This document shows, one piece after another, positions 1 to 64,000 of a stretch of 64,000 bases of DNA. Origin of the DNA: an uncultured archaeon (GTDB lineage Archaea; Thermoplasmatota; Penumbrarchaeia; JASLWR01). The stretch is from assembly GCA_964342815.1 (NCBI GenBank), contig CAYFHS010000002.1, positions 152,790 through 216,789 on the forward strand. Reading direction: 5' to 3'. Positions within the stretch are counted from its first letter, which is position 1; each line of letters opens with the position of its first letter. Both the position numbers and the translations under genes were made by a program. The notes below the pieces were generated by a model. That model was not told where the DNA came from. It did not search any database and worked only from the letters and a program-made list of their open reading frames with translations.

Positions 1-659
1 TCTCTTACACCTTCCACCGGATGTGGATCGTGATCGCCGTGGATCGCCACCACCGGGCATTTTATTTTTGTGGCAAGCCCGAGAAGTTCCCCGCTGCTTC
101 TCAATTCCTCCGCATCGTCCCACACACTGCAGAAAACGTCGTAGTCGCATTCGGGCATTTCCATCTTTCGGAGCAGGAGATCGACCGAATCGGTCTTCAT
201 CGTCATTTCCCCAAGCCGGGTGAATATCCGGTTTTTATCGCGTTCCCACGGATCGATCAAGCGCTTCATCAATTTGCCGAGTTCGGATATCTCATCTACT
301 CCGAGGCGAGCCCGCCGCGTTTTCATGATCGCTTCCTCGTAGCCCGTTTCGAACACGGCGCTCGAAACCATGATGAGCCTTTTAACCATTTTTGGATATT
401 TGGCTGAAAAGACGTAGGCGAGCATGGCTCCCCATGAATGACCCACGAGGGTAACGGGACCTTTCCCATACCTCCTCACTGGAGAAAGAATTTCACCGAC
501 CTGTCCATCGAGAGTAGCCGCCCTGTGAATGGTCTCGATTACGCCCCGTTCGCGGGAGAGTACCCTTGCCACGGGAGCCATGTACCCGGGAGCACCGGGG
601 CCGCCGTGTATGACGACCACGTTGTAGGGCTCATTTCCATATGTTCTTGTGGTTTTCAT
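1..659 (-). CDS. alpha/beta-hydrolase fold protein (3' end truncated by window edge)
   Basis: Not in ORF track. Manual minus-strand translation from ATG 659 gives MKTTRTYGNEPYNVVVIHGGPGAPG...TLVGHSWGAML...AIHGDHDPHP: oxyanion HGGPG and nucleophile G-H-S-W-G motifs, open to the window edge. Confidence 0.85.
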   Translation of the reverse strand, partial: MKTTRTYGNEPYNVVVIHGGPGAPGYMAPVARVLSRERGVIETIHRAATLDGQVGEILSPVRRYGKGPVTLVGHSWGAMLAYVFSAKYPKMVKRLIMVSSAVFETGYEEAIMKTRRARLGVDEISELGKLMKRLIDPWERDKNRIFTRLGEMTMKTDSVDLLLRKMEMPECDYDVFCSVWDDAEELRSSGELLGLATKIKCPVVAIHGDHDPHPVEGVR

Positions 660-678
660 ATTCGGTCATATCCATTAT

Positions 679-942
679 TCATTCCGTCAAGCGACCCCTA
701 AGCTGCGCAATGGCTTCACCGTGGGTGAGATTCTCGAGAGTCATCGCCATTTCGTAATGCTTCTCGCAGAACCATACGGCATAGGGTGGGTGACCAACCA
801 TCCCCGTTTCTTTCATCTTGCAATCCCATTCTATGTCTGATTCCGTTCGTTTGAAATAGACCAATCCGCAGTCTTCCCTGAAAGGATCGAAATCATTTCC
901 GCATATTCTGCATTCCGGAGGCATCATGATAAGACCGTACAT
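679..942 (-). CDS. small hypothetical protein, possible Zn-binding (CxxC...CxxH)
   Basis: 87-aa ORF co-oriented with neighbours; CRIC and CEKH motifs. The start may be ATG 927/924. Confidence 0.6.
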   Translation of the reverse strand: MYGLIMMPPECRICGNDFDPFREDCGLVYFKRTESDIEWDCKMKETGMVGHPPYAVWFCEKHYEMAMTLENLTHGEAIAQLRGRLTE

Positions 943-1029
943 TTAAGGAAAATGAAGGTTCTTAAATTGTTTTCTCAAAATTCAAATGAAGAAAATTAAT
1001 AAAACCGGATAAAATACCATTAGATTATC

Positions 1030-1653
1030 TCAACTCATCGCCCTTAGCTTATTATACCGAAAACAATCTACCAGATGGTCATTCACCATCCCGGCTGCCT
1101 GCATGAATGCATAGCAGATCGTTGTCCCAACAAATTTGAATCCGCGTTTTTTTAACTCAGCGCTCATTGAATTGGATTCCGTGGAATGTGATGGGATCTC
1201 TTTTTCTGTTTTCCAATGGTTGACAATGGTTTTCCCCTCTGTAAACTGCCAGATGAACCGGTCGAAACTGCCATACTCTTTTCGGATATTCAGAAAAGTC
1301 TGAGCATTTGTCACGGTTGTTCGGATTTTCAGTTTATTTCGAATAATTGCCGGATTTTGAATCAATTCTCCAATTTTTGTTTCATCATATACAGCAATGA
1401 TTTCAGGCTGAAAGTTATCAAACGCTTTTCGGAAACCTTCCCTTTTTTTGAGTACGATCGCCCAACTCAATCCCGCCTGAAAAGTATCCAGCACCATGAA
1501 CTCAAATAGTTTTCGATCATCATGGACGGGGACTCCCCATTCTTTGTCATGATAAGTAATCATCAGCGGATCATCGCCAGGCCAAAAGCAGCGTTTTTTA
1601 TCGATATTGGAATTCATGATTTTCTCATCTTTTATTATTTTGTATTCGTTCAT
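1030..1653 (-). CDS. tag: DNA-3-methyladenine glycosylase I
   Basis: RCFW, YHDKEWGVPVHDDRKLFE, FQAGLSW, IIRNKLKI, GFKFVGTTICYAFMQAAGMVNDH: hallmark Tag motifs. Confidence 0.95.
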   Translation of the reverse strand: MNEYKIIKDEKIMNSNIDKKRCFWPGDDPLMITYHDKEWGVPVHDDRKLFEFMVLDTFQAGLSWAIVLKKREGFRKAFDNFQPEIIAVYDETKIGELIQNPAIIRNKLKIRTTVTNAQTFLNIRKEYGSFDRFIWQFTEGKTIVNHWKTEKEIPSHSTESNSMSAELKKRGFKFVGTTICYAFMQAAGMVNDHLVDCFRYNKLRAMS

Positions 1654-1674
1654 TCTTAAGAATTGTTTTGTACA

Positions 1675-3282
1675 TCAAAATCTCACGGGTTCGCAGAACT
1701 CACCGAACACTTCCCGGAAAACGTTTGCGATCTCACCCACCGTTGCATAAGCCTTGACCGCGTCTATGATATAGGGCATGAGATTCTCGCAGCCGGCTGC
1801 CTTTTCCCTCAGGATATCCAGTTTTTCACTTACCGCCGTATTGTTCCTCTCCGCTCTTATCGTTCGCAACCTATCTATCTGCTCGTCGGTCTTCTCTCTG
1901 TCGTAATCGTGGTACTCCACCGCCCGCTCATCTTCCTCGGTACGATATTTGTTGACGCCGACCTTCGAGATCTCTCCCGACTGTATCTTCCGTTCGGTCT
2001 CGTAAGCCTGCCGCGACACTTCCCTCTGTATGTACCCTTCCGATATGGCTTTGACTATACCGCCCTTATCGGCCACGTCCTTCATGCAGGCTTTTATCCG
2101 TCTTTCGAACTCCCCGGTGAGGGATTCCACGTAATATGAGCCGGCCAGAGGGTCCACGGTGTCTGCAAGGCCCATTTCCTCTACCAGTATCTGCATGGTC
2201 CGCAATGATAGGAGCGCGGCCTTCTTGGAGGGTATGGTATATGCCTCGTCGTAAGAGCACAGCGCCATTGTCTGTGTGCCGCTTAGAGCCGATATCAGTG
2301 CATAGTACGCGCCACGGACTATGTTGTTTTCCGGCTGCTCGATGGTAAGCCCGCCGCCTCCGCCGCCGGCGATCATTTTCATTTTCTGCGCTCTCGGATT
2401 CTCGCAGCCGTAATCGTTCCGGACAATTCTGGCCCACAATCCCCTTGCCGCCCGGAACTTGGCAATCTGTTCGAATAAGTTTCCGTGGATGTCGAAATTG
2501 AACGATAATCGAGCAATGAACGAGTCGGGGTCGAGTCCTCTTAGGAGAACATCGTCTATGTACGCTTTCGCGATTGCATAGGCATAAGCTATTTCCTGAA
2601 CCGGATTGGCGCCGGACTCTCTTATATGGTACCCGCACACGCTCACCGGGTAGTACATGGGCACGTTCCCTGCACAGAATTCTATTGTGTCGGTGACGAG
2701 CCTAATGGACGGTTCAACCGGGTATATCCACGTTCCGCGTCCAACGAACTCCTTCAGTATGTCGTTCTGTGCGGTCCCCCGGAGGCTCTCCAGCGGAACT
2801 CCACGCTTTTCCGCTATGACAAAGTACATGGCCATCATTACAGAAGCCATGGAATTGATGGTCAGGGACACGCTTATCCTGTCTATGGGTATGTCCCGGA
2901 AGGCTTCCTCCATGTCCTTCAGCGAATCTATGGCCATCCCCACTCTGCCAACCTCGCCAAAGGCCCGGGGGTCATCGGAGTCGAGTCCCAGCTGCGTGGG
3001 CAGATCGAAGGCAACGTTCAGGCCGGTCTGGCCCTGGGAAATAAGATACTTGAAACGCTCATTCGTTTCCCTTGCCGTGGCAAAACCCGAGTACTGTCTC
3101 ATGGTGAATGGACGCGCGCGGTACATGTACTGGTGTATACCTCTCGTAAACGGGAACTCTCCTGGTTTTCCAATATCCTTTTGGTAATTTCGATCAATCA
3201 CATCTTCCGGACCGTAGACCGGCTTGACCTCGATACCGGATTCCAGAACGACGTCCTTCAGTTTTAACTGAGGCCTAGGCAA
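1675..3282 (-). CDS. B12-dependent acyl-CoA mutase, large (substrate-binding) subunit, methylmalonyl-CoA mutase family with divergent active site
   Basis: PGEFPFTRG, TMRQYSGF, LNVAFDLPTQLGLDSD, GTAQNDILKE, GYHIRESGA, DPLAGSYYVE. The track start is 3303; the probable start is TTG 3282, 4 nt after GGTGAT. Confidence 0.92.
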   Translation of the reverse strand: MPRPQLKLKDVVLESGIEVKPVYGPEDVIDRNYQKDIGKPGEFPFTRGIHQYMYRARPFTMRQYSGFATARETNERFKYLISQGQTGLNVAFDLPTQLGLDSDDPRAFGEVGRVGMAIDSLKDMEEAFRDIPIDRISVSLTINSMASVMMAMYFVIAEKRGVPLESLRGTAQNDILKEFVGRGTWIYPVEPSIRLVTDTIEFCAGNVPMYYPVSVCGYHIRESGANPVQEIAYAYAIAKAYIDDVLLRGLDPDSFIARLSFNFDIHGNLFEQIAKFRAARGLWARIVRNDYGCENPRAQKMKMIAGGGGGGLTIEQPENNIVRGAYYALISALSGTQTMALCSYDEAYTIPSKKAALLSLRTMQILVEEMGLADTVDPLAGSYYVESLTGEFERRIKACMKDVADKGGIVKAISEGYIQREVSRQAYETERKIQSGEISKVGVNKYRTEEDERAVEYHDYDREKTDEQIDRLRTIRAERNNTAVSEKLDILREKAAGCENLMPYIIDAVKAYATVGEIANVFREVFGEFCEPVRF

Positions 3283-3673
3283 CTTTATCACCAACCCTCG
3301 CATTGATGAAATTAACTATGTCATTGAAATTGGATCCCGTGGGAAAGATCCCTGCCACACCTAGGGCATGGAGATCATCGAAATCCCTTTTCGGAATGTT
3401 TCCGCCAACGAGTACAATGACATCTTCCATTTTGTTGGCCCTAAGTTTCTCCGTGAGTCCCTTTGTAAGGGGAAGGTGGGCACCGGAAAGTATGCTGAGA
3501 CCTATGACGTTGACATCCTCCTGCAGAGCGGCTTCCACGATATTTTCAACCGTCCGGTGAAGACCGGTATAAATGACTTCGAACCCAGCTTCGATCAATG
3601 CATGCACTATCACCTTGGCGCCCCTATCGTGGCCGTCCAATCCCGGTTTTGCGATTAATATTCTCGTGGGAAT
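3275..3673 (-). CDS. B12-dependent acyl-CoA mutase, small cobalamin-binding subunit
   Basis: RILIAKPGLDGHDRG (DxHxxG), GLSILSGAH, VGG. The track start TTG 3640 truncates the conserved strand; the probable start is ATT 3673. Confidence 0.92.
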   Translation of the reverse strand: MPTRILIAKPGLDGHDRGAKVIVHALIEAGFEVIYTGLHRTVENIVEAALQEDVNVIGLSILSGAHLPLTKGLTEKLRANKMEDVIVLVGGNIPKRDFDDLHALGVAGIFPTGSNFNDIVNFINARVGDKVA

Positions 3674-3693
3674 GATATCACCTGTTAAAATTA

Positions 3694-4860
3694 TTAAAGT
3701 CCTAATTGCCTAGCTATCACATCTTGAAGTATCTCCGAGGTTCCGCCCCCAAACAGCAGGAATCTGGTATCCCGGTAGTATCTCGAAACGGCATACTCAT
3801 TGGAGAAACTGTAGCTTCCGTATATCCGCGTTGCCTGATCAGCTGCGCGGCATGCCACTTCCGAGACGAAATATTTTGCCATGGAAGCTTCCTTGAGGGC
3901 GTTCTCCCCCCTGTCGATCATACCCGTTACATGTTGTATTAAATGCTTGGATGCCTCGATCTCGGTGGCCATGGTAGCGAGTTTCATCCTTATGGCCTGG
4001 AACTTTCCGATAGGTCTTCCGAACTGTTCCCGCTCGGTTGCGTAACGGAAACCGTCATCATAGGCCGCACGTGCGAGGCCGAGACTTAGTGATGCCGTCA
4101 TTACGCGTATCTGGGCCAGTATCCTCATAAGGTTACCGATCCCCCTGCCTTCGTCACCGAGCCTATTTACCAGTGGTATGCGTACGTTATCGAAAGCAAG
4201 CTCGGAAATGATGGATGCCCGGGTTCCGATCTTGTCGAACTTTGGCGATACTGAAAGACCCTCCGTATTCCGGTCGATGAGAAAAAAATTAACACCCTTC
4301 AGTCCTTTTTTCCTGTCCGTTTGACATAGAACGGTGAACATGTCCGCCACCGGGCCGTTGGTGATCCAGGTCTTCGTACCGTTTATGACATATTCGTCAC
4401 CGTCCCGTACCGCGCTGGTTCGTACAGAATTCAGATCGGTTCCGGCATCAGGTTCGGTAAGAGCGAATGCCGCCACCTTCTCACCCCGAATTGCGGGTTT
4501 CAGGTATTTTTCGTGATGTTCGGGCGTACCGAACTTGAAGATGAAATTGGTACCCATTAGAGCCTGCATTGCGGTTATTGCACCGAGACTCATGGAACCC
4601 CGTGCGATCTCTTCGCACATTATGTTGTACAGAGTGGTATTGCCGCCGCCCCCGCCGATCTCCACTGGGTACCTGATGCCGAAAGCGCCGATGTCCGCAA
4701 GCTTTTTGAACATTGGAAATGGGAATTCCTCATTATCATCGATTTCCTTTGCCACAGGGATAATTTCCCGGTCGACGAATCTGGCAATCACGCTTCTCGT
4801 GAGAGCTTCCGTATTTTCGTCGATTTCTTTTGTTGATTTTTCAGCAAATGATATGTCCAT
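3694..4860 (-). CDS. acyl-CoA dehydrogenase family flavoprotein lacking canonical catalytic Glu (candidate decarboxylating 2-carboxyacyl-CoA dehydrogenase)
   Basis: AFALTEPDAGTD, NGTKTWITNG, REQFGRPIGKFQ, ASMAKY, RDTRFLLFGGGTSE. Probable ATG at 4860 (track 4869). The family call is secure; the specificity is inferred. Confidence 0.9.
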   Translation of the reverse strand: MDISFAEKSTKEIDENTEALTRSVIARFVDREIIPVAKEIDDNEEFPFPMFKKLADIGAFGIRYPVEIGGGGGNTTLYNIMCEEIARGSMSLGAITAMQALMGTNFIFKFGTPEHHEKYLKPAIRGEKVAAFALTEPDAGTDLNSVRTSAVRDGDEYVINGTKTWITNGPVADMFTVLCQTDRKKGLKGVNFFLIDRNTEGLSVSPKFDKIGTRASIISELAFDNVRIPLVNRLGDEGRGIGNLMRILAQIRVMTASLSLGLARAAYDDGFRYATEREQFGRPIGKFQAIRMKLATMATEIEASKHLIQHVTGMIDRGENALKEASMAKYFVSEVACRAADQATRIYGSYSFSNEYAVSRYYRDTRFLLFGGGTSEILQDVIARQLGL

Positions 4861-5142
4861 ACAGGGCACCTGTGGTAACAGTAGTAGGAAATTTTTTTAT
4901 TCTTTGTCGTCTTTGGAAAGTTTGAAAAGTATTCTGGTCGTATTTATTTCTTTCTTAACAAAAACATGAATCACCCATATTTTGGGTAAGAGATTAATTC
5001 CCCCGGGTCCGAATCGCAATGGAACTGATGGAATAATCAAGTGAATGTATGGATATACCCCGTGACTTGCCTTCTCACACGGCTGAATATCTACTTAATC
5101 GGGATGCGGTGGGAACGTTTCGGGAGCTACGACAACTTTCTT

Positions 5143-5871
5143 TTATGGATCGAGATCTTCGGGTGGCGGTATAATATCATTTGGGATTGGCTGATGTGGC
5201 GGAAGTGCTTTCACTTCTTTAGTTTGACCGGTTATTGGGAAGTTTTGGTGTTTTTTAAATTTCTTATGTTGTGCGCTAGGCTGTCGATCCTGAGAAAAAG
5301 ATGTGGTCAATCTCCCGTGGAATGGACGGCGGTCTGGAATGTCCAGCTCATCATCTGCGTCCTCAGTATCCGTCTCTTTTTTCTTAGATACAGTAGCCTT
5401 TTGAACACCACCTTCTTTTGGAATTGTTTTCCTTTTCGCTTCGCCACAGGAGTCTTGATCGTCTTGCAGAAACCGAAAATTGATAAACACATATATCCCG
5501 CCGATCATTATAACGAATAGGGAGAAAAGGGCTGTCCAAAATCTCGGGTCCCTTACAAGCTGAATCTCTTCATTTTCATCGGTATCCGAAGATACGGAAG
5601 AATTATTGAGCAAAATTTGTGAAAAAATGCTTTTTTTTATACTGATATGGAAATCACCCCCGATATCATCCCCTCGTAAAGTGTTGGGATTTTCGGATTC
5701 CAAATCCGCCGTCCTTGTTTTCACAGCTGCATCAATAGACCCATTGATATAGACATTCGTTATTCGAGAATCAGCGTCTTCTTCACAAACCTCTGCAAGA
5801 TGAGAGACTTTAATAAGAGAAACGATCAGTAGCAGCATGATTATCCATATCACGGTATGAAATTTCATCAT
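5143..5871 (-). CDS. single-pass membrane protein with signal peptide and Pro/charged cytoplasmic tail
   Basis: Hydrophobic N-terminus, TM segment FWTALFSLFVIMIGGIYVFI, tail ending VKALPPHQPIPNDIIPPPEDLDP. Lies directly downstream of the giant surface protein. Confidence 0.7.
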   Translation of the reverse strand: MMKFHTVIWIIMLLLIVSLIKVSHLAEVCEEDADSRITNVYINGSIDAAVKTRTADLESENPNTLRGDDIGGDFHISIKKSIFSQILLNNSSVSSDTDENEEIQLVRDPRFWTALFSLFVIMIGGIYVFINFRFLQDDQDSCGEAKRKTIPKEGGVQKATVSKKKETDTEDADDELDIPDRRPFHGRLTTSFSQDRQPSAQHKKFKKHQNFPITGQTKEVKALPPHQPIPNDIIPPPEDLDP

Positions 5872-5930
5872 GGAAGCATATCTCCATTTTAGGCTTTGAT
5901 TAGTGAGACCTGTTCACCATTGATAATATC

Positions 5931-8900
5931 TTACTGGATATTTTTTAGATCATTGGACAGCATCTTGTATTCCTCAACGGTAATTTCTTTATTTATCACT
6001 TTTTTCAGTAATTGTTTCATCATATCGTCCGTATCGTCCCAATCGACCTTCACTCCAACCTCTCGTTTTGCCGTCTTTTTGCTATCCTCGATACTCTTTA
6101 TTATTGCTTCCTGGCTTACCCTCGTAACAATATCCTGGTAATCGACTCCGCATTCTGAACATCGCCCGATTTGTATTCCGCACGTGAGATGAGAAATGTC
6201 TCCACAGGGGCATCGGATCGCCTGAAGACCTGCGCTAATGTCGCCATAGCATATTGAACAGGGCATGGAATCTTCCATTTTAAATAACATAGAACGTTTT
6301 ATGGACAAATAAGACGGCTTCTTTCTCAAACTGGGACTAAACATTGTGGGCCGATCTATTTCCTCCTCTGAAAATATCTGTGGAGTGTCTTCTTCGGGGG
6401 GCCGGAAGTCCGGTGGCGGAGGCAGAGGTTTTGTTAGCACAGGTTTAATGTCCATCCTCAATGGTGTTGAAGTTATGATGGGCTGGGTTTGAATGGCGCC
6501 CGGGATCACCGTATTCATCTCAGGAGAGGGCCCCCTTAGCCCTTTATGCTCGGTTAGATGCTCGGGAGGGATGAAAGGAACTGCCTCAACGCCCGGTATG
6601 GAATTAGACGTCACTGGCCCAGGCGGACCGATCGAAGGCAGTTTTCGTGGCCCCTCCCGCTTATTCTCCTCTTTTTTTCTGTTACCTTCATCCCAGGCTA
6701 CATCGATAGTAATGCCAGCTGTCTCCGGTAGAGCCTTTATGTGTTCATCCACCCTCCCAGTTCCCAATTTTGAAGTTTCATCCATAGCGGCTCTCATAAG
6801 CGGTTGCGGATAAGGCCCCCCTCCCGGTATGGTATTGCGTTCCTTTCCAGTACCGGCAGGTGGATGTGGGATGTCTCTAAATTGCTTGTCCATATCTTCA
6901 AGAGACTCTGCCGAGATATCTATTTCGTGCGGGTATTTCTCACCCTCGGTACCACCCCCCGCTTCGTTTTTCGTCATTTTCTGAGAATCCTTCTTGACAT
7001 CCGACGATAAATCTTGTGCCTTTCTTCTTTTTTTAATGAAAATAAGCAATACCAGTCCAACAACCAGCAGTGCAATTAAATTAAGCGGAATCGATATCCA
7101 TAGTGGAACTGTGGAAACTGGATCTGTTCTCCTACCCCCCCCATCATCGGTCACCCCGGGAATCTCATCATCGGGGTCATCGTCCGGCATATCATCATGG
7201 GGAATGGGCTCTTCTTTTCCAGTGGAATTTATTGATATATCGACAAAATCAATGGCACAATTTCCCGCGAGATCCTCCACAGTTAATTTCACGGTATAAT
7301 TTCCTTCTCTTAGGAATATGAAGGACGGAGTAGGATCGAAAAGACGCACGGTAGTATTATTATAGGAAAATGACCAGGTATAGTTTAAAATTCCGATATT
7401 ATCCCGGCTGTTCGTCCCGTTGAAAACTACGTTTTCACCTTTTTTCATCCTGATATTCTCTCCTGCATCAGGAAATGGAGCATCATTATCAGTTACATCC
7501 CGAACAGTTGAGGAAGAAGTTATTAAGTTCCCCGAAAAATCTGAGAACTGGAAATGGTAACCCATCATCGTCGAGTTCATTTCTATCGTAATTGTTCCTA
7601 TCCATTCGTTCCCTTTTTCATGATACAGAAATAATCTGTGATATTCAATTCCATCAGTTGTATAATTGGCGATAGCGGAGAATATTCCCACATTATCTTC
7701 AAGAAGAACCGAGAACGTAAAGGTATCGCCGGTTGTGGGAACCGTAGAGATATTATCTTTTATCAGGACGGGAAATTCATTGTCGTGGACATCTATTCTC
7801 CGTGGGGGACAAGTGTTGAAGTTTGGGGCATTATCCGAAATATGAAAAATATATTCGAGATATACGGCGCTTGAACTGATTTCGATAGTTGAGTTCCAGC
7901 TAAGTTCATTTTGTTTATACATGGATTGACGATAAAAGGTGCTGTTATCAAAAGTGTAATTGACCGAAGCCGAAGTAACTCCGATATTATCGGCAACCAT
8001 GAGAATAAAAGTAAAACTTTCACTGGTTACCGCCAGTTGAGATGTCTGGTCAGAAAGAAATATCGGAACATCATTGTCGCGGACCAATAAGATTTTTGAT
8101 AGGGTGGTGTTTTTATTATTTGCTTTATCTTCAAAATTGAAGAAATAGGTCAAATTGGTCGCACGGGAATTTATTCTAATTTTAAACGTCCACAGTGTTG
8201 AATTGATATTGTTTAACGGGACATTGAAGAAATCCTGGGAGTCAAATGCATAATTTATCCAAACGGAAGAAATATTAATATTGTCAGTAAATTCCGCGGA
8301 AAAAAGAAAATCTTCCCCAGTTGTGGAAGTCTCCGGGGTGTTATCTTTCAAGAGGATTGGCAGGTCATTATCCGTAACGGTAATGTTCCTAGCATCCGTT
8401 ATATTCCTATTTCCGGCAGCATCTCCGAAATAGAAATAATATGTAAAAAAGGTTGCCCAGGATGGTATATCAAGAGTCTTGTTCCATTGCATTGTTTCCA
8501 TATCGAACAACGACTCGTTATGGAATTGAATTCCGTCGAATGTATAGTTTATCAGCACGAAATCGACACGAATATTATCTGCGAAATCCGCCGTGATCTC
8601 GTAACGGTCCCCGGTTGTTGCAGAATTCATGGAATTATCGAGGATCAGTTCGGGTGCATCGTTATCATTGACCAATATGTTACTTCCATGAACCCTTTTC
8701 CAGTTTCTGCCGGCATCGAGTACAGAAAAATGATATGTGAGATTTGTGGCATTTTCAAGAAGCACCGTGTTATTATACCAAATATCGTTATCGTGATGGA
8801 CCAAAGATATGTTATGGAAGATTCTCCCGTTAATTGTATAATTAACCCATACATTGACCACCGCAATATTATCGATAACAGTGGCACTGAAGTTGAATAT

Positions 8901-11900
8901 ATCTCCTGTGGTGGCATTTTTCCAGGTTCGATCGGTTACGAATGTAGGGCTAATATCATCCACGAACGTGATGAATACCAGAGGATGTTCATCTTTGACG
9001 CCCATACCACCATCCACCGAATAAGCTATGTCCCAGGTCACTCCGTTATGGGTTGCAAGGGGATAACGAGATGAGTAATCTGACCAGAAATTCCCTTCAC
9101 CCAAGTTATTATTCCATTTGTTATTGTTACTTCTGTCAAAAGCCTGTACTCTTTCGCCTATATTGGCTATGAAATTATTGTGGTGAATGACATTATTTAC
9201 TGCGTTCTGTTCAATGTAAACGCCATAATTTTTGTTCTCGGAAAATATATTGTAATGAATAATATTATTTTTACTGCTGGTGTTGAGAAAGATTCCATAG
9301 CCGTTGTTCGAACTGAGTGTGTTGTTATTGATAGAATTGTTATCGGACAGCGATACATGAATGCCGTACCCATTATTTGAAGTTATATTATTGTAACTTA
9401 TGCTGTTGTTGGAGGAGGAGTTAATGTATAGACCCTGAGTCAGATCGTATAGATGATTGTAGCGGACGGTATTATTTAAAGCGGATTGAATACATATTCC
9501 CATACGGTCATTGTTTGAGAATATCTTGTTATGTTCGATTATATTTCCACCTGAGCCATTTACCCAGATGCCTTGTTCATTTGTGTTCAGGGTGTTATGA
9601 CGGATGATGTTATTGTTGGAATAAGTTCTCGCTATAATATAAACATCATCTATGTGCCAATAATCAGTACGCCCGCTGCCGTCAGTCTGATATAAACGCA
9701 TCTGGAATGACGAATGGAGTGCTCCGGCCGGCAGGTGAAAAGTAGGTTTATAAATTTGCCCGGGTACTCCATTCCCAAGGTATTGGACAAGATCTTTCCA
9801 CGAGCTCCCTGAATCCTTGTATTGAACCTTAAGGTCATCACCGTTATCCGGATTCTCGCTGAAAGCATCGGACCCTCTTCGAATCCAGCAATTTATGGTT
9901 GCGAAATCGTAACGGCTCAGATCAAGAACCGGCGAGGTACAATAAAGAGATCCTCCCCTTGTGTACATGGATTTTGATCCGGAGTTTGCCGTATGATCGC
10001 TTACTCCCGCAACACCAACACCACTTTTGGACCATGGGGCAAGGGTGCCGTCTTCAAAGTCATCCATAAAAATAATAATACTCTGGTTTAAAAAGACACC
10101 GCATCTGTTCTTTGTCACATTGTTTTCCACTATTGTGTTGTTGAAGGAAAAGTCGAGGTATATGCCGCTCTTTTTGTTCATTTCAACGATATTACCAGTA
10201 ATGGAGTTATTATTGCTGGCCGGTGAAATGGAGATTCCGTTGGTGTTGTTCGAAAAGTTGTTATTCCGGATTGAATTATATTTACTGATATCGAGATGGA
10301 TTCCGTTGTTGCGGTTGCCGTTACAGGTGTTATTTGCCAGTGAATTATTGTCAGAATGGTATAGATGGATGGCATCCTTGTGATTGCTGTTCAATGTGTT
10401 GTTCGAGATGTTGTTAAGTTCGGACGATTCCATAAATATTCCGTATGTCGAGTTGACGCCGCTGTTGAAGCTTATCGAATTCTTAAGTGACTTGTTGAGA
10501 TATATACCGTACTCGTTATCGGAAACGTTGTTATTTGCCAATAAATTGTGGCCGCCCAGCAGAAGATATATGCCCAAATCGTTGTCAGTTACGTTGTTTG
10601 AGGCGATAGTGTTATTGTTGCTGTTGTTGAGATGGATTCCATTTGTATTACCTGTTATGTTATTGTTCTTCAGTAAATTGTCGCTTGAATCCTTCAGATA
10701 TATACCTATTACGCCATCGGTGATTGTGGAATTCGTAAGATTGACATCATGGCAATCGTACAGGATTATCTGTCCCACGTTCGTGGACCCACGTCCCGAG
10801 ATCACTAGGCCGTTAAGTGAGATTCCCCTTTCGTGGCCGTACCATCTTATTGGAATATTATTCACTACATTGGAACTGTTGACGGTGTTATCATAGGCAC
10901 CTTCCCCAGAAAAATAAAAGCCGTATTGGGCATCAGTTTTTATGATGACGTTTCCGTTAAAATCATTGTGGGCCGGGGAACCGTACAGGAGGATTCCGTT
11001 AGTGTTATTTTTGAGGTTATTGTTATTTATCTTATTGAACCGGCTGCTGTATACACTGATACCGTTGGTACAATCTGAACAATTATTGTCGATAATGCTG
11101 TTATTATTGGATTGGAAAATCTTTATTCCATCCTCACTCAGAAATTCGTAGGTATTATTTCGTATGCTGTTATTCCCCCCATATTCAAGGAATATCCCCG
11201 CAGAATTTTTCGATCCCGTATTGTTGTATAGGTTATTGTCGCTGCTATCGTGGAGAAAAATACCGTAATTGTTGTTGGCGCAAGTGTTGTTGTATAAATT
11301 GCTGTAACTTTCCTTATACAGAAAAATACCACGTGTGTTGTTCGAACAGGTGTTGTTCGTAATTTTGTTTTTTCCCCCCGAGGCGAGGTATATTCCGAAA
11401 TCGATGCTGGAATCACATAGGTTTTCCCGAATGATGTTCTCTTCTGATGTTACGAGTCGGATACCTTCTACATTGTCGGAGCAATTATTGTTTTCAATGC
11501 TGTTATTGCTACTTTTCCATATGTGAATTCCGCGTTCATTGTCCGTAAAAGTATTATTGTCAATAATGCTGTAATTTCCTTTATACAGAAAAATGCCACG
11601 TGTGTTGTTCGAACAGGTGTTGTTGGTGATACTGTTGTTTTCAGACAAATTGAGGTATATGCCAAAAGCGGTGTTGGAACCACACAGATTTTTCCGTATA
11701 GTGTTCTTTTCTGATGATACGAGTCGGATACCTTCTTCATTGTTGGAGCAATTGTTGTATTCAATAGTATTATTGGTACTGTTACATATATGTATGGCAT
11801 AGGTATTATTTGAGCAGGTATTATTTACGAGCTTATTACCATTTGAATTGTTTAGTAAAATACCTTGCTGCTTATTCGAGTTGCATTCATTGTCCGAGAC

Positions 11901-13922
11901 ATTATTCCCATAAGACGACTCTATCCGGATACCGGTATGATTTGAAACACAGTAATTTTGTTTGATTGTATTGTTCCCGCCATTATCTATAACCATACCG
12001 TACTCGTTGTTTGTGAAATTGTTATACATGATGTCATTCTTCTCTCCGTTGTTTATGTTGATACCTTGAACATTGTTGTTACAATCGTTGTACTTGACGG
12101 CGTTGTAATCACCATTGAAGATATAAATACCATATTTACCCCAACCGCAGCTGTTGTTGCGAATTGTGTTATTGTCAGAAAACCCCAAGAGGACTGGAAT
12201 CGTACAATTAGTGATGTTCTGATCATAGATTGTAATTTTCGAGCAGTTGGCCAGTATTACCTGTCCGTTGGAATTTGAAATACTACCGGATATCTCGTTC
12301 TTTCTGTAACAAAGAGGCTTATCGTTTATTTTATTAGATGAATCCATCGTATGGGAGTTCCAGTGTTCCAGCGAAGGACCTGTGATAATAAACCCAGTTC
12401 CATTTAGCTTATTCCCCGAAAACGTATTATTGCCACACGATTCCATTAAAATTCCGTTTTTACACTCAGTATCCACCATTGTCGAGTTTATAATAGTGGC
12501 TTTTGGTTCCGAAGCGGAATATTTTCTCATGATAACGATATCGTAGTAACTGTCCATTTCCACGTCTTGTGTCCAATGATCCATAAATGCATCCAAGGTA
12601 ATTTGAAAAGGTCTGTTAAAAGTTTGTATTGTATCACCAAAAGAGGGTGAATAAGTGCCGGACAATTTCTCTGAAAAGATATTTCCCTTTACGATATAAT
12701 TAAATTCAGCCGTTCCGCTCGCGAAATCATTTGGATTATTCAAAATTTTTTGATTTGCATCTTTCGAATGACCAATCGTAACCTTAAAATCACCCCAAAG
12801 ACAAATTGATAAACCAGTGTAATCACCATCATTATCCAATAATCGTAAGCTTTGCATCGACCCGCCCCCTCGATCCCAATCCAAATTAGTCCACCGCCCT
12901 TTGGAAAAAACTGTGAAATTTTCAGTATTGAATTTTTTTTTACTTATGAAACGGTATCCCGACGGTAGATTATTTGATTTCGCATAAACATGCAATTCAC
13001 CCCCTGATACCTGATATGAATGTGTACCTGCTGCAAATTCCGATACGGTCCATTTATTCTGGTTTAAGCTATTTCCACTGAAATCATCGAAAAAATCAAA
13101 CGTTTTGTTTCCATCGCTTTCCGGGTTTGCGTTGCCATCTCCGTATAACATGTACAGTTCGGATGTTCCTTTCAAAGGGATATTCACCCATATTATCGAG
13201 GTCCCTTTTGAGTTCCATTTTTCGATCCAGTAATTCAGTTTGCTCCCGTTGATGTCGTAAAATCTTACGTCATTTCCGCTGCCATTTGCCCTTGAATAAT
13301 TGAAAGTATCTTTATCGAGTTCGATCTTGATCTGATAATCTGCATCGGGTGTCACCGGGTTCAAAAGGATTTTGTTCCGGTAACCCTCAACAACTGATTT
13401 CATCTTGACCGTATTATTGTTTATTATATTGTTATGCGAATCGATCAGGTAGATGCCATTCTGATTTTTGGAGCAATTGTTCTTACTTATCTTACAGTTG
13501 TTAGATTCGAATAGTTTTATTCCTGCATCTGACTCCGCCGCTCCGCTGTTATTGATATGGAACCCGCTCACATTTACCCAACTCGAATTGATATATATTA
13601 CATTGCCGTGACCAATACCGCGGATATTCGTGCCGGTGCTTGCATTTCCCATCAAAGTGATGGATTTATTGATGATCAGATTTTCATTGTAGGTGCCGTT
13701 GTAAACAAGAATAGTATCACCTGCGGAAGCATTGTCGATGGCCCATTGGATATGCGAGTAATCCTGCGTGCCGTTTTTTCCAACCGTAGATGTAGCACCG
13801 TGACTGGAACCAATTGGGCTGAGGATTTCAAGAAATGAGAAATCGAATCCCACAAACATCTGGCTTGTCAATATTATTACAAGCCAGATTGTAAAAATAT
13901 CTTTTTTCATCAATCTCATCAT
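5931..13922 (-). CDS. giant surface glycoprotein: NosD/CASH parallel beta-helix with DUF2341-like and jelly-roll insertions, Ig-like/PKD stalk, TM, Pro-rich tail, C4HC3 Zn finger, SHOCT-like end
   Basis: 2663 aa. Signal peptide; IQWAIDNASAGDTILVYNGTYNENL; dozens of N-N-x-I-x-x-N-x-x-x-x-N-x-x-GI repeats; DVRFYD...LNYWIEKW...IWVNIP; five DN-x-x-V...NYT repeats plus a PKD domain; TM helix; CSIC...CPC...H..C...CSEC. Confidence 0.85.
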   Translation of the reverse strand: MMRLMKKDIFTIWLVIILTSQMFVGFDFSFLEILSPIGSSHGATSTVGKNGTQDYSHIQWAIDNASAGDTILVYNGTYNENLIINKSITLMGNASTGTNIRGIGHGNVIYINSSWVNVSGFHINNSGAAESDAGIKLFESNNCKISKNNCSKNQNGIYLIDSHNNIINNNTVKMKSVVEGYRNKILLNPVTPDADYQIKIELDKDTFNYSRANGSGNDVRFYDINGSKLNYWIEKWNSKGTSIIWVNIPLKGTSELYMLYGDGNANPESDGNKTFDFFDDFSGNSLNQNKWTVSEFAAGTHSYQVSGGELHVYAKSNNLPSGYRFISKKKFNTENFTVFSKGRWTNLDWDRGGGSMQSLRLLDNDGDYTGLSICLWGDFKVTIGHSKDANQKILNNPNDFASGTAEFNYIVKGNIFSEKLSGTYSPSFGDTIQTFNRPFQITLDAFMDHWTQDVEMDSYYDIVIMRKYSASEPKATIINSTMVDTECKNGILMESCGNNTFSGNKLNGTGFIITGPSLEHWNSHTMDSSNKINDKPLCYRKNEISGSISNSNGQVILANCSKITIYDQNITNCTIPVLLGFSDNNTIRNNSCGWGKYGIYIFNGDYNAVKYNDCNNNVQGININNGEKNDIMYNNFTNNEYGMVIDNGGNNTIKQNYCVSNHTGIRIESSYGNNVSDNECNSNKQQGILLNNSNGNKLVNNTCSNNTYAIHICNSTNNTIEYNNCSNNEEGIRLVSSEKNTIRKNLCGSNTAFGIYLNLSENNSITNNTCSNNTRGIFLYKGNYSIIDNNTFTDNERGIHIWKSSNNSIENNNCSDNVEGIRLVTSEENIIRENLCDSSIDFGIYLASGGKNKITNNTCSNNTRGIFLYKESYSNLYNNTCANNNYGIFLHDSSDNNLYNNTGSKNSAGIFLEYGGNNSIRNNTYEFLSEDGIKIFQSNNNSIIDNNCSDCTNGISVYSSRFNKINNNNLKNNTNGILLYGSPAHNDFNGNVIIKTDAQYGFYFSGEGAYDNTVNSSNVVNNIPIRWYGHERGISLNGLVISGRGSTNVGQIILYDCHDVNLTNSTITDGVIGIYLKDSSDNLLKNNNITGNTNGIHLNNSNNNTIASNNVTDNDLGIYLLLGGHNLLANNNVSDNEYGIYLNKSLKNSISFNSGVNSTYGIFMESSELNNISNNTLNSNHKDAIHLYHSDNNSLANNTCNGNRNNGIHLDISKYNSIRNNNFSNNTNGISISPASNNNSITGNIVEMNKKSGIYLDFSFNNTIVENNVTKNRCGVFLNQSIIIFMDDFEDGTLAPWSKSGVGVAGVSDHTANSGSKSMYTRGGSLYCTSPVLDLSRYDFATINCWIRRGSDAFSENPDNGDDLKVQYKDSGSSWKDLVQYLGNGVPGQIYKPTFHLPAGALHSSFQMRLYQTDGSGRTDYWHIDDVYIIARTYSNNNIIRHNTLNTNEQGIWVNGSGGNIIEHNKIFSNNDRMGICIQSALNNTVRYNHLYDLTQGLYINSSSNNSISYNNITSNNGYGIHVSLSDNNSINNNTLSSNNGYGIFLNTSSKNNIIHYNIFSENKNYGVYIEQNAVNNVIHHNNFIANIGERVQAFDRSNNNKWNNNLGEGNFWSDYSSRYPLATHNGVTWDIAYSVDGGMGVKDEHPLVFITFVDDISPTFVTDRTWKNATTGDIFNFSATVIDNIAVVNVWVNYTINGRIFHNISLVHHDNDIWYNNTVLLENATNLTYHFSVLDAGRNWKRVHGSNILVNDNDAPELILDNSMNSATTGDRYEITADFADNIRVDFVLINYTFDGIQFHNESLFDMETMQWNKTLDIPSWATFFTYYFYFGDAAGNRNITDARNITVTDNDLPILLKDNTPETSTTGEDFLFSAEFTDNINISSVWINYAFDSQDFFNVPLNNINSTLWTFKIRINSRATNLTYFFNFEDKANNKNTTLSKILLVRDNDVPIFLSDQTSQLAVTSESFTFILMVADNIGVTSASVNYTFDNSTFYRQSMYKQNELSWNSTIEISSSAVYLEYIFHISDNAPNFNTCPPRRIDVHDNEFPVLIKDNISTVPTTGDTFTFSVLLEDNVGIFSAIANYTTDGIEYHRLFLYHEKGNEWIGTITIEMNSTMMGYHFQFSDFSGNLITSSSTVRDVTDNDAPFPDAGENIRMKKGENVVFNGTNSRDNIGILNYTWSFSYNNTTVRLFDPTPSFIFLREGNYTVKLTVEDLAGNCAIDFVDISINSTGKEEPIPHDDMPDDDPDDEIPGVTDDGGGRRTDPVSTVPLWISIPLNLIALLVVGLVLLIFIKKRRKAQDLSSDVKKDSQKMTKNEAGGGTEGEKYPHEIDISAESLEDMDKQFRDIPHPPAGTGKERNTIPGGGPYPQPLMRAAMDETSKLGTGRVDEHIKALPETAGITIDVAWDEGNRKKEENKREGPRKLPSIGPPGPVTSNSIPGVEAVPFIPPEHLTEHKGLRGPSPEMNTVIPGAIQTQPIITSTPLRMDIKPVLTKPLPPPPDFRPPEEDTPQIFSEEEIDRPTMFSPSLRKKPSYLSIKRSMLFKMEDSMPCSICYGDISAGLQAIRCPCGDISHLTCGIQIGRCSECGVDYQDIVTRVSQEAIIKSIEDSKKTAKREVGVKVDWDDTDDMMKQLLKKVINKEITVEEYKMLSNDLKNIQ
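11300..11800. repeat. intragenic 267-bp (89-aa) tandem duplication within the beta-helix
   Basis: ttatacagaaaaat(a/g)ccacgtgtgttgttcgaacaggtgttgtt recurs at 11314 and 11581; protein NNTCSNNTRGIFLYK occurs twice, 89 aa apart. Confidence 0.85.
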
Positions 13923-14025
13923 ATTTGGATGAAAATAATATTATTAATATATTTCCAAATTTTCTATCAAATTCTATTTTGAATATTGTTCCATAAATAT
14001 TAAGAACTTCCTTGATTTTACAGTA

Positions 14026-16875
14026 ATGTTAGTGGTTTTTTTCATGATAAAGGAATCGAAATGGATTATATTCATGATCACCATTTTCCTCGTTGTTAAT
14101 GTGATCAGGTGCAATAATAGCGTATCCGCTTCTTTTCCGATAAACATTGCCTGGGTGACATTTTCGGATCACTCCAATGAAGTGGTTTCGGTATCATGGT
14201 CGCCCGACGAGGGAAAGATCGCCTCGTGTTCCTATGACGGGACCGTAAAGATATGGATCCCTTCTACCAAAGAAATCATCCGGACTTTTTCTAATCTGGA
14301 AGGATACGTTATGGACCTCGCGTGGTCCCCCGACAGCACTAAGATAGTCGCCTCCTCATATGAGATTGCCAAGATATGGGATGTGGGGAGCGGTAGTATA
14401 GTGACCACATACTCCGGTCATACCAATTACATCACCTGTGTCTCTTGGGCTGCTACCGGAAACAAGATCGCCTCTGGAGCCGGGGACAATACCATAAAGA
14501 TATGGGATGCTGTGACAGGAAACGAGATATCCGATCTGAACGGACACAACGGCACGGTGCTCGATGTCGCCTGGTCACCGGATGCAACGAAACTGGCATC
14601 CTGTTCAAGCGATAACACCATAAAGATATGGAATGTGACAGCTGAGCAAGCCATATCTTCCCTGGAAGGACACACAGGTGCAGTTAATGGGATTTCTTGG
14701 TCCCCCGATGGCAACTTTCTTGTTTCTTGTTCCTCTGATAATTATATCAAGATCTGGAACGTCACTAACGAAAACGTCATAACGACATTGTCCGGCCATA
14801 CCCTGAGTGTCAGTTCTGTGGTATGTTCACCGGACGGGACGATGATCCTTTCAACTTCATTCGACCAATCGGCGAGGGTGTGGGATTTTGAGACCGGAGA
14901 TGAGATCATAGGTCTTTTAGAACACAGCTCAGGTCTACATTCCGCTGCGTGGTGTCCCGACACTATGTCGGTGGTCACTTGTTCTGAGGATTACACTGCA
15001 AAGGTATGGTATCTCGATTTCGATGGAGATGATTTTGTGAGAGATTCCTTTCCCCTGGACCCGGCCGCCAGTAAAGATACTGACGGCGATGGAACTCCGG
15101 ATTCATGGAACGAGGGAATGAATGAAAATGACTCTCTCTATGACCTTTACTTGGATATTTTCCCGACCGATCCTTCAGCATCTGTCGATACCGATGAAGA
15201 CGGTTGGCCGGATGAGTGGAATGAGGGCTGTACCGAGAATGATAGCACGACTTGGCTGGTTCTTGATGCTTTTCCAACCGATCCTGCCGCGAGTATGGAT
15301 CGCGATGGAGATAATTACCCTGACCGATGGAACGGCGGTTATGGTCCCAATAGTTCCACTTTGGGATTAGAAAGACTTGATGATTTCCCGAATGATCCGG
15401 CTGCTAGCCTGGACACTGATGGTGATGGGTATCCGTACATGTGGAATGCCGGAAAGGGACCGACCGATTCGACCACGGGTTTAAGACTTGATGATTTCAC
15501 ATATGATCCCGCAGCCTCGCTTGACAGCGACGGGGACGGTTTTCCCGATGAATGGAATCGCTTCAAAAGCGCTTCGGATTCCACCAAGGGATTGCGATTG
15601 GATGATCTTCCGCATGATATTGCAGCGAGCTTGGACACAGATGGTGACGGTTATCCCAACCAATGGAATCAGGGAATGGGGGTACATAATTCCGTCACTG
15701 GCTTGAAGATAGATGTATTTCCAAATGACCCTGCTGCGGCCCTTGATAGCGATGGCGACGGGGCGACCGACGAGTGGGTAGCGGGCAAGGATAAAGATGA
15801 CTCTTTCGATAGATTGGAACTGGATGCGTTTCCTTATGATATTGCAGCTACCGTGGATAGCGATGGCGACGGTTACCCTGATAAATGGAACCCTGGAATG
15901 ACAAAGAAAGACTCGGTAACGGGTTTAGTTCTGGATTCATTTCCTGATGATTCCGCGGCCACTCTTGATACAGATGGTGACGGATACCCCGATCGTTGGA
16001 ATGAGGGGATGAATGAATCAAATTCATCCACGGATCTACGCTTGGATGCGTTTCCTTATGATCCAGCTGCGAGCCTGGATAGCGATGGTGACGGCTCACC
16101 GGATTTCTGGAATATAGGTAAATCCAAAATAGACTCCACCAAGGATCTTACCCTTGACGATTTCCCGAACGATACCGCTGCGAGCCTTGATACCGACAGG
16201 GATGGCTCACCAGATTCATGGAATGAACGAATGTCTCAAAAGGATTCCACTACCGGGCTTGTACTGGATGCATATCCTCATGATTCTAGTAGATACTGGA
16301 CAGAAGATGAAAGTGGAAATAACTTTCTATGGCTGGTAATGATCATTGTTATATTATTCATTGTTATCTTATCAGGAATAGGTGTATTTCTATTTATCCG
16401 AACAAGAAAAAAGAATGCAACCTCTAATCAGGAAAGTGAAAGCGAATATATTAATACCGAAGTGGATATCGTATACCCATCTACAGATTTGTCAGCTGGT
16501 GATTCATCAACGCATTTTGCAAAAAGACAACCTGAATATTACGGAAGGACCAAAAATTTTCCTCCCCCAAGTGATTATATTCCTCATCAAAGAAAGGAAA
16601 GTTTTATGGATAACATAAATCCGTATGAGCGATCCGTAGGGAATTCTATTCAGGAGGATGTTCCGGTAGGATCGGGTTGGTTGCCACCTGTGAAGAAGAT
16701 ATCCGCATCCAATCTACCCGAACCTCAAATAGCCCGGTTGCAGTTGTCCGAACCAAAATTGAAAACCATTACCTGTTCGGGTTGTGATGGAAAATTCATG
16801 GGTCAAATCTCTGTTGTGCCTTCCATGGTGACTTGTCCGTTTTGTGGAGTTGAAAAAATAATTGCTTCCTTTTAG
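14026..16875 (+). CDS. exported 7-bladed WD40 protein with Ca-binding (TSP3-like) repeat stalk, TM and C-terminal Zn ribbon
   Basis: Seven H...WSPD...S.S.D.T.KIW repeats; 11 DPAASLDTDGDG.PD.WN repeats; TM LWLVMIIVILFIVILSGIGVFLFI; CSGC...CPFC. Confidence 0.88.
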   Translation: MLVVFFMIKESKWIIFMITIFLVVNVIRCNNSVSASFPINIAWVTFSDHSNEVVSVSWSPDEGKIASCSYDGTVKIWIPSTKEIIRTFSNLEGYVMDLAWSPDSTKIVASSYEIAKIWDVGSGSIVTTYSGHTNYITCVSWAATGNKIASGAGDNTIKIWDAVTGNEISDLNGHNGTVLDVAWSPDATKLASCSSDNTIKIWNVTAEQAISSLEGHTGAVNGISWSPDGNFLVSCSSDNYIKIWNVTNENVITTLSGHTLSVSSVVCSPDGTMILSTSFDQSARVWDFETGDEIIGLLEHSSGLHSAAWCPDTMSVVTCSEDYTAKVWYLDFDGDDFVRDSFPLDPAASKDTDGDGTPDSWNEGMNENDSLYDLYLDIFPTDPSASVDTDEDGWPDEWNEGCTENDSTTWLVLDAFPTDPAASMDRDGDNYPDRWNGGYGPNSSTLGLERLDDFPNDPAASLDTDGDGYPYMWNAGKGPTDSTTGLRLDDFTYDPAASLDSDGDGFPDEWNRFKSASDSTKGLRLDDLPHDIAASLDTDGDGYPNQWNQGMGVHNSVTGLKIDVFPNDPAAALDSDGDGATDEWVAGKDKDDSFDRLELDAFPYDIAATVDSDGDGYPDKWNPGMTKKDSVTGLVLDSFPDDSAATLDTDGDGYPDRWNEGMNESNSSTDLRLDAFPYDPAASLDSDGDGSPDFWNIGKSKIDSTKDLTLDDFPNDTAASLDTDRDGSPDSWNERMSQKDSTTGLVLDAYPHDSSRYWTEDESGNNFLWLVMIIVILFIVILSGIGVFLFIRTRKKNATSNQESESEYINTEVDIVYPSTDLSAGDSSTHFAKRQPEYYGRTKNFPPPSDYIPHQRKESFMDNINPYERSVGNSIQEDVPVGSGWLPPVKKISASNLPEPQIARLQLSEPKLKTITCSGCDGKFMGQISVVPSMVTCPFCGVEKIIASF
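15058..16280 (+). repeat. 11 degenerate intragenic repeats of ~111 bp (37 aa), DxDxDG Ca-binding type
   Basis: Consensus DPAASLDtDGDGyPD.WN.G....DSttGL.LDaFP. Confidence 0.85.
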
Positions 16876-16946
16876 CTCTATCCTTCTCAGGATAAAAACA
16901 ATCCTCAGTTGTTTTAGCAATAACGAATACAATCTCGAACAGATAA

Positions 16947-17732
16947 TTAATAATTGGGCGGCATTGAATAATATGGATAACTCATATCATCGTGTCTCTG
17001 TCCAGGACTTTCCAGTGTTGTTCCTATCATGAAAGCTGCGGCAGCCATTAAAAAGTGCCCGATGGAAGAAACTGCCCTGATAGCATAGAGCATTCCCGGG
17101 TCAAGTGCGTCCTGCATTTCTGCCAAAGATTCCTCTTCCTCAAAATCAACATCGCTGTAGACATTCCTTACGTCCTCGATTACAGACATAAGGAGTATCA
17201 CATTGACAATAGTAAGGACAATAACCAGAGACTCACCAATTATTCCCAATAATTGGGCCGGTTTCTTTTCGGACCAGAAACTGGGTCCTCCTTCTGCAAG
17301 GACCTGGGCAATGGCTGAAAATACACCGAAAATACCTAAGATGAGAACCCAACTGAGCAGATCCTCGAACGCTGTATTGTAATCCGTCTCCGACCCGTCG
17401 GAGGAAAAAGAACCAATAATGCTCGCTATCATAAAGAATGCTAAAACGATGGTTATTAAGAATAAAACACCCATACTTATACTACCGATCAAGCCTGCGA
17501 TTGCTCCTTTTCTCCCCTCTTTTGACAGTTCGTTCCTTTTCACAAAGATAACAATATTGCCGGCCACAACAAGCCCCAGGCCAGCAAGGCCCAGAAGTCC
17601 GGATAGACAGGATAGACCCATTTGACCTCCATCTGATCCGCCAGTACCACTTGAACCGGTTGGAAGGAGTAAATTAAAACCCAAACAGAGTATTCCAGAG
17701 CCTAACAGCATGTATCCGGTTTTCGCACCCAT
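16947..17732 (-). CDS. multi-pass membrane hypothetical protein
   Basis: 261 aa with about 6 hydrophobic segments; no recognised motif. Confidence 0.7.
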   Translation of the reverse strand: MGAKTGYMLLGSGILCLGFNLLLPTGSSGTGGSDGGQMGLSCLSGLLGLAGLGLVVAGNIVIFVKRNELSKEGRKGAIAGLIGSISMGVLFLITIVLAFFMIASIIGSFSSDGSETDYNTAFEDLLSWVLILGIFGVFSAIAQVLAEGGPSFWSEKKPAQLLGIIGESLVIVLTIVNVILLMSVIEDVRNVYSDVDFEEEESLAEMQDALDPGMLYAIRAVSSIGHFLMAAAAFMIGTTLESPGQRHDDMSYPYYSMPPNY

Positions 17733-17968
17733 AGTATCACCATTAATGACATTTGCTTTTATACTATTTCTGTCTACCTATAATATAATTTTTATCGGTT
17801 TCCCACGAAGCTCTACAGAGAGAAAGAGAGGCACGGACGGGCAGTGGAGCATGCTCGTAATAAATATCTGTTATGTTTGTCTGGAAAAAAGAATGATATT
17901 AGATTGTATGTTGATTGTGTATTGGAACGTAGGGAGAAGTGATTGTATAACTTTCTCCTTGTTTAATC

Positions 17969-18898
17969 TTACCCCCAATCAACGTCATCGTAGTATTTAT
18001 TTTCATCACCCATATCATAATCGCCATCATCGTAATCTTCCTGATACGAATAACGTCGGGGATTTTCATGATACTTGTCTCTTCTTGGAACTCCCCTTTT
18101 TTTAAATAAACTTCGCGAATCCCTTCCTCTCATTTTCTCCCCCTCACCCCTACTTCTCCGCCTGTGGTTTTGGAATGAGGGTCTTGAATGCGTTCTTCCC
18201 CTGAAACGACCTTCTTTTAGCATTCTTCTTTCATCCCTATCTCTTTCAATTTGCCATGAGTTCTGGTCCCTTTTATGGGTGCTTCGTTCTCTTTTTGGGA
18301 TGATCTCTCTTTCTCTATTTATTGAGATACGATGTCGGGCGCCAACCATTTTTCTTCCCGGAGATATTTCAAGACCTTTTTGGGAATCCTTTTCCCTCCT
18401 TTTTTCCTGCAGATACTCTTCACTTTGACGAGTTCCGGCCCACTGTGCCCATCGGCGTTTGTCTGCGGAATCCTCCCACTCATCGTAATCTTCATATTCT
18501 TCGATGAAATCATACTTCCCTTTCTTTGAAAAAGCTTTTCTTACATTACTGTTAAGCAGCAAATATAGAGCAATTACTAAATATAAAATAATGCCGCATA
18601 AGGCAGGAATATATCCCAATGCTAAATTTAAAAACCCTCCCATCACTCCTAAAAAGCTAAACGTTATTATAACAATCCGGGCCCAATTCTTGGCTTTCCA
18701 TAAATAATAAGCAACATAAACCATGCCTATTCCCATAATTATAGACACAAAACAAATCGTATAGATCACTATCACATTAACATTACCCGGGATATCCGAT
18801 CCTAAAACAAACAATATGAAAGCAGCTACTATCCAAATAATAGACAATACAATTAGAAAAACAGAGATGGCTTTCACACCACCCGGCACCTTTTTCAT
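17969..18898 (-). CDS. membrane protein (about 4 TM) with long Arg/Lys-rich tail and acidic Tyr-rich C-terminus
   Basis: N-terminal TM hairpins (..YYLWKAKNWARI..YLLLNSNVRKAF), then a low-complexity basic tail ending YQEDYDDGDYDMGDENKYYDDVDWG. Confidence 0.7.
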   Translation of the reverse strand: MKKVPGGVKAISVFLIVLSIIWIVAAFILFVLGSDIPGNVNVIVIYTICFVSIIMGIGMVYVAYYLWKAKNWARIVIITFSFLGVMGGFLNLALGYIPALCGIILYLVIALYLLLNSNVRKAFSKKGKYDFIEEYEDYDEWEDSADKRRWAQWAGTRQSEEYLQEKRREKDSQKGLEISPGRKMVGARHRISINREREIIPKRERSTHKRDQNSWQIERDRDERRMLKEGRFRGRTHSRPSFQNHRRRSRGEGEKMRGRDSRSLFKKRGVPRRDKYHENPRRYSYQEDYDDGDYDMGDENKYYDDVDWG

Positions 18899-19250
18899 TA
18901 TTATTCCTACAAACAGTTATCATTTATAATTTTTGTCTTAATGTCGTATAACTAGCAAAATTGACCATTTTTGTAATATTCGAAAACCAACTGGACGTTC
19001 GATTATCATTTCTATTTATCCAACCCGCAGATAAAGATTGGCCGGTATTTTACCGACCTTGGAGACTACCGTCTCCTTTTGTAATCATTTTATTTTTTTG
19101 TCGGGCCTGCGTTTCTTGCGTCGCAGGCCCTTTAGGTAAACAAGTCGTCAATTGTCCCTATATGTCTGTTTTCAATTCGAAATAATAAACAATGTTTTTA
19201 ATCTGTTCTTCCGTTATACGTATCTCCCACAGCAGCCACCGGGTGCCAAA

Positions 19251-20954
19251 ATGAGTGAAACGATCAAAAGAATATCAAAACGATACCGCCGCGTGATTCT
19301 TTTATTCATGTTCTTCACCGGTGTATGCTCCTTTGGTTACGAGGTTCTGTTAGAGCGAGCCGTTGGAATACTCGTTGGCTCTTCATCGGTGGCAATGGGT
19401 CTCATCATATCCACGTTCATAATGGGATACCTCTCGTCGTTCTACTTCGGGAAACTGGCGGACCGCGTCGAATCCAAAAGGAAACTCGTAACCATGCTGG
19501 CAATGCTCGAGTGTCTTATCTGCATCGCCCTCGTTCTCGTGATACCCATTTCGAGATACAGTCTGCTTATCGCCGATTATCTGTCCTACCTCATTTTCTT
19601 CTATTACCTGGATTACTACTACGTGCTTCTCATTACAATAGGCCTCATAGCCCTGATCGTTCCGCTTCTCATGGGCGCGGAGATACCCATTGCCATGAAG
19701 CTTATGGCCTGGGCCGAGAGGGAGGAAGGCCGCGACACCTACGGGGATGTGGGAAAGATATCCGGGAAAATATTCACAGTGGACAGTCTCGGCGCCGGGC
19801 TGGGCGGCCTGCTGACCGCTCTCTTCTTCATACCGTTCCTGGGGAGAACCTATACATCCCTTTTACTGGCCCTTACCACCCTCTGCGCGGGAATGATTCT
19901 TCTTTTTACCCATCAGTGGTACGTTCGCCGCATGGGGTTGGACCGCATACCCGCCGATTTGAAAAAGAATAAAAAAGCACACTACCTCCGGCGGAAGCGG
20001 ACCACAGCCCCCTACAAGATCGCTGTGGTCATCCTCTTCGTGATCCTCCTGATACTGGCAAACATGTCCGAGATCGAGGAAAGATCCATCGACAGGTTCT
20101 ACGGCGGGAACGTTTTATTCCATAAGGACAGCAAGTACCAGGAGATAGTGATCACCCATCACGAACCTGAGGGAACCACACTCTATCTCAACGGGCAGCT
20201 TCAGATAAGCGAGCTTGACGACGCCATGTATCACGAGTTCCTGATCCATCCTGCTCTTGTAACTCATCCGGCTCCCAGGAAGGTTCTCGTTATAGGGGGG
20301 GGCGACGGTGGCGCGGTAGAGGAGATACTGAAACACGATACCGTAATGGAAATAACCTTCGTGGAGCTGGACATCGAAGTTATTAATGTATGCAAGAAAT
20401 ATTTGAAGTCCATCAACGACAACTGTTTCAACGATCCCCGTGTAGACGTGAAGATCACAGACGGCAGGATATTCGTGAGAGACTACGAAGGAGAGAAGTT
20501 CGACGTGGTGGTGGGCGATCTGCCGGACCCCGATACCGAAGCGGTTGCAATGCTGTACACCACCGAGTTCTTCGGGGACGTGAAGAACGTGTTGAAAGAG
20601 GATGGAATATTCGTTTTGCAATCCTGCTCCTGGTTCGAGTATCCGAAGATAACCATGTCCATAGTGGAGACGCTCCACTCGGTCTTTTCGGAGGTCGACC
20701 TTTACCTGTATAACGTGTGGACATACGGCCCTTGGAGTTCAGCCGTGGGATCCGAGAAACTTATACCAAGTAACATGTCCTCGAAAGATATCGATTTTAT
20801 ATTGAACGAGCGCACGGTAACTACGGAATATTACAACGGGGACACCCACAATGCGTCTTTTTCCATGAGCAAGAATCCTTTCCTTGAAAGCGCCCGTAAA
20901 GACGCCAGGATATCGACTATTGACCGACCAATACTGCAGAACCCGTGGGAGTGA
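19251..20954 (+). CDS. speE: membrane-domain (MFS-like) fused spermidine synthase / polyamine aminopropyltransferase
   Basis: N-terminal ~7 TM; SKYQEI, LYLNGQLQ, YHEFLIHP, VLVIGGGDGG, VELD, DGR, DLPDP, LYTTEFF. Probable ATG at 19251 (track 19152). Confidence 0.85.
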   Translation: MSETIKRISKRYRRVILLFMFFTGVCSFGYEVLLERAVGILVGSSSVAMGLIISTFIMGYLSSFYFGKLADRVESKRKLVTMLAMLECLICIALVLVIPISRYSLLIADYLSYLIFFYYLDYYYVLLITIGLIALIVPLLMGAEIPIAMKLMAWAEREEGRDTYGDVGKISGKIFTVDSLGAGLGGLLTALFFIPFLGRTYTSLLLALTTLCAGMILLFTHQWYVRRMGLDRIPADLKKNKKAHYLRRKRTTAPYKIAVVILFVILLILANMSEIEERSIDRFYGGNVLFHKDSKYQEIVITHHEPEGTTLYLNGQLQISELDDAMYHEFLIHPALVTHPAPRKVLVIGGGDGGAVEEILKHDTVMEITFVELDIEVINVCKKYLKSINDNCFNDPRVDVKITDGRIFVRDYEGEKFDVVVGDLPDPDTEAVAMLYTTEFFGDVKNVLKEDGIFVLQSCSWFEYPKITMSIVETLHSVFSEVDLYLYNVWTYGPWSSAVGSEKLIPSNMSSKDIDFILNERTVTTEYYNGDTHNASFSMSKNPFLESARKDARISTIDRPILQNPWE

Positions 20955-22687
20955 TGAGCTTGAAGGATGCCGAGAACGGACAAAGGGATTTGAGACCATT
21001 CATCTGCCTGGTCATGTTCATCACAGGGTTCGTCTCTTTCGGTTACGAGGTGGTGATGCAGGCATTGGCAGTGGTTTATCTGGGTTCGTCGAACATCAGT
21101 ATGGGCGTGGTAATATCAATGTTCATTCTGGGTTATCTTACGAGCATTCTGTTCGGAATGTGGGTGGATCGTTTGAAAGTGACGAAATACCTGATTCTTC
21201 TGTTCATGGCAATAGAGCTTCTAGTTGGAATTTTCATCATTTTCATGGGAGATTTCGTCAGTTCCGCCCCAATCATTGCAGAGTGGTTCGCCGATCTTCC
21301 GCTTCTCGGCGGTTTATCCTATTATACCTACCTTCTAATCGTGGTGGCCTTCATGGCCGGTATTGTCCCTGCGCTCATGGGGGGTGAGCTGCCAATCGCC
21401 ATGAAGATACTTTCCGGAATCTCCTCCAATGCCTACAAGGACATCGGAAAGAACACTGGTACCATTTTCGCTCTGGATTCACTGGGCTCGGCATTGGGCG
21501 GCGTTTTCACCGCGATGTTTCTGCTTGAGAATCTCGGAAAGAACGATGCAGCCCTCGTGGTGGGATTAGTTTCTCTTTTCGTGGTTTTATTGTTTGGAAT
21601 ACTGTATATGACCTACGGCAAGAGACCAGCGTTAACGAGACAATGGCCAAGAATTCGCCGCCTGAGGACAGTGGTGAAGGAGCGACGGCGGGCTATAATC
21701 TGGTTTCTCGTCATTGGCACCATCCTGTCCACCCTTTTGGTGAATCTCGCACCCATAAAATACGGCGGACAGCAGGAGAATTACCCCGGAGTAGTGATCC
21801 ATTACCAGGAAACGCCGTACAACACCATTGCGGTAAGCGAGCATATGGAACTGGATTTCACCATGTATCAGAACTCGAAACTTGTTCTTTCGCAAAGGGA
21901 CCATTTTCAGTTGTACGAGCCCATGGTGCACGTACCCCTTATGAACATGCAAACCCCTGAACGTGTTCTGTTGCTTGGCGGTGGCAACGGCGGAGCCCTC
22001 TCGGAAGTGCTGAAGCATCCTTCGGTAATGGAGGTTACCGTGGTGGAGGTGGATCCTGCCATGGTGAAGGTCTCAAAGGAATATTTCTCGACGCTTCTCA
22101 ACTCTCCATTCGACGACCCGCGTGTGGAAGTGGTAAAAGAGATGCCGAGGGATTATCTTATTCGTTACGAGGATGATACTTCACAGGATGGAGGGAATAC
22201 CGGCGAGGCGTTAAAGTACGACTGTATATTCATCGATCTCATGGAGCCGCGGACCCTTGACCGGGCAATGAATTATACGGTGGAGTTCTACGATAACGTT
22301 TCACAGGTTCTGGCGGAGGATGGATTGGTAATAACTCATGCTTCTTCGCCTGTTCTCAGCCCGGAAAGCTGCGTTGTGATAAGGAACAGTATGACGCAGG
22401 CTTTCGGCTCGGCCCGTCTGTTCGGTACCGATTCGTGGTCCCACGGCCCCTATCTGTTCTCCATGGGATGGGCAGGCCGGGAACCCCAAGATGAGATGGA
22501 TCGGATAGAGGAAAATTTCGCCAATCTTACGGGGAAGACCAAGTTCTACACGCCTGTAAATCATCCGGCGTATTGGTTAAACGCCCGCACGAATATCATA
22601 ATTAAAGAGCTTGAGAAAACCGTGGTTTCCACCGATAACGAACCCTATCTGGAGATATTGGATGTGGAAAAAGTGGAATACTGGTGA
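20954..22687 (+). CDS. second membrane-fused spermidine synthase-like paralog with altered catalytic motifs
   Basis: Same architecture, TGATG overlap with the first gene. Motifs read GGGNGG, EMPRDY and DLMEP. Confidence 0.85.
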   Translation: MSLKDAENGQRDLRPFICLVMFITGFVSFGYEVVMQALAVVYLGSSNISMGVVISMFILGYLTSILFGMWVDRLKVTKYLILLFMAIELLVGIFIIFMGDFVSSAPIIAEWFADLPLLGGLSYYTYLLIVVAFMAGIVPALMGGELPIAMKILSGISSNAYKDIGKNTGTIFALDSLGSALGGVFTAMFLLENLGKNDAALVVGLVSLFVVLLFGILYMTYGKRPALTRQWPRIRRLRTVVKERRRAIIWFLVIGTILSTLLVNLAPIKYGGQQENYPGVVIHYQETPYNTIAVSEHMELDFTMYQNSKLVLSQRDHFQLYEPMVHVPLMNMQTPERVLLLGGGNGGALSEVLKHPSVMEVTVVEVDPAMVKVSKEYFSTLLNSPFDDPRVEVVKEMPRDYLIRYEDDTSQDGGNTGEALKYDCIFIDLMEPRTLDRAMNYTVEFYDNVSQVLAEDGLVITHASSPVLSPESCVVIRNSMTQAFGSARLFGTDSWSHGPYLFSMGWAGREPQDEMDRIEENFANLTGKTKFYTPVNHPAYWLNARTNIIIKELEKTVVSTDNEPYLEILDVEKVEYW

Positions 22688-22790
22688 AACTTTTATCTAA
22701 TTGAATCACAACTTTATTTTCATGAACGTACCAAAATAGATATATATATTCTAGAAAGGTATCTTAACCCTATATCAGTAATATACAAAG

Positions 22791-24086
22791 ATGCAAAGGG
22801 TGATGAAAATGAATAATTTATATAACATTCTTGGAGTTATATTGCTCGCCTCCACGGTGCTGACAGCAGGCTGTCTTGACGATAATGGGACCGATGAAAA
22901 TTCAAATTTACCTCCCGATTCGACAGGTGATTCCATCGTATTGGGAGGATTGAACGAGTTTATCAACAGCACTAATGAATTTTCTTTCAATATGTATCAG
23001 GAACTGACAGAGGGGAATGAAAATGTCTTCTTTTCACCTTACAGCATTACTACGGCACTTGGCATGGCATACGAGGGGGCCCGGGGTGAGACGGCTGCGG
23101 AGATGGAACAGGTATTGGAAATCCCGAAAGATAGGCAAACAAGACTGGATATGATGAAAGAGTACCAGAGTATATTCAATAAAAAAGGTCCTTCATACAA
23201 TCTGTCCACCGCAAATTCCTATTGGCTGAGAGAGGGCGGGTCGCTCAAGCAAGAATATAAAGATGCCATCGAGAACTACTATCTGGCTCATGGAGAAGAA
23301 CTGGACTTTGCTGGAGATCCTGCGGGTTCCGTGGATACCATAAACGAATGGGTGGAAGGGGAGACAAATGAAAAGATAAAAGACCTTCTTTCGGTACAGG
23401 ACATCGATTACATGACATATCTGGTACTGACCAATGCCATATATTTCAAATCCGACTGGAAATACCAGTTTGATGAAAGTGCAACGGAAAATATGGATTT
23501 TCACCTGTCGGATGGAACGGATATTACGACAGATATGATGCGGATGTGCGATGAAGACATCGACCTTAAGTATTCAAGCAATTCCGAAGTACAGCTTCTT
23601 CAGCTACCCTACGAGAATAATGAAATATCCATGTATGTAATGCTTCCAAAAGAGAATGATATCGGCACAGTTTCTTCAAAGCTAGATATTTCGTATTTGA
23701 ACACCCTGAAGAGCGATTTAACAGCCAAGTATATCGATCTGTATCTTCCAAAATTCAAGTTAGAGGAAAAATATAGACTGAAAAAGAATCTCAAAAACAT
23801 GGGAATGTCCACAGCTTTCACTTCGAATGCGGATTTCTCGGGAATTAACAACGCCGGTTTGTTCATCACAAAAGTTATTCATCAATCATTCATAGAGGTT
23901 AATGAAGAGGGCACGGAGGCGGCAGCAGCCACTGCAGTTATAATGGGGAATTTCTCAGCTGGTTCAGCTCCCGATCCAATTCAATTCAAGGCAGATCGCC
24001 CTTTTATGTTTATAATAGAACACAAAGAGAGCGGCCAGATTCTATTCATGGGAAAAGTAGAAGATCCTACGGGCGAACTCGGGTGA
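22791..24086 (+). CDS. serpin family lipoprotein (predicted inhibitory)
   Basis: Lipobox-like LTAGC; NVFFSPYSI, LTNAIYFKSDW, LYLPKFKL, hinge EEGTEAAAAT, FKADRPFMF. Probable ATG at 22809 after GGTGAT. Confidence 0.95.
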   Translation: MQRVMKMNNLYNILGVILLASTVLTAGCLDDNGTDENSNLPPDSTGDSIVLGGLNEFINSTNEFSFNMYQELTEGNENVFFSPYSITTALGMAYEGARGETAAEMEQVLEIPKDRQTRLDMMKEYQSIFNKKGPSYNLSTANSYWLREGGSLKQEYKDAIENYYLAHGEELDFAGDPAGSVDTINEWVEGETNEKIKDLLSVQDIDYMTYLVLTNAIYFKSDWKYQFDESATENMDFHLSDGTDITTDMMRMCDEDIDLKYSSNSEVQLLQLPYENNEISMYVMLPKENDIGTVSSKLDISYLNTLKSDLTAKYIDLYLPKFKLEEKYRLKKNLKNMGMSTAFTSNADFSGINNAGLFITKVIHQSFIEVNEEGTEAAAATAVIMGNFSAGSAPDPIQFKADRPFMFIIEHKESGQILFMGKVEDPTGELG

Positions 24087-24104
24087 AACTGGCTAATAAT
24101 GCAG

Positions 24105-24172
24105 TTGCCCATGGGCAAGGGGCATGAAAAATTTTAGCGGATATCGATAGGATCCAAATCTTGATCCGCTAA
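24105..24172. terminator. palindrome/hairpins between convergent genes (possible terminator region)
   Basis: Perfect 14-bp palindrome ttgcccatgggcaa (24105-24118) and stem ttagcggat/atccgctaa (24134-24172). Confidence 0.3.
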
Positions 24173-24212
24173 GTCAGGACCTTTCACGAGGAGCGGTTGA
24201 AATTCGTTTAGC

Positions 24213-24632
24213 CTACTCATCGATGTAAAAATGGAATTTGTTTTTAACCCTCTCAGCTCTTATGAGTCCTATCTTTATGAGCTTGTTCATGTGGTAGATG
24301 ATGGCCTGGCGGGTCTTTCCGAATTTGTCCACGAGGTCCATGTACGTGGCGCCAGGACGTTTCCTGATGAAATCGCAGGTCTCCTTTTGTCTCGGAGTTA
24401 TCGGTTCGGGGATCTTATCGCCTTTCATGGATATGGGATAGAATCTTTTCCAGTATCCATTATATACCGCAAAGATCTTTTCGGTTTCGGTAAGCTTCAA
24501 AATGTGGTAAGTAAGCCTCCCTGAAGATAATTCCAAGCGTTTGAGTATATAGCTGAAATGACATCCAGGGTTTCTTTTGATATATGACAGGATCTTCGCC
24601 CTTACTTTTTTTGAAATATCGAATCGGTTCAT
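24213..24632 (-). CDS. double winged helix-turn-helix transcriptional regulator
   Basis: ILSYIKRNPGCHF...LSSGRLTYHILKL and a second unit FIRKRPGATY...TRQAIIYHMNKL. Confidence 0.85.
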   Translation of the reverse strand: MNRFDISKKVRAKILSYIKRNPGCHFSYILKRLELSSGRLTYHILKLTETEKIFAVYNGYWKRFYPISMKGDKIPEPITPRQKETCDFIRKRPGATYMDLVDKFGKTRQAIIYHMNKLIKIGLIRAERVKNKFHFYIDE

Positions 24633-24814
24633 CTTGATACCTCCATATTTTCAGCAGTCCATTTTCCTTTTATAAAATTTTCTATTAGAATATGCTTTAG
24701 CGAAAATTTTTGCTCTGGAACGAGTCCGGACGAAAAAACCTCGTTCAAGTGCAATAACTGATTTTCCTGTATTGGATAAATGGCTAAATGTAGGGGAGTT
24801 TTTTTAAAATAAAT

Positions 24815-26782
24815 TCATTCCCCGATTCCCAGTTTCGCCACTATCTCGTCGTGTTCCTTCTGTGTTATGTTGAGCTTGTTACGGAGGACGCTCAGCGCCC
24901 TTTTCTCCGTCTCAGTGATCTGCTTATCCTGCCACATGGCCTCGAAGGTTGCCTCGTAGGCGGATATTCGTGCAGCGTATTCCTGCTCGTATTTCGCCAG
25001 TGTCGGGAATAGCTTGTTGAATAGTTTCTTGATGTAGTTTATCATGGGCATGAACGATATGGAAACGATGAGAGCCGATATGATGTTCGAAAGCAGCTCG
25101 GATACCTTGGGCAGCAGTTTACCTATGACGAATTCCAGAGATTCTCCCACCACCGTGAAGAGCATTGCTATCATGAGAACGATCATGGAGTATGTCAAGC
25201 TCTTCTTGATTATCAACTGGATATCCATCAGGTTGTATTTCAGCACTGCCACAGCAAAGAACAACGATATTACCAGCGTCAGAAGGCTGTCCCATAATAT
25301 TGGCAGCCATGCCAGCCCCAGAACTTCCGGCAGAATGGGTCCCAGAAGAATCATGAGCACTATTAGAAGCAATCCGACGATCATGAACTTGATCTGTTTT
25401 CTGAATCTTGGGTTTCGCTTTACCAGGTACTTCTTGAAAAAGAAACCCAGTGTCGATATAATGTAGATAAAGAAAGCGAGAACCAGGACTGTGTAGAGCG
25501 GTCCGGGGATATAGACGAAATTCTTGTATGGTTCATTGGTTTTTACCCAGGTGATATGATCAAAGTCAGGGTCCCATTGGCCGTTCCCGTTATCGAGGTA
25601 GATATCCTCGCCGTCATTGTAAGTCCCATTTCCTTTTTTCGAGTTATCGAGCCAGAATATGTGTGCGTGATTGGACGCATTCTTGAGAGGGATCCACGAA
25701 ATATTCGAATCCGACAAATTATCTCCGCTCTTGGCAAACGACGTGTTGAAGATAATGATGGTATTATTGCCGTTCTCGTACATCAAAGGCTCAGGTTCGG
25801 CTCCTTTTTTGGAAAAACCGTATTTCCCGTTCCCGTCGAGATCTCTCCAAAACCAGTGGACCAGGTCTTCGGTTTTATACAACGCCCGGTAAACATCGGT
25901 TGTATAGTCCGCTGAACCGGTTGTGGCGTAGCTCAATTTCGTTTTCGTTCCGTTTACAAACTTGTCGGTAGTATTCATGGACGCAGGTAAATACTCGAAT
26001 TTCCCATCCCCATTATCGAGGTATACGTTTTTACTCTCGAAGGCTCCTTCATCATCGTTCCAATCGAATTCAAGCAGGAACAACCGCTGGTGATTTGAAG
26101 CATTCTCGATACTCGTCCATTCCACCTCTCCACCACCCGCCTGGGAATCGTTGTTATCTGTGAAATCCGCATAGCTGAAATTGACCAGCTCCATGGAGTT
26201 ATTTCCGTCAACCACAATCATGGGTTCGGGGACGGTACCGTTATTTCCAAAGCTGTAATTGCCGTCCCCGTCGTAATCCCGAAAGTACCAATGTGTTAGG
26301 TTTTCGTCGGATCCGTTGCCAAAAAGCATACCGTACCTCGAGAGTCCCCCGTCTGCATCAATGATCTTATCGGGCTGAACCACGGGTCTTGCGGTGAAAA
26401 AAAGTGTAGTTGAAAGGATAAGCACTCCGATGATGATCGGAGGGATGTACAGTAAGTACATGGAGTGTGAGGTCTTGCTGTTTTTTTTTTGAGTATGGCT
26501 TTCCTTCCGACTTCTCCGGGCATAAGCAACGGAAAAATGTAACAAGGTGATGGGGATAAGAACGAAACCGACATTTGCCATCTTCGAACCTACGATGGCA
26601 ATGGTGTTACTGCTGGTCAGCTGCAGAAGAAACTCGCCAAAAGACCAGAAACTGCAAGATAGCATAAGTAAAAAGAAAACCCTGCTCGCTCTATCCCGGA
26701 AGTTCTTTTTCAGGACGTATATTCCAAGGGTAAGGCTAGCGACGCCTGCGATGAATGTCGGTATTACTATGGGAGTGGCCAT
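24815..26782 (-). CDS. HisKA_7TM-like membrane sensor with duplicated extracellular insert and no kinase domain
   Basis: 7TM pattern (..SFWSFGEFL..IPITLLHFS..GPLY..FAVAVLKYNLMDI) plus 2 further TM; insert with two HW..RD.DG.G.Y.F units; short helical C-terminus. Confidence 0.75.
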   Translation of the reverse strand: MATPIVIPTFIAGVASLTLGIYVLKKNFRDRASRVFFLLMLSCSFWSFGEFLLQLTSSNTIAIVGSKMANVGFVLIPITLLHFSVAYARRSRKESHTQKKNSKTSHSMYLLYIPPIIIGVLILSTTLFFTARPVVQPDKIIDADGGLSRYGMLFGNGSDENLTHWYFRDYDGDGNYSFGNNGTVPEPMIVVDGNNSMELVNFSYADFTDNNDSQAGGGEVEWTSIENASNHQRLFLLEFDWNDDEGAFESKNVYLDNGDGKFEYLPASMNTTDKFVNGTKTKLSYATTGSADYTTDVYRALYKTEDLVHWFWRDLDGNGKYGFSKKGAEPEPLMYENGNNTIIIFNTSFAKSGDNLSDSNISWIPLKNASNHAHIFWLDNSKKGNGTYNDGEDIYLDNGNGQWDPDFDHITWVKTNEPYKNFVYIPGPLYTVLVLAFFIYIISTLGFFFKKYLVKRNPRFRKQIKFMIVGLLLIVLMILLGPILPEVLGLAWLPILWDSLLTLVISLFFAVAVLKYNLMDIQLIIKKSLTYSMIVLMIAMLFTVVGESLEFVIGKLLPKVSELLSNIISALIVSISFMPMINYIKKLFNKLFPTLAKYEQEYAARISAYEATFEAMWQDKQITETEKRALSVLRNKLNITQKEHDEIVAKLGIGE

Positions 26783-27069
26783 TGATACCCTCTCTGTTCA
26801 AACGATCTGTAATAATAGTGTTGCATTTGGCTCTTGACCTTTCGATAACGAATATCCATATTTAAAGGTATTTTGTAATAATCTATATTGGAAAGGATTG
26901 TCAGCTCGCCAAAATCATCCTCTTACATCCCCGTTTCCGCTTCACTTTTCTCTCCTTTTTTTCATCATTTAGGAAATACGGACCATGCCCACTTTGTTCC
27001 GCAGAATCAGAGATACTGCTGCACCTTCGATTTCCCTTGGAAATCTGCTGGGCCAGTCGATTTTTTTCG

Positions 27070-27831
27070 TCAATCGCGAGAACTGTACCCCCTCTTTTTT
27101 TGGGCTGCTTTTTCCAAAAAAGTAGTTTTGGGCCGCTTTTTGGCAGGATTTGGGGTGGGAGGGTCTAATAAGTGGTATTTCATAAGGATCGAGGGATTTT
27201 TACGTAACTCGATTATCCTTTTTTGCATCCTGCGGGTGCTGGCAAGCAGGCTTTTCTGCTGTTTCTTTATCTTCCCCACTGGCGTTTCCATGATTTCTTT
27301 TAAATCGGCGAGAAACTGCTCACCGGTCCTGGGAGGTGGTCCGGTGCTTCCTACCCTCTCCCTTATCTTTCCTATGTATGAATCGAACCGTGCGCTCCAT
27401 GCCCTCCCCTCCAGCCCGAAAAGAGCCAGATACATGTCTATCCTCAGCGCCTGGTAGTACTTGAATCCCTGAATGGAGGAACCGTCCTTTTTCATCTCTT
27501 TATCGAAGAGAGCATAAGTCCTCTGAATGAAATTCCAGTAGAATTTTTTAAAACGATAACCCTTTTCAAGATATTCCAGCAGCTCTTCTCGAAATCCTTC
27601 GAGTCCTTCAGGAGCAAGGTCCCCCTGTATCTCGAGATATGCTATCTTCTGGATCGGAAAGTGTATATTGAATTCTTTAAGCCCTTTTATAACCCTGGGT
27701 ATCAGTTCTTCCAGGGGTTCCAGTACCCTCTTCCGGATATGTGTTTCAGGGTCAGGTTCCGGGTTTTCCATAACTTCTTTTTCTACCATAAAAGACCTAC
27801 CAGCCGTTCTCCCAGAGAAGCGGCATTGCAC
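27070..27831 (-). CDS. hypothetical protein
   Basis: 253-aa ORF co-oriented with and overlapping the upstream gene. No motif recognised; start uncertain. Confidence 0.55.
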   Translation of the reverse strand: MQCRFSGRTAGRSFMVEKEVMENPEPDPETHIRKRVLEPLEELIPRVIKGLKEFNIHFPIQKIAYLEIQGDLAPEGLEGFREELLEYLEKGYRFKKFYWNFIQRTYALFDKEMKKDGSSIQGFKYYQALRIDMYLALFGLEGRAWSARFDSYIGKIRERVGSTGPPPRTGEQFLADLKEIMETPVGKIKKQQKSLLASTRRMQKRIIELRKNPSILMKYHLLDPPTPNPAKKRPKTTFLEKAAQKKRGYSSRD

Positions 27832-28978
27832 GGTTCAATTCTTTTAGTTTTCCCAAATCACTCAGTACCGAAGGGGCCGTTAGTAATCCGAGCCATAGTT
27901 TCCACACAGAAAGACCGCCGCGTTTTCGCGATCTGGCAGCTCTGCCCAGGAGGTCGAGTGCTTTCTCCGTCAATCCGTACAGTGAATTCGCACCGTGACG
28001 TAATAGAGATGACTGTGATGGGTGCGAAAGCATGTTAGTTTCGTATTTTTTTAACTCTGAATAGTCATCCTCATTCTCTTTTTTATTATTAAAATATCTC
28101 CCCACGGCATCCGCTGCGATTTTTGCACTCAGCATCCCGCTGTAGTTCCCTGCAAAGTTCATGGGATTTACGAGAGAACCGCTTTCTCCAAGCAGCAGTA
28201 TTCTGTTGTAAACCAATTTTTTCACCGGGCCATTGCATGGGATCCTGCCTCCTGTGACATTATTGGACTCTGGAAAACTTCGGTGGTGATGACCAATAAG
28301 ATTTCTCAGAGAACGTGCGGGATTCCCCCGGCACACTGCGCCCACCTGTACGTTTTGACCCATTGGAAAGACCCATGCATAGCCGCCCGGCAGGATCTTC
28401 GGGTGGAAGATGAAATTTGCATATACATAATCCTCCTGAGAGACTCCTATCCAACGCGGGTCGAATTCTTCACTGGGATACAGAAACCTCACTGCACCCA
28501 GTGTGGGTACGGTTTCGAGACCGAGATATGAATGCACTGGTGAGGAAATACCGCTGCAGTCAACCATCACCTCGCATCGATATTTTCCTTTACTCGAGCG
28601 CAGGAGGTACTTTCCGCTTTCTTCCATTTCAACGGAGATTATCCGTTCGTCCCTAAAAAAGCGAACTCCTGCCTGCTCGGCCTTTCCTGCAAGATATGAT
28701 ACCAATAGATCCTTCTTCAGGATGTAACCCCTGCTCGCATTATTATAATATCTGAAATGAGAAGGTGTAACGAAGCAAATCCCTTCAAGTCGGCTCACAA
28801 CAAATTCCTCACGTAACGGGATTCCTGAGGATATAAAAGAGTTCTTAGAAAATCCGCAACCGCACCTCACCGGACGCCCCAGTACTGGATTCCTCTCGAA
28901 CACAGCCACATCCAGGCCGGTTTTTCTTATCTTGAACGCAAATGCCGCTCCCGTTATGCCGCAACCTATGACCGCCAC
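27797..28978 (-). CDS. geranylgeranyl reductase-family FAD oxidoreductase (divergent)
   Basis: AVIGCGITG Rossmann motif, PVRCGCG, YAWVFP. GGAGG lies 8 nt before the GTG start. Confidence 0.8.
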   Translation of the reverse strand: MAVIGCGITGAAFAFKIRKTGLDVAVFERNPVLGRPVRCGCGFSKNSFISSGIPLREEFVVSRLEGICFVTPSHFRYYNNASRGYILKKDLLVSYLAGKAEQAGVRFFRDERIISVEMEESGKYLLRSSKGKYRCEVMVDCSGISSPVHSYLGLETVPTLGAVRFLYPSEEFDPRWIGVSQEDYVYANFIFHPKILPGGYAWVFPMGQNVQVGAVCRGNPARSLRNLIGHHHRSFPESNNVTGGRIPCNGPVKKLVYNRILLLGESGSLVNPMNFAGNYSGMLSAKIAADAVGRYFNNKKENEDDYSELKKYETNMLSHPSQSSLLRHGANSLYGLTEKALDLLGRAARSRKRGGLSVWKLWLGLLTAPSVLSDLGKLKELNRAMPLLWENGW

Positions 28979-29008
28979 CGCATGTTCCTCCAGAAATGCG
29001 TCCCCCTT

Positions 29009-32000
29009 TCAGATCTTTTTGTTGCAGTTCGGACACATCCACCACCCCTTTTTTACCGGGGCGCTGCAGTGCTTGCAGGTGGGAGAATTTTTTTCGGGAC
29101 GTTTGTATCTGGACGGCGGTTTGAAGCTAAGATCCAGCCCTGGCTCTTCCAAGCACTCGTCCTGGCCTTCCGGTAAAATTACCTCTACACGACAGGGTCT
29201 CTCCTTCATCCTCTTCCTTCCTGCCTTTTCGTCATGATATACTCCGTCAGGTTTTCCGGATCCCGTTCTTTCTTCGGTTATTGGCTTCATCAACGGCGGA
29301 AGAACTTCTCCTGCTGCTTCTCCGACCTTTCTTCTTTTATCGGAAATTTTCCTCTCCTTAAGCGGCTTCATCAGGAGCAGTTTCTTTTCCCCGGATATGG
29401 GTTTCATAAGGTTTCTTTTCGATCTTGCAGTCTTCCCTGCTGCCGGAAGTGTGAAAAGATCATCGATTTCTTTTTTACCACTTGTACTCTCCTTCACGAC
29501 AGGCTCCAGCAAAGGCCAAAAATTCTCTTCCTCAGGGATTTTTGACTCGGTCTCTTCGTCGCTCCACTCCGCATCCAGCTCATATTCAGCCTCATATTCT
29601 CCTTCCATAGGTTGGTCGGAAATGTCCAGTTTAGGCAGGTCCGACAGGTCATCCACTTCATCTTCACCCACGTCATTGAAAAAATTAAGATCATCGGGAT
29701 CGTATGCAGGACCCATTTCCGTCTGGGATTGGAAGCCTGCCGGCTTCCTCTCGACATAAAGATCCTCATAACCGGAGTCCCGTTTCTTTTCTTTCTTGGT
29801 CCGCAGGCCCATTTCGTTGGCAAGATAATCGAAGGTCTCGTCACTATCCGTCTGACCTTTTTTACTTTTGCGTTTCTTGACTGCATCTTCCACATCGTCT
29901 CTTGTGAAAGCTTTCATAAGCCTCTTTCTATACCTTCTACGTTTTATGACCTTGACCACGATTATTAATGACAGCAATGCTATGACCACACCGCCCGTTA
30001 CCAACCAGACCCAGCTATCCACGCCTACCAGGAAACGTTTAAGCTTTGCGGGCACCCCCTGGTTCTCCTCTGTCTCTTCTTCGGGGTTCTCTCCGGGTCG
30101 TTTCCCGGGCTTTACGGGAACCTTGGTCCCCACATTCTTTGCCACTACCCTTAAACTATCTGATACCGCCGCACCGTTATCGTCCTCTATCCTGAGATGA
30201 ATATCATATTCACCGTCTTTTACAAACTCATGGGAGAGTATTTCATCGGTGGAATCAAGGTTGGTGAAGTCAGGCTTTGCATCCTTCTCGACGATTGACC
30301 ATCTATACCACATCCTCGCCAGATCACCCGGGGAATCGGTTATCTTTGGCTCCACCACAATAGAGCCGTTCTTTTCCAGTACCTGATCATCCCCCAGTTC
30401 CAGTGTGGGTGCAATATTCTTCACGAAGATGGAAAATGTGGCACCGGCCGCGTTGTCAGGTTCGTCGTCCGTAACCGTGAGTTGAATGATGAAGGCATTT
30501 TCACTGGAATAAAGAAAAGTATGACTTGCACTCTTCCCGAATGCCAGGGATCCCCCGTCCCCGAAATCCCAGGAGTAGTTCAACCCGTCAATATCACCGG
30601 GAACGTCAAAAGCATCACCTACGAAAGCTACTGATTCACCTTCCTCCACCTCGAAAGCTTCTCTCTGAACTTCACCCTTGTAAATGGCAGACAGGTTAAG
30701 ATCATAAGGCTGAGAGTTCTTAATATATATCATGGCCTGGACGATGTCGAAAACCCCATCGTTATCTTCCACAATGAGAGAAATATGGTAAGTACCATTG
30801 TTTTCATAGGGGAATTCCTCCAGTCCTCCCTTTATATCGTGATCGTTGTCCGGTATCCCGTCATGATCCTCATCGGTCTTGGTATCCAGATCCCAGTAGT
30901 ACTGCAGCGATGCCATATCCCCCGGTGTGTCCGTGGAATTCGTACCTATCAAAGGGATGATGTCTCCCTCGTAATATTCGTCCTGAAACTCGTTGATCAC
31001 TGCAGTGGGCCTCTTATTCTTGATCTCTATGTCCATGCTGTCCGTATCCCCAGCACCGTCGTTATCCTTTAAACGGATGGTGACAGTATAGTAACCCTGC
31101 TGAGAGTAGCTGTGGGTAGCTGTGGGGTCATCCTGCCATTCTGATTCCTCGCCGTCCCCGAAATCCCACTTGTACTCCAGCGTATCCAAGTCGTTTTCCG
31201 TATCAGAGGAGTCCGATGCATCGAATTCGATACTGTCATCCTCGTAGAGAGAGTCCAAATTCACATTGGAACCCAGGTTTACCACGGCATTTGGTTTGCG
31301 GTTCTTAACTACTATGGATCGCGTTATATTCGTCTGGTCTACGTCATCATCCCATACGATAAGCAGCACCGTGGTGGTCCCGCTTTCGAGGTATGTGTGG
31401 GATCCACTTGCCGAGGTTCCCGTTCCATCTGCCATCCTGTCATTATCCGGAATATGGTCGCCGCTCCAGACGTTGATACCGTCGTAAGGCATGTCGTTCT
31501 CCCCATCGAAATCCCAGTACCATTTAAGTGAGTCCAGGTCCGAGGCAGTATCGGAAAGGGCACCGCTGAACTCGATCGGAACTCCCTCATCCACGGGTCC
31601 GGATGTAACAATGTCGCCTGTGGGAGCAACGTTGTGAATCCTGACATAGCAGTACTCGGTCACCTTGAAATTGTCCACATCCGTAACCTCGAGTTTGACG
31701 GTCTTGAGGCCATTCCGGGGCTTTTCGCTTGGGTAACTGGTGGTAACAGTTCGCCCGGTGGCATCGTTATTGCCGTCATTGTCGAAATCCCAGACGAACG
31801 CGGATTCAGCCAGGTTCTTGTCATCGGTTGCCGTTGCAGAGAACTGGATCTGCTCGTCCTCGTCCGCATCGGGAACATGCCCCTGAATACCGTTGCCTCC
31901 CTTGACCATGATGGCTGTGATCTTGGGTGAATTGCCTATGAGATCGAGAGCGTCCTTGGCATCTATCATGCCGCATCCGCGCTCATTGTTTGGATTGTTC

Positions 32001-33403
32001 GCATTGGGTGCGCTCTCCCTCAGTGCATTTCGTATGTCTCCGGGGGACGTGTCCCCGTTTGCTTCTCTCAGTATGGCTGCCACTCCCGCAACGTGGGGAC
32101 ATGACATTGAGGTGCCCTGTGCACCAATGTAGTTCGTGGGATCGACTACGCCGTTTGTCCATCCGGATCCTCCCATGCTCGTTCCCGATGCCCTTGCCGC
32201 TTTTATGTACTCACCGGGGGCCAGCACATCGGGTTTCATGGCCCCGGTTGAAATTCCAGGTCCCCTGGATGAGAACGATGAAAGCTGACCATAGTCGTTA
32301 CTGGATCCCACCGTGACCACATGGGGAGCGTTCCCGGGTGAACCGATGCGCAGCCCCTCCTCCCCATCGTTCCCGGCTGCTGCACATACAACAATACCAT
32401 ATCCCACGGCATCGTTACAGGCACTGTTCATTGAATCACTGTGGACAGGGCTCCCCTGCTGGTTCACCGTCCCTATGGAAAGTGACATAACATGAACATT
32501 GTATGTATTGCGATTTGACACGACCCAGTTAACAGCTTCCACCACATAGCCATATGTGGAGGCACCCAATACCCTGGCGATCAACAGATCCGCATTGTAT
32601 GCCACGCCTCTGTATCTACCGCCCGATGCCCCGCCGGCAGGAGGATTTCCCGCTGCAATGGATGCGCAGTGAGTACCGTGTCCGTCATCATCATAGGGAC
32701 TCCGAACTTGAGGGGGCCAGCTGGTATAATCCTTGAAAGCCAGTATTTTTCCTCCCTGAAAAGCCTCATGGTTGCCATCGATACCAGTATCCAGCACTGC
32801 AATCGTGGTTCCTTGGCCTGAAAAACCTGCAGAATACACGTCGGACATGCTAATGGCGTTGCCGGAACTGTCCAAAAGAGTTCTAAGTCTTGGTATTGCA
32901 CAGATCTCTGCCACATCCGGAATCGTGGCCACATCGTTCAGAATTCCAACCGGCAGCCTGACGTGTATTTGGTCAATATATTCCGACACCTGCATTATCT
33001 CTGCGCCGGTTTGTTGGAGCGATGAAATGTCGAAGAGAGAATCATCGGTGGAAAGAAGAACCATGCATTCAACGAGGTCTCCCGGCGCTTGATCTCTGAC
33101 CTCTTCCTCGAGAATATCCTCTATGCGGTTGCGATCTACGTCACCGGGGTTGAAACCGCCGTTCTTGTATTCGTTAACATGACCCTTTACAGTATAACCA
33201 AAAAGTTCTTGATGTGCCTGCGTATTTTCATCGAGTGGGGCGGACAAAAGGGAGTTGTAGGGAGATAGAACCGTTCCGCTTTGATCCGTGTAACTAATCT
33301 TAAAAGTACCCGGTTCGGAAATTGCAATCCCCATGAGGGGCATTGCCGACAATAGGACAATAATAAAAATTGTGAAAGTATGAACCGACATTTTATTCGA
33401 CAA
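29009..33403 (-). CDS. membrane-anchored extracellular subtilisin-like (S8) serine protease with ~6 PKD domains and C-terminal Zn ribbon
   Basis: Catalytic triad VLDTGID, GHGTHCAS, GTSMSCPHVAG; propeptide; WDFGDG PKD repeats; TM; CKHC...CPNC. Confidence 0.93.
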   Translation of the reverse strand: MSNKMSVHTFTIFIIVLLSAMPLMGIAISEPGTFKISYTDQSGTVLSPYNSLLSAPLDENTQAHQELFGYTVKGHVNEYKNGGFNPGDVDRNRIEDILEEEVRDQAPGDLVECMVLLSTDDSLFDISSLQQTGAEIMQVSEYIDQIHVRLPVGILNDVATIPDVAEICAIPRLRTLLDSSGNAISMSDVYSAGFSGQGTTIAVLDTGIDGNHEAFQGGKILAFKDYTSWPPQVRSPYDDDGHGTHCASIAAGNPPAGGASGGRYRGVAYNADLLIARVLGASTYGYVVEAVNWVVSNRNTYNVHVMSLSIGTVNQQGSPVHSDSMNSACNDAVGYGIVVCAAAGNDGEEGLRIGSPGNAPHVVTVGSSNDYGQLSSFSSRGPGISTGAMKPDVLAPGEYIKAARASGTSMGGSGWTNGVVDPTNYIGAQGTSMSCPHVAGVAAILREANGDTSPGDIRNALRESAPNANNPNNERGCGMIDAKDALDLIGNSPKITAIMVKGGNGIQGHVPDADEDEQIQFSATATDDKNLAESAFVWDFDNDGNNDATGRTVTTSYPSEKPRNGLKTVKLEVTDVDNFKVTEYCYVRIHNVAPTGDIVTSGPVDEGVPIEFSGALSDTASDLDSLKWYWDFDGENDMPYDGINVWSGDHIPDNDRMADGTGTSASGSHTYLESGTTTVLLIVWDDDVDQTNITRSIVVKNRKPNAVVNLGSNVNLDSLYEDDSIEFDASDSSDTENDLDTLEYKWDFGDGEESEWQDDPTATHSYSQQGYYTVTIRLKDNDGAGDTDSMDIEIKNKRPTAVINEFQDEYYEGDIIPLIGTNSTDTPGDMASLQYYWDLDTKTDEDHDGIPDNDHDIKGGLEEFPYENNGTYHISLIVEDNDGVFDIVQAMIYIKNSQPYDLNLSAIYKGEVQREAFEVEEGESVAFVGDAFDVPGDIDGLNYSWDFGDGGSLAFGKSASHTFLYSSENAFIIQLTVTDDEPDNAAGATFSIFVKNIAPTLELGDDQVLEKNGSIVVEPKITDSPGDLARMWYRWSIVEKDAKPDFTNLDSTDEILSHEFVKDGEYDIHLRIEDDNGAAVSDSLRVVAKNVGTKVPVKPGKRPGENPEEETEENQGVPAKLKRFLVGVDSWVWLVTGGVVIALLSLIIVVKVIKRRRYRKRLMKAFTRDDVEDAVKKRKSKKGQTDSDETFDYLANEMGLRTKKEKKRDSGYEDLYVERKPAGFQSQTEMGPAYDPDDLNFFNDVGEDEVDDLSDLPKLDISDQPMEGEYEAEYELDAEWSDEETESKIPEEENFWPLLEPVVKESTSGKKEIDDLFTLPAAGKTARSKRNLMKPISGEKKLLLMKPLKERKISDKRRKVGEAAGEVLPPLMKPITEERTGSGKPDGVYHDEKAGRKRMKERPCRVEVILPEGQDECLEEPGLDLSFKPPSRYKRPEKNSPTCKHCSAPVKKGWWMCPNCNKKI

Positions 33404-33469
33404 ATAATCGCCACCTAAGCTACTGAAACATAACCGTGATGCTTTATTTGATTGAAAAACCTTTCTAAA

Positions 33470-34507
33470 TTATATCTTACCACTATTTCTCAGACTAACG
33501 TCCCCCGAACTTACCATGATGGTTTTTCCTTCCCCCACCTCGAGGATCAGACGCCCGTGGTCATCAATACCTCGGGATATTCCCCTCGTCTGCTGCCTTG
33601 GCCCGCTTACGGAAACCTCCTTTCCGGAAAGAAAATCTCTAAGCCGGATCCGTGCGACGATATTCTGGAACCCATCCTGGAAAAAGGTCTGGTAAGCCGT
33701 TTCCAGGGCTTCCAACAGCCCTGTAAAGATATCGATGCGTGAGAACTTTTTCCCCGCAAGCATCTTCAATGAAGCCGCTGCCGCAAGTCCTTTACCGAAA
33801 AAATGATCCTTTTCGATGTTAACGTTGATCCCTATACCGACTATAACCCAGTTCACCCTGTCCATATCGCCATCCATCCAGGTCAGTATCCCGCATATTT
33901 TTTTGTCATTCATCATTATATCGTTGGGCCATTTTATCAATGCAGGGATGCCGGAGATATTTTCAAGATAGCTGGCAATGGCTTCTCCCATGACCAAGGT
34001 AATCCTGCTTACTGCCTGAGTTGCTATATCCGGGCGCAGGAAAAGGGACATGTATATTCCCCCAACTGGCGATTCCCAGATACGCTGCAGTCGGCCCTTA
34101 CCCTGATTCTGTATCTCCGCCAGAACAACGCTTCCCGTTTCCAGCTCTGAAGCCATGGTTTTTGCCATGACATTGGTGGAAGCAGCCTCCGTGTAATAAT
34201 GATAATCCCTTCCAAAATGATCAGTTCTTAATTTATTTTCTATCAGCGGCGGCAGTAACAGGTCCGGTGTTCCGGTCAGACGGTGGCCCCTGGAGGGAAC
34301 CGAGATTATCTGAAAACCCATATCTCTGAGAACTCGAACCGACTTTCCCACGGCAGCCCTCGACAGGCCCAATCGGGCACCTATCATTTGACCTGAAACG
34401 AAGGATTTGGAATTATCATTATCCAGAAGCTCTCGCAGAACGTCCATGGTTGTACCGGTCACGGCACCGGTAGTCGCACTCTTATCATCCTTCATTCTGC
34501 AAAACAC
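33470..34507 (-). CDS. birA: bifunctional biotin-[acetyl-CoA-carboxylase] ligase with N-terminal HTH
   Basis: VSGQMIGARLGLSRAAVGK, ASTN, QNQGKGR, KWPNDI, KICGIL, GIGIN. Confidence 0.95.
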   Translation of the reverse strand: MFCRMKDDKSATTGAVTGTTMDVLRELLDNDNSKSFVSGQMIGARLGLSRAAVGKSVRVLRDMGFQIISVPSRGHRLTGTPDLLLPPLIENKLRTDHFGRDYHYYTEAASTNVMAKTMASELETGSVVLAEIQNQGKGRLQRIWESPVGGIYMSLFLRPDIATQAVSRITLVMGEAIASYLENISGIPALIKWPNDIMMNDKKICGILTWMDGDMDRVNWVIVGIGINVNIEKDHFFGKGLAAAASLKMLAGKKFSRIDIFTGLLEALETAYQTFFQDGFQNIVARIRLRDFLSGKEVSVSGPRQQTRGISRGIDDHGRLILEVGEGKTIMVSSGDVSLRNSGKI

Positions 34508-34570
34508 CTTCCGGATCTATGAGACGAAACCGCGAATGAGAAAACAATTATGCTCCACTACATGAGTAAT

Positions 34571-35338
34571 TCATTCGTCGATCCATTTCGGCGGTCTTTT
34601 TTCTAGAAATGCTTCCAGACCTTCGTTTGCGTCCTTTGTGATCATTAGTTCCTTTAGATAGATATCCTCGATCTTTTTCATAGCCGCATGGTAATTGTTC
34701 ATTGTTCCTTCCAAGAATGCCTTCTTCGTCAATCTGAGCACAACCGCACTGTTACAGGCCAGTTTTCCCGTGATGAACCTTTCAGCATCTTCCTCGAAGG
34801 TATCGAATGAGAATATATGATTTACCAGACCCAGCTCACGGGCCTCATCCGCTTTTATGATCTCTCCCGTCAGAAGCAGCTCCAGCGCCTTCTTATGGTG
34901 CATGAGTTTCGGAAATACCGCGGCGGCCACCGGCGGAAAGACACCTACCTTTATCTCCGGCTGCCCGAACTTTGCCCTGTCCGAGGCAAGAACCAGATCG
35001 CAGAACGCAGCCACCTCGCATCCGCCCCCAAGGGCAGCGCCTTTGACCAACGCCACTATAGGTGCGTCTATGTTGTTCATATTGTGAAAAATATCGTGAA
35101 AGACTTGGATCATCTCTTCAGCTTTGCCTCCCATATGATCGGATACGTCCACACCTGCCGAGAATGCCTTTCCCCTGGCATCCAGCACCAGTATCTTGAG
35201 CTTCCGCCCCTGGAAAGACTTCAACGCGTCGTTTATCTCCTGCATCATTTCGATGTTCAAAATATTTACGGGAGGCCTGTTGAAGGTGATCCTCCCTACA
35301 AGGTCATGCTCATCCACTATGATAGTTTTGTATTCCAT
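34571..35338 (-). CDS. dch: cyclohexa-1,5-diene-1-carbonyl-CoA hydratase (crotonase family, BamR/Dch type)
   Basis: NRPPVNILNI, KAFSAGVDVSDH, ALGGGCE, FGQPEIKVGVFPP. Adjacency to had and oah supports the specificity. Confidence 0.8.
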   Translation of the reverse strand: MEYKTIIVDEHDLVGRITFNRPPVNILNIEMMQEINDALKSFQGRKLKILVLDARGKAFSAGVDVSDHMGGKAEEMIQVFHDIFHNMNNIDAPIVALVKGAALGGGCEVAAFCDLVLASDRAKFGQPEIKVGVFPPVAAAVFPKLMHHKKALELLLTGEIIKADEARELGLVNHIFSFDTFEEDAERFITGKLACNSAVVLRLTKKAFLEGTMNNYHAAMKKIEDIYLKELMITKDANEGLEAFLEKRPPKWIDE

Positions 35339-35457
35339 TTTATCTTGCTCCTTTCAAGACCCGGATATCTCTTGATAACCACCATTGGATTAAGTCAAAT
35401 CGTTCCTGCCATAGTTCTTTTTTCAGGTATCCCATGGTAGCTTTGGGATAAGGGAAT

Positions 35458-36585
35458 TCATGCGAAATCGGGTGTCAAAACGATTCTTCTCACCAGTTTT
35501 CCGGATTTCGCGTCCTCGAAAGCTTCCTTTATGCCGCTCATAGGTCTTGTCTCAACGAATGGTTTGATCTTTATGGTTCCGTCCAATACCCATTTCAATA
35601 CGTTATCGTAGTATTTCGGGAGACATCCCCAGGTACCGATGATATCAGCATCGAAAGCCATCAAGCGCGATATGCTGTACTGATTCTTCTGCATGCCGAA
35701 TCCTACCACGATTAATTTTCCGATGAAAGACAGCAATGCCAGCGCCATTTCCTGTCCTGCTTTGGTCCCCGTAACCTCGAATATCTTCCATCCATAGCTG
35801 GATGGCAGACCGTTCTGCTTGCAGATTCCTTTGAATTCGTTCTTCACGGCAAAGGCGTCCTTGTCGATGGAGTTGATTACGAAATCCGCCCCGTAATTCA
35901 GGGCGCGTTCGAGCTTTTCCCTGCTGATGTCGATCCCGATGACGGAATTAGCTCCAAATGCCTTGGCCATCTGCGTGACATAAACCCCCACACCCCCTCC
36001 CGTCCCGATTACAATCACGTTGTCTCCAATCCCGAGATCCCCCCTTACGCACGCCTGATAAGGCGTGGTGACCGCATCGGCTATGACTGCCAGTTCCTCT
36101 AGATCAAAACCATCTCGTCCCTCCACGAAACAGAGGTCCTTCACAGGTACCGGAATGTGGCTGGAGTATCCTCCGTAAATCCCAATGCTGTTCCCCGGCA
36201 TTTTCTGGCCAAGGCACCGGTTACCCCTGCCTGCTTCGCATATGGGGCAGTCGTTACACGGCAAAACCGCGGGAATTATTACCTCCCTTCCGATGAATCT
36301 TCCCTCTCCTGCAACGATAACGCCCGATATCTCATGTCCAAGTGTCAAGGGTGGGCCGGTTATCGTGGGGACGCCGTGATAGTAATAGCCCAGGTCGGTG
36401 TGGCAAACACCGCATCCTGCTACTTTCACGAGAACTTCGCCTTCTGATAATTCTGGTACCTGGATCTCCGTGAGCTCGATCAGTCCCTCCGTAATCTTTC
36501 CTGTTTCTCTATCTTTTTTCCAGGGTCGGACCATCTGCCATGTCTTTATCATTTCGGGTAGATCCATCTTTTCCTCTCCTGTCAT
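35458..36585 (-). CDS. had: 6-hydroxycyclohex-1-ene-1-carbonyl-CoA dehydrogenase (Zn-dependent, BamQ/Had type)
   Basis: GCGVCHTD, LTLGHEISG, VIIPAVLPC..C..C...RC..QKMPGN, ADAVTTPYQA, RLMAFDA...GTWGC. Probable ATG at 36567. Confidence 0.9.
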   Translation of the reverse strand: MTGEEKMDLPEMIKTWQMVRPWKKDRETGKITEGLIELTEIQVPELSEGEVLVKVAGCGVCHTDLGYYYHGVPTITGPPLTLGHEISGVIVAGEGRFIGREVIIPAVLPCNDCPICEAGRGNRCLGQKMPGNSIGIYGGYSSHIPVPVKDLCFVEGRDGFDLEELAVIADAVTTPYQACVRGDLGIGDNVIVIGTGGGVGVYVTQMAKAFGANSVIGIDISREKLERALNYGADFVINSIDKDAFAVKNEFKGICKQNGLPSSYGWKIFEVTGTKAGQEMALALLSFIGKLIVVGFGMQKNQYSISRLMAFDADIIGTWGCLPKYYDNVLKWVLDGTIKIKPFVETRPMSGIKEAFEDAKSGKLVRRIVLTPDFA

Positions 36586-36792
36586 TCCGAATCCATACCA
36601 CTGTGGTTGTGCGAATCGTGCAAGTGCATGATTATATCGATATTTAATATTATTGTAACAAGTGCATTCACGGCATTGGAGGGACCCATATCAATACCAC
36701 GAAAAGTATCATATATTATTAATCCGATAAGGTCGAATCCAACGGATCGAGGCGTCATAATCAATCAAACAATCAGATAATGGAGGGAAAAA
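36586..36792. promoter_or_regulatory. divergent promoter region had/oah with 9-bp direct repeat
   Basis: AT-rich TATA-like tracts; CAAGTGCAT at 36621-36629 and 36659-36667; atatcgatat palindrome between them. Confidence 0.45.
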
Positions 36793-37935
36793 ATGACATT
36801 AAATTGGTTACCGAGAGAAGATGAGATAAAGAATCATGAGTTGTTCAAGGGAGACGAATATTTCGGAACGGAAGCTCCCTGTACGATGTATGAAAAGAAA
36901 CCTGTACTGGATCCGAAGGGAAATGAAGTGGAAGGACTTTATTCCGCATGGATAACGCTGAATAATCCCCGTCAGTACAATTCGTATACCACCGAGATGG
37001 TGAAGGGAGTTATCGCAGGATTCCACAACGCATCGGTGGACCGGACCGTGGTAGCCGTGGTCTTCACCGGCGCAGGCGACAGGGCGTTCTGTACAGGTGG
37101 CAACACCAAGGAATATGCTGAATACTATTCCAAGCGCTGCAACGAGTACGGGGAGTACATGGAACTGTTCAACCACATGGTGGATGCCATACTCTTCTGT
37201 AAAAAACCGGTTATATGCAGGGTGAACGGTATGAGGATCGCGGGAGGTCAGGAGATTGGTATGGCCGCAGACCTTGCAGTCAGTTCCGATCTTGCGATCT
37301 TCGGGCAGGCCGGACCCAAGCACGGCAGCGCCCCTGACGGGGGCTCCAGCGATTTCCTGCCCTGGTATCTGGGGATCGAGGACGCAATGTGGAACTGCAT
37401 AAGCTGCGAGATGTGGTCCTCTTACAAGATGAAGAGACTCGGTTTCATATCAAAGGCGGTCCCGGTGATCAAGGAAGGGGACAAGTGGATCAGGAATCCC
37501 CAGGTGATCACAGATAAATATGTGGATGACGGCGAGATAGTATACGGCGAGTTCAAGACCGGAGACGAGTTCAAGGAAGCGAGAAAATACGTTTGGAACG
37601 CCAAGACCGACTTCGAGCTTCTGGACAAGGCGGTTAACGATATCATCTGGCGGTTCACGAACCTGTTCCCCGGCTGTCTCATCAAGACCATCGACAGCAT
37701 TAGAGCCAAGAAAAAGTTCTTCTGGGATTACTCCAAGAACTACAACAGGCACTGGCTGGCGGCGAATATGGCCGGAGAGGCATTCCTTGGATTCCATGCC
37801 TTCAACACGAAGAAGATCACAGGCAAGGACACCATCGATTTCATCAAATACCGCCAGCTGATAGCTGAGGGAGCATACCAGGACGACGACTTGTTCGAGG
37901 CCGTTCTGGGAAAGCCGCTGCCGAAAGATGAATAA
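36793..37935 (+). CDS. oah: 6-oxocyclohex-1-ene-1-carbonyl-CoA hydrolase (ring-opening, BamA/Oah)
   Basis: WITLNNPRQYNSYTTEMVKGVI, FCTGGNTKEYAEYY, VNGMRIAGGQEIG, GQAGPKHGSAPDGG: highly characteristic of BamA/Oah. Confidence 0.95.
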   Translation: MTLNWLPREDEIKNHELFKGDEYFGTEAPCTMYEKKPVLDPKGNEVEGLYSAWITLNNPRQYNSYTTEMVKGVIAGFHNASVDRTVVAVVFTGAGDRAFCTGGNTKEYAEYYSKRCNEYGEYMELFNHMVDAILFCKKPVICRVNGMRIAGGQEIGMAADLAVSSDLAIFGQAGPKHGSAPDGGSSDFLPWYLGIEDAMWNCISCEMWSSYKMKRLGFISKAVPVIKEGDKWIRNPQVITDKYVDDGEIVYGEFKTGDEFKEARKYVWNAKTDFELLDKAVNDIIWRFTNLFPGCLIKTIDSIRAKKKFFWDYSKNYNRHWLAANMAGEAFLGFHAFNTKKITGKDTIDFIKYRQLIAEGAYQDDDLFEAVLGKPLPKDE

Positions 37936-38017
37936 ACCGCTTTTTAATGTTTCGCGGGGATGCGTTCAAACACTCCCCGTTTATTCTATTATTAATGGTA
38001 CGAAGTCAGGGTACTAC

Positions 38018-38422
38018 ATGAAAACCTTCATCACACGAACCCGCGCAAGATACGCTGAGACCGATACCGCGGAGGTTTTGTACTACGGTAGCTATTTTTT
38101 ATACTTCGAGGTGGGTCGGATCGAGATGTTCCGCGAGCTGAATCTGCCTTACAGAAGGGACATTCCCATTGTGGATACTTACTGCAAGTATCTGAGACCG
38201 GGCTATTTCGACGACCTTCTTGAAATTCATACGAAATTCGACGATATCACGGAAAAGGGATTCAAGATAAGGTCCTTTGTTCATCGCGTAACAGATGACG
38301 GAACTCTAGAACAAATTGCAGAAGGGTACGTCACAATGGTATACGTTAACGAGGACCGGAAGGTGAGCCCGCTGCCGGATTATTTCGTGGAAGTTTTCGA
38401 GAAGATCGGGGCGGAGGAGTAG
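38018..38422 (+). CDS. acyl-CoA thioesterase, YbgC/4-hydroxybenzoyl-CoA thioesterase hot-dog family
   Basis: RYAETD..VLYY..YF.YFEVGR. Probable ATG at 38018 (track 37928). Confidence 0.85.
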   Translation: MKTFITRTRARYAETDTAEVLYYGSYFLYFEVGRIEMFRELNLPYRRDIPIVDTYCKYLRPGYFDDLLEIHTKFDDITEKGFKIRSFVHRVTDDGTLEQIAEGYVTMVYVNEDRKVSPLPDYFVEVFEKIGAEE

Positions 38423-38446
38423 CGGTCGTTGACTATTTTGCCCAGA

Positions 38447-39025
38447 TTAGTTCTTTGGAGGAAAAAGAGCTTTTTTAATCCTGGCTTTGCCCTCCTCGTA
38501 ATGGAATCTCTTTTCGAATAACCAATCATTGTTTGTTTCAATTGAAATATTATCATATTGTTTCTTTTTTTCTAATATATAATTATTGATCTTTTCCAAT
38601 TCATCTTTTGACCCTAAATCAGCTACCGCAATGGTAATATCTTCATCGTTTGCCATAATTGTAAGAGTATAACTGGTCTGTGATGGTGAATTATACCCTC
38701 CACCTAAAATCTTCTTTACATAGGCAGCATGTGAGATTTCAGACCAAAGCGCATCGAACTTCTTTTTCTTTCCAATCCAATATTGAAATCGTATGTTATC
38801 TAACATTACCGTTTTTATCCTCCATGTAAAGGGTAGTAGAATTGCTCCCAGTATAAAAACAGCGGAACCTATCAATATCCACCACATTCGATAACCCAAC
38901 TTCCCTTCTATACCAACAAATAATGACATAAGTCCAAAAAGGCACAAAGAGGAAGCTCCAACTACATTTATCCATGGTCTTTTAGATATTATAAGAGGTT
39001 CCAATGTCATCTTGATTTCTCCCAA
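38447..39025 (-). CDS. 2-TM membrane hypothetical protein with soluble (bPH-like) C-terminal region
   Basis: Two hydrophobic helices followed by a beta-rich region; AT-rich. Confidence 0.65.
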   Translation of the reverse strand: MGEIKMTLEPLIISKRPWINVVGASSLCLFGLMSLFVGIEGKLGYRMWWILIGSAVFILGAILLPFTWRIKTVMLDNIRFQYWIGKKKKFDALWSEISHAAYVKKILGGGYNSPSQTSYTLTIMANDEDITIAVADLGSKDELEKINNYILEKKKQYDNISIETNNDWLFEKRFHYEEGKARIKKALFPPKN

Positions 39026-39210
39026 TCCCTTTTTGAATACCTTTCTATCAAATTCGGATTACATTCTTAAATAACTTTTAACATTTATTAAAATCTTCTG
39101 GTCCCGCTGTCAATCAATCTTCTTCATTATCACGGAAGGGTACGTCTCTATGAAATACTGGAATGGATTTTCAATTGATATTTATCAATCATAAAATGAA
39201 TTAAATCCAA

Positions 39211-39741
39211 TTATTTGGAGTCATAAAATTCCCTGATGAGAGAAAAATATTCCTTCCATTCTTTCGTATTTTCCGGATAAGTGGTCAATGCAGTTTCTAA
39301 CTTATTTTCCCAGGTATTTCTTCCCATCTCTTCTTTTAGAATATCACGGACTTCGTCAAAGCGCTTTGTATAAGGATCGTCATATGTAATCATGAATTTT
39401 TCATTCGAATCCGTTGATCGAAACAAGAATACAAGGCATCGACATTTTCGGTTCTTAATACCGCGGATAATGGAGAAACCGAGCACGCTCCTCTCGGATT
39501 GCCTGATCGAAATAATCTCATCAAACAGAATAGCGTGCCATTTTTCTCCCATAAGCATGGATGGTATCTGCCTCTGTACTACTGCTGTGTCGAAACGCTT
39601 TTCGTCATCCAAAACCGGGAATTTTATATTTTTTATTTTTACGCCCTTTGCGAATACGATAATATCGTCGTTTGAGCTGTGGGTTTTTAGGGGGTATACC
39701 TTGTCCCCGAAGAGTAACTTTTTATCGATCATCCGGCTCAT
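39211..39741 (-). CDS. hypothetical protein
   Basis: 176 aa; ATGA overlap with the upstream gene. Confidence 0.65.
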   Translation of the reverse strand: MSRMIDKKLLFGDKVYPLKTHSSNDDIIVFAKGVKIKNIKFPVLDDEKRFDTAVVQRQIPSMLMGEKWHAILFDEIISIRQSERSVLGFSIIRGIKNRKCRCLVFLFRSTDSNEKFMITYDDPYTKRFDEVRDILKEEMGRNTWENKLETALTTYPENTKEWKEYFSLIREFYDSK

Positions 39742-40760
39742 CGCCCCTCACCTCTTTTTGACGATTTGATATGATTGCTCTTTTTCGGTCTGGCAATCAA
39801 CCTAAAGGAAAATAAAGGATGCCTCTTTTGAGATTGCCGCTCACTGAAACGCTCTCCGATAAGTTCGCCTCCTTTACCCCACGGCACAAGGTCACTTCCC
39901 CTGCTATACCCTCCCGCCCCGCCATAATACTTGTATCTCTCCCCCGGCTTGCACCACTCCCATACATTACCGAGCATGTCGTAAAGACCCCAAGGATTCG
40001 GAAGTAGGCTGCCAACTGGGAATACCATGCCCTTTTCATCCGGAAAGACGGTTTTACCCATTCCTAGAAATCCTTCCATCAGGATGAAGACATGCTGAAA
40101 TTTTTCATTGAGATAGGTTTTGGGATGCTTCCCCTGCTCATTGGCATATAATGCGAAATACCATTCCTCGAAGGTGGGCAGAGCGAATCTGAATTCAGCG
40201 TTCTTTTTATTCAAGGTATTTATGAATTCCTTGATCTCCTTCACCGACACGTGGGTGACGGGATATTCAGTCTTGACGGGGACATCGGGTCTTCGTTTCC
40301 GTCCCATCATCTTTTCCCATGGTTTGGTTTTAACCGCTTTGTACCACTGTCCCCTTGTTACTGGATATACACCCATATAATGATCCCTGAAAGGTAAATT
40401 TCTGAAAAGAATTCCGTTGATCTCGATCTGATCGAACCGGTCCGAATTTGTTTCTTTCCAGTCCTGAATTTTGCACATGACTTCATTCCTTTTTTTCCTT
40501 TTATGATCCCATTCCTTCATATCCTTGGCAGCTTTTCGCGCCATGAGAAGATACATTATTCCTCCAAGAATCGGGAGGAAGACATAAATGATAAAAAGAG
40601 AATTTGCATTCCTTTTTTCACCGCTGTATGAGTCCCGTGCGGAAAGCAGTATTTTCTTCTTTCGAGTGAACCTCCAGATGGCGAATATCATGATAATGTG
40701 GGTAGCCAGGACGCCTAATGTTATAATTTCTGCGATCATAGAATCCCTCCATCGAAGCAT
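39738..40760 (-). CDS. membrane protein with formylglycine-generating enzyme (SUMF1/FGE-sulfatase)-like domain
   Basis: 2 N-terminal TM; YPVTRGQW, PVTHVS, FALPTFEEW, PNPWGLYDMLGNVWEWC, FSFRL. Confidence 0.8.
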   Translation of the reverse strand: MLRWRDSMIAEIITLGVLATHIIMIFAIWRFTRKKKILLSARDSYSGEKRNANSLFIIYVFLPILGGIMYLLMARKAAKDMKEWDHKRKKRNEVMCKIQDWKETNSDRFDQIEINGILFRNLPFRDHYMGVYPVTRGQWYKAVKTKPWEKMMGRKRRPDVPVKTEYPVTHVSVKEIKEFINTLNKKNAEFRFALPTFEEWYFALYANEQGKHPKTYLNEKFQHVFILMEGFLGMGKTVFPDEKGMVFPVGSLLPNPWGLYDMLGNVWEWCKPGERYKYYGGAGGYSRGSDLVPWGKGGELIGERFSERQSQKRHPLFSFRLIARPKKSNHIKSSKRGEGR

Positions 40761-40766
40761 TTTATA

Positions 40767-41714
40767 TCAATCATCGAACCTCTTCAGTATCTTCTTCTCA
40801 ATGTACCTATCAAAGCGCTTGCTCCTTACTATCCAGCCGGAGGTCCAAAATATTATGAGAATTACAGTTACTATCATGATTCCCACGAACCCCATAATCA
40901 AAGGGAGTGAAAGATTTAAAAAACTTGCTATAAATATGAAGACAGTCAAATAACATGCCATATAAAGTAATGAAGGAATCAATTGCACAATTGTAAATTC
41001 ATCAAAGAATACGATAAAATTGCAATCTTCACATTTAGCATTGAATCTCCCGTCTGCTCTAAGTTCCATAGTGCCCTGACAGACAGGGCATTTTTTCTCG
41101 CTCCAGCTCCGGAATGGATGTTTCTTTCCACTCCTCGTCTGATATTCTTTCTTCAATTTTTTCTCGATATCAACCAGTTTGAATATGCTTATATCCTCCT
41201 GGAAATCGACCTTCTTTGGATCAACGGATCGACGCAATATTCCAATGATTTTCCTTTTGTCGTCTTCTCGAAATCCGAAACCGATATCCACCATCCGATT
41301 GTTTCTATTGTAGATATGGATTCTTATTGAACCCTGTGTAGTGAATGTATAGATTGCTACTATTTCGTCGTAGGGGAAAACCTTCTTTCTGACAACTTTG
41401 AAAGCAATTTCCTTATTCAATATACTGACCTTTCGCTTTTTGAAGAATGCGATATACAAGATCGCACAAAGGGGCATGACAAAAGCTCCAAATATGCTAC
41501 TGTAAATCAATAAGGTAATCGTTGGTCCCTTTATAATGAGATAACCGAGTATCCAGAGAAAATAAGGGACAGGAAATAAAAGAGTAAGAAAAACAGCTCC
41601 CCCTCGCTCCATTGGTGGAAAGCGCCGAAATGAGCTATGGAAAGTATGTGTCATTATCGTAACCCAAACCGAGGATGGTTGACTTGGAATATAAATTTTA
41701 TTGAGCCGGTTCAA
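40767..41714 (-). CDS. multi-TM hypothetical protein with internal Zn ribbon
   Basis: TM pairs at both ends; CPVC...CEDC. The start is probably later than the track TTG. Confidence 0.65.
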   Translation of the reverse strand: MNRLNKIYIPSQPSSVWVTIMTHTFHSSFRRFPPMERGGAVFLTLLFPVPYFLWILGYLIIKGPTITLLIYSSIFGAFVMPLCAILYIAFFKKRKVSILNKEIAFKVVRKKVFPYDEIVAIYTFTTQGSIRIHIYNRNNRMVDIGFGFREDDKRKIIGILRRSVDPKKVDFQEDISIFKLVDIEKKLKKEYQTRSGKKHPFRSWSEKKCPVCQGTMELRADGRFNAKCEDCNFIVFFDEFTIVQLIPSLLYMACYLTVFIFIASFLNLSLPLIMGFVGIMIVTVILIIFWTSGWIVRSKRFDRYIEKKILKRFDD

Positions 41715-41908
41715 AATCGATAAAGGTTCCTAATTGAAAATTTTACAACGTTGATAGGTATAATTTTTTCATAAGACACGATAATCCAAACTAATAACAG
41801 TGTGGGAGAGTAAATATTTCGAGAAATCTTCCGATGTATCATAAGGTTTTGGCCGATTTCTTCCCGGAAGATAGTTTCATTTTTCAGCCAATTTATAGTC
41901 TCGTCCCC

Positions 41909-42265
41909 TCACCACACTTTCTTTTCCTCTATCAGCTCCACCTCGACCTCGGTACCAAAATTCTTTTTCAGGTCGTTCCGAAGTGCCTCGAAATCTTCCA
42001 TGCTGTCATATTCCACCACCAGATTTTTCTCATCGAGCACGTTCAACCTGCCATGTCTTTCCACCACCTCGATGACGTCCCTGGTCCTTACCGTGATCCA
42101 GCCTTTCATACGCCTCAGCAGTTCATCCCCTTTGAATGCTCTGGCGATGGTCAGGTCGATCCTGCGCTGCTTTGCATCCCAACCGATTATGGCAGGACGC
42201 ACTATCTTTGGCGTTACCGGATCGTGAACAACAGCACATCTGAACCATATCTTCGATCGTATCAT
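41909..42265 (-). CDS. small hypothetical protein
   Basis: 118-aa ORF with typical codon usage, co-oriented with neighbours. Confidence 0.65.
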   Translation of the reverse strand: MIRSKIWFRCAVVHDPVTPKIVRPAIIGWDAKQRRIDLTIARAFKGDELLRRMKGWITVRTRDVIEVVERHGRLNVLDEKNLVVEYDSMEDFEALRNDLKKNFGTEVEVELIEEKKVW

Positions 42266-42332
42266 AAGGTATCAGACCATATTGTTTTATACGGAAAAAA
42301 TTCTTGACCGGTATTGCCATTTGTTTCGATGT

Positions 42333-45300
42333 TCATACCGGTGGCGGAGGCGGCATGGCAGAGGTAGAGGTCGGAGTTGCGGGGGCGGGTTTTGGTGCAG
42401 CAGGAGGAGACTGTGCCGGAGGTGACTGTGCAGGAGGTACCGCCGTCCCGGGGGCCGCTCCTGGGATGGGTCTCGGAACGGATCCCGGGATAGGTCCCGG
42501 AACGGGTCCCGGTGCTTTTGGCTGATATTTGCCCTGCGGTGGTGCGGTGGGTGCCGGTTTGTAAAGCCTCTCGCCGGGTACGCTGGGTGTTGGAGTGGGT
42601 TTCTGGTACGGATGCGCGGACGGCACGCTGGTGGTCTGGATCTCGTATTTCCCGTCCACGAACTGGAAATCGATTATGTCCGCCTCATCATCCTTTCCAT
42701 TCTTCGAAGCTCCCTCTGTCTCGGTATGTCCCACCACCTGCTTCGTGTTCATGTCGATCACCACCGAGTACTGCGGTAATGCAAGCCGCTTCTTCTGCTC
42801 CGGCAGTTTCTTCGCAGAAGTTTGACCCGAAGGTAGCTGAGCAACATCCTTCTTCTTGAACAGCTCACTTGCGTCGGGCATGATCCTTTTGGCGACCACG
42901 CCTCCCTTCATCACCGGACTGTAGGTGATCTCGGCCATGTCTTTCCTCTCACTTTCCCTATCCAGCAGCTCCGGCGGTATCCTGTTCTTTATCCGTTTCA
43001 CTACCATAATGATGATAATCATCAGGATAATCAGTGCAACCAAGGCGATTGCGCCGTAGAAAATTAATGGTTCGTCCTCTATTAACTTCTCCAGTGAGGA
43101 ACGTTCATCGATCATTTCTTTATCCACCACTTTGATGGAAAGCGCCTGCTCGGTCTCGGAAAAGAATGTCGGTATCTTCGAGGTGCACACGGCCCTGATA
43201 ATGTGTTCTCCCGATATGGAGGAACCCGCCGGAACGAATATTTCCAGGGGAAGTATGACCTCATTCTCCGGGAGCATTCTGAAGGAACCGATTAACGGGG
43301 ATACGTATTCAAGAAGTTCATCATCCGCTATGATATTGATGGTGACATTATCCTCGATGGTTCCTCGGTTGATGATACGCAGGTTGAATGTGTACACCGT
43401 TCCCTTCTCCACGGTTATGTTCGCAATCTGCGCGTCGAAAGATATCTCCGTAATATACACGATGATCTCCAGCGTCTGATAGGCTACCGGTGAAAAGCTC
43501 TCACCGTCGAAGGCCTTGATCTGAATATAGTAAATTAAATTCGGTGCCAGCTCTTTACTAAACTGAAATCTCGTATGGTTCTGTACCGGGTACCAGGATA
43601 CGATCTCGCCGTGACCCTTGGACAAACCTATCTGGATGAAATACACTATCATATCATCCCTGCCCTCGGGGTCCGTTGCAGGGTCCCAATGAATGGTGGG
43701 CGTCAAATTAGTGGTCATACTGGGTAATATGTTTGTCACCTGGGACGGCGGCATGTTGCCCTTTTCTGTTATTTCCAGAACCGCTTCGAAAACTATGGAA
43801 AATAATTCACCATCGAAGGCCTTGATCTGGACGTAATATTTACCAATGACAAGTTCTTCCTTTGGTCGGTAGCTGTTCACCGCGATCCCATCCACCCATG
43901 GCAGTACGTCACCCGCCCCGCTTCTGCTTCCGATCTGTATCGAATATGTTATGTTGTCGTTGTTGATGTCGTAGGCCCCGACCCAGCTAATGTTCGTGGT
44001 CGTCTCCCATGTCTTGGTGGGGTACATTTCCGTGGGTGGTGACGGTGGTGCGTTGGCATCTCCTATTATATGAAGAAGTTCCTGTTGTATGTATGAGAAG
44101 GAATACCCGTCAGAAACACGGACCTGCACGTAATAGGTACCGAGGGGCAGCTCATTCTGGATCTGATACTGCGAGGATGGCCCAACATCGACCCATGGTA
44201 GTATGTCATCGCTGTATGGATAGCTTCCGATCTGGAGGTAGTTGCCAATTACCGAATCGCCATCCCCGTCCACCGCTCCGGACCAGCTTATCAACGGCAG
44301 CGTTTCCATGGTAAAGTCCGGAAGGATCGTATTTGGTGGTGATGGTGGAAGGTTTGCAAGCACGAAGATATCTAAGGTCTGAACCAAGGGCGTGGAGTTA
44401 TCCAATCCGTCCGTGGCCAAAACCTCGACGAAATAAGTATCGTACGGCAGTGGTGTTTCTACCTGATAGAAAGGATTTTTTCCTATCCATTGCCGCCGTA
44501 CCACATCCCCACTTCCCTCCACGGTCCCGATCATTATATAGTATTCCAGATCATAGCTTTCTGTTATAGTATCGGTGGCACCATACCAGTGTATAAAGGG
44601 GGCAGTTTCCCGTGTCTCGTCCGGCAGCAGGGTGTCCGGTGGAGACGGAGGTATGTTGAAGTACAGCTCGAACAGCTCCGAGTTTTCCGAGAAGGGCACA
44701 GATGACGCTGCCCCGAACTTATCATCTATCTTTACTTCGACGTCATAGGTTCCTGTCTCGAAGCTGCTATTCACTCCAAAGGTAATATTTGTTAGGTATT
44801 CGTTGTTATCCAGCAGTGATGAAGTGATCTTGGCCAACTCCTTGACACCAGATGAAAATACCAGGAATGTTTCATCCGAGGGGTTCCTTATGGACAGTTC
44901 GTAGGTGAATGAACTCAAGGTGTGAAGGTCCGGATCGCTGAACCTTACCGATAAGGTCATTTCCGGCTCATTATAGGTGTTCAGGCGAGTGGGTGAAATG
45001 CTCACTTCGAGTATCTGTGGGTCTATGTTGAAAAAGGTTGAAAAAACCTCGGGATTATCAGCGTAATCGGAAACGAATATTGGCTCAGCTCCGTCGTGGA
45101 TGGTTATCCTGACGTCGAATTCGTCATCCGGCAAGGAGTTAAATTCGTCATACCTGTACGATACCATGAAAGAATTGTTTGTAAGATTGATGATCTGGAA
45201 AGCGGATCTACTGGCAGCCGGGTAAATAGTCCGAAGGGTGCCGTTGGAGCTTCTCAAACTTATGTTGACATCCACGTTCCTGAGTTCGTAATCGCCGGAA

Positions 45301-46826
45301 ATATTTTCCATAACGGTGTAATTGATGAAGACAGGTTTTTCCAGATGGCGGTTGCAGCGTTCCGGTTCAACGGAAACACCGACGATCTCGGCCCTGTACA
45401 GCTCGAATGCATCGAGCCGGTCCTCGAAGCTCGAGCTGTTTTGACCACCCAGCCCGTCGTTCACCTCGATCAAAAGATCGTAAAAGGACGGAGGATAAGC
45501 ATCATCTGGCTTCCATATATACTGGAAATCGTATGAATGATTCGTTTTTTTGTTTATTGATAATCCCGGTTCGCCGTTTTCCGCATTGGTCGCCAGATCA
45601 TAGACTATATTGTTCTCATCTCTTATGCGGATGCTGAGATTGAAATCGGAATCGCTCTGAACGTCCAGGTCCTGGAATGTACCTGAGAAAGTTATGGTTG
45701 ATCCTCCGAGTTTGTTAAGCCGCAATTTGTTGTTCTTCATGCTGTTCACATTTATTCCGGGGTAATGGTTGCGCAGCTCAACTGCATTCTCAAGTGATTG
45801 ATATCCAGTCCCTCCCGGCAGCCCGTCCGGATCGAATAATAAAATTTTTAGATCCACGAAACCGAATCCGTAGACCCGTCCGGGATCAAAAAACAGTGTT
45901 GCGTTATAAAAACCGGCGAGAATGCGCTCCATTGAGAACTTGGTATTCTTGATTGAAATGTTGTCTACGTATCTTAACAGCGATGCGTTATCGCTTAACC
46001 GCACGTCAACTGTCATTGTGAAATTGTCCACACTGTGATCATCGGGATCGCTCACAGACAGGTTTATGGCTGCCGTGTCATCCGAAAGAGGATAGATTAT
46101 GGGGTTGCTCACGTTTACGCTGTCTTTAATGTAACGGGGCCGGAAATTCGCCTTTACAGTAATATTATCGATTATTATCATATCCCCGTGGGGATTGTCA
46201 CGACCTCCCGAGCTCCAGTAAAAATACCCGCGAAATTGTATTCGGAGGTTGCTGATCTTTGGGAACGCCGAGAGATCGTAGGAGGCATGTATGAAATCGT
46301 TGGGGCCAGTGGATGAATCGCCATTATCCAGGGTCTGTGGTGTTTTCCACATGGGGTTGGTATAACCGTTATTAGTGATCCCATCCGCGTCTATATCGAT
46401 ATACAAATGTTCATAGTTCTCTATATCTTCGTAAGCGTAATAGAAATCAAGCACGACGTCCTCGGTATTAGTTAGATCCAGGGTCGTGACTATCACTGCC
46501 GTATCGTAGTTGTTACCCCCATCTCCCCTCATGAAAACGCTGTGGCCGTCATACGCAAAAGTGTTGCCGTCGAAATTCGTACGGACCTCAAGCAATCCCC
46601 TGTTCCTCCAGGGGGTGAAAGCGCCCCATCCGTTCTCGAAATCTTCGAAAAAAATGATTTTTTCGGCACCTCGGGTAGCGCTTGATGGATTATCGGCAGG
46701 GTTAAGCTGAGGATTGGTACGTGTTTCCGTACTCATATTATTGGAAAATAGGTGCAGCGACGAACTTATCAATGCCACTGTTATCATGCAAATGATCATC
46801 TTATTCTTGCTAATCATAAAGCTCAC
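42333..46826 (-). CDS. large surface protein: N-terminal jelly-roll (MAM-like) domain, ~4 Ig-like and 4 FnIII-like repeats, TM, Pro-rich tail
   Basis: Signal peptide; FFEDFENG...LDLT...IQFRG...IIDNITV; four N.PPSPP..(L)P..T.ET...I.W..A.D repeats; TM; PAQSPP/PAPA tail. Confidence 0.82.
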   Translation of the reverse strand: MSFMISKNKMIICMITVALISSSLHLFSNNMSTETRTNPQLNPADNPSSATRGAEKIIFFEDFENGWGAFTPWRNRGLLEVRTNFDGNTFAYDGHSVFMRGDGGNNYDTAVIVTTLDLTNTEDVVLDFYYAYEDIENYEHLYIDIDADGITNNGYTNPMWKTPQTLDNGDSSTGPNDFIHASYDLSAFPKISNLRIQFRGYFYWSSGGRDNPHGDMIIIDNITVKANFRPRYIKDSVNVSNPIIYPLSDDTAAINLSVSDPDDHSVDNFTMTVDVRLSDNASLLRYVDNISIKNTKFSMERILAGFYNATLFFDPGRVYGFGFVDLKILLFDPDGLPGGTGYQSLENAVELRNHYPGINVNSMKNNKLRLNKLGGSTITFSGTFQDLDVQSDSDFNLSIRIRDENNIVYDLATNAENGEPGLSINKKTNHSYDFQYIWKPDDAYPPSFYDLLIEVNDGLGGQNSSSFEDRLDAFELYRAEIVGVSVEPERCNRHLEKPVFINYTVMENISGDYELRNVDVNISLRSSNGTLRTIYPAASRSAFQIINLTNNSFMVSYRYDEFNSLPDDEFDVRITIHDGAEPIFVSDYADNPEVFSTFFNIDPQILEVSISPTRLNTYNEPEMTLSVRFSDPDLHTLSSFTYELSIRNPSDETFLVFSSGVKELAKITSSLLDNNEYLTNITFGVNSSFETGTYDVEVKIDDKFGAASSVPFSENSELFELYFNIPPSPPDTLLPDETRETAPFIHWYGATDTITESYDLEYYIMIGTVEGSGDVVRRQWIGKNPFYQVETPLPYDTYFVEVLATDGLDNSTPLVQTLDIFVLANLPPSPPNTILPDFTMETLPLISWSGAVDGDGDSVIGNYLQIGSYPYSDDILPWVDVGPSSQYQIQNELPLGTYYVQVRVSDGYSFSYIQQELLHIIGDANAPPSPPTEMYPTKTWETTTNISWVGAYDINNDNITYSIQIGSRSGAGDVLPWVDGIAVNSYRPKEELVIGKYYVQIKAFDGELFSIVFEAVLEITEKGNMPPSQVTNILPSMTTNLTPTIHWDPATDPEGRDDMIVYFIQIGLSKGHGEIVSWYPVQNHTRFQFSKELAPNLIYYIQIKAFDGESFSPVAYQTLEIIVYITEISFDAQIANITVEKGTVYTFNLRIINRGTIEDNVTINIIADDELLEYVSPLIGSFRMLPENEVILPLEIFVPAGSSISGEHIIRAVCTSKIPTFFSETEQALSIKVVDKEMIDERSSLEKLIEDEPLIFYGAIALVALIILMIIIIMVVKRIKNRIPPELLDRESERKDMAEITYSPVMKGGVVAKRIMPDASELFKKKDVAQLPSGQTSAKKLPEQKKRLALPQYSVVIDMNTKQVVGHTETEGASKNGKDDEADIIDFQFVDGKYEIQTTSVPSAHPYQKPTPTPSVPGERLYKPAPTAPPQGKYQPKAPGPVPGPIPGSVPRPIPGAAPGTAVPPAQSPPAQSPPAAPKPAPATPTSTSAMPPPPPV

Positions 46827-47042
46827 CGATTGTGCATAATGTAACTTTCGGAATATCTTCTCATTCTTACATATAATTTATGGTACATTATTAGAACTGT
46901 AGGTTTTGTGTATAAATATTACTGCCTTGTTTCAAATTGTGTAGTTGATGGCCCCGAGTAGTTTTGATAATTGATGTTTCCCGCCGCGAATTGGCGAGAA
47001 AAGATTTAAATCCCATTTTTATCGTAACAAGCTCTTGATATT

Positions 47043-47879
47043 ATGGTGTTTGTAAAGAGGGTCAATGCAGATGTAAAAAGGATCATGGGAGAATTCCTGA
47101 GGGCGAATATAAGGGAGAGCGGGGCGAATGGTGTGGTCATTGGGCTTTCCGGTGGAATAGACAGTGCACTTTGCGCAAAGCTCTGCGTGGATGTACTGGG
47201 AAGCGAGCGGGTTCACCTGTTGTTCATGCCCGAGGAATCCACACCTCCGGGGGATTATGAAGATATTGAAAAGCTGTCTCAATATCTCAATGTACCGGTG
47301 CACACCCTTTCTATTAATGATCTGGTGAAGGAATTCATCGGCTCCCTGTCGCATTGCGGTTTTGCAGGGGAAGTAGGTGGGTCCGCAATGGATCGTGGGA
47401 AGACAAACATCAAACCAAGGATACGAATTTCAGCACTTTTTTATTTTGCCAATATTTACAATTGTCTCGTCATCGGCCCCTCGAACAAGAGTGAACTTCT
47501 GGTGGGTTATTTCACCAAGTTCGGCGACGGTGCAAGCGACCTGGCCCTCATCGGTGATCTCTACAAGACCCAGGTTTTCCAGATGGCCGGCTTGCTTGGC
47601 CTGCCGCAGTGGATACTGGACAAGAAACCCTCGCCTGGCCTTGAAGTGGGTGTCAACGACGAGGACGAATTGAAGATCACCTATGCTCTATTGGACCAGA
47701 TACTGGCCGGATTTGATCTGGGTTATGACGATGAATACGTGGCAGAGAAAGTTGGTGCTCCACTGGGGGAAGTTTTGAGAATTCGAAAAATGATGATCTC
47801 CACGATACACAAACGTCGGTTCCCGAGGATACCCAAGATAGGTCTTTATACGGTGGGGATCGACAGAAGAGAATATTGA
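47043..47879 (+). CDS. nadE: NH3-dependent NAD+ synthetase
   Basis: VIGLSGGIDS, NIKPRIR, NKSELLVGYFTKFGDG, IGDLYKTQV, KKPSPGL, DEDEL. Confidence 0.95.
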   Translation: MVFVKRVNADVKRIMGEFLRANIRESGANGVVIGLSGGIDSALCAKLCVDVLGSERVHLLFMPEESTPPGDYEDIEKLSQYLNVPVHTLSINDLVKEFIGSLSHCGFAGEVGGSAMDRGKTNIKPRIRISALFYFANIYNCLVIGPSNKSELLVGYFTKFGDGASDLALIGDLYKTQVFQMAGLLGLPQWILDKKPSPGLEVGVNDEDELKITYALLDQILAGFDLGYDDEYVAEKVGAPLGEVLRIRKMMISTIHKRRFPRIPKIGLYTVGIDRREY

Positions 47880-47937
47880 TTTTCTACATAAAATTACACA
47901 ATAAAATAATTATACCAATTCCTTATTTCTTTTCCCC

Positions 47938-48351
47938 ATGGCCCGAAATTGTCCCAGATGCATGAATCCCATGGTTCTGCTAACGAAAAAGAACATCGAA
48001 TTGGATGCTTGTCCCCAGTGTATGGGCATCTGGTTCGACAAGGATGAGCTTGATAAGATAACCGATGGCTGCACCTCCTTCGAGGGGCTTATATTTACAG
48101 CCAAAAGCCTGGGGAGGAAACTCAGCTGCCCCAACTGCAGCAAGATGATGAACTATTACACGGTTGAAGGAGTTACAGTGGATTTCTGCCAGGATTGTGC
48201 GGGGGTTTGGTTGGATGCCGGTGAACTGTCGGCGATTGGCGGCGTTCTGCAGAAAAAGAGCCAAGAGGCATCCGAAGGCTTCTGTTACGAGATCCAAGAG
48301 GAAAAGGCCGATGGTTTCTTTTCCAAGATCAAGGACATCTTCAAGAAATAG
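47938..48351 (+). CDS. zf-TFIIB-like double Zn-ribbon protein
   Basis: Two CPxC...(L/V)DxCxxCxGxWxDxxEL units. Confidence 0.85.
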   Translation: MARNCPRCMNPMVLLTKKNIELDACPQCMGIWFDKDELDKITDGCTSFEGLIFTAKSLGRKLSCPNCSKMMNYYTVEGVTVDFCQDCAGVWLDAGELSAIGGVLQKKSQEASEGFCYEIQEEKADGFFSKIKDIFKK

Positions 48352-48375
48352 TTGGACCCGACGAGCTTTCCCTCA

Positions 48376-50934
48376 TCACTCCAGCAATCCCTTTTTCCTT
48401 TCGACATAATTATATATTTTCAACCAGGCCACCATTGCATGCTGGTTATAGTCTATTCTGATTTCGTGGTCCGCAACGCCACCGGGCACGCCTCCGAAAC
48501 ATCTTCTTGGTGACGGAAGAAATTGAGAATCCGATTCGTTGAGCGCGAGCATCACCAGGAAGTCCGATGCCAGTATAATCCTTGTCTTGTAGAACTCCTT
48601 ATCACCGGACAGATTATACCTCTCCATCATCCAGTAAAAGTCCATTGGTCCCTCTATCTTCGACGCCGTGTTCGCCCTGGGATAGTAGTCAGGTTCGCCG
48701 TCAGGGTCATTTTGATATCTGAGGTAGCGATCGTAATAGAAACCTCCCACATATTCCGGTATCTCGAAACCCTCAGGATACTGGTCCTGACCGTAGAGAA
48801 CGCTTTCCGCCATTGAGCGGGACATGTTCACATATCTAACGTCCGGTTCGAACTCATACATGATGAGCGCCGCGCCGGTGGCCCATGGACTGAACGGCGA
48901 GTAGTATGAGTTATCCCTCCCGTAATAATCATAATAATAGTCGAAGGCCAGCTTCCAGCAGTCCATGTATTTTTCCTCGCGTGTATGCTGGTAGAGGAAC
49001 GCCAGCGCCAGGAAAGCCTCTCCAGGATAGTAATCCGTGTGTTTCCAGTAGTATTTGTCCCCTTCCTCCGGTATACTGCCGTCCACCTGATAGTAGTTGT
49101 TGAATTCCCCGGTGCCGTTGTCCTGTGAGAATATAAAAAAGTTCCCTAGAGCGTCCAGTGTGTCACCGTAGCGGTCATCGAGCACCTTCTCAAAGGTCAC
49201 GTAGCAGAGCACTGCCAGTGCCGCCCCTCCCAATTTCGAATCACCCTCGTCAACGATGTGGGCCGTATTCTGGTCAATGTACTCGACGTGTTTTCCCACG
49301 TATTCCATGGCAAGTTCCCCGGCGTCGAGAAATATCTTCTCGGGGTAGTTGCGGTAAAGAAGAAGGACCGAGTAGGTGGTTCCCATCTGGCGGAGCATGT
49401 TATCGCTTGACGAATAGGAAAGCTGCCTTGGATCGTACTGGTAATTAAAACTTCCGTCGGGCCGCTGGCCGTTCACCAGATAAAGTCCTGCCGCCACCGA
49501 AGCCTCGAGATAGGGTGAGTCCCGGGGTTCTTTCATATCCTCCATTGCGAACCATTTCCTGCCGTGCACGCGCTCTTCACCCTTTATCTCAGTAAGCAGA
49601 TCTTCTTTTAGTACGACATAGTCGTGCATCTTTATCCAGGCTACAATGGCATGCTGATTGTAATCGATTCTCACGTCACTGTCGCTCACACCGCCCGGGA
49701 CGCCTCCATAAGCTTTTTTTGGGTCCGAAAGCGATGCAGCATCCGACGCGTTATACTGTAGAGTCGCAAGGAATTCAGACGCCAGCACCATTCTTTCACG
49801 GTAGAATTTTTTATTACCCGACAGATCATACCTCTCCATCATCCAGTAAAAATCCATGGGCCCCTCTATCTTCGACGCCGTGTTCGCCCTGGGATAGTAG
49901 TCAGCTTCGCCGTCGGGGTCATTTTGATATCTAATGTAGCGATCGTAATAGAAACCTCTCACGTATTCCGGTATCTCGAAATCCTCCGGATACTGGTCCT
50001 GCCCGTACAGCACCCGATCCGCCATTGAGCGGGACATTTCGACGTATCTCTCATCCTGCTGAAACTCATACATTATCAGTGCAGCGCCGGTGGCCCAGGG
50101 GCTGAATGGAGAATAATACGAGTTCTTCCCACCGTAGTAGTCGTAATAATATTCGAATGCCAGGTCCCAGCAGTCCTTGTATTTTTCCTCCCGTGTGTGC
50201 TGATACAGGAACGCCAGGGCCAGGAAAGCCTCTCCGGGGTAGTAATCCGTATGTTTCCAGTAGTATTTTTCCCCCTCTGCCGGTATCTTCCCGTCCACTT
50301 GATAGTAGTTATTGAACTCCCCGGTGGCATTGTTCTGAGAGAATATTATGAAATTTCCCAGGGCGTCCAAGGTATCTCTATAACGCGTACCGGCAACCTT
50401 TTCGAAGGTCACGTAGCAGAGCACTGCCAGTGCCGCCCCTCCCAGTTTCGAGGTACCGCCGCTGACGATATGGGCCGTTTCCGGGTCGATATACTCCACG
50501 TACCGCTCAACGTATTCCATGGCAAGCTGGCCTGTCTCAAGAAAGATTGGCTCCGGATAGTGTTTGTAGATCAAAAGAACGGAATAGGTTGTGCCCAGCT
50601 GCCGAAGCATGTTGTCGTCTGTGGAATAACTGTCACCTTTGGGATCGTAATTGTAGTTGAAGCTTCCGTCCGAGCGCTGGCAGTTCACAAGGTACAGCCC
50701 GCCCATCACTGCGGATTCGAGGTAGGATGATTCGATTTCCAAATTCATGTCGTCCAGTGTGAACCAGTCCCTTCCCGGCACACGATCCAGTGCTTCTTCG
50801 TAAAAGTAAAGATAGACTGCGAGACCCGATAACACAAGAAGAGCCGTCACGCAGAATGCAAGTATGATCTTGTGGACGCGGAGGCTCTCGTTCAAGGCTG
50901 TCACATCCTGTGTTATTGATTCATTTAATCCCAC
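48376..50934 (-). CDS. membrane-anchored protein with tandemly duplicated ~400-aa helical (alpha/alpha toroid-like) domain
   Basis: N-terminal TM; two near-identical units (QR.DGSFNY.YDP, NMLRQ.GTTYSVLL, KLGGAALA, YYPGEAFLALA, RIDYNQHA) about 1212 nt apart. Confidence 0.75.
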   Translation of the reverse strand: MGLNESITQDVTALNESLRVHKIILAFCVTALLVLSGLAVYLYFYEEALDRVPGRDWFTLDDMNLEIESSYLESAVMGGLYLVNCQRSDGSFNYNYDPKGDSYSTDDNMLRQLGTTYSVLLIYKHYPEPIFLETGQLAMEYVERYVEYIDPETAHIVSGGTSKLGGAALAVLCYVTFEKVAGTRYRDTLDALGNFIIFSQNNATGEFNNYYQVDGKIPAEGEKYYWKHTDYYPGEAFLALAFLYQHTREEKYKDCWDLAFEYYYDYYGGKNSYYSPFSPWATGAALIMYEFQQDERYVEMSRSMADRVLYGQDQYPEDFEIPEYVRGFYYDRYIRYQNDPDGEADYYPRANTASKIEGPMDFYWMMERYDLSGNKKFYRERMVLASEFLATLQYNASDAASLSDPKKAYGGVPGGVSDSDVRIDYNQHAIVAWIKMHDYVVLKEDLLTEIKGEERVHGRKWFAMEDMKEPRDSPYLEASVAAGLYLVNGQRPDGSFNYQYDPRQLSYSSSDNMLRQMGTTYSVLLLYRNYPEKIFLDAGELAMEYVGKHVEYIDQNTAHIVDEGDSKLGGAALAVLCYVTFEKVLDDRYGDTLDALGNFFIFSQDNGTGEFNNYYQVDGSIPEEGDKYYWKHTDYYPGEAFLALAFLYQHTREEKYMDCWKLAFDYYYDYYGRDNSYYSPFSPWATGAALIMYEFEPDVRYVNMSRSMAESVLYGQDQYPEGFEIPEYVGGFYYDRYLRYQNDPDGEPDYYPRANTASKIEGPMDFYWMMERYNLSGDKEFYKTRIILASDFLVMLALNESDSQFLPSPRRCFGGVPGGVADHEIRIDYNQHAMVAWLKIYNYVERKKGLLE

Positions 50935-53900
50935 GATTCTAAATAGTCGCTCCAGCTTTCGCCCGAAGCCTCATCGTCCTCGTCCTCCTCTTCCCAGCTG
51001 TCACCCGGAGCCAGATTTTCATTGTCCTCGTCCTCCTCTTCCCAGCTGTCACCCGGAGCCAGATTTTCATCGTCCTCGTCCTCCTCTTCCCAGCTGTCAC
51101 CCGGAGCCAGATTTTCATTGTCCTCGTCCTCCTCTTCCCAGCTGTCACCCGGAGCCAGATTTTCATCGTCCTCGTCCTCCTCCTCCCAGCTGTCGCCCGG
51201 AGCCAGATTTTCATCGTCCTCCTCGTCAAAAACGGTTCCGCACTCCTGGCAATCCGTGTCCAACTCGTTTATTGCGCTCCCGCATTCGGGACATTCGTAC
51301 AACACGTCATCGACATCGAATTCCATGTAACTGGTATCGATGATGAAATCCACCATTTCCTCGCCATCGTATCTTCCCCCTTCCGGCTCGGGAGGCTCGT
51401 ATCCTTCTTCGGGCCAATAGGAAGCCTCATCCACTTCATCCTCTTCCCCCTCGAACTCCGCACCGCAAGAAGGACATACGCTGTCTTCCTCTTTTAGTGA
51501 TGAACCGCAGTCCGGGCATTCGTATTCGTCCTCTTCCCCCTCCACTTCTTCCTCATCACCATACTGCCCGGGCTCTTCATCCCAGCTGGCACCGGCGAAC
51601 TCCGCTTCCCCTTGACCTTCCAACAAATCTCCCTCTTCCTCTCCGAAGCGGCTTATCTTGAATGCCCATTCATCTTCATCCCACATTTCTCCACTCTTCA
51701 CCAAATCGGGCTTTATTTTCTCCTTCTTTTCCTCTGAGCTCTCTTTTTGGTATGCAGCAAGTCTGCCCTTCTTTCTTTTACCGGTGCGTTTTCCCCGCTT
51801 TTTTCTTCCTTTTTTACCTCGTTCACGCTTTTTACGAGCCTCAGCAGATAGTTTTTCCTTTTTTACCGCCGTCTCTTTTTTCCGCCTCCTGCCTCTGCCG
51901 GCTATCGCACCTTTTCTCTTTCGAGCTTCCGACGACCTACCCACTGCTTTTCCTTTTCTTTTTGAATCCCTCTCTCCGTAAATAAGCGGGCCGCTTCTTA
52001 TCCGGGGAGCCTTCACAGGCTCTTCTTTAACTTTTCGGGGCGTCTCCTTTTCGGTTTTCTTTTTTCTCCTTCCGAAAAGGAAGAAAAGAACCAGAACTAC
52101 CAAAATTATTAGAACCACCAACATTATCCAGAATCCCGGACCCTCCATCCATTTTCCCGACCCCGTCTCACCGCGTTTGTCTGCAGGAGCGGTGACGTTG
52201 ACATATTTACCTGTTTCGTGGAGGTTCCCCTCGGTATCGGTAACTTTCAGCACGACGTAGTAGTCCCCGGGAAGCTCGAATGAAAACGTGGGGGCTTCCC
52301 CGTAGAGTGTTACCGTTTCACCCTGGTAAACAAACGTCCACGTGTAGTTCTCGATCTCTGAATTATCCCACGAACCAGCACCATCCAAGGTTATCTCCCC
52401 CGGTTCCGTCAGGACGACGTCTTCACCGGGATCGGCTTTTGGCGGTTCACCATCTGCAACTGTGATAGTGAGATTTTTGCTTCCCGAGTTCCCTTCGCTA
52501 TCCACAACTGTCAGAGTGATGGTATATTTTCCGATCTCTTCGAATTTGTATTCCATTGAGATCCCGGCGCTGTTCTCGAAGACGCCGTTATGAAGTATGC
52601 TCCACAGGTAATTAGCGATTTCGACGTTGTCGCTGGAAAGGTTTCCGCTGAAGACGGCCAGGTCGCCCAATCCCGCCTCAAAGGGTCCGGATATTATCAC
52701 AATTGGGGCTGTTGTATCACTGATAGTAACTTCCAGGGTATCGCTCCCCAGGTTACCCATTGCGTCAAGAACGTTCAACGTGACTGTATATTTGCCAACG
52801 ATATCGAATTTGAACGATACATTTTTACCCTTGATGACCAAGACATTTCCATTGTAGACGAAGGTCCAGTTATAGTCAACGATCCCCACGTTATCCGTGC
52901 TTCCACTGGCATCGAAAGTAACCTTGTCGCTGTCCCCTGACAATATGTCCTCTCCCGCATCGGCTATGGGATTCGTGATATCCATCACCGTGACCTTGAA
53001 ATTCACAGATTCATTGTTACCCCGAACATCGCTGACCGTAAGGGTCACATCATAGACTCCTGCTCGATGGAACACGAAGCTGCTTATCTCACCGTTCAGA
53101 ATGATCTCACTCCCTTCATAGCTGAAGGTCCAAGTGTAGTTGGTTATACCGACATTGTCGCTGCTCGCATTACCGTTGAAGCTCACACGCTCGTGTTGGT
53201 CCACCGTAATATCGGATCCCGCCGTAGCCACCGGTTTGGAGATATCCGTCACCGTCATCACAAGTATGTCGTGGGCCTTGTTTCCACGGGAGTCCGTGGT
53301 GGTAAGGTTCACGGTGAATATGCCTGCAGAATGGAACTGGTAGCTTACCAGAGCTCCGTTGAGCACCATCCTGGTCTCGGCGGGATCGATGGACCAGGTG
53401 TAATTCACGATTCCGACGTTATCCATAGAACCTCTGCCGTCGAAGGTAACGTACTCGTGCTGATTAATGCTAATATTGGGTCCCGCCATGGCAATGGGCG
53501 GTGTTGTGTCATTCACCGTAACGAAGAGATTGTCGCCCAGGATGTTACCGGTTGCATCTCTCGCCATAAGAGTGATATTGAAGGTTCCCGCGTTGTGGAA
53601 AACGTAGCTCACCACGGCCCCGTAAAGGGTTTGCAGGGTCCCGTTATCCACAAAGCTCCACGTGTAGTTGTCGATACCCATGTTGTCGGTTGAATTGCTG
53701 CCGTTGAAAATTGCTAGTTCATGTTGGTTCACTGAAATATCGAAACCCGCGTCGGTGACGGGCAAGGTAATATCGTTTACATTTACGGTCATGTTATCCC
53801 GGGCTTGGTTCCCGGCGAGGTCGAGGATGATCAGCTCTACGGAATAATTCCCTGCAAAATTGAAAGTGAAGGAGGGATAGGCCCCGTACAACTGCACGCA

Positions 53901-56900
53901 AATACCCCCGCATGTGAAATTCCACGTGTAATTACTGATCCCAACGTTATCTCCGGAGCCAGTGGAATCGAAATACAGTTTCTCGAACTGGTCAATGGTG
54001 CGGTCGGCTCCCGCCTCTACCGTTGGAGGTGTAATGTCCAGCACCGTCACCTGGGTAGTATTAGTGTCCCAGTGACCGGCGGCGTCACTGACATTGAGGG
54101 TAATGGTATACTTCCCCACGGTGTGGAATGTAAATGTCGGGGAACTGCCGTAAAGAATATATCCCTGTCCATCGTAGGTGAAGTTCCAAGTGTAGTTGTC
54201 GATATCCACATTATCCGTGCTGTTGCTTCCGTTGAAGATCACGGGTACATGCTGGTCCGTGGTTATATTTATCCCGGGATCCGACACCGGTCCGTCGTTA
54301 TCCGTGACGGCGGAAACGGTTTTATTGGTAGTTTCCCGGTTTCCCGAAGCATCCTGCGACCAGAAACTGTATTCGACTGAAGTGGCATATCCCGGGATCC
54401 TTATGTAGATGTACCACGAATCCCCCGTAACATTCGTTACGGACCAGTTGTAATTCGCCCCGCCGTTTATGGTGAAATCGAATCTCACGGTCCCAATGAC
54501 CAGATTATCGGTGACATTCACCGAGAAGTATGCCATTTCACCGGTGCTGAGAGAACTTTCCCAATGAATCCCGTAGACAGGTCTGTCGTTATCGCTTACC
54601 GAGGGAGTTGCATTCGTGCTTCCCTGCCAGTTGGCGGAACTGTCCCGAGCCCTGAACGCGTATTCCAGGGAGACGGTGTCTGCCGGTAGAGTTATTGTTA
54701 TGTCCCATGAGGTCCCGGTGTTGTTGACCACCGACCAATTATGATGTTCCGCGCCGTTTATTGTGAAATCCAGTTTTACAGAATCGATAGCAATATTATC
54801 CGTTATATTGGCCGATAGATAGGCGCTGTCCCCGGTTGTGAGTGGACTTACCCAAATTATCCCGAAGATAGGCCGATCATTGTCAGCCACACCCGGCGAT
54901 TGGGTGGCGGATCGCCTTTCGTTCCCCGTGGAGTCATTTGCCCAGAAAAAGTACTCGAAACTCACACAGTTAACAGGTATCTCTATCGTAGCCGTCCAGT
55001 TATCCCCGGTCTGGTTTGACACAGTGACATTCTCTATAATTATCCCGTTCACCGTGTAAGCAAGCTTCACCAAGCTCACGCCTATATTGTCGGTGATATT
55101 TGCTGAGAACAGAGCGGGCTCGCCAGTGGTAAGGACCGCGTTCCAAATGGAGCCAATTGCTGGCCTATCATTGTCTGCCACTGCAGGTGTTTGAACAGCG
55201 GATCGTCTTTCATTCCCGGCCCCGTCGTTTGCCCAGAAGAAAAATTCAAAGTTCACGCAGTATGAAGGAATCCTTATTGTAACTGTCCAGTCGTTTCCGG
55301 ATTGGTTCGACACAGTGACATTCTCGTTGATATTTCCGTTCACCGTGTATACAAATTTTACCAAGCTCACACCTACATTGTCGGTTATATTTGCTGAGAA
55401 CAGCGATTGCTCGCCAGTTGTCATACCGCCGTTCCATATTACGCCTATAACCGGTTTGTCATTGTCAGCCACTCCCGGCGTTTGGGTGGCGGATCGCCTT
55501 TCGTTCCCTGCAGCATCGTCGCTCCAGAAGAAGTATTGGAAACTCACACAATCCGTTGGAATTCTTATGGTTATTGTCCAGTCATCTCCGGATTGGTTTG
55601 ACACCGTTACGTTCTCATTAATGATCCCGTTCACCGTGTACGCGAACCTGACCGAGTTCAAGCCTATGTTGTCAGTAATATTTGCCGAAAACAGTGTGTT
55701 ATCGCCAGTTGTTACCCCACCGTTCCAGATCACACCTATCACCGGCCTGTTGTTATCGGTCACCCCCGGAGATGTTTTCCCGGTCCTCTTTTCGTTACCA
55801 GCCGCATCGTCTGCCCAGAAAAAGTACTCGAAACTTGCGCAGTCAACAGGTACCAGTATCGATATTGTCCAGTTATCTCCAGTCTGGTTTGCCACCGTAA
55901 CGTTCTCATTGATATTCCCGTTCACCGTGTAGCTAAACTTAACCGTATTTACCGCTATATTGTCCGTGATGTTCGCCGAGAACAGCGCCAGCTCATCCGT
56001 ATATAGACCGCTGGACCAGATATTGCCGAACACCGGCTTGTCGTTATCTCCCACCAGCACGGAGGCATTCGTGTCGTTCGCTCCGTTACCGGCACCGTCC
56101 TCGGCCCAGAAATGATACTCTATTGATGCGGCGTCCAAGGGCAGGGGGATGCTTATGGACCAGGAATCACCGGTGTTGTTGGTAACCGACCAGTTGTAGT
56201 GTGAGATGCCGTTCAAAGTGAAGTCGAACATCACTGTGTTCACACCTACGTTATCCGTGATATTGCCGGAGAAGAATACAATCTCCCCTGTGGTGGGAGT
56301 ATTTTTCCATACCGTGCCGAATGCCGGAGCTTCGCTGTCGTTCACACCAAAGGACTCGTTGTTGCTCACTGCCCAGTTGCTCGCGGCATCTTCCGCCCAG
56401 AAAAAGTACTCTATGGACGTAGTATCTACCGGCATGGTGAAATTTATCTCCCATGAATCACCCGTTTTGTTCGTTACCGACCAGTTGTGGTGAACGGTTC
56501 CGTTGAGGGTAAAATCGAACATCACGGTGTTAACTGCCACATTGTCGGTTATATTGGCGGAGAAGAATGCCGGATCGTCCGGTCCGAGAGTATTGTGCCA
56601 CGTTGTCCCGAACTGGGGTTTGGTGGTGTCGTTCACCGTAACATTCATGGTATCGATGGCGAAATTCCCCTCTGCATCGGTAACATTCAGCGTAACGACG
56701 TAAGAGCCCACTATTGCGAAGGTGAAGTTGGACGAGCTGTTGTACAGGGTACGAGCCTGTCCGTCATAGCTGAAGTTCCACGTGTAGTTGACCACTCCCA
56801 CGTCGTCCGAGCTTCCGCTGCCGTCGAAAGTGACCGTTACTCCCTGGTCCACCGTTTGGTCAGGTCCGGCATCAGCCCCAGGAGCAACCATGTCCTTGAT

Positions 56901-58706
56901 ATTTATCGTTACGTAATCCAGGTTCCAGTTCCCTGAAGGGTCTGTAACATTCAGGGTGATATTGTATGCCCCGTAGTTGTTGAAAGTAAAGCTGGGTATC
57001 CCGCCGTACAGGGTCTCGGGGGCCTGCTGATAGGTGAAGTTCCACGTGTAATTATGAACCGCCGAATTATCGGTGGAGCCGGTTCCGTTGAAATTTACCG
57101 TGGTACCGTTCCCCACGGTCTGATCGATACCGGCGTCGGCTATGGGATTGGTGACATCCTCCAGAGTCAGTGAGGCATTTACCGGGTTGTTCGGATCGGT
57201 ATTTACCACTGGATCTCCCGACACTGCCTTTATGAATAAGGAACTGTTGAGGTAATCCGAATAATATTCCACTGAAAAGGAATCTACGGAACCCGTGGTG
57301 GCGCTGGCTGTGTCGTTTACTTTTATGAATATGGTTGAACCGTTTATCTCGGGAACATCGTCCATGAACTCGGTTATGTCGAATACTATCTTGTTGTTGG
57401 GAAAAGGTTCATTCCCTCCATCGAAACCGTTGGACCAGTCATCAAAATCCTTCACGGATATGGGACTTGCAGGATCGCCGATCCCAACCGATACGTCGCA
57501 CTCTCCTCTTTTATCATGGCTCATTTCGAAAACTGATAGGACCTTTGGTTCATATGAGGTCTTGTCATCGAATAGGAAGGTATATTCCACATCCCATTTC
57601 ATACATTCGTAGGACAGCCAGAACATACCGTCATTATTGTTATCGCCCCCCCAACCTGTGGCCCAGGAGTTGGCCACCTTGAATGCACCGGTCCGTGATT
57701 GTCCGTTCTCCGTGTAAGGGCCGAAATTATCATCATACCCGATGATGGTATTTGCATGGTTCGTTCCTGCTGCATCGCTGTATGTATCGTTCTTCCAGAG
57801 GTCGTTGGCATCCAGATTTGCGTACTGCTCGGCTCTAATGCTGATTATTGCCAGATTGCCATTGTCGAGCCATGTCTTCAGATCCGTTATGCCGTTTGCG
57901 TTGTTTGGAGGATACGTCCAGAGATAATTATAGCCCTGATCGGTCCGGTACCAGGGAGCCTCTCTCCAGGCCTCCTCGCTTGGCCATGTCGTATGATCAT
58001 TCGAATCATATGGCATGTTTTCCCAGCTGCAAACACCAATCCGGTTACACAGGTCCATTGCAGAGGAATAATACGAGCCCGTATCCAGCCCGTCGTTTAT
58101 CTGGTGATACATGAAATCCGGACTCATAATTCGATCCTGATAGGCCGAACTGGGTTGGCCATCGCTCCAACTGGCCCCCGAGAGATCCCAACCATGTTCC
58201 TTCGCCTCCTGAAAGGTCTTTGTATAATAAGCCGTGGCCCAGGCTACGCATGACCCTTCATTGGCCTGATTTCCGATTGGAGGGAAGTAGATGCTGGTTG
58301 AATGATCCACCGATGCACTGATCGGCCCTTCGATGGGTGGAGCGATCCCTTCTACGATGCCAAAATTGCCAACCATTCCAGCCCATTCCTCCTCGGTGGG
58401 TGGTTTCAGTCCCGTACCGCGCCCCTCGATGATTGGATTGTAGTCCACTCCCGGCTGCCAAACGCCGGCCCGTGCTTTCAGTTCCTCGATATCATCGGGA
58501 GAGGCACTTCGTGTGGTCATTATTACTTTTTTTTCTGGGCCGCCCGCTTCCACAGTCAAAAGAGAGTCATAATCTTTCATTTTTTCGGGATCGACCACTT
58601 CTGCCTCACTAACGGTTTCTCTCTCGGGGAGGAGACCATCGAAGGGTATGGTCGAAAACAACAGTACGAAGCATGTAAAAATAACAATTGATGATAATCT
58701 CAGCAT
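50925..58706 (-). CDS. giant membrane-anchored papain-like (C1A) cysteine protease with 10 PKD and 8 Ig-like repeats, TM, double Zn ribbons and acidic repeat tail
   Basis: GNQANEGSCVAWA, NHANTIIGYDD, KVANSWATGWG catalytic motifs. Probable ATG at 58706 (track 58913). CPDC..CPSC and CPEC..CQEC. Confidence 0.9.
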   Translation of the reverse strand: MLRLSSIVIFTCFVLLFSTIPFDGLLPERETVSEAEVVDPEKMKDYDSLLTVEAGGPEKKVIMTTRSASPDDIEELKARAGVWQPGVDYNPIIEGRGTGLKPPTEEEWAGMVGNFGIVEGIAPPIEGPISASVDHSTSIYFPPIGNQANEGSCVAWATAYYTKTFQEAKEHGWDLSGASWSDGQPSSAYQDRIMSPDFMYHQINDGLDTGSYYSSAMDLCNRIGVCSWENMPYDSNDHTTWPSEEAWREAPWYRTDQGYNYLWTYPPNNANGITDLKTWLDNGNLAIISIRAEQYANLDANDLWKNDTYSDAAGTNHANTIIGYDDNFGPYTENGQSRTGAFKVANSWATGWGGDNNNDGMFWLSYECMKWDVEYTFLFDDKTSYEPKVLSVFEMSHDKRGECDVSVGIGDPASPISVKDFDDWSNGFDGGNEPFPNNKIVFDITEFMDDVPEINGSTIFIKVNDTASATTGSVDSFSVEYYSDYLNSSLFIKAVSGDPVVNTDPNNPVNASLTLEDVTNPIADAGIDQTVGNGTTVNFNGTGSTDNSAVHNYTWNFTYQQAPETLYGGIPSFTFNNYGAYNITLNVTDPSGNWNLDYVTINIKDMVAPGADAGPDQTVDQGVTVTFDGSGSSDDVGVVNYTWNFSYDGQARTLYNSSSNFTFAIVGSYVVTLNVTDAEGNFAIDTMNVTVNDTTKPQFGTTWHNTLGPDDPAFFSANITDNVAVNTVMFDFTLNGTVHHNWSVTNKTGDSWEINFTMPVDTTSIEYFFWAEDAASNWAVSNNESFGVNDSEAPAFGTVWKNTPTTGEIVFFSGNITDNVGVNTVMFDFTLNGISHYNWSVTNNTGDSWSISIPLPLDAASIEYHFWAEDGAGNGANDTNASVLVGDNDKPVFGNIWSSGLYTDELALFSANITDNIAVNTVKFSYTVNGNINENVTVANQTGDNWTISILVPVDCASFEYFFWADDAAGNEKRTGKTSPGVTDNNRPVIGVIWNGGVTTGDNTLFSANITDNIGLNSVRFAYTVNGIINENVTVSNQSGDDWTITIRIPTDCVSFQYFFWSDDAAGNERRSATQTPGVADNDKPVIGVIWNGGMTTGEQSLFSANITDNVGVSLVKFVYTVNGNINENVTVSNQSGNDWTVTIRIPSYCVNFEFFFWANDGAGNERRSAVQTPAVADNDRPAIGSIWNAVLTTGEPALFSANITDNIGVSLVKLAYTVNGIIIENVTVSNQTGDNWTATIEIPVNCVSFEYFFWANDSTGNERRSATQSPGVADNDRPIFGIIWVSPLTTGDSAYLSANITDNIAIDSVKLDFTINGAEHHNWSVVNNTGTSWDITITLPADTVSLEYAFRARDSSANWQGSTNATPSVSDNDRPVYGIHWESSLSTGEMAYFSVNVTDNLVIGTVRFDFTINGGANYNWSVTNVTGDSWYIYIRIPGYATSVEYSFWSQDASGNRETTNKTVSAVTDNDGPVSDPGINITTDQHVPVIFNGSNSTDNVDIDNYTWNFTYDGQGYILYGSSPTFTFHTVGKYTITLNVSDAAGHWDTNTTQVTVLDITPPTVEAGADRTIDQFEKLYFDSTGSGDNVGISNYTWNFTCGGICVQLYGAYPSFTFNFAGNYSVELIILDLAGNQARDNMTVNVNDITLPVTDAGFDISVNQHELAIFNGSNSTDNMGIDNYTWSFVDNGTLQTLYGAVVSYVFHNAGTFNITLMARDATGNILGDNLFVTVNDTTPPIAMAGPNISINQHEYVTFDGRGSMDNVGIVNYTWSIDPAETRMVLNGALVSYQFHSAGIFTVNLTTTDSRGNKAHDILVMTVTDISKPVATAGSDITVDQHERVSFNGNASSDNVGITNYTWTFSYEGSEIILNGEISSFVFHRAGVYDVTLTVSDVRGNNESVNFKVTVMDITNPIADAGEDILSGDSDKVTFDASGSTDNVGIVDYNWTFVYNGNVLVIKGKNVSFKFDIVGKYTVTLNVLDAMGNLGSDTLEVTISDTTAPIVIISGPFEAGLGDLAVFSGNLSSDNVEIANYLWSILHNGVFENSAGISMEYKFEEIGKYTITLTVVDSEGNSGSKNLTITVADGEPPKADPGEDVVLTEPGEITLDGAGSWDNSEIENYTWTFVYQGETVTLYGEAPTFSFELPGDYYVVLKVTDTEGNLHETGKYVNVTAPADKRGETGSGKWMEGPGFWIMLVVLIILVVLVLFFLFGRRKKKTEKETPRKVKEEPVKAPRIRSGPLIYGERDSKRKGKAVGRSSEARKRKGAIAGRGRRRKKETAVKKEKLSAEARKKRERGKKGRKKRGKRTGKRKKGRLAAYQKESSEEKKEKIKPDLVKSGEMWDEDEWAFKISRFGEEEGDLLEGQGEAEFAGASWDEEPGQYGDEEEVEGEEDEYECPDCGSSLKEEDSVCPSCGAEFEGEEDEVDEASYWPEEGYEPPEPEGGRYDGEEMVDFIIDTSYMEFDVDDVLYECPECGSAINELDTDCQECGTVFDEEDDENLAPGDSWEEEDEDDENLAPGDSWEEEDEDNENLAPGDSWEEEDEDDENLAPGDSWEEEDEDNENLAPGDSWEEEDEDDEASGESWSDYLESWD
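50971..51210. repeat. 5 x 48-bp tandem repeat (ENLAPGDSWEEEDED[D/N])
   Basis: Unit tcat(c/t)gtcctcgtcctcctcttcccagctgtcacccggagccagattt, nearly perfect, with no spacers. Confidence 0.95.
54300..56630. repeat. 8 intragenic ~291-bp (97-aa) Ig-like repeats
   Basis: FSANITDN...YTVNG...ENVTV.NQ.GD.W...FEYFFWA.D.AGNE; gagaac at 55105 and 55396 gives the 291-bp period. Confidence 0.85.
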
Positions 58707-58998
58707 TTGGCCACGACCTTGTATAACGGACAGTAAAATTAACCAGTATATATCGCTGTTATGCCCAAAATAAGTTTTGGTCCAGGTAATTCCCGTAAAT
58801 AATATGAATGTTAATCCGATTTTTTTCAGTTGTGCGGGGCAATAACACAACTTATACATAGTTAATCCACACTCGGCACGACTAAGTACATACCGTGGGT
58901 GAAGTTGCTTCAATGCCCGATGGGTATTCCTACCAAAACGTTCTTCAGTGCTGAATGATAGCCATTATTGGAATTAATTTACACAGGAAGTTGGAAAT

Positions 58999-59541
58999 AT
59001 GGTTGCGGGAGACATATTTGAACCGGATGGCCGACGAATAAGTGTTCTTGGCCGCTTTTTTGAACTCAAACCGACGGAGGTTTCCACTTACCGCCATCTG
59101 GCCCTTAACGAAGAAAAAACTGCCCGGGAAATGGGGGAATTTCTGGGAAAAGATCGAAGCACCGCATATCGCATACTGCAAAAGCTCTTTGATCGCGGGA
59201 TTGTGAACAAGGAGACAAGGTACCTGCCGAAAGGAGGGTATTACCATATCTACCTGGCCAACGATCCCAGCTCGATAAAAGAGGAATTGAAACGAAATAT
59301 CAGGGAATGGTTGGGTAAGATTTTCGATCAGCTGGACCAGGCCGAGCTTGATGGGGACCTTCTTTCGGCTCTTACGGATTCCGGAATGGCAGAGGCTTTG
59401 AAACCACCCTTGGCGGGGTCCAGCTCAAAACCCCGGGAAGGAATTCCTTCGGAAAGGGATAAAGTTACAGATGAAGATGATGAAGATGATGAAGATGATG
59501 AAGATGAGGAGGACGACCAGATACCGATCCACCTCAGATAG
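58999..59541 (+). CDS. TrmB-like HTH transcriptional regulator with acidic tail
   Basis: TAREMGEFLGKDRSTAYRILQKL..RGIV..GGYYHIY; D/E-rich tail. Confidence 0.8.
   Translation: MVAGDIFEPDGRRISVLGRFFELKPTEVSTYRHLALNEEKTAREMGEFLGKDRSTAYRILQKLFDRGIVNKETRYLPKGGYYHIYLANDPSSIKEELKRNIREWLGKIFDQLDQAELDGDLLSALTDSGMAEALKPPLAGSSSKPREGIPSERDKVTDEDDEDDEDDEDEEDDQIPIHLR
59470..59505. repeat. 4 x 9-bp GATGAAGAT microsatellite encoding poly-D/E
   Basis: Read directly from the sequence. Confidence 0.9.
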
Positions 59542-59552
59542 GAGTGATCACC

Positions 59553-60521
59553 ATGAATAAAATCAACGAACTTACCGCTCAGAATATTGCAATTACCGGG
59601 GGTGCCGGTTTTATCGGCAGCCACCTGATCCATCGGCTCATGGGAATGGAAAATCGAATAACGGTATTCGATAACTTTTCTTCAGGTATTCGTGAATTCC
59701 TGGACCCTTTCCAGGGTGATGAGAACTTCAATCTTGTTGAAATGGACCTGCTTGAGGCCGGACTTCTGGAAGAACGGCTGAAGGGGTACGATTGGGTATT
59801 TCACCTGGCAGCCAATCCTGACGTACGATTGGGTTCCAGCGACACTTACGTTCATCTGGAGCAGAATGTTATCGTCACTTACAATATTCTCGAAGCTATG
59901 AGAAAGAACGGACTTGACCGTATCGTATTCACCTCCACCTCCACCGTGTATGGGGAGGCCGATGAGATACCGACCCCGGAGGATTACGGTCCCCTTATCC
60001 CGATATCGCTCTATGCATCCTCCAAGCTGGCCTCCGAGGGTTTTATTACAGCTTATTGTTCCAATTTCGGTATGAGTTCATATATCTTCAGGTTTGCTAA
60101 TGTGGTTGGGCCGCGGTCGACCCACGGCGTAATATACGATTTTGTGAACAAGTTGAAAGATGATTCAACCACGCTTGAGATACTGGGCAGCGAACCTGGG
60201 ACCAGAAAATCGTACCTTTACATTTCCGACTGTATCGACGGGATGATCTTTGCCTGTGAAAGCTCGGGGGATATGGCGAATATCTTCAACATCGGCTCGC
60301 GGGATCACATTTCCGTAAAAACCCTGGCAGGATCAGTATGCGAGGCCATGGGACTCCATGACGTGAGCTATCGGTGGACGGGCGGTGTTGACGGAGGCCG
60401 CGGGTGGAAGGGGGATGTGAAGGTAATGCTCCTGGGTATTGAAAAATTGAATTTACTGGGTTTTGTGCCGAAATACGGTTCATCCGATGCTGTGCTGAAG
60501 ACAGCAAGATCACTATTATAA
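59553..60521 (+). CDS. NAD-dependent epimerase/dehydratase (UDP-glucose 4-epimerase-like SDR)
   Basis: TGGAGFIG, FHLAANPD, STSTVYG, YASSK, FRFANVVG, HGVIYDF. ATG follows GGAGTGAT. Confidence 0.92.
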   Translation: MNKINELTAQNIAITGGAGFIGSHLIHRLMGMENRITVFDNFSSGIREFLDPFQGDENFNLVEMDLLEAGLLEERLKGYDWVFHLAANPDVRLGSSDTYVHLEQNVIVTYNILEAMRKNGLDRIVFTSTSTVYGEADEIPTPEDYGPLIPISLYASSKLASEGFITAYCSNFGMSSYIFRFANVVGPRSTHGVIYDFVNKLKDDSTTLEILGSEPGTRKSYLYISDCIDGMIFACESSGDMANIFNIGSRDHISVKTLAGSVCEAMGLHDVSYRWTGGVDGGRGWKGDVKVMLLGIEKLNLLGFVPKYGSSDAVLKTARSLL

Positions 60522-60601
60522 TGATCTGCACTGGAGCCAGGAAAACGGCTTTTCAATTGCCGCCCATCCATGTCAAAAAAATAGTTTACACAGCCATGAG
60601 T

Positions 60602-62515
60602 CTATGATAATCGTACCGTCTCAAGATTCTTGGGTACAATGGTCTCAATGCTGTACTTTCGTTTGATGGTGGCACCGAAATCCACCGATTTGGATGTTTC
60701 CCCGTGCCCGATTATGATCTTTTCCGGCCGCGGCTCCAAGGTGGCCACGTATGATAGGAGCTGTCTGCGGTCGCTGTGTCCCGAGAAACCGTCGCACACC
60801 TCGATGTTCAGATTGATCATTATCTTCATGGGTTTCCCCTTTTCGTATATTGTGATCTCCCGTTTTCCCTGCTGAATACCGTGGCCCTTGGTTCCAGCGG
60901 CCTGATATCCAACGAAAATCAGCGTGTTACTTCTCTCCGGGCCCCAGACCTTCAGGTATTCTATCACCGGTCCGCCGTTCAGCATTCCCGAGGTTGCAAG
61001 GACAACACATGAGTCCGGGTCATCGCATATCTCATTTCTTCTCGTCCTGGCTGAAACGTGTTCGAAAATTTCAGAAAGAAAGGGATTACTCCTTCTCTGG
61101 AAGATCATATTACGCAGTCTATCGTTTAAAAAATCCGGGTATGCGGTATGAATGGCCGTTGCTTCCATAATCATTCCGTCGAGATAGACCGGTACCGTTG
61201 GGATCTCTCCGGTCCGCATGAGTTTTTCTATGGTCATCATCACTTCCTGTGACCTTCCCACGGCAAAAACGGGAATGAGGACCTTCCCCCCTCTCTCGAT
61301 GGTCCTGTTGATTATGTCCTTCAGCTCTTTCGAGGCGGCTTTCCTGGGAGGTTGAAAGTCCATCTTTCCCCCGTAGGTCGATTCTGTGATTAAGGTTTCG
61401 AGCCTTGGAAATCTTCGGTTGGCGGGATTGAACAGGTAAGTGTTCTCGAACTTTATATCCCCTGTAACAGCTACGTTGTGGAACCCCTCCCCGAAGTGGA
61501 AGTGGGCAATGGAAGAACCCAGAATATGGCCTGCATTATGGAAAGTGAGCCTTACTTCGGGTGAAATATCGGTGGTTTCTCCGTAAGCCAAGGTTATAGT
61601 GTGCTGGACCTGCTTTCTGATATGTGCCGACTCGTATGGAGTTTTCTTTCCTTCACCCACGGCCACCTTGAGATAATCCAGCTGAAGCAGGGACATAAGA
61701 TCGCGGGTGGGGGCAGTGCAGAAGACCGGCCCATTATATTCGTACTTGAAAAGAAGGGGGACCAACCCGGAGTGGTCGAGATGAGCGTGGGTGATCACCA
61801 CCGCATCCAGGGTTTCGAGCGGCAATACTTCCGGAAGTCCCAGATAGGGTGAAACACTGTCCTCCTGCCCGCCAACATTTACCCCGCAGTCCACCAGTAC
61901 TTTTGTTCCCTCCGTGCTCAGCAGCAAACAGCTTCTACCCACCTCGTTAAATCCGCCGAGGCAGGTCAACCTGAGCCATTCCATTTTCTTGTTGGGCTCG
62001 GCGTATATGCATTTGCCCACCCTTCGGAGAAATTTCTTTCTTTCGACCTTCACTTCCTGGAGATACTGCCGGATCTCTTTCACGGTCTTCGAGGGAATGG
62101 GAGGTGTGCGGACCACTTTCGGGGCCCACCCGCTTGCCTGCTTTATTCTGGACAGGATCGCTCCTCTTCTCCCGATTGCGATACCCGGCGCGCCGGCTTC
62201 GATAATAACCTCACCGTTCTCTTCGACGAAGAGGATGTCGGAGACCTCCGCTTCCTCGGGCATTATCTGCTCGATCTTTTGGCGGGCTTCCTTGGGTCCC
62301 AGGAGTTCGCTGGGGTCCGGTCTTATTACAACCCGTTTCTTCAGGGATTGAGCCAGTTTTCGTACTATGTAGTTGTTCCTTGCAAATTCACCGAGGTTCT
62401 TCGTGTATATAACGATCTCGGGCCCTTCTATATCTATGGAGCTAATTATTACGGTCACGGGCAGCAGTTCCCTTATCTGCTCTTTAATCGTGTTAAGTAT
62501 CTTGTTGACACCCAT
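60602..62515 (-). CDS. fttA: archaeal beta-CASP ribonuclease aCPSF1 (KH + MBL + beta-CASP; transcription termination factor FttA)
   Basis: EGPEIVIYTK KH region, LGGFNEVGRSC, THAHLDHSG, AGHILGS, ESTYG, AVGRSQE, TSGMLNGG, FSGHSD. Confidence 0.95.
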   Translation of the reverse strand: MGVNKILNTIKEQIRELLPVTVIISSIDIEGPEIVIYTKNLGEFARNNYIVRKLAQSLKKRVVIRPDPSELLGPKEARQKIEQIMPEEAEVSDILFVEENGEVIIEAGAPGIAIGRRGAILSRIKQASGWAPKVVRTPPIPSKTVKEIRQYLQEVKVERKKFLRRVGKCIYAEPNKKMEWLRLTCLGGFNEVGRSCLLLSTEGTKVLVDCGVNVGGQEDSVSPYLGLPEVLPLETLDAVVITHAHLDHSGLVPLLFKYEYNGPVFCTAPTRDLMSLLQLDYLKVAVGEGKKTPYESAHIRKQVQHTITLAYGETTDISPEVRLTFHNAGHILGSSIAHFHFGEGFHNVAVTGDIKFENTYLFNPANRRFPRLETLITESTYGGKMDFQPPRKAASKELKDIINRTIERGGKVLIPVFAVGRSQEVMMTIEKLMRTGEIPTVPVYLDGMIMEATAIHTAYPDFLNDRLRNMIFQRRSNPFLSEIFEHVSARTRRNEICDDPDSCVVLATSGMLNGGPVIEYLKVWGPERSNTLIFVGYQAAGTKGHGIQQGKREITIYEKGKPMKIMINLNIEVCDGFSGHSDRRQLLSYVATLEPRPEKIIIGHGETSKSVDFGATIKRKYSIETIVPKNLETVRLS

Positions 62516-62778
62516 CGAAACCAATCCAATATTTTTATTGAATATCCCGTCATCTTCAGCAGAATCCGAGTTAAAATTACTATTTATATTCTACTAGTGA
62601 ATTAATGTGACTTGTGTACCTTAGAACAATTTGATCCTTTTCAGAGGAAAGAACGGAGGGCCAGTAAAATCCGTTGGAAATATTCTAGAAAATGGCATCC
62701 CCTGCCGATATCAGCGTCATGCTGGCGGCTGGGCGTAGACGGCATTTATCTTAATTAAATCTTTTCTTTCAATAATGA

Positions 62779-63414
62779 TTATTTCAAACCCATGGCAGAT
62801 ATTCGTTTTTCTATCTCACCGGTGGTTAACCAGCTCCACCCTGCCTTCTGGGAAATGGCGGCGACATCGATTCCGTTACCGGATGCCGCATCTCTTTTCA
62901 TTGCTGCGGATATTGCTCTAATGGCAAGGTCAACAGAATCCTTTTTGGTCATATTCTCCTTGAAGTGGTCTTCAAGCACACCGTAAACGTACGGTGAGCC
63001 GGAACCGGTGGTCACGTAGGTGTCGGGAATACTTCCACCTGCTGCATCCAGAGAATAAACGTGGCCTCCCTCATTGTCGACACCTGCGATGATCAACTGT
63101 ACCCAGTATGGATAATATTTGCGGGCGTTCAGTATGTTCGCCATCAGCGTCGAGGCGGCCCTGACAGTTATAGGCGTGTTTCTTTTGAGTGCATAAAGCT
63201 CGGCTTCCGCTCTGAGATATCTCGCAAGGATCTGCGCATCTCCTACGAGGCCCGCAGTTGTGAGACCAAGTTTATCGGTGATCTTGAAGAGCTTCTGGGT
63301 TCTTTTATGGGCTATTAGAGTTCCCATGGTGGCCCTGTGCTCGGTTGCCAATACAACTCCGTCCTTATAAGTGAGACCTACAGTAGTGGTGCCTTTTAAT
63401 AATTTTTTTTCCAT
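62779..63414 (-). CDS. psmB: 20S proteasome subunit beta
   Basis: Propeptide MEKKLLKG followed by TTTVG; ATEHRAT, AGLVGDAQ, GSGSPY, RDAASG. Probable ATG at 63414. Confidence 0.97.
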   Translation of the reverse strand: MEKKLLKGTTTVGLTYKDGVVLATEHRATMGTLIAHKRTQKLFKITDKLGLTTAGLVGDAQILARYLRAEAELYALKRNTPITVRAASTLMANILNARKYYPYWVQLIIAGVDNEGGHVYSLDAAGGSIPDTYVTTGSGSPYVYGVLEDHFKENMTKKDSVDLAIRAISAAMKRDAASGNGIDVAAISQKAGWSWLTTGEIEKRISAMGLK

Positions 63415-63605
63415 CTGAAATACACCCTTTATACGTGATTTTAGCAGCAAACGGAGGATAATGAAGACGGTATATATATTTTTGGTGCAAATGTGGTGAC
63501 GACTTTAAATTATCTCATTGGCCGATTGTACGATAAAAACGTTTAAATAAAGCCAGTAGTTATTCTTTTGCCCCGATTTAGTTATTATGTTGGAATAGTG
63601 AGACC

Positions 63606-64000
63606 ATGGCAAAACAGTTTACCGGGAGTTGGCCAATTCTCATTCTGCTCTTCCTGTGTTTTTTCCCCGGAGCCCTGATCTATCTTTTCCTCAATTACAA
63701 GGAGGTTGGACCGAGTCCGGCTCAAATGCAGGCAAGTCTCCAAGCCCAATACAACCCTCAAATTCAACCAACACCAACTCAGCAACCCGCCCCTCAATCG
63801 CCGCCTCCGGCTCCACTATCTTCTTTTCCACCCCCTGGTTCGCCCCGTGCATCTTCCGTGGCGCGGAACATCGAGATAGGTAACATGGGGGCACTGGAAA
63901 GAGCACCACCAAACTTGGAGAACACGATCCCGGGTTATACCATTTCCCATAAACTGGGTTCGGGTGGTTTTGCCACGGTTTACAAGGGGAAAGAGCTTGG
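63606..64000 (+). CDS. membrane-anchored Hanks-type Ser/Thr protein kinase (3' truncated by window edge)
   Basis: Not in ORF track. Manual translation: MAKQFTGSWPILILLFLCFFPGALIYLFLNY, then a P/Q-rich linker, then IPGYTISHKLGSGGFATVYKGKEL (subdomain I Gly-loop). Confidence 0.8.
   Translation, partial: MAKQFTGSWPILILLFLCFFPGALIYLFLNYKEVGPSPAQMQASLQAQYNPQIQPTPTQQPAPQSPPPAPLSSFPPPGSPRASSVARNIEIGNMGALERAPPNLENTIPGYTISHKLGSGGFATVYKGKEL

Follow-up and report, generated by a model that had tools for sequence, protein, structure and literature searches.

An archaeal operon resembling iaaF and iaaGH of the anaerobic indoleacetate pathway

The window analyzed here (the whole 64,000-nucleotide stretch of DNA) carries an acyl-CoA dehydrogenase (ACAD) gene followed by the genes for the small and large subunits of a B12-dependent acyl-CoA mutase. 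All three lie on the minus strand with short gaps or overlaps (Table 1), which bears out the three-gene operon claimed in the original prediction. The start of the large-subunit gene overlaps the end of the small-subunit gene by 29 nt. The small-subunit ORF as listed begins within the conserved domain, at TTG 3640, and the region upstream of the conserved RILIAKPGLDGHD contains no ATG, GTG, or TTG. Judging from the sequence, the true start is most likely the ATT at 3671–3673, preceded by a conserved AGGTGAT; the arrangement AGGTGAT-NNN-ATT is also present in the closest relative (L007, 85% identity), in which TTG 3640 is CTG. No ETF gene adjoins the operon in the window, and no gene of the type found in clusters for anaerobic indoleacetate degradation (iaa) lies beside the trio. 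The genome encodes ribosomal protein S8e and FttA and is archaeal.

Table 1. Genes and active-site motifs of the predicted iaa-type operon and the benzoyl-CoA pathway genes in the window
Feature	Position	Strand	Evidence or remark
Predicted iaaF-type acyl-CoA dehydrogenase	3694..4869	-	391 aa from GTG 4869; alternative ATG start 4860; Pfam Acyl-CoA_dh_N/M/1
GGG codons in place of Tyr-Glu-Gly catalytic-base motif	3742..3750	-	Translation FLLFGGGTSEI, 3730–3762
Predicted iaaG/H-type mutase small subunit, B12-binding domain	3275..3673	-	~132 aa; Pfam B12-binding; TIGR00640 131 bits
DxHxxG (DGHDRG) cobalamin lower-ligand motif	3620..3637	-	Translation, small subunit
Predicted iaaG/H-type mutase large (substrate-binding) subunit	1675..3303	-	542 aa; Pfam MM_CoA_mutase 634 bits
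IAGGGGGGLT replacing HxQTSGWSLT (HSQTSGWSLT) of methylmalonyl-CoA mutase	2344..2373	-	Alignments to 1REQ, 2XIJ, and 4R3U
Ala-Leu-Cys replacing His-Thr-Asn (QTMALCSYDEA vs QSLHTNSLDEA)	2257..2265	-	Alignment to methylmalonyl-CoA mutase
Enoyl-CoA hydratase, best match cyclohexa-1,5-dienecarbonyl-CoA hydratase (Dch)	34571..35338	-	TIGR03189 179.9 bits, below cut-off 292.5
6-Hydroxycyclohex-1-ene-1-carbonyl-CoA dehydrogenase (Had)	35458..36585	-	TIGR03201 464 bits, above cut-off 338.65
6-Oxocyclohex-1-ene-1-carbonyl-CoA hydrolase (Oah/BamA)	36793..37935	+	TIGR03200 566.5 bits, above cut-off 464.45

The dehydrogenase has the ACAD fold, with N-terminal, middle, and C-terminal domains (PF02771, PF02770, and PF00441; E-values 1e-26 to 1e-42), and matched ACADs in the PDB with up to 295 bits. 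Where ordinary enzymes have YEGTSE, and the aligned PDB ACADs iYEGTS, the window protein reads FGGGTSEI. The GGG was present in all family members checked (121/121), and three close ACAD paralogues in the same genome (C8, C5a, and C12) keep the Glu as YEG or GEG; two more distant paralogues were left unassigned. At what we take to be the IVD-type base position in the ACAD alignment, the family has an invariant Ile, and the residue beside it, which may be V, E, R, or Q, does not qualify as a conserved base. A conserved Glu was absent from both known base positions in the 121 relatives, in agreement with the predicted absence of a catalytic base. In the ACAD tree, which like the mutase tree was a quick search with support given by SH-aLRT alone, the window protein belonged to the GGG clade (100) and paired with the L007 protein (83–85% identity; support 100) inside an eight-member clade (97), most members of which have a mutase, CoA-transferase, or Mo enzyme visible at their loci. 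Replacement of YEG by GGG has been published as diagnostic of the IaaF subclass, the benzylmalonyl-CoA dehydrogenases that decarboxylate their substrate (PMC8360864). Glutaryl-CoA dehydrogenase also couples FAD-dependent oxidation to the loss of CO2, but there YEG is intact (Glu370) and the gamma-carboxyl leaves in a separate, second step (PMC8360864), whereas the window enzyme lacks the base and its leaving group would be the alpha-carboxyl.

The neighboring genes encode a split acyl-CoA mutase (small subunit, PF02310 and TIGR00640; large subunit, PF01642 and TIGR00641). The small subunit carries DxHxxG, well known from B12 mutases as the base-off/His-on motif. Alignment of the large subunit to 1REQ, 2XIJ, and 4R3U showed that it retains RQYSGF (Tyr89), GRG (Arg207), and GYH (Tyr243-His244; methylmalonyl-CoA mutase (MCM) numbering), while the Gly-rich and Ala-Leu-Cys (ALC) segments are substituted, which matches the predicted combination of retained carboxylate-binding residues and a Gly-rich pocket. 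The Gly-rich segment was kept in 102 of 121 mutase homologues (by regular-expression match), and the variant G[IL]FGGGGSG[LM]T occurred in iaa-type clusters of Desulfobacterales. As judged by sequence conservation, the active-site deviations in the mutase and dehydrogenase are not chance, because they recur in more than 100 homologues. The Gly-rich segment may widen the pocket. We found no published description of the IAGGGGGG, FGGGGSG, or ALC signatures of the mutase, and we know of no mapping of the IaaGH specificity residues. The top PDB match of the large subunit was HcmA of the 2-hydroxyisobutyryl-CoA mutase HcmAB (4R3U, 481 bits), which also has split subunits; the MCM structures 1REQ and 2XIJ, similar in fold and in DxHxxG, scored 365–384 bits (human MCM, 384). 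However, HcmA reads HCQTAAATLT, and its two carboxylate-binding positions hold Ile and Gln where the window mutase has Tyr and Arg, so the latter should bind a carboxylated substrate, as expected for the dicarboxyl-CoA substrate of IaaGH (phenylsuccinyl-CoA/benzylmalonyl-CoA mutase).

In the mutase tree, whose sequences included no named ECM or IaaH reference, the window protein fell in a 13-member Gly-rich/ALC clade (SH-aLRT 99), apart from the clade of MCM and ICM (96). Clustering with ordinary MCM, named at the outset as the result that would tell against the prediction, was thus not observed. The score against the NCBIfam MCM equivalog PRK09426 was 510 bits, versus a cut-off of 876. Assignment as a canonical MCM was rejected: the Tyr and Arg are kept, yet the HxQT(S/A)GxSLT and HTN segments are replaced. 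The same genome encodes a canonical MCM paralogue at C10 (HTQTAGCSLT/HTN; 782 bits against Pfam MM_CoA_mutase versus 634 for the window mutase), with an epimerase-like gene beside it; another mutase, at C8, is of the F/Q isobutyryl type. Both window proteins fall apart from the genome's own ordinary paralogues in the trees, and the presence of these mutases and of Glu-keeping ACADs elsewhere in the genome means that the window operon is not the housekeeping set. Pfam and NCBIfam name the mutase no more closely than by its methylmalonyl-CoA mutase family and the dehydrogenase as a generic ACAD, and these names, together with the retained Tyr89 and Arg207, would suit an ordinary MCM working with a beta-oxidation ACAD with a relocated Glu in propionate or branched-chain metabolism. 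This is very unlikely, given the C10 enzyme, the separate clade and lower score, the lack of a conserved Glu at the known base positions, and the context of the relatives, which is iaa-type and not propionate-type.

A scan of genome contigs placed the GGG-type dehydrogenase in at least 423 species genomes. The best 80 loci, many of them on truncated contigs, were surveyed for gene context and came from Thermoplasmata, Methanomassiliicoccales, Desulfobacterales, Desulfomonilaceae, Syntrophales, Bacteroidota, Planctomycetota, and Methylomirabilis. Among these 80, the neighbors were EtfA (51), EtfB (40), the mutase large subunit (35), GntR (33), the mutase small subunit (30), family III CoA-transferase (27), the FAD subunit of a Mo dehydrogenase (19), and a PaaK-type ligase (16); TRAP (binding-protein) transporter genes also recurred, as did a hydantoinase A/B pair. 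Taken together, the Gly-rich mutase, ETF, CoA-transferase, Mo dehydrogenase, hydantoinase A/B, and PaaK-type ligase match the iaa cluster. The frequent EtfA and EtfB neighbors agree with the ETF carried by the iaa operons of strict anaerobes (PMC8360864). In L007, the genes for the Mo large, 2Fe-2S, and FAD subunits, CoA-transferase, hydantoinase B, hydantoinase A, ACAD, and the small and large mutase subunits are contiguous. On the other hand, a Desulfomonilaceae subclade had only ETF and ACAD, and other Thermoplasmata had ACAD, MaoC, and SDR with or without the mutase, in both cases with no iaa-type neighbor in the DNA examined, suggesting that the GGG ACAD family may not be mono-functional.

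The ACAD–MaoC–SDR–mutase set of some Thermoplasmata parallels PhaB–CroR–Ccr–Ecm, the ethylmalonyl-CoA pathway, and in many bacteria the genes flanking the ACAD include ETF genes that carry a ferredoxin domain. Both observations would fit a module running in reverse, in which flavin- and ETF-driven reductive carboxylation converts an enoyl-CoA and CO2 to an alkylmalonyl-CoA and then to a substituted succinyl-CoA, an anaerobic counterpart to the pairing of crotonyl-CoA carboxylase/reductase with ethylmalonyl-CoA mutase. We consider this highly improbable: the IaaF reaction is reported to be irreversible and the ETFs of the anaerobes' iaa operons are called non-bifurcating (PMC8360864), and the window ACAD's own clade has an iaa-type catabolic context.

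The original prediction placed the rest of the iaa cluster outside the window, and a genome search for the iaa molybdoenzyme, hydantoinase, and CoA-transferase genes recovered all of them elsewhere. A hydantoinase-like ring hydrolase pair and a CoA-transferase lie ~142 kb from the operon on the same contig (C2:9484-14478), and contig C15 encodes a molybdenum dehydrogenase of three subunits (C15:79602-83785) and also has a gene resembling that of methylmalonyl-CoA epimerase. The orthologues of the L007 cluster genes in this genome show 48–88% identity, and the iaa-type genes are spread over at least three loci. The benzoyl-CoA genes noted in the window also proved real, with Had and Oah above the NCBIfam equivalog cut-offs, and a Bzd-type benzoyl-CoA reductase is encoded on contig C31, with BzdN, BzdO, and BzdQ likewise above theirs. 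A PaaK-type indoleacetate-CoA ligase was not found with the PF14535 profile in this genome (89% complete), nor were MaoC or SDR beta-oxidation genes with the queries used. The missing ligase, adjoining ETF, and MaoC/SDR genes were counted against an iaa function, as was the scatter of the iaa-type genes, whose co-regulation is hypothetical.

The GGG motif, the iaa-type clusters in relatives, the well-supported clades, and the remaining pathway and benzoyl-CoA genes in the genome give several independent lines of support for the predicted IaaFGH-like function. The three genes are very probably archaeal orthologues of iaaF and iaaGH, encoding the middle steps of the anaerobic pathway for indoleacetate (auxin, derived from tryptophan). 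The proposed orthology to the characterized IaaF and IaaGH (Aromatoleum aromaticum CAI07262 and its neighbors) is based on the motif, the gene context, and the published tree (PMC8360864).

From homology to A. aromaticum, we infer the mechanism, and with it the substrate, direction, and electron acceptor of the module. The two-subunit adenosylcobalamin mutase would bind B12 via its small subunit, at the histidine of DGHDRG, the Tyr89/Arg207 pair of the large subunit would hold the free carboxylate of (2-aminophenyl)succinyl-CoA, and the Gly-rich and ALC replacements would give room for the aryl group, allowing conversion to (2-aminobenzyl)malonyl-CoA. The FAD dehydrogenase with Gly-Gly-Gly would then oxidize this 2-carboxyacyl-CoA, with loss of the 2-carboxyl as CO2 replacing removal of the C2 proton, and its product would be 2-aminocinnamoyl-CoA. 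Beta-oxidation would yield 2-aminobenzoyl-CoA and acetyl-CoA, and the former may be processed onward by the Bzd-type benzoyl-CoA reductase and the Dch-like, Had, and Oah enzymes.

The same succinyl-to-malonyl-to-enoyl-CoA plus CO2 chemistry could also serve a substrate not derived from indoleacetate, such as phenylsuccinate or benzylmalonate from another aromatic compound, or an alkyl- or methylsuccinyl-CoA of C5-dicarboxylate or alkane catabolism. The chance of this appears slim. It would be in keeping with the window operon's lack of an iaa-type neighbor, the ties of the ACAD to MaoC hydratase and SDR in other Thermoplasmata (whether or not the mutase is present) and to EtfBA alone in Desulfomonilaceae, the very wide occurrence of the GGG family, and the PaaK-type ligase not found in the genome; furthermore, IaaF is reported to act weakly on some medium-chain alkylmalonyl-CoAs (PMC8360864). 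However, the hydantoinase-like pair and the Mo dehydrogenase, both specific to indole-ring opening, are present in this genome and in L007, where they directly adjoin the ACAD–mutase genes, the eight-member ACAD subclade consists mostly of loci with a mutase, CoA-transferase, or Mo enzyme, and a benzoyl-CoA pathway is available to take an aromatic product. The suggestion of a possibly new substrate was therefore not upheld, because the ring-opening and hydroxylating iaa-type enzymes point to the ordinary indoleacetate route. Nor did the implied novelty stand, since the IaaF orthologues already include a Thermoplasmatales protein (EMR74870) and a Ferroglobus placidus protein (WP_012966786; PMC8360864). 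The module is real but of a previously described kind, and the findings leave the known chemistry unchanged.

Compared with IaaF of A. aromaticum (PMC8360864), the window dehydrogenase shares the ACAD fold, GGG for YEG, and a gene adjoining that of a two-subunit B12 mutase, and its relatives have CoA-transferase, Mo-enzyme, hydantoinase-like, ligase, and ETF genes alongside. It differs in its archaeal host, in iaa genes spread over several loci versus one operon, in having no ETF or ligase gene nearby, and in that its activity is predicted. The likeness to IaaGH lies in split B12-binding small and large subunits encoded beside iaaF; the Gly-rich and ALC signatures were observed across the window mutase's clade, which includes no named IaaH reference. 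This operon adds a well-supported archaeal example to the anaerobic indoleacetate pathway, in a genome that its closest database matches mark as Thermoplasmata-like and that also has a Bzd-type benzoyl-CoA reductase. A base-less dehydrogenase paired with a Gly-rich mutase occurs in hundreds of anaerobe species of both domains, suggesting that the anoxic breakdown of tryptophan-derived indoleacetate or related arylsuccinates may be far commoner in sediments than would be concluded from the small number of isolates studied.

There is also a small but real chance that the Gly-rich and ALC pocket is an undescribed specificity signature of bulky-substituent succinyl-CoA mutases, a large class spanning both domains whose partners are decarboxylating ACADs that lack the base. 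The subclades without iaa-type neighbors (EtfBA–ACAD in Desulfomonilaceae and ACAD–MaoC–SDR in other Thermoplasmata), and possibly the scattered archaeal copy too, would then act on 2-carboxyacyl-CoAs different from the indoleacetate intermediate, and the class would represent a general way for anaerobes to feed substituted succinates into beta-oxidation. For the accommodation of aryl groups in B12 acyl-CoA mutases, the conserved Gly-rich and ALC replacements are concrete candidate residues.

The operon on the minus strand of the window (positions 1675–4869) contained three genes in one direction, and Pfam and NCBIfam matches and the coordinates bore out the original prediction of a tight unit encoding an acyl-CoA dehydrogenase (ACAD) and the small and large subunits of a B12 mutase. 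The operon and motif coordinates were checked by re-translation. The start of the large-subunit gene and the end of the small-subunit gene overlapped by 29 nt. As mechanically called, the small-subunit ORF began at a TTG (3640) within the conserved domain, and its frame was open 5′ of that codon. Because no ATG, GTG, or TTG occurred upstream, an AGGTGAT Shine–Dalgarno sequence followed after three bases by ATT is conserved in L007 (11150–11160; the 85% related cluster of the nearest relative), and L007 has CTG in place of the in-domain TTG, this gene most likely uses ATT as its start codon.

Features of the window, of other contigs of this genome (C numbers; C2 is the window's contig), and of fetched loci (L numbers)
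Feature	Location	Strand	Length, matches, or identity
ACAD	window 3694–4869	−	391 aa from GTG (ATG at 4860); all three Pfam ACAD domains
B12-binding small subunit	window 3275–3673 (probable ATT start 3671–3673)	−	PF02310, TIGR00640
Mutase large subunit	window 1675–3303	−	PF01642, 634 bits
Had	window		464 bits (cut-off 339), passes equivalog
Oah/BamA	window		566 bits (cut-off 464), passes equivalog
Crotonase adjoining Had/Oah	window		Dch best match, below cut-off
Hydantoinase A, hydantoinase B, family III CoA-transferase	C2:9484–14478 (L087:7482–12542)		81%, 88%, 70% to L007
Mo large, 2Fe-2S, and FAD subunits	C15:79602–83345		80%, 69%, 48% to L007
Glyoxalase-fold gene after Mo subunits	within C15:79602–83785 (L088:7588–11789)		methylmalonyl-CoA epimerase best NCBIfam match, 90.7 bits, below cut-off
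Bzd-type class I benzoyl-CoA reductase, four genes	C31:39288–43450 (L090:3288–7450)		BzdN, BzdO, BzdQ above NCBIfam cut-offs
Canonical mutase large subunit	C10		HTQTAGCSLT, HTN, Tyr/Arg; adjoins epimerase-like gene
Isobutyryl-type mutase large subunit	C8:34316–36010		Phe/Gln
Second ACAD, EtfB, EtfA, B12-binding small subunit	C8:76012–79652		normal YEG in ACAD
GGG-ACAD with MaoC hydratase and SDR (Thermoplasmata chromosome CP070726)	L002:10001–14479		
GGG-ACAD with MaoC hydratase and SDR (Thermoplasmata chromosome CP070751)	L006:10001–12388		
Very large ORF	window 5931–13922	−	2663 aa; NosD, beta-helix, DUF2341, PKD repeats
Very large ORF	window 42333–46826	−	1497 aa; no Pfam match
Very large ORF	window 48376–50934	−	852 aa; no Pfam match
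Very large ORF	window 50925–58913	−	2662 aa
WD40-repeat protein	window 14026–16875		949 aa
Tandem pair, C-terminal spermidine-synthase domains	window 19152–22687		600 and 580 aa
Serpin	window 22791–24086		

In terms of active-site motifs, both enzymes deviated as predicted. The C-terminal end of the ACAD reads RFLLFGGGTSEILQ, where solved ACADs align (I/V)YEGTS; three close paralogues in this genome have YEG or GEG, and all 121 family members inspected, close and distant, had GGG. At the position that we take to correspond to the isovaleryl-CoA dehydrogenase-type Glu, the family has an invariant Ile, and the adjoining residue varies (V, E, R, Q); therefore, there is no conserved relocated base, in agreement with the proposed loss of the catalytic base. 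HMMER alignments with the P. shermanii and human methylmalonyl-CoA mutases (MCMs) and with HcmA, a 2-hydroxyisobutyryl-CoA mutase subunit, confirmed that the mutase keeps the carboxylate binders, with Tyr89 (RQYSGF), Arg207 (GRG), and Tyr243-His244, but has a Gly-rich pocket, with IAGGGGGGLT where HSQTSGWSLT stands and MALCS for LHTNS. As a literature search on the roles of MCM Gln330 and Asn366 returned nothing usable, we can only infer that the Gly-rich segment widens the pocket.

The presence of ribosomal protein S8e and FttA marks the genome (4.35 Mb, 116 contigs, 89% complete) as archaeal. It encodes three mutase large subunits, of which that of the window scored lowest against the Pfam model, and the window operon differs from the housekeeping enzyme set. 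The cluster with the second ACAD lies approximately 40 kb from the isobutyryl-type large subunit on C8. In a tree of 69 mutases, which included the 50%-identity cluster representatives of an exhaustive search and no named IaaGH references, the window's mutase fell in a 13-member clade (support 99) consisting exclusively of proteins with the Gly-rich and Ala-Leu-Cys segments, including those from full bacterial clusters. A separate 14-member clade (96) held the canonical MCMs and isobutyryl-type mutases, the genome's own paralogues among them; thus, the mutase does not group with ordinary MCMs, and the grouping that the original prediction had named as refuting it did not occur. In a quick-search tree of 74 ACAD rows, with SH-aLRT support and no named IaaF references among the rows, the GGG family formed a single clade (100), which a long branch separated from the genome's own YEG paralogues. 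The ACADs of the window and L007 were paired (100) within an eight-member clade (97), for most members of which the locus DNA examined also encoded a mutase, CoA-transferase, or Mo enzyme.

IaaF of Aromatoleum aromaticum converts benzylmalonyl-CoA to cinnamoyl-CoA by oxidative decarboxylation, and in every member of its subclass GGG replaces YEG, with the loss of the 2-carboxyl substituting for C2 deprotonation (PMC8360864). Its neighbor IaaGH is a phenylsuccinyl-/benzylmalonyl-CoA mutase, IaaL is a CoA-transferase, strict anaerobes and Ferroglobus placidus have an additional ETF in their iaa operons, and the Thermoplasmatales protein EMR74870 is already included in the published tree of IaaF orthologues (PMC8360864). 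IaaCE, whose members have 707 and 564 aa, is a hydantoinase-like hydrolase pair (PMC8453981).

Close homologues were very numerous (mutase, ≥70% identity; ACAD, ≥62%) in Thermoplasmata, Desulfomonile, Aminicenantes, and others. Scanning one genome per species with the ACAD patterns RFLL[FY]GGGT and AD[EQ]ATRI[FY]G confirmed GGG-ACAD relatives in at least 423 species of both domains. When all ORFs of the best 80 of these loci were clustered and the recurrent clusters named by Pfam, the neighbors were EtfA (51 of 80), EtfB (40), the mutase large (35) and small (30) subunits, a GntR regulator (33), a family III CoA-transferase (27), a molybdenum dehydrogenase (FAD subunit, 19, accompanied by the 2Fe-2S and Mo subunits), and a PaaK-type CoA ligase (16); a pair of approximately 700 and 600 aa, identified as hydantoinase A/B, recurred as well, as did genes for TRAP transporters. 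The usual order in the Desulfobacterales was CoA-transferase, EtfB, EtfA, ACAD, GntR, mutase small and large subunits, then a transporter or the hydantoinase pair, ligase, and Mo enzyme, the same composition as the published iaa cluster. In these clusters, the mutases were 55–60% identical to that of the window and had a variant of its signature, namely RQYTGF, GRGAW, G[IL]FGGGGSG[LM]T, and QTTALCS. A tblastn search of PLSDB plasmids with both proteins returned just generic ACADs and MCM-family genes (≤51% identity) and no named iaa genes. A homologue search seeded with a Desulfatiglandales cluster ACAD, extended by a look-up of cluster members, yielded unnamed or MAG proteins only and none from NaphS2, Desulfatiglans, or Ferroglobus. 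Of the 37 species genomes compared from this class, six had Gly-rich mutase orthologues (74–92% identity), including a same-genus genome and one of two other genera in the family, and the others had only paralogues (≤50%); the module is accessory in its lineage.

Some loci were organized differently. At approximately 20 loci of Desulfomonilaceae and Syntrophales (L013, L015, L019, L022–L031, and others), the only neighbors of the GGG-ACAD were EtfB, an EtfA with a ferredoxin domain, an ATP-grasp_5 protein, and a conserved protein of 250 aa with no Pfam match. No mutase was found within 10 kb of it; the partner genes of this subclade may lie elsewhere, or its members may function in another way. 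On two Thermoplasmata chromosomes, a MaoC hydratase and an SDR lay between the GGG-ACAD and the mutase, or past the ACAD without a nearby mutase, an arrangement that fits beta-oxidation of the enoyl-CoA product. The ACAD–MaoC–SDR–mutase operons prompted an ethylmalonyl-CoA-type reading, which was set aside because of the iaa-type context seen in the query's own clade. Since some subclades (EtfBA–ACAD only and ACAD–MaoC–SDR) had no iaa-type neighbor at the loci examined, part of the GGG-ACAD family may act on another 2-carboxyacyl-CoA substrate.

For the window operon itself, an iaa-type role was favored by the nearest relative, the uncultured archaeon of L007 (ACAD 85% and mutase 86% identical), in which the Mo large, 2Fe-2S, and FAD subunits, CoA-transferase, hydantoinase B, hydantoinase A, a small ORF, ACAD, and small and large mutase subunits are contiguous. 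When the L007 proteins were used as queries against this genome, with families confirmed by Pfam and NCBIfam, the molybdoenzyme was located on C15 and the hydantoinase and CoA-transferase on C2 (48–88% identity), the latter two approximately 142 kb from the operon. The remaining iaa-type genes are thus contiguous with iaaFGH in L007 but scattered here. The epimerase-like gene after the Mo subunits would fit the reported enantiospecificity of IaaF. Neither PF14535 nor tblastn detected a PaaK-type ligase in this genome; the genome is incomplete, and therefore this does not show absence. Had and Oah in the window passed their cut-offs and a Bzd-type reductase, whose fourth gene encodes an activase-type subunit, is present on C31; therefore, the earlier remark on benzoyl-CoA genes 30 kb away holds and can be taken further. 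The reductase genes are followed by one for a large NAD(P)-binding Fe–S protein similar to HoxU and the glutamate synthase small subunit.

The observed protein identities, motifs, clades, iaa-type context, and other pathway genes support the view that the operon is a new archaeal member of the already published IaaFGH kind. The predicted IaaFGH-like module was thus supported, but the hint of a new substrate was not, as the other iaa-type genes point to the ordinary indoleacetate route. If the IaaGH and IaaF reactions and the GGG mechanism, taken from the literature on homologues, apply here, the retained Tyr/Arg pair of the mutase would hold the free carboxylate and the Gly-rich and Ala-Leu-Cys replacements would give space for an aryl group. 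The substrate would be (2-aminophenyl)succinyl-CoA, and the electrons would be accepted by one of the three ETF pairs encoded in the genome. The conserved mutase signature, the wide occurrence of the pair across both domains, and the split of the cluster within this genus are additions to the published picture.

Elsewhere in the window, the four very large ORFs probably encode surface proteins, and genes for a WD40-repeat protein, a tandem spermidine-synthase-domain pair, and a serpin were also present.

Follow-up and report, generated by a model that had tools for sequence, protein, structure and literature searches.

What reaction can be carried out by an acyl-CoA dehydrogenase (ACAD) that has no glutamate at either of the two positions where the catalytic base of these enzymes is found? 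This question is raised by P0001, the product of a gene on a stretch of 64,000 nucleotides of DNA from an uncultured archaeon of the phylum Thermoplasmatota; we refer to this whole stretch as the window. The original prediction for this locus offered two answers, i.e. a non-standard mechanism such as the decarboxylative oxidation of a 2-carboxyacyl-CoA, or a non-catalytic partner subunit. Based on the analysis reported here, the first of these answers is probably the correct one, and the second is not supported.

An enzyme with this unusual combination of features has been described from Aromatoleum aromaticum. [quoted passage not shown] In the mechanism proposed for IaaF, loss of the 2-carboxyl group replaces the abstraction of a proton from C2, and the hallmark of the IaaF subclass is the change of YEG to GGG without an alternative Glu (PMC8360864). 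The substrate of IaaF is produced from arylsuccinyl-CoA by the B12-dependent mutase IaaGH (PMC8360864). We suggest that P0001 is an orthologue of IaaF in the broad sense, i.e. an FAD-dependent benzylmalonyl-CoA dehydrogenase of the decarboxylating type, and we give this prediction a probability of roughly 80%.

P0001 is an intact acyl-CoA dehydrogenase with a conserved change of its active site

The open reading frame of the ACAD gene reaches a GTG at 4869 (3694-4869, minus strand) and would then encode 391 amino acids. However, the ATG at 4860 is the likelier start, judging from the sequence, because the members of the 90% identity cluster have 388 amino acids. Residue numbers of the ACAD refer to the 391-residue frame with the GTG start throughout, and the features of the locus are listed in Table 1. 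All three Pfam domains of ACADs (PF02771, PF02770 and PF00441) are full-length in P0001, and the best solved relatives are ACADs of the Bcd/CarC type, which include butyryl-CoA dehydrogenase (E=1e-86). The motifs TEPDAGTD, WITN and ERxQFG, which are predicted to contact FAD and CoA, are retained.

Table 1. Features of the ACAD-mutase locus (positions in the window)
Feature	Position	Strand	Remarks
Acyl-CoA dehydrogenase gene (P0001), predicted IaaF-type	3694..4860	-	388 aa from ATG 4860
GGG codons, G374-G375-G376, at the site of the catalytic Y-E-G loop of canonical ACADs	3742..3750	-	
GSYSF, residues 351-355, replacing canonical GGxG[YF]	3805..3819	-	
Ile254, ATA codon, IVD/LCAD-type alternative base position, helix G	4108..4110	-	
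B12-binding small mutase subunit (IaaG/H-like)	3275..3676	-	Pfam B12-binding and TIGR00640
Large subunit of split B12-dependent acyl-CoA mutase	1675..3303	-	PF01642, E=1.7e-190; TIGR00641
Poly-Gly stretch of the large subunit, six codons (G313-G318), replacing H-x-Q-T-x-G-[WC]	2350..2367	-	
Arg189 of the large subunit (EFVGRG)	2737..2739	-	aligns with Arg207 of MCM
Tyr71 of the large subunit (RQYSGF)	3091..3093	-	aligns with Tyr89 of MCM

In the HMMER alignment to solved butyryl-CoA dehydrogenases, F373-G374-G375-G376-T377 of P0001 stands opposite I-Y-E-G-T without gaps, and the triad Y375/E376/G377 of MCAD therefore corresponds to GGG in P0001. This alignment, together with a check of the codons (Gly375 is GGC at 3745-3747), confirms the original prediction that the MCAD-type base has been replaced. 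The two other changes that it had pointed out are equally present: the position of the IVD-type Glu, which immediately precedes the conserved helix G Arg, is taken by Ile254, and instead of the canonical QIHGGYGY with its GGxGY motif, P0001 has RIYGSYSF (residues 348-355).

These changes are shared by the relatives of P0001. The pattern [FY]GGG is present in 118 of the 121 closest sequences (62-94% identical; the three nonmatching ones were not inspected), the sources of which include Thermoplasmata, Desulfomonile and Aminicenantaceae, while 113 of 120 relatives of a homologue from an iaa cluster have [YN]GGG and the other seven lack this pattern. In every relative examined that has an intact C-terminus, GGG is kept. 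Within a family alignment of 85 sequences, G374-G376 and I254 are 100% conserved, and the family version of the GGxGY site is G[AS]Y[SGA][YF]. By comparison, position 375 is Glu in 73 and Asp in six of 79 representatives of canonical ACADs, and position 254 is mostly Gly in the same set. In a comparison with L087, a relative of 92% identity, we obtained dN/dS ratios of 0.04 (ACAD) and 0.06 (large subunit of the mutase encoded next to it). Because GGG is kept in the relatives, the fold and the FAD motifs are intact and dN/dS is as low as 0.04, the loss of both glutamates is a conserved trait and not a sign of decay.

These data also bear on the second answer of the original prediction. The loss of both known base positions and the altered GGxGY site could be taken to mean that P0001 is non-catalytic or degenerate, either as the partner in a heteromeric ACAD or as a decaying gene. 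Yet, the altered residues do not vary among hundreds of archaeal and bacterial sequences, dN/dS is low, and no second ACAD gene is adjacent to P0001. Moreover, P0001 scores 52.7 bits against the model for the partner subunit IpdE2 (NF050027), for which the cut-off is 450, and IaaF with the same GGG motif is an active homotetramer (PMC8360864). Because of this conservation, the intact cofactor motifs and the lack of a partner gene, we reject the idea of a non-catalytic subunit, which is the least probable of all the readings considered here.

If P0001 is an active enzyme, a base could in principle have moved elsewhere. The acidic residues that are at least 95% conserved in the family are all commonly acidic in canonical ACADs as well, except for D344, which is located four residues before the family-specific R348 and in the helix with the altered GGxG motif. 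Because D344 is the sole exception, no candidate for a relocated base is evident in the P0001 family at the level of the sequence. The residues presumed to line the acyl pocket, in line with MCAD and IVD structures, are those at positions 99, 101, 104, 105, 254, 257, 258 and 370-376; all of them are invariant in 85 of 85 family sequences. Overall, only 28 positions, most of them with conservative changes, differ between the clade with the iaa-cluster proteins and the group to which the window protein belongs.

Other ACADs share some of these features. Isovaleryl-CoA and long-chain ACADs likewise have no Glu in the C-terminal loop (GAG/GGG-like motifs), but they carry their base on helix G right before the conserved Arg, where the P0001 family has the invariant Ile. 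Glutaryl-CoA dehydrogenase is also an ACAD that couples oxidation to the loss of CO2. However, it keeps YEG, uses Glu370 to take the C2 proton and decarboxylates at the gamma position (PMC8360864), whereas P0001 lacks a Glu of this kind and is predicted to act on a substrate with its carboxyl group at C2. Finally, 3-sulfinopropionyl-CoA desulfinase (AcdDPN7, PDB 5af7/5ahs) likewise has an ACAD fold without the catalytic Glu, but it is a non-redox enzyme with an AGG motif (PMC8360864) and is only distantly related to P0001 (E=8e-48 compared with 1e-86 for the Bcd-type enzymes).

The downstream genes encode a split B12-dependent mutase with an altered pocket

Both genes directly downstream of the ACAD gene and on the same strand encode subunits of a B12-dependent mutase, and the operon in the window consists of these three genes only. 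The two mutase genes overlap by 29 nt. The upstream limit of the small subunit is uncertain, there being no canonical start codon before the conserved RILIAKPGLDGHDRG strand. Among solved structures, the large subunit is best matched by HcmAB, the 2-hydroxyisobutyryl-CoA mutase (PDB 4r3u, E=5e-143), which has the same split architecture. In the alignment to solved mutases, the large subunit retains the Tyr, Arg and GYH of dicarboxylate mutases as they are found in methylmalonyl-CoA mutase (MCM). The roles assigned to these residues are those known from MCM, ICM and HCM, Arg207 of MCM being the one that binds the carboxylate of the substrate. At the same time, the large subunit remains below the cut-off of the methylmalonyl-CoA mutase model PRK09426 (510 versus 876 bits).

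The window mutase differs from both MCM and HcmAB in two segments. The canonical HTQTAGCSLT (H-x-Q-T-x-G-[WC]-S-L-T) is IAGGGGGGLT, and the canonical LHTNS is ALCSY and, thus, includes a change of Asn to Cys. The poly-Gly and ALCSY-type changes are common to 38 large subunits from loci with an ACAD of the P0001 family, and we found them only in mutases linked to GGG-type ACADs. They are absent from the two paralogues in the same genome, i.e. an MCM-type mutase on contig C10, the gene for which adjoins an epimerase-like gene, and an ICM-type mutase on contig C8, which has Phe/Gln. Judging from the alignments, these changes in the pocket fit a dicarboxylyl-CoA substrate with a bulky substituent. 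This substituent may differ from that of the substrates of iaa-cluster mutases, because the latter have IFGGGGSGMT where the window mutase has IAGGGGGGLT.

Some readings of the locus were dropped at this point. A polyketide or peptide tailoring enzyme had been suggested by a neighbouring gene for a protein of 2663 amino acids; it was given up because the genes downstream of the ACAD gene encode a B12-dependent mutase. The conversions of methylmalonyl-CoA to acryloyl-CoA and of ethylmalonyl-CoA to crotonyl-CoA were set aside because of the iaa-like, enlarged mutase pocket and the separate MCM-type paralogue.

Relatives of P0001 are linked to ETF genes and to iaa-like clusters

We calculated a maximum-likelihood tree of 99 sequences, among which IaaF of A. 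aromaticum and of F. placidus are not included. All 85 family sequences, P0001 being one of them, share a single clade in this tree (SH-aLRT 96). Some members of the clade are encoded in iaa-type clusters, in uncultured organisms that resemble Desulfatiglandales or Desulfobacterales. A subclade (SH-aLRT 94) unites the window protein and L087 with L090, L108 and L004, the last of which is from a Planctomycetota MAG. A tblastn search of plasmids for IaaF returned ordinary ACADs only, with at most 42% identity. The names retrieved by a second search for homologues were exclusively those of uncultured Desulfatiglandales and Desulfobacterales, and the sequence clusters likewise contained no names of cultured organisms. 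The proposed orthology to IaaF rests on the motif, the tree and the iaa-like clusters of uncultured organisms.

With the family alignment as the seed, a scan of metagenomes yielded 80 loci with ACADs of 56-92% identity, and the neighbouring genes were mapped by tblastn. A contig scan seeded with a single protein had found family members in only four of 80 loci, its patterns being query-specific; L006 and L007, which have an iaa-like context, were assigned to the outgroups. For 41 loci, the window included, at least 2.6 kb of sequence was available on both sides of the ACAD gene. The largest group among them (16 of 41) has genes for a CoA-transferase III, EtfB/EtfA and a mutase, followed by 14 loci in which only ETF genes accompany the ACAD gene. 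A CoA-transferase and a mutase are encoded in three loci. Two loci each have a mutase only (the window and L087), a MaoC/SDR pair with a mutase, or ETF genes with a mutase, while one locus has MaoC/SDR only and one has none of these genes. ETF genes are, thus, found beside the ACAD gene in 32 of the 41 loci.

L146 and L108 are examples of loci with extensive iaa-like gene sets. In L146, the ACAD of which is 58% identical to that of the window and has a counterpart with 89% identity in a Desulfatiglandales MAG, the gene order is CoA-transferase III, EtfB, EtfA (with a ferredoxin domain), ACAD, GntR, small mutase subunit, large mutase subunit, TRAP transporter, PaaK-like ligase and a three-subunit Mo-hydroxylase. 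By its gene content, this locus is an iaa-type cluster of the kind described for strict anaerobes (PMC8360864); iaa operons with an ETF of their own have been reported in Desulfatiglans anilini (PMC8360864). L108, the closest relative of the window protein with a full context, has a complete iaa-like gene set with hydantoinase B/A, EtfBA, ACAD, mutase, CoA-transferase III and Mo-hydroxylase.

An ETF, or a MaoC hydratase and an SDR, encoded next to the ACAD fits a redox enzyme that would make an enoyl-CoA. By contrast, an enzyme resembling 3-sulfinopropionyl-CoA desulfinase would be a non-redox lyase on an ACAD fold and would convert a substituted malonyl-CoA to the saturated acyl-CoA. The sbm operon of E. 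coli follows this logic of a mutase followed by a decarboxylase. In addition, the desulfinase also lacks the catalytic Glu, having AGG (PMC8360864), and its structure 5af7 is a distant solved relative of P0001. Nevertheless, P0001 reaches only 238.4 bits against the desulfinase model NF042439, for which the cut-off is 600, the adjacent ETF genes in the relatives point to electron transfer, and the characterised GGG enzyme, IaaF, is an oxidoreductase (PMC8360864). Because the linkage to ETF genes is so frequent, we consider a non-redox lyase very unlikely.

Other iaa-like genes are scattered in the archaeal genome

The assembly comprises 4.35 Mb and is 89% complete. Its SSU rRNA is archaeal, with 1513 bits for the archaeal model as compared with 1096 bits for the bacterial model, and the 90% identity cluster of P0001 is named Candidatus Thermoplasmatota. 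P0001 is the single GGG-type ACAD in this genome, and the other ACADs are at most 41% identical to it. Among 150 other sampled genomes of the phylum, four have a member of the family, showing that its distribution is patchy. An SDR, a thiolase and a DUF35 protein are encoded as a trio approximately 9 kb from the operon, and genes for an archaeal Nre and for pilins are also found near it.

No further iaa genes, i.e. genes for a CoA-transferase, a hydantoinase-like hydrolase, a Mo enzyme or a ligase, are present in the operon in the window. The hydantoinase-like enzyme (iaaCE) belongs to the iaa cluster (PMC8453981). Genes for hydantoinase A, hydantoinase B and a CoA-transferase III are located on the same contig but 146 kb from the operon (C2:9481-14541), and this hydantoinase pair is 63-82% identical to the pairs adjoining family ACADs in L105, L108, L111 and L162. 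Contig C14 encodes a Mo-hydroxylase with 50-58% identity to those of iaa-like clusters. Three pairs of ETF genes with a ferredoxin domain are present elsewhere in the genome. A ligase of the PaaK/IaaB type was not found in the 89%-complete genome.

This arrangement matters for the identity of the substrate. The main rival to a function in indoleacetate breakdown holds that the chemistry of P0001 is as proposed but that the mutase supplies it with another 2-substituted malonyl-CoA, in which case the three genes would be a free-standing module for some other aryl- or alkyl-succinate derivative. What speaks for this rival is that the module stands apart from the other iaa-like genes, both in the window and in L087, that an IaaB-type ligase was not found in the genome, and that the pocket of the mutase is slightly unlike that of the iaa-cluster mutases. 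It also gains from the many family members that have only ETF genes, or genes for MaoC and SDR, as neighbours, and from the finding that IaaF accepts some medium-chain alkylmalonyl-CoAs at low rates (PMC8360864). On the other hand, iaa-cluster members and the window protein do not differ in the presumed acyl pocket of the ACAD, the genome has a hydantoinase pair, a CoA-transferase III and a Mo-hydroxylase that resemble those of clusters with family ACADs, and L108 as the closest relative with a full context has the complete set. On balance, we regard a substrate from outside indoleacetate breakdown as rather improbable. Judging from these gene comparisons, the ACAD-mutase module probably belongs to an indoleacetate-like (arylsuccinate) pathway, the genes of which are dispersed.

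Discussion

Motif, fold, clade, gene neighbourhood and purifying selection are properties that could be read directly from the locus and its relatives; from here on, we infer a reaction, a substrate and an electron acceptor for P0001. In our model, the split IaaGH-type mutase would act on an aryl-substituted succinyl-CoA, e.g. (2-aminophenyl)succinyl-CoA, and rearrange it to the corresponding 2-substituted malonyl-CoA. The dehydrogenase would then expel the 2-carboxyl group as CO2 in place of abstracting an alpha-proton, with transfer of a hydride from C3 to FAD. The three glycines in the catalytic loop would have a dual role, i.e. give space to the carboxylate and eliminate the base. The product would be a cinnamoyl-type 2-enoyl-CoA that could enter beta-oxidation, and the electrons would probably be passed on to one of the ferredoxin-domain ETFs encoded in the genome. 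The reverse direction, i.e. a reductive carboxylation, was set aside because catalysis by IaaF has been reported to be irreversible (PMC8360864).

Decarboxylative oxidation of a 2-carboxyacyl-CoA, as put forward in the original prediction, is supported by comparative evidence of four kinds: P0001 has the motif of the GGG class, it falls into a clade with iaa-cluster proteins, an IaaGH-type mutase is encoded next to it, and its relatives have ETF or hydratase and SDR genes as neighbours. Because the motif class is that of IaaF, the mechanism arrived at in this way is the one already published. Altogether, P0001 and IaaF are alike in the ACAD fold, the change of YEG to GGG, the lack of an alternative Glu and the adjacent IaaGH-type mutase; in addition, relatives of P0001 in the same clade are encoded in iaa-type clusters with a CoA-transferase III, an ETF, a Mo-hydroxylase and a ligase. 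P0001 differs from IaaF in its Thermoplasmatota host and in an operon that has only ACAD and mutase genes, with the other iaa-like genes scattered.

Several of our observations speak against the preferred reading of P0001 as an IaaF orthologue. [quoted passage not shown] The remaining genes of iaa-like type lie at a distance of 146 kb or on a different contig, no ligase of the PaaK/IaaB type turned up in the 89%-complete genome, and the mutase pocket is slightly unlike that of the iaa-cluster mutases.

A description of this class of enzymes, including motif and mechanism, has been available since 2021 (PMC8360864), and our findings imply no new mechanism. What they add is modest: the host is an archaeon, the operon is a minimal one of ACAD and mutase genes, the partner mutases share a poly-Gly signature and, contrary to the statement in PMC8360864, a considerable part of the family is encoded elsewhere than in iaa clusters; for instance, about a third of the sampled relatives with enough flanking sequence have an ETF pair only. 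The poly-Gly signature, together with the change of Asn to Cys, could help to annotate arylsuccinyl-CoA mutases.

In a broader perspective, the GGG-type class is abundant in metagenomes of anoxic sediments and is found there in archaea as well as in bacteria. We speculate, with more doubt than confidence, that the GGG family might be much wider than the indoleacetate pathway and that the ACAD-mutase module might serve anaerobes and archaea as a general route from aryl- and alkyl-succinates to enoyl-CoAs. With P0001, the class of ACADs that would decarboxylate first, instead of removing a proton, is extended to an archaeon of the Thermoplasmatota.

Mutase genes of the operon and of the genome

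This genome encodes three paralogues of the acyl-CoA mutase large subunit, each with a different specificity signature (table below), the one in the window belonging to the operon of the acyl-CoA dehydrogenase (ACAD). Contig C8 additionally carries a gene for a B12-binding small subunit clustered with an ACAD of the canonical type, and no matching large-subunit gene adjoins this cluster.

At the 5' end of the small-subunit gene in the window (3640-3709, minus strand), no ATG, GTG or TTG is present 5' of the conserved first strand RILIAKPGLDGHDRG, and the earliest canonical start, TTG at 3640, encodes a Leu within this motif. The small-subunit gene of the 92% identical relative (locus L087) likewise lacks a canonical start ahead of the first strand; in more distant relatives, an ATG is located 6-10 codons upstream. 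Because GGTGAT at 3682-3677 (minus strand) is followed by ATC and ATT, a non-canonical start of the window gene is possible.

Location of mutase genes, related clusters and large ORFs
Feature	Location	Strand	Remarks
MCM-type mutase large subunit	C10:15186-16718		Tyr/Arg signature; epimerase-like glyoxalase gene adjoins
ICM-type mutase large subunit	C8:34319-35878		Phe/Gln signature
Poly-Gly-type mutase large subunit	window 1675-3303		poly-Gly signature
Canonical ACAD, EtfB, EtfA with N-terminal ferredoxin domain, B12-binding small subunit, MeaB GTPase	C8:75060-79640 (L169:5061-9641)		all on same strand
SDR, thiolase, DUF35 (ChsH2-type OB/zinc-ribbon) operon	C2:143328-145663 (L174:5328-7664)		~9 kb from window mutase gene
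Giant ORF	window 5931-13922	-	2663 aa
Giant ORF	window 50925-58913	-	2662 aa
Large ORF	window 29009-33403		1464 aa
Large ORF	window 42333-46826		1497 aa

Other genes in the window

Besides the large ORFs, the window of this archaeal genome holds a gene (14026-16875, plus strand) whose 949-aa product shows a strong match to the eukaryote-style WD40 propeller (Pfam WD40, E=3e-64). Two genes in tandem (19152-22687, plus strand) encode proteins of 600 and 580 aa in which a spermidine-synthase domain is confined to the C-terminal half; the gene of a full-length serpin comes next (22791-24086, plus strand; PF00079, E=1e-115). At 34571-37935, a zinc-type alcohol dehydrogenase/MDR gene lies between two enoyl-CoA hydratase/isomerase genes, beside a BirA-like biotin ligase gene (33470-34507). 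The genes at 34571-37935 may function in further acyl-CoA metabolism.

Genomic contexts of GGG-type ACADs

Relatives of the window ACAD with the Gly-Gly-Gly motif (GGG-type) are found in several gene neighbourhoods. An outgroup member in Chloroflexota/Anaerolineales (L006:3911-16527 and L007; 50% identical, motif LGGG) is surrounded by two sets of Mo-hydroxylase genes, by genes for a CoA-transferase III, an aminotransferase and another ACAD, and by one gene of the glyoxalase family, with no mutase seen within the annotated part of the loci. In two subclades (L084, L085, L095-L097, L100, L106, L110, L118, L121, L122, L128, L138), the gene for the ACAD, which would act on a 2-carboxyacyl-CoA, directly follows an EtfB/EtfA(Fer4) pair, and mutase, CoA-transferase and other indoleacetate-breakdown (iaa) genes are absent within 8-10 kb. 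In a Thermoplasmata subclade (L001:10001-14479, L088, L086, L005, L092, L094), genes for a MaoC hydratase and an SDR lie between the ACAD and mutase genes. The SDR of the thiolase-DUF35 operon, which archaeal pilus genes separate from the window mutase gene, has 44% identity to the SDR of these clusters. The MaoC hydratase and SDR of the Thermoplasmata subclade would carry out the next two steps of beta-oxidation on an enoyl-CoA product.

Follow-up and report, generated by a model that had tools for sequence, protein, structure and literature searches.

A gene cluster of an uncultured marine archaeon from the Thermoplasmatota, predicted to process the ring in anaerobic benzoyl-CoA degradation

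Introduction

The anaerobic benzoyl-CoA pathway of Thauera aromatica proceeds through Bcr, Dch, Had and Oah. The bzd cluster of Azoarcus/Aromatoleum comprises BzdNOPQ, the ferredoxin BzdM, BzdV, BzdW (Dch), BzdX (Had), BzdY (Oah) and the ligase BzdA. A similar set of ring-opening genes was noticed in an archaeal contig, in a window of 64,000 nucleotides (contig CAYFHS010000002.1, positions 152,790 to 216,789; all coordinates below refer to the window). The locus raises the question of whether an archaeon outside the Archaeoglobi dearomatizes benzoyl-CoA, as the original prediction proposed, or uses these genes for another purpose, and whether the genes belong to the archaeon at all. The genome under study is a metagenome-assembled genome (MAG) of 4.35 Mb with 89% completeness and 3.2% contamination.

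Results

Organization of the ring-opening locus

The three proposed genes and their divergent arrangement were recovered. The had gene (35458–36585) and the following crotonase gene (34571–35338) are located on the minus strand, oah (36793–37935) is on the plus strand, and a 207-bp spacer (36586–36792) separates had from oah. The window contains no benzoyl-CoA reductase, as stated originally; all reductase matches are on other contigs of the genome.

The identities proposed for had and oah hold at the level of equivalog models. Had (BamQ/BzdX) scores 464 bits against TIGR03201 (cut-off 338.65), is the only gene of this type in the genome, and contains the zinc- and NAD-binding motifs of a Zn-MDR enzyme: GCGVCHTD, GHE, the four-cysteine structural-zinc loop CNDCPICEAGRGNRC and GTGGGVG. 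Oah (BamA/BzdY, 380 aa) scores 566.5 bits against TIGR03200 (cut-off 464.45) and covers model positions 1–360; this cut-off was exceeded in none of 14 control genomes. The oah gene is present in a single copy. The next-best models, BadI (102.8 bits) and MenB (92–95 bits), match residues 52–233 only, and the protein is a long crotonase with a C-terminal extension that stands farther from MenB and BadI than from Oah. The PDB search returned generic crotonases and MenB, and no structure of Oah or Dch; the closest structural relatives of Oah are thus at the MenB/crotonase level.

The assignment of the third gene stood in part. The best NCBIfam model for the crotonase at 34571–35338 is indeed TIGR03189 (Dch), but its score of 179.9 bits does not reach the equivalog cut-off of 292.5, and generic enoyl-CoA hydratase models follow by just 14–18 bits. 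In a Syntrophus sp. locus, the crotonase that occupies the bamR position behind had and oah likewise scores below the threshold (184.2), and the host protein is 53% identical to it. Identity is 50–55% to the crotonases that follow had-oah in Desulfobacteraceae and Syntrophus loci, 65–86% to the counterparts in Thermoplasmatota loci, and only 32% to the paralogue on contig C5 of the same genome. The motifs GGGCE and GQPE, read from the sequence, carry both crotonase glutamates. Since the gene adjoins had and is orthologous to the bamR-position gene, we retain the dch label on the basis of synteny and orthology, not of the HMM threshold, and regard the protein as a candidate Dch of the BamR type.

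The spacer between had and oah, which would hold the divergent promoters, is 85% identical to its counterpart in another MAG of the same genus. It contains two copies of CAAGTGCAT (at 36621 and 36659) on either side of the palindrome ATATCGATAT, and a GGAGGG sequence 6 nt upstream of the oah start codon ATG. A common operator for this spacer and the bzd promoter was considered and rejected: the two regions share just two AT-rich 9-mers, which is about the chance level.

A fourth gene of the cluster had been overlooked. It encodes a hotdog-fold (4HBT/YbgC-like) acyl-CoA thioesterase of 164 aa (37928–38422, plus strand; Pfam 4HBT_2 and 4HBT), whose reading frame overlaps the end of oah by 8 nt. 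The score against TIGR00051 is 50.2 bits, below the cut-off of 68.7. Six loci from the archaeal Oah clade, as well as the Dehalococcoidales sister locus, have a homologue with 49–85% identity 3' of oah, and the oah/thioesterase junction is bridged by an independent seawater contig.

Ring reduction and ligation genes elsewhere in the genome

A search for the missing reductase identified a class I, bzd-type gene cluster on contig C31 in the order bzdN-O-(P)-Q, composed of two HGD-D-type genes (N, O) and two ASKHA ATPase genes (P, Q). BzdN (467.6 bits, cut-off 453.8), BzdO (543.4, cut-off 448.6) and BzdQ (425.6, cut-off 380.2) all pass their models. The second activase-type ATPase, encoded between bzdO and bzdQ, matches the activase domain model TIGR00241 alone (203.5 bits), and is named BzdP because of its position. 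Downstream are genes for a ferredoxin of the Fer4 family and for a GltD/HoxU-like NAD(P)H/Fe-S oxidoreductase of 853 aa. The benzoate-CoA ligase search yielded a candidate on contig C33, an intact 516-aa reading frame scoring 651 bits against TIGR02262 (cut-off 375.25); this is a subfamily-level model, and the benzoate specificity is thus only predicted.

No class II reductase BamB was found in the 89%-complete genome. The only AOR-family gene was rejected as BamB: it scores 199.9 bits against Pyrococcus furiosus AOR and 86 bits against BamB (4z3w), the latter within the N-terminal domain only. Two further HGD-D/BcrAD genes were rejected as ring reductases, one on contig C18 being a double-cubane-cluster reductase with a fused activase part (353.8 bits on NF040772, cut-off 350), and one on contig C7 being HadB-like, of the 2-hydroxyacyl-CoA dehydratase type. 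The one glutaryl-CoA dehydrogenase model used, NF045552 (cut-off 470), gave six acyl-CoA dehydrogenase matches, all below the cut-off (best 336.5), and with this model no gene could be assigned to that step of the lower pathway. Four of the six, scanned against NCBIfam, are generic Bcd/AcrC-like proteins that score higher on an AcrC/Bcd-like model and lie below every cut-off.

Host genome and relatives

The host is an uncultured Thermoplasmatota archaeon of marine waters, in agreement with its proposed place outside the Archaeoglobi. An archaeal SSU rRNA is present on contig C9, the genes for FttA/aCPSF1, TrmB and a geranylgeranyl-reductase-like protein are on the 342-kb contig of the ring-opening cluster itself (C2), and a relative from the same genus is Thermoplasmatota archaeon ETNP2_MAG_1. 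The source runs of the lineage carry marine or seawater labels instead of sediment ones. The host class is small, with 37 species in the reference set, and the host order includes four, with genomes of 3.1–4.4 Mb.

Within the class, oah, had and bzdO are found in the same genomes; in the largest family they are present in 0 of 24. Single-contig Thermoplasmatota chromosomes have oah and bzdO at a distance of 5–10 kb. In the host itself the reductase, ligase and ring-opening genes lie on three contigs (C31, C33 and C2) of an incomplete MAG, so their physical linkage there is predicted. In one marine metatranscriptome, six short Logan contigs, at least 99% identical, fall on dch and oah; regions without coverage are uninformative and DNA carry-over is a possible source, and we take these contigs as a weak hint, too little for a claim of expression.

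Phylogeny of Oah

Oah is 96% identical to its copy in the same-genus MAG and 73–81% identical to bacterial BamA proteins, the closest non-archaeal sequence (81%) being from Dehalococcoidales. A phylogenetic tree, a check suggested with the original prediction, places it in an archaeal clade (12 rows, 96% support) nested among bacteria. From this nesting, the gene was acquired by inter-domain transfer that was old and repeated.

Discussion

Proposed pathway

We propose, with a probability of about 0.8, that these genes provide the ring-processing part of an anaerobic benzoyl-CoA pathway. The data establish which genes are present and in what order, that the partner genes belong to one genome, and that they recur together in relatives; the enzyme activities, electron donor, thioesterase substrate, lower pathway and physiological substrate given below are inferred. 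Benzoate would be converted to benzoyl-CoA by the ligase encoded on C33, and benzoyl-CoA would be reduced to cyclohexa-1,5-diene-1-carbonyl-CoA by the ATP- and ferredoxin-dependent class I reductase BzdNOPQ, with electrons from the 2x[4Fe-4S] ferredoxin and the NAD(P)H/Fe-S oxidoreductase encoded just downstream. The dienoyl-CoA would then be handled by the window-encoded enzymes in the order Dch, Had, Oah: Had may catalyze NAD+-linked oxidation of the preceding intermediate to the 6-oxo compound, and Oah ring hydration and hydrolysis to 3-hydroxypimeloyl-CoA, which generic beta-oxidation enzymes could degrade to acetyl-CoA. The thioesterase, presumably co-transcribed with oah, probably releases CoA from a pathway thioester, either for CoA recycling and proofreading or for release of a product acid. 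Against the proposal, an ATP-dependent class I reductase is energetically costly for a strict anaerobe, a puzzle that has been treated for similar MAGs (PMC6472368).

Alternative explanations

The ring-opening segment is not a bacterial insert, given its contig-typical composition, the conserved synteny in a same-genus MAG and the archaeal hallmark genes on the contig. Most of the gene family is found in bacteria, the Dehalococcoidales Oah, closest among those from outside the archaea, is 81% identical, and the MAG contains 3.2% contamination, all of which could speak for bacterial DNA mis-assembled or mis-binned into the genome, either as this segment or as the reductase contig. However, the tetranucleotide correlation of the 3.85-kb cluster with its contig is normal (0.829 against a median of 0.836), and contigs C2, C31, C33 and the 16S contig C9 correlate with the remaining genome at 0.98–0.99. 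The gene order birA-dch-had/oah-thioesterase is retained in an independent MAG of the same genus, there on a contig of 171 kb, the gene junctions of the cluster are spanned by identical pieces from independent seawater metagenomes, Oah falls inside the archaeal clade, and oah and bzdO occur together on closed Thermoplasmatota chromosomes. Binning or assembly error, a doubt attached to the original prediction, is therefore extremely improbable. The prediction that the lineage dearomatizes benzoyl-CoA is supported and withstood both refuting checks named with it: the bzd-type reductase cluster and the ligase are in the same genome, and the evidence speaks against a bacterial insert.

The function could still differ from benzoyl-CoA degradation. 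The enzymes Dch, Had and Oah are common to the benzoyl-CoA and cyclohexane-carboxylate routes in Geobacter and Syntrophus. Context for this sharing is given in PMC9795900. The module might accordingly serve alicyclic acid catabolism and not act downstream of ring reduction: two dehydrogenation steps would turn cyclohexanecarboxyl-CoA into the dienoyl-CoA, the entry point to Dch-Had-Oah. The genome does encode several acyl-CoA dehydrogenases. Yet the four that were scanned remain far below the models for cyclohexanecarboxyl-CoA dehydrogenation (267–360 bits on NF043006, cut-off 650; about 199–233 on TIGR03207, cut-off 575), while the genome has both a complete bzd cluster and the ligase, whose presence varies together with that of had and oah among relatives. 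An exclusively alicyclic role, the other option originally offered, thus found no specific support, and we consider it quite unlikely. Slightly less unlikely, but still improbable, is a role in which the enzymes act on ring-CoA esters that are substituted or related, for instance dienoyl-CoAs derived from methyl- or hydroxybenzoyl-CoA, or mainly provide C7 units of the pimeloyl type. In the latter case the thioesterase would free the acid, with a possible link to biotin through the neighbouring birA. Such a role would fit the translational coupling of oah to the thioesterase, an HcrA-like molybdenum enzyme that scores 897.8 bits, near the 4-hydroxybenzoyl-CoA reductase cut-off of 994.55, and the position of birA 3' of dch in the host genus. 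Against it, Had, Oah and BzdN, BzdO and BzdQ pass the equivalog cut-offs for the route with unsubstituted intermediates, and the birA adjacency is confined to the genus, being seen in none of the 79 other loci compared. The beta subunit of a Na+-pumping biotin decarboxylase (OAD_beta) was not found in the 89%-complete genome. For the latter two reasons, and with the reservation that the genome is incomplete, the idea that birA marks a glutaconyl-CoA decarboxylase dependent on biotin is not supported.

Comparison with known systems

The proposed benzoyl-CoA pathway shares its reaction sequence with those of Azoarcus and Thauera. Its reductase has bzd-type subunits N, O and Q and is encoded next to a ferredoxin and an oxidoreductase, and the host Had and Oah pass equivalog models built on the enzymes of these bacteria. 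The differences are that the genes are found on three contigs and not in a single operon, that the hydratase, which scores under the TIGR03189 cut-off, is not a Dch of the Thauera/Azoarcus type, that oah is coupled to a thioesterase gene, and that the host is an archaeon.

The hydratase connects the host to the bam systems of Syntrophus and Desulfobacteraceae, where the bamR-position gene has the same degree of identity and the same sub-threshold HMM score as noted above, and where Had and Oah are 64–67% and 73–76% identical to the host proteins, respectively. A BamR-type hydratase was characterized by Peters et al. 2007, as cited in PMC5742626. The gene order of S. aciditrophicus is bamQ-bamA-bamR, that is, had-oah-dch (PMC8942843), whereas in the host had-dch is divergent from oah-thioesterase. 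These bacteria use the ATP-independent class II reductase BamB-I, in contrast to the host, with its class I cluster.

Among archaea, the benzoyl-CoA pathway of Ferroglobus placidus (Schmid et al. 2015/2016, as cited in PMC6500515) likewise combines an ATP-dependent class I reductase with a bacterial-type downstream pathway. F. placidus is a cultured hyperthermophilic member of Archaeoglobi with measured enzyme activities, whereas the host described here is an uncultured marine Thermoplasmatota archaeon known from its genes. Bcr-Dch-Had-Oah gene sets were reported in Thermoplasmata and Bathyarchaeota MAGs (PMC6472368), in 'Ca. Yaplasmales' (PMC9239135) and in Hermodarchaeota (PMC8163825). These studies base the same prediction on comparable evidence, the first and second of them in the same phylum. 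The present lineage differs from all three in being separate and small, and in coming from marine or seawater runs instead of sediment.

Significance

The pathway is already published for Thermoplasmata MAGs (PMC6472368, PMC9239135), and the host gene set is sound but ordinary in this respect; it leaves the picture drawn from sediment MAGs unchanged. It adds a well-supported genomic case, predicted from genes, that the ligase, the class I reductase and the ring-opening module are established in Thermoplasmatota, and it places the pathway in a small, large-genome lineage of marine and seawater metagenomes. Because bamA genes from archaea group into separate clades, bamA surveys that assign all reads to bacteria may miscount degraders. 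We also suggest, tentatively and as a doubtful extension, that large-genome Thermoplasmatota of anoxic marine waters could be overlooked anaerobic degraders of benzoate-type compounds, with a class I reductase, a lineage-specific oah-thioesterase operon and the thioesterase as an outlet. If true, the thioesterase would be a new outlet or control point of the pathway, releasing a C7 dicarboxylate or recycling CoA, of a kind undescribed for the bacterial pathways.

Ring-opening genes in the window

The window encodes the ring-opening enzymes that act after benzoyl-CoA reduction, and an ORF map and two equivalog assignments bear out the divergent three-gene layout of the original prediction. The had gene (35458–36585, minus strand) encodes a BamQ/BzdX protein that scores 464 bits on TIGR03201 (NCBIfam curated cut-off 338.65) and, on direct reading, retains the Zn and NAD site motifs. 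It is followed on the same strand by the gene of a 255-aa crotonase, the probable dch (34571–35338), whose best model is TIGR03189. The oah gene (36793–37935, plus strand) diverges from had over a 207-bp spacer; its BamA/BzdY product covers the whole of TIGR03200 with 566.5 bits (cut-off 464.45), and its second crotonase glutamate is replaced in a MenB/BadI-like manner. The Had and Oah cut-offs were reached in none of 14 control genomes.

The unit has a fourth gene that the original list lacked. It encodes a 164-aa hotdog (4HBT/YbgC-like) thioesterase (37928–38422, plus strand), shares the last 8 nt of oah, stop codon included, and is translationally coupled to oah. The oah-thioesterase pairing is kept across the archaeal Oah clade in the locus comparison. 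We speculate that the enzyme hydrolyzes a pathway thioester, for CoA recycling or product release.

The had/oah spacer (36586–36792) contains two copies of CAAGTGCAT (36621 and 36659), flanking palindrome ATATCGATAT and TAATATTA. This core is near-invariant in a same-genus MAG (G003, Thermoplasmatota archaeon isolate ETNP2_MAG_1), the flanks having diverged, and may serve the two divergent promoters as an operator or TATA region.

Identity of the crotonase

Of the three original gene calls, had and oah stand, and dch fails by HMM threshold: TIGR03189 (Dch) is the top model at 179.9 bits versus a cut-off of 292.5, with generic enoyl-CoA hydratase models close behind in NCBIfam. Membership of TIGR03189 is thus ruled out. 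A crotonase from the bamR position of an uncultured Syntrophus sp. locus likewise falls below the cut-off (184.2 bits), so the threshold seems tuned to Thauera/Azoarcus-type Dch, and a lower score is therefore compatible with a BamR-type dienoyl-CoA hydratase.

The window proteins were compared with 80 loci encoding Oah relatives. Many loci of Desulfobacteraceae, Thermodesulfobacteriota and Syntrophus have the order had-oah-crotonase, with a crotonase 50–55% identical to that of the window; at Thermoplasmatota loci the adjoining crotonase is 65–86% identical. Unlinked crotonases in the compared loci show about 30% identity, and the second-best crotonase of the host genome (contig C5) 32%. The gene order in S. 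aciditrophicus is bamQ (SYN_01655), bamA (SYN_01654), bamR (SYN_01653) (PMC8942843), and the characterization of its hydratase is credited to Peters et al. 2007 in the reference list of PMC5742626 (reference 34). Both crotonase glutamates are retained in the window protein. By synteny and orthology, it is probably Dch (BamR/BzdW).

Directly downstream of dch lies birA (33470–34507, minus strand), of the bifunctional type (HTH and biotin ligase); among the 80 loci, only that of the same-genus MAG shares this arrangement. No OAD_beta-type decarboxylase subunit, the beta subunit of a Na+-pumping decarboxylase, was found in the 88.9% complete genome, so a connection with biotin-dependent lower steps is not supported. 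The large subunit of methylmalonyl-CoA mutase (1675–3303) and a Bcd/AcrC-like acyl-CoA dehydrogenase below all specific cut-offs (3694–4869), both on the minus strand, lie 30 kb from the cluster. Four very large ORFs are on the same strand: 5931–13922 (2663 aa), 50925–58913 (2662 aa), 42333–46826 (1497 aa, no Pfam match) and 29009–33403 (1464 aa, an S8 subtilase with PKD repeats). Near them are a serpin (22791–24086) and a 949-aa WD40 protein (14026–16875). Tandem overlapping plus-strand genes (19152–20954 and 20945–22687; 600 and 580 aa) each encode a spermidine-synthase domain after a long N-terminal region.

Reductase and ligase genes elsewhere in the genome

As originally stated, no reductase gene was found by homology searches within the 64-kb window, all matches lying on other contigs. 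Its absence from the whole genome, which would have spoken against the pathway, is countered by a bzd-type class I cluster on contig C31. Genes in one direction encode BzdN (467.6 bits, cut-off 453.8), BzdO (543.4, cut-off 448.6), an ATPase of the activase type where BzdP would be expected (TIGR00241, 203.5 bits), BzdQ (425.6, cut-off 380.2), a 96-aa ferredoxin with two CxxCxxCxxxCP-type motifs (Pfam Fer4), and an 853-aa oxidoreductase that combines HoxU/NuoG-like Fe-S domains with an NAD(P)H flavoprotein resembling GltD. Judged by sequence, a class I reductase of the bzd type, encoded together with its ferredoxin and an enzyme that regenerates ferredoxin, would be expected to have this layout. 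The arrangement is similar in Hermodarchaeota, where BzdV, ferredoxin and an NADP-dependent oxidoreductase adjoin bcr (PMC8163825). A 153-aa GNAT acetyltransferase gene (C31, 8803–9264) is directly 5' of bzdN.

The proposed search for a benzoate-CoA ligase recovered an intact 516-aa family member on contig C33 (651 bits, cut-off 375). The only member of the AOR family is similar to P. furiosus AOR rather than to BamB; hence no class II reductase was found in the genome (88.9% complete). Two HGD-D/activase clusters were rejected as extra ring reductases, the one on C18 being a double-cubane reductase fusion and the one on C7 a HadB-like dehydratase. The C18 gene (3601–5874, minus strand) encodes a 757-aa fusion of a double-cubane-cluster reductase (NF040772, 353.8 bits) and an activase ATPase, with a free activase next to it.

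Predicted pathway

From these genes and their context, we infer the steps by analogy with the sequence established in Thauera, Azoarcus, Geobacter, Syntrophus and F. placidus (PMC1924859, PMC5742626, PMC6500515). The ligase would convert benzoate to benzoyl-CoA, which BzdNOPQ would reduce to the dienoyl-CoA at the expense of 2 ATP and with ferredoxin. Dch would then form 6-hydroxycyclohexenoyl-CoA, Had would oxidize it with NAD+ to 6-oxocyclohexenoyl-CoA, and Oah would yield 3-hydroxypimeloyl-CoA.

For the lower steps, all six acyl-CoA dehydrogenase matches are below the GlutCoADH cut-off for glutaryl-CoA dehydrogenase; the four scanned against NCBIfam are Bcd/AcrC-like. An HcrA-like molybdenum hydroxylase falls just short of the 4-hydroxybenzoyl-CoA reductase cut-off (897.8 bits; cut-off 994.55) and offers a lead to a feeder route. 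It lies in an island on C7 (80033–91748) that also encodes a protein resembling aryl-CoA ligases (227 bits, TIGR02262), a subunit of a HadB-like dehydratase and a divergent activase; through this island aromatic or 2-hydroxy acids may be fed in.

Host and nativeness of the cluster

The assembly (4.35 Mb, 116 contigs, completeness 88.9%, contamination 3.2%) includes the window as bases 152790–216789 of the 342-kb contig C2. The predicted archaeal host is confirmed by an archaeal SSU rRNA on contig C9 (1513 bits), by the termination factor FttA/aCPSF1 encoded at 60602–62524, and by the Thermoplasmatota same-genus MAG; a TrmB regulator and a geranylgeranyl-reductase-like protein are also encoded in the window.

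A bacterial insert or chimera at the cluster, the misassembly considered in the original prediction, is very unlikely. The tetranucleotide correlation of the 3.85-kb cluster with the remainder of C2 is 0.829 (median of random same-size segments, 0.836). Gene order is conserved in the same-genus MAG, with identities of 96% (Oah), 87% (Had), 86% (Dch), 85% (thioesterase) and 75% (BirA). In independent seawater metagenomes, contigs identical to the window span the dch/had and oah/thioesterase junctions; the runs containing window sequence are marine/seawater metagenomes from eight studies. The tetranucleotide profiles of C2, C31, C33 and C9 correlate at 0.98–0.99 with the remaining genome.

Distribution and origin

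Because reductase, ligase and ring-opening genes are on separate contigs, co-occurrence was tested in the class of 37 species. Oah is above the cut-off in five of them, Had in six and BzdO in six; there is one further, weak match for Had, and one BzdO fragment that is truncated at the end of its contig. The carriers are the same genomes, in four families (f1, f4, f5, f6); the largest family, with 24 species, has none of the three genes. In the single-contig Thermoplasmatota chromosomes G384 and G321, bzdO lies 5–7 kb from oah. CP070751.1 has two copies of bzdO, and roughly 10 kb separate one of them from the second copy of oah. Oah is present in 17 of 401 sampled Thermoplasmatota genomes, across several families. 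The pathway is therefore a recurrent, patchy trait of the phylum, not a binning artefact.

The bamA phylogeny proposed as a transfer test was built from 81 Oah sequences (maximum likelihood, quick IQ-TREE search, LG+C20; direction unrooted), and archaeal clades are scattered among bacteria. Window Oah belongs to a 12-row clade (96% SH-aLRT) whose labelled rows are all archaeal, Thermoplasmatota or 'Methanobacteriota archaeon'. Its sister is a Dehalococcoidales sequence, likewise from a had-oah-thioesterase locus. A second Thermoplasmatota clade adjoins KSB1, in a group also with LCP-89 and Ignavibacteriota, and a Bathyarchaeota clade adjoins Thermodesulfobacteriota. The AU test rejected a single archaeal clade, a group defined by taxonomy after tree inspection (delta lnL 89, p = 0.003). 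By best matches, BzdO follows the pattern of Oah, the first being a 'Thermoplasmata archaeon' protein (87% identity), then Myxococcota/Desulfobacterota MAG proteins (74–79%). These relationships fit several old inter-domain transfers, of unrooted direction, then vertical descent and loss.

CP070751.1 (Thermoplasmata archaeon bin33) is a closed 5.16-Mb chromosome with two oah and two bzdO; its oah genes, one 87% and the other 73% identical to that of the window, belong to two different Oah clades. In the second clade oah is paired with a Dch-like crotonase and a different Zn-dehydrogenase, only 25–30% identical to Had.

Class I bcr with oah, dch and had was reported in 'Thermoplasmata and Bathyarchaeota' MAGs by Dong et al. 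2019, who also discussed why strict anaerobes might be able to bear the cost of an ATP-dependent enzyme (PMC6472368), bcrABCD in 'Ca. Yaplasmales' (PMC9239135), and the full gene set in Hermodarchaeota (PMC8163825). The new elements are modest: another lineage, a small class with large genomes from marine water; a hydratase that is probably of the BamR type; and a thioesterase that belongs to the operon.
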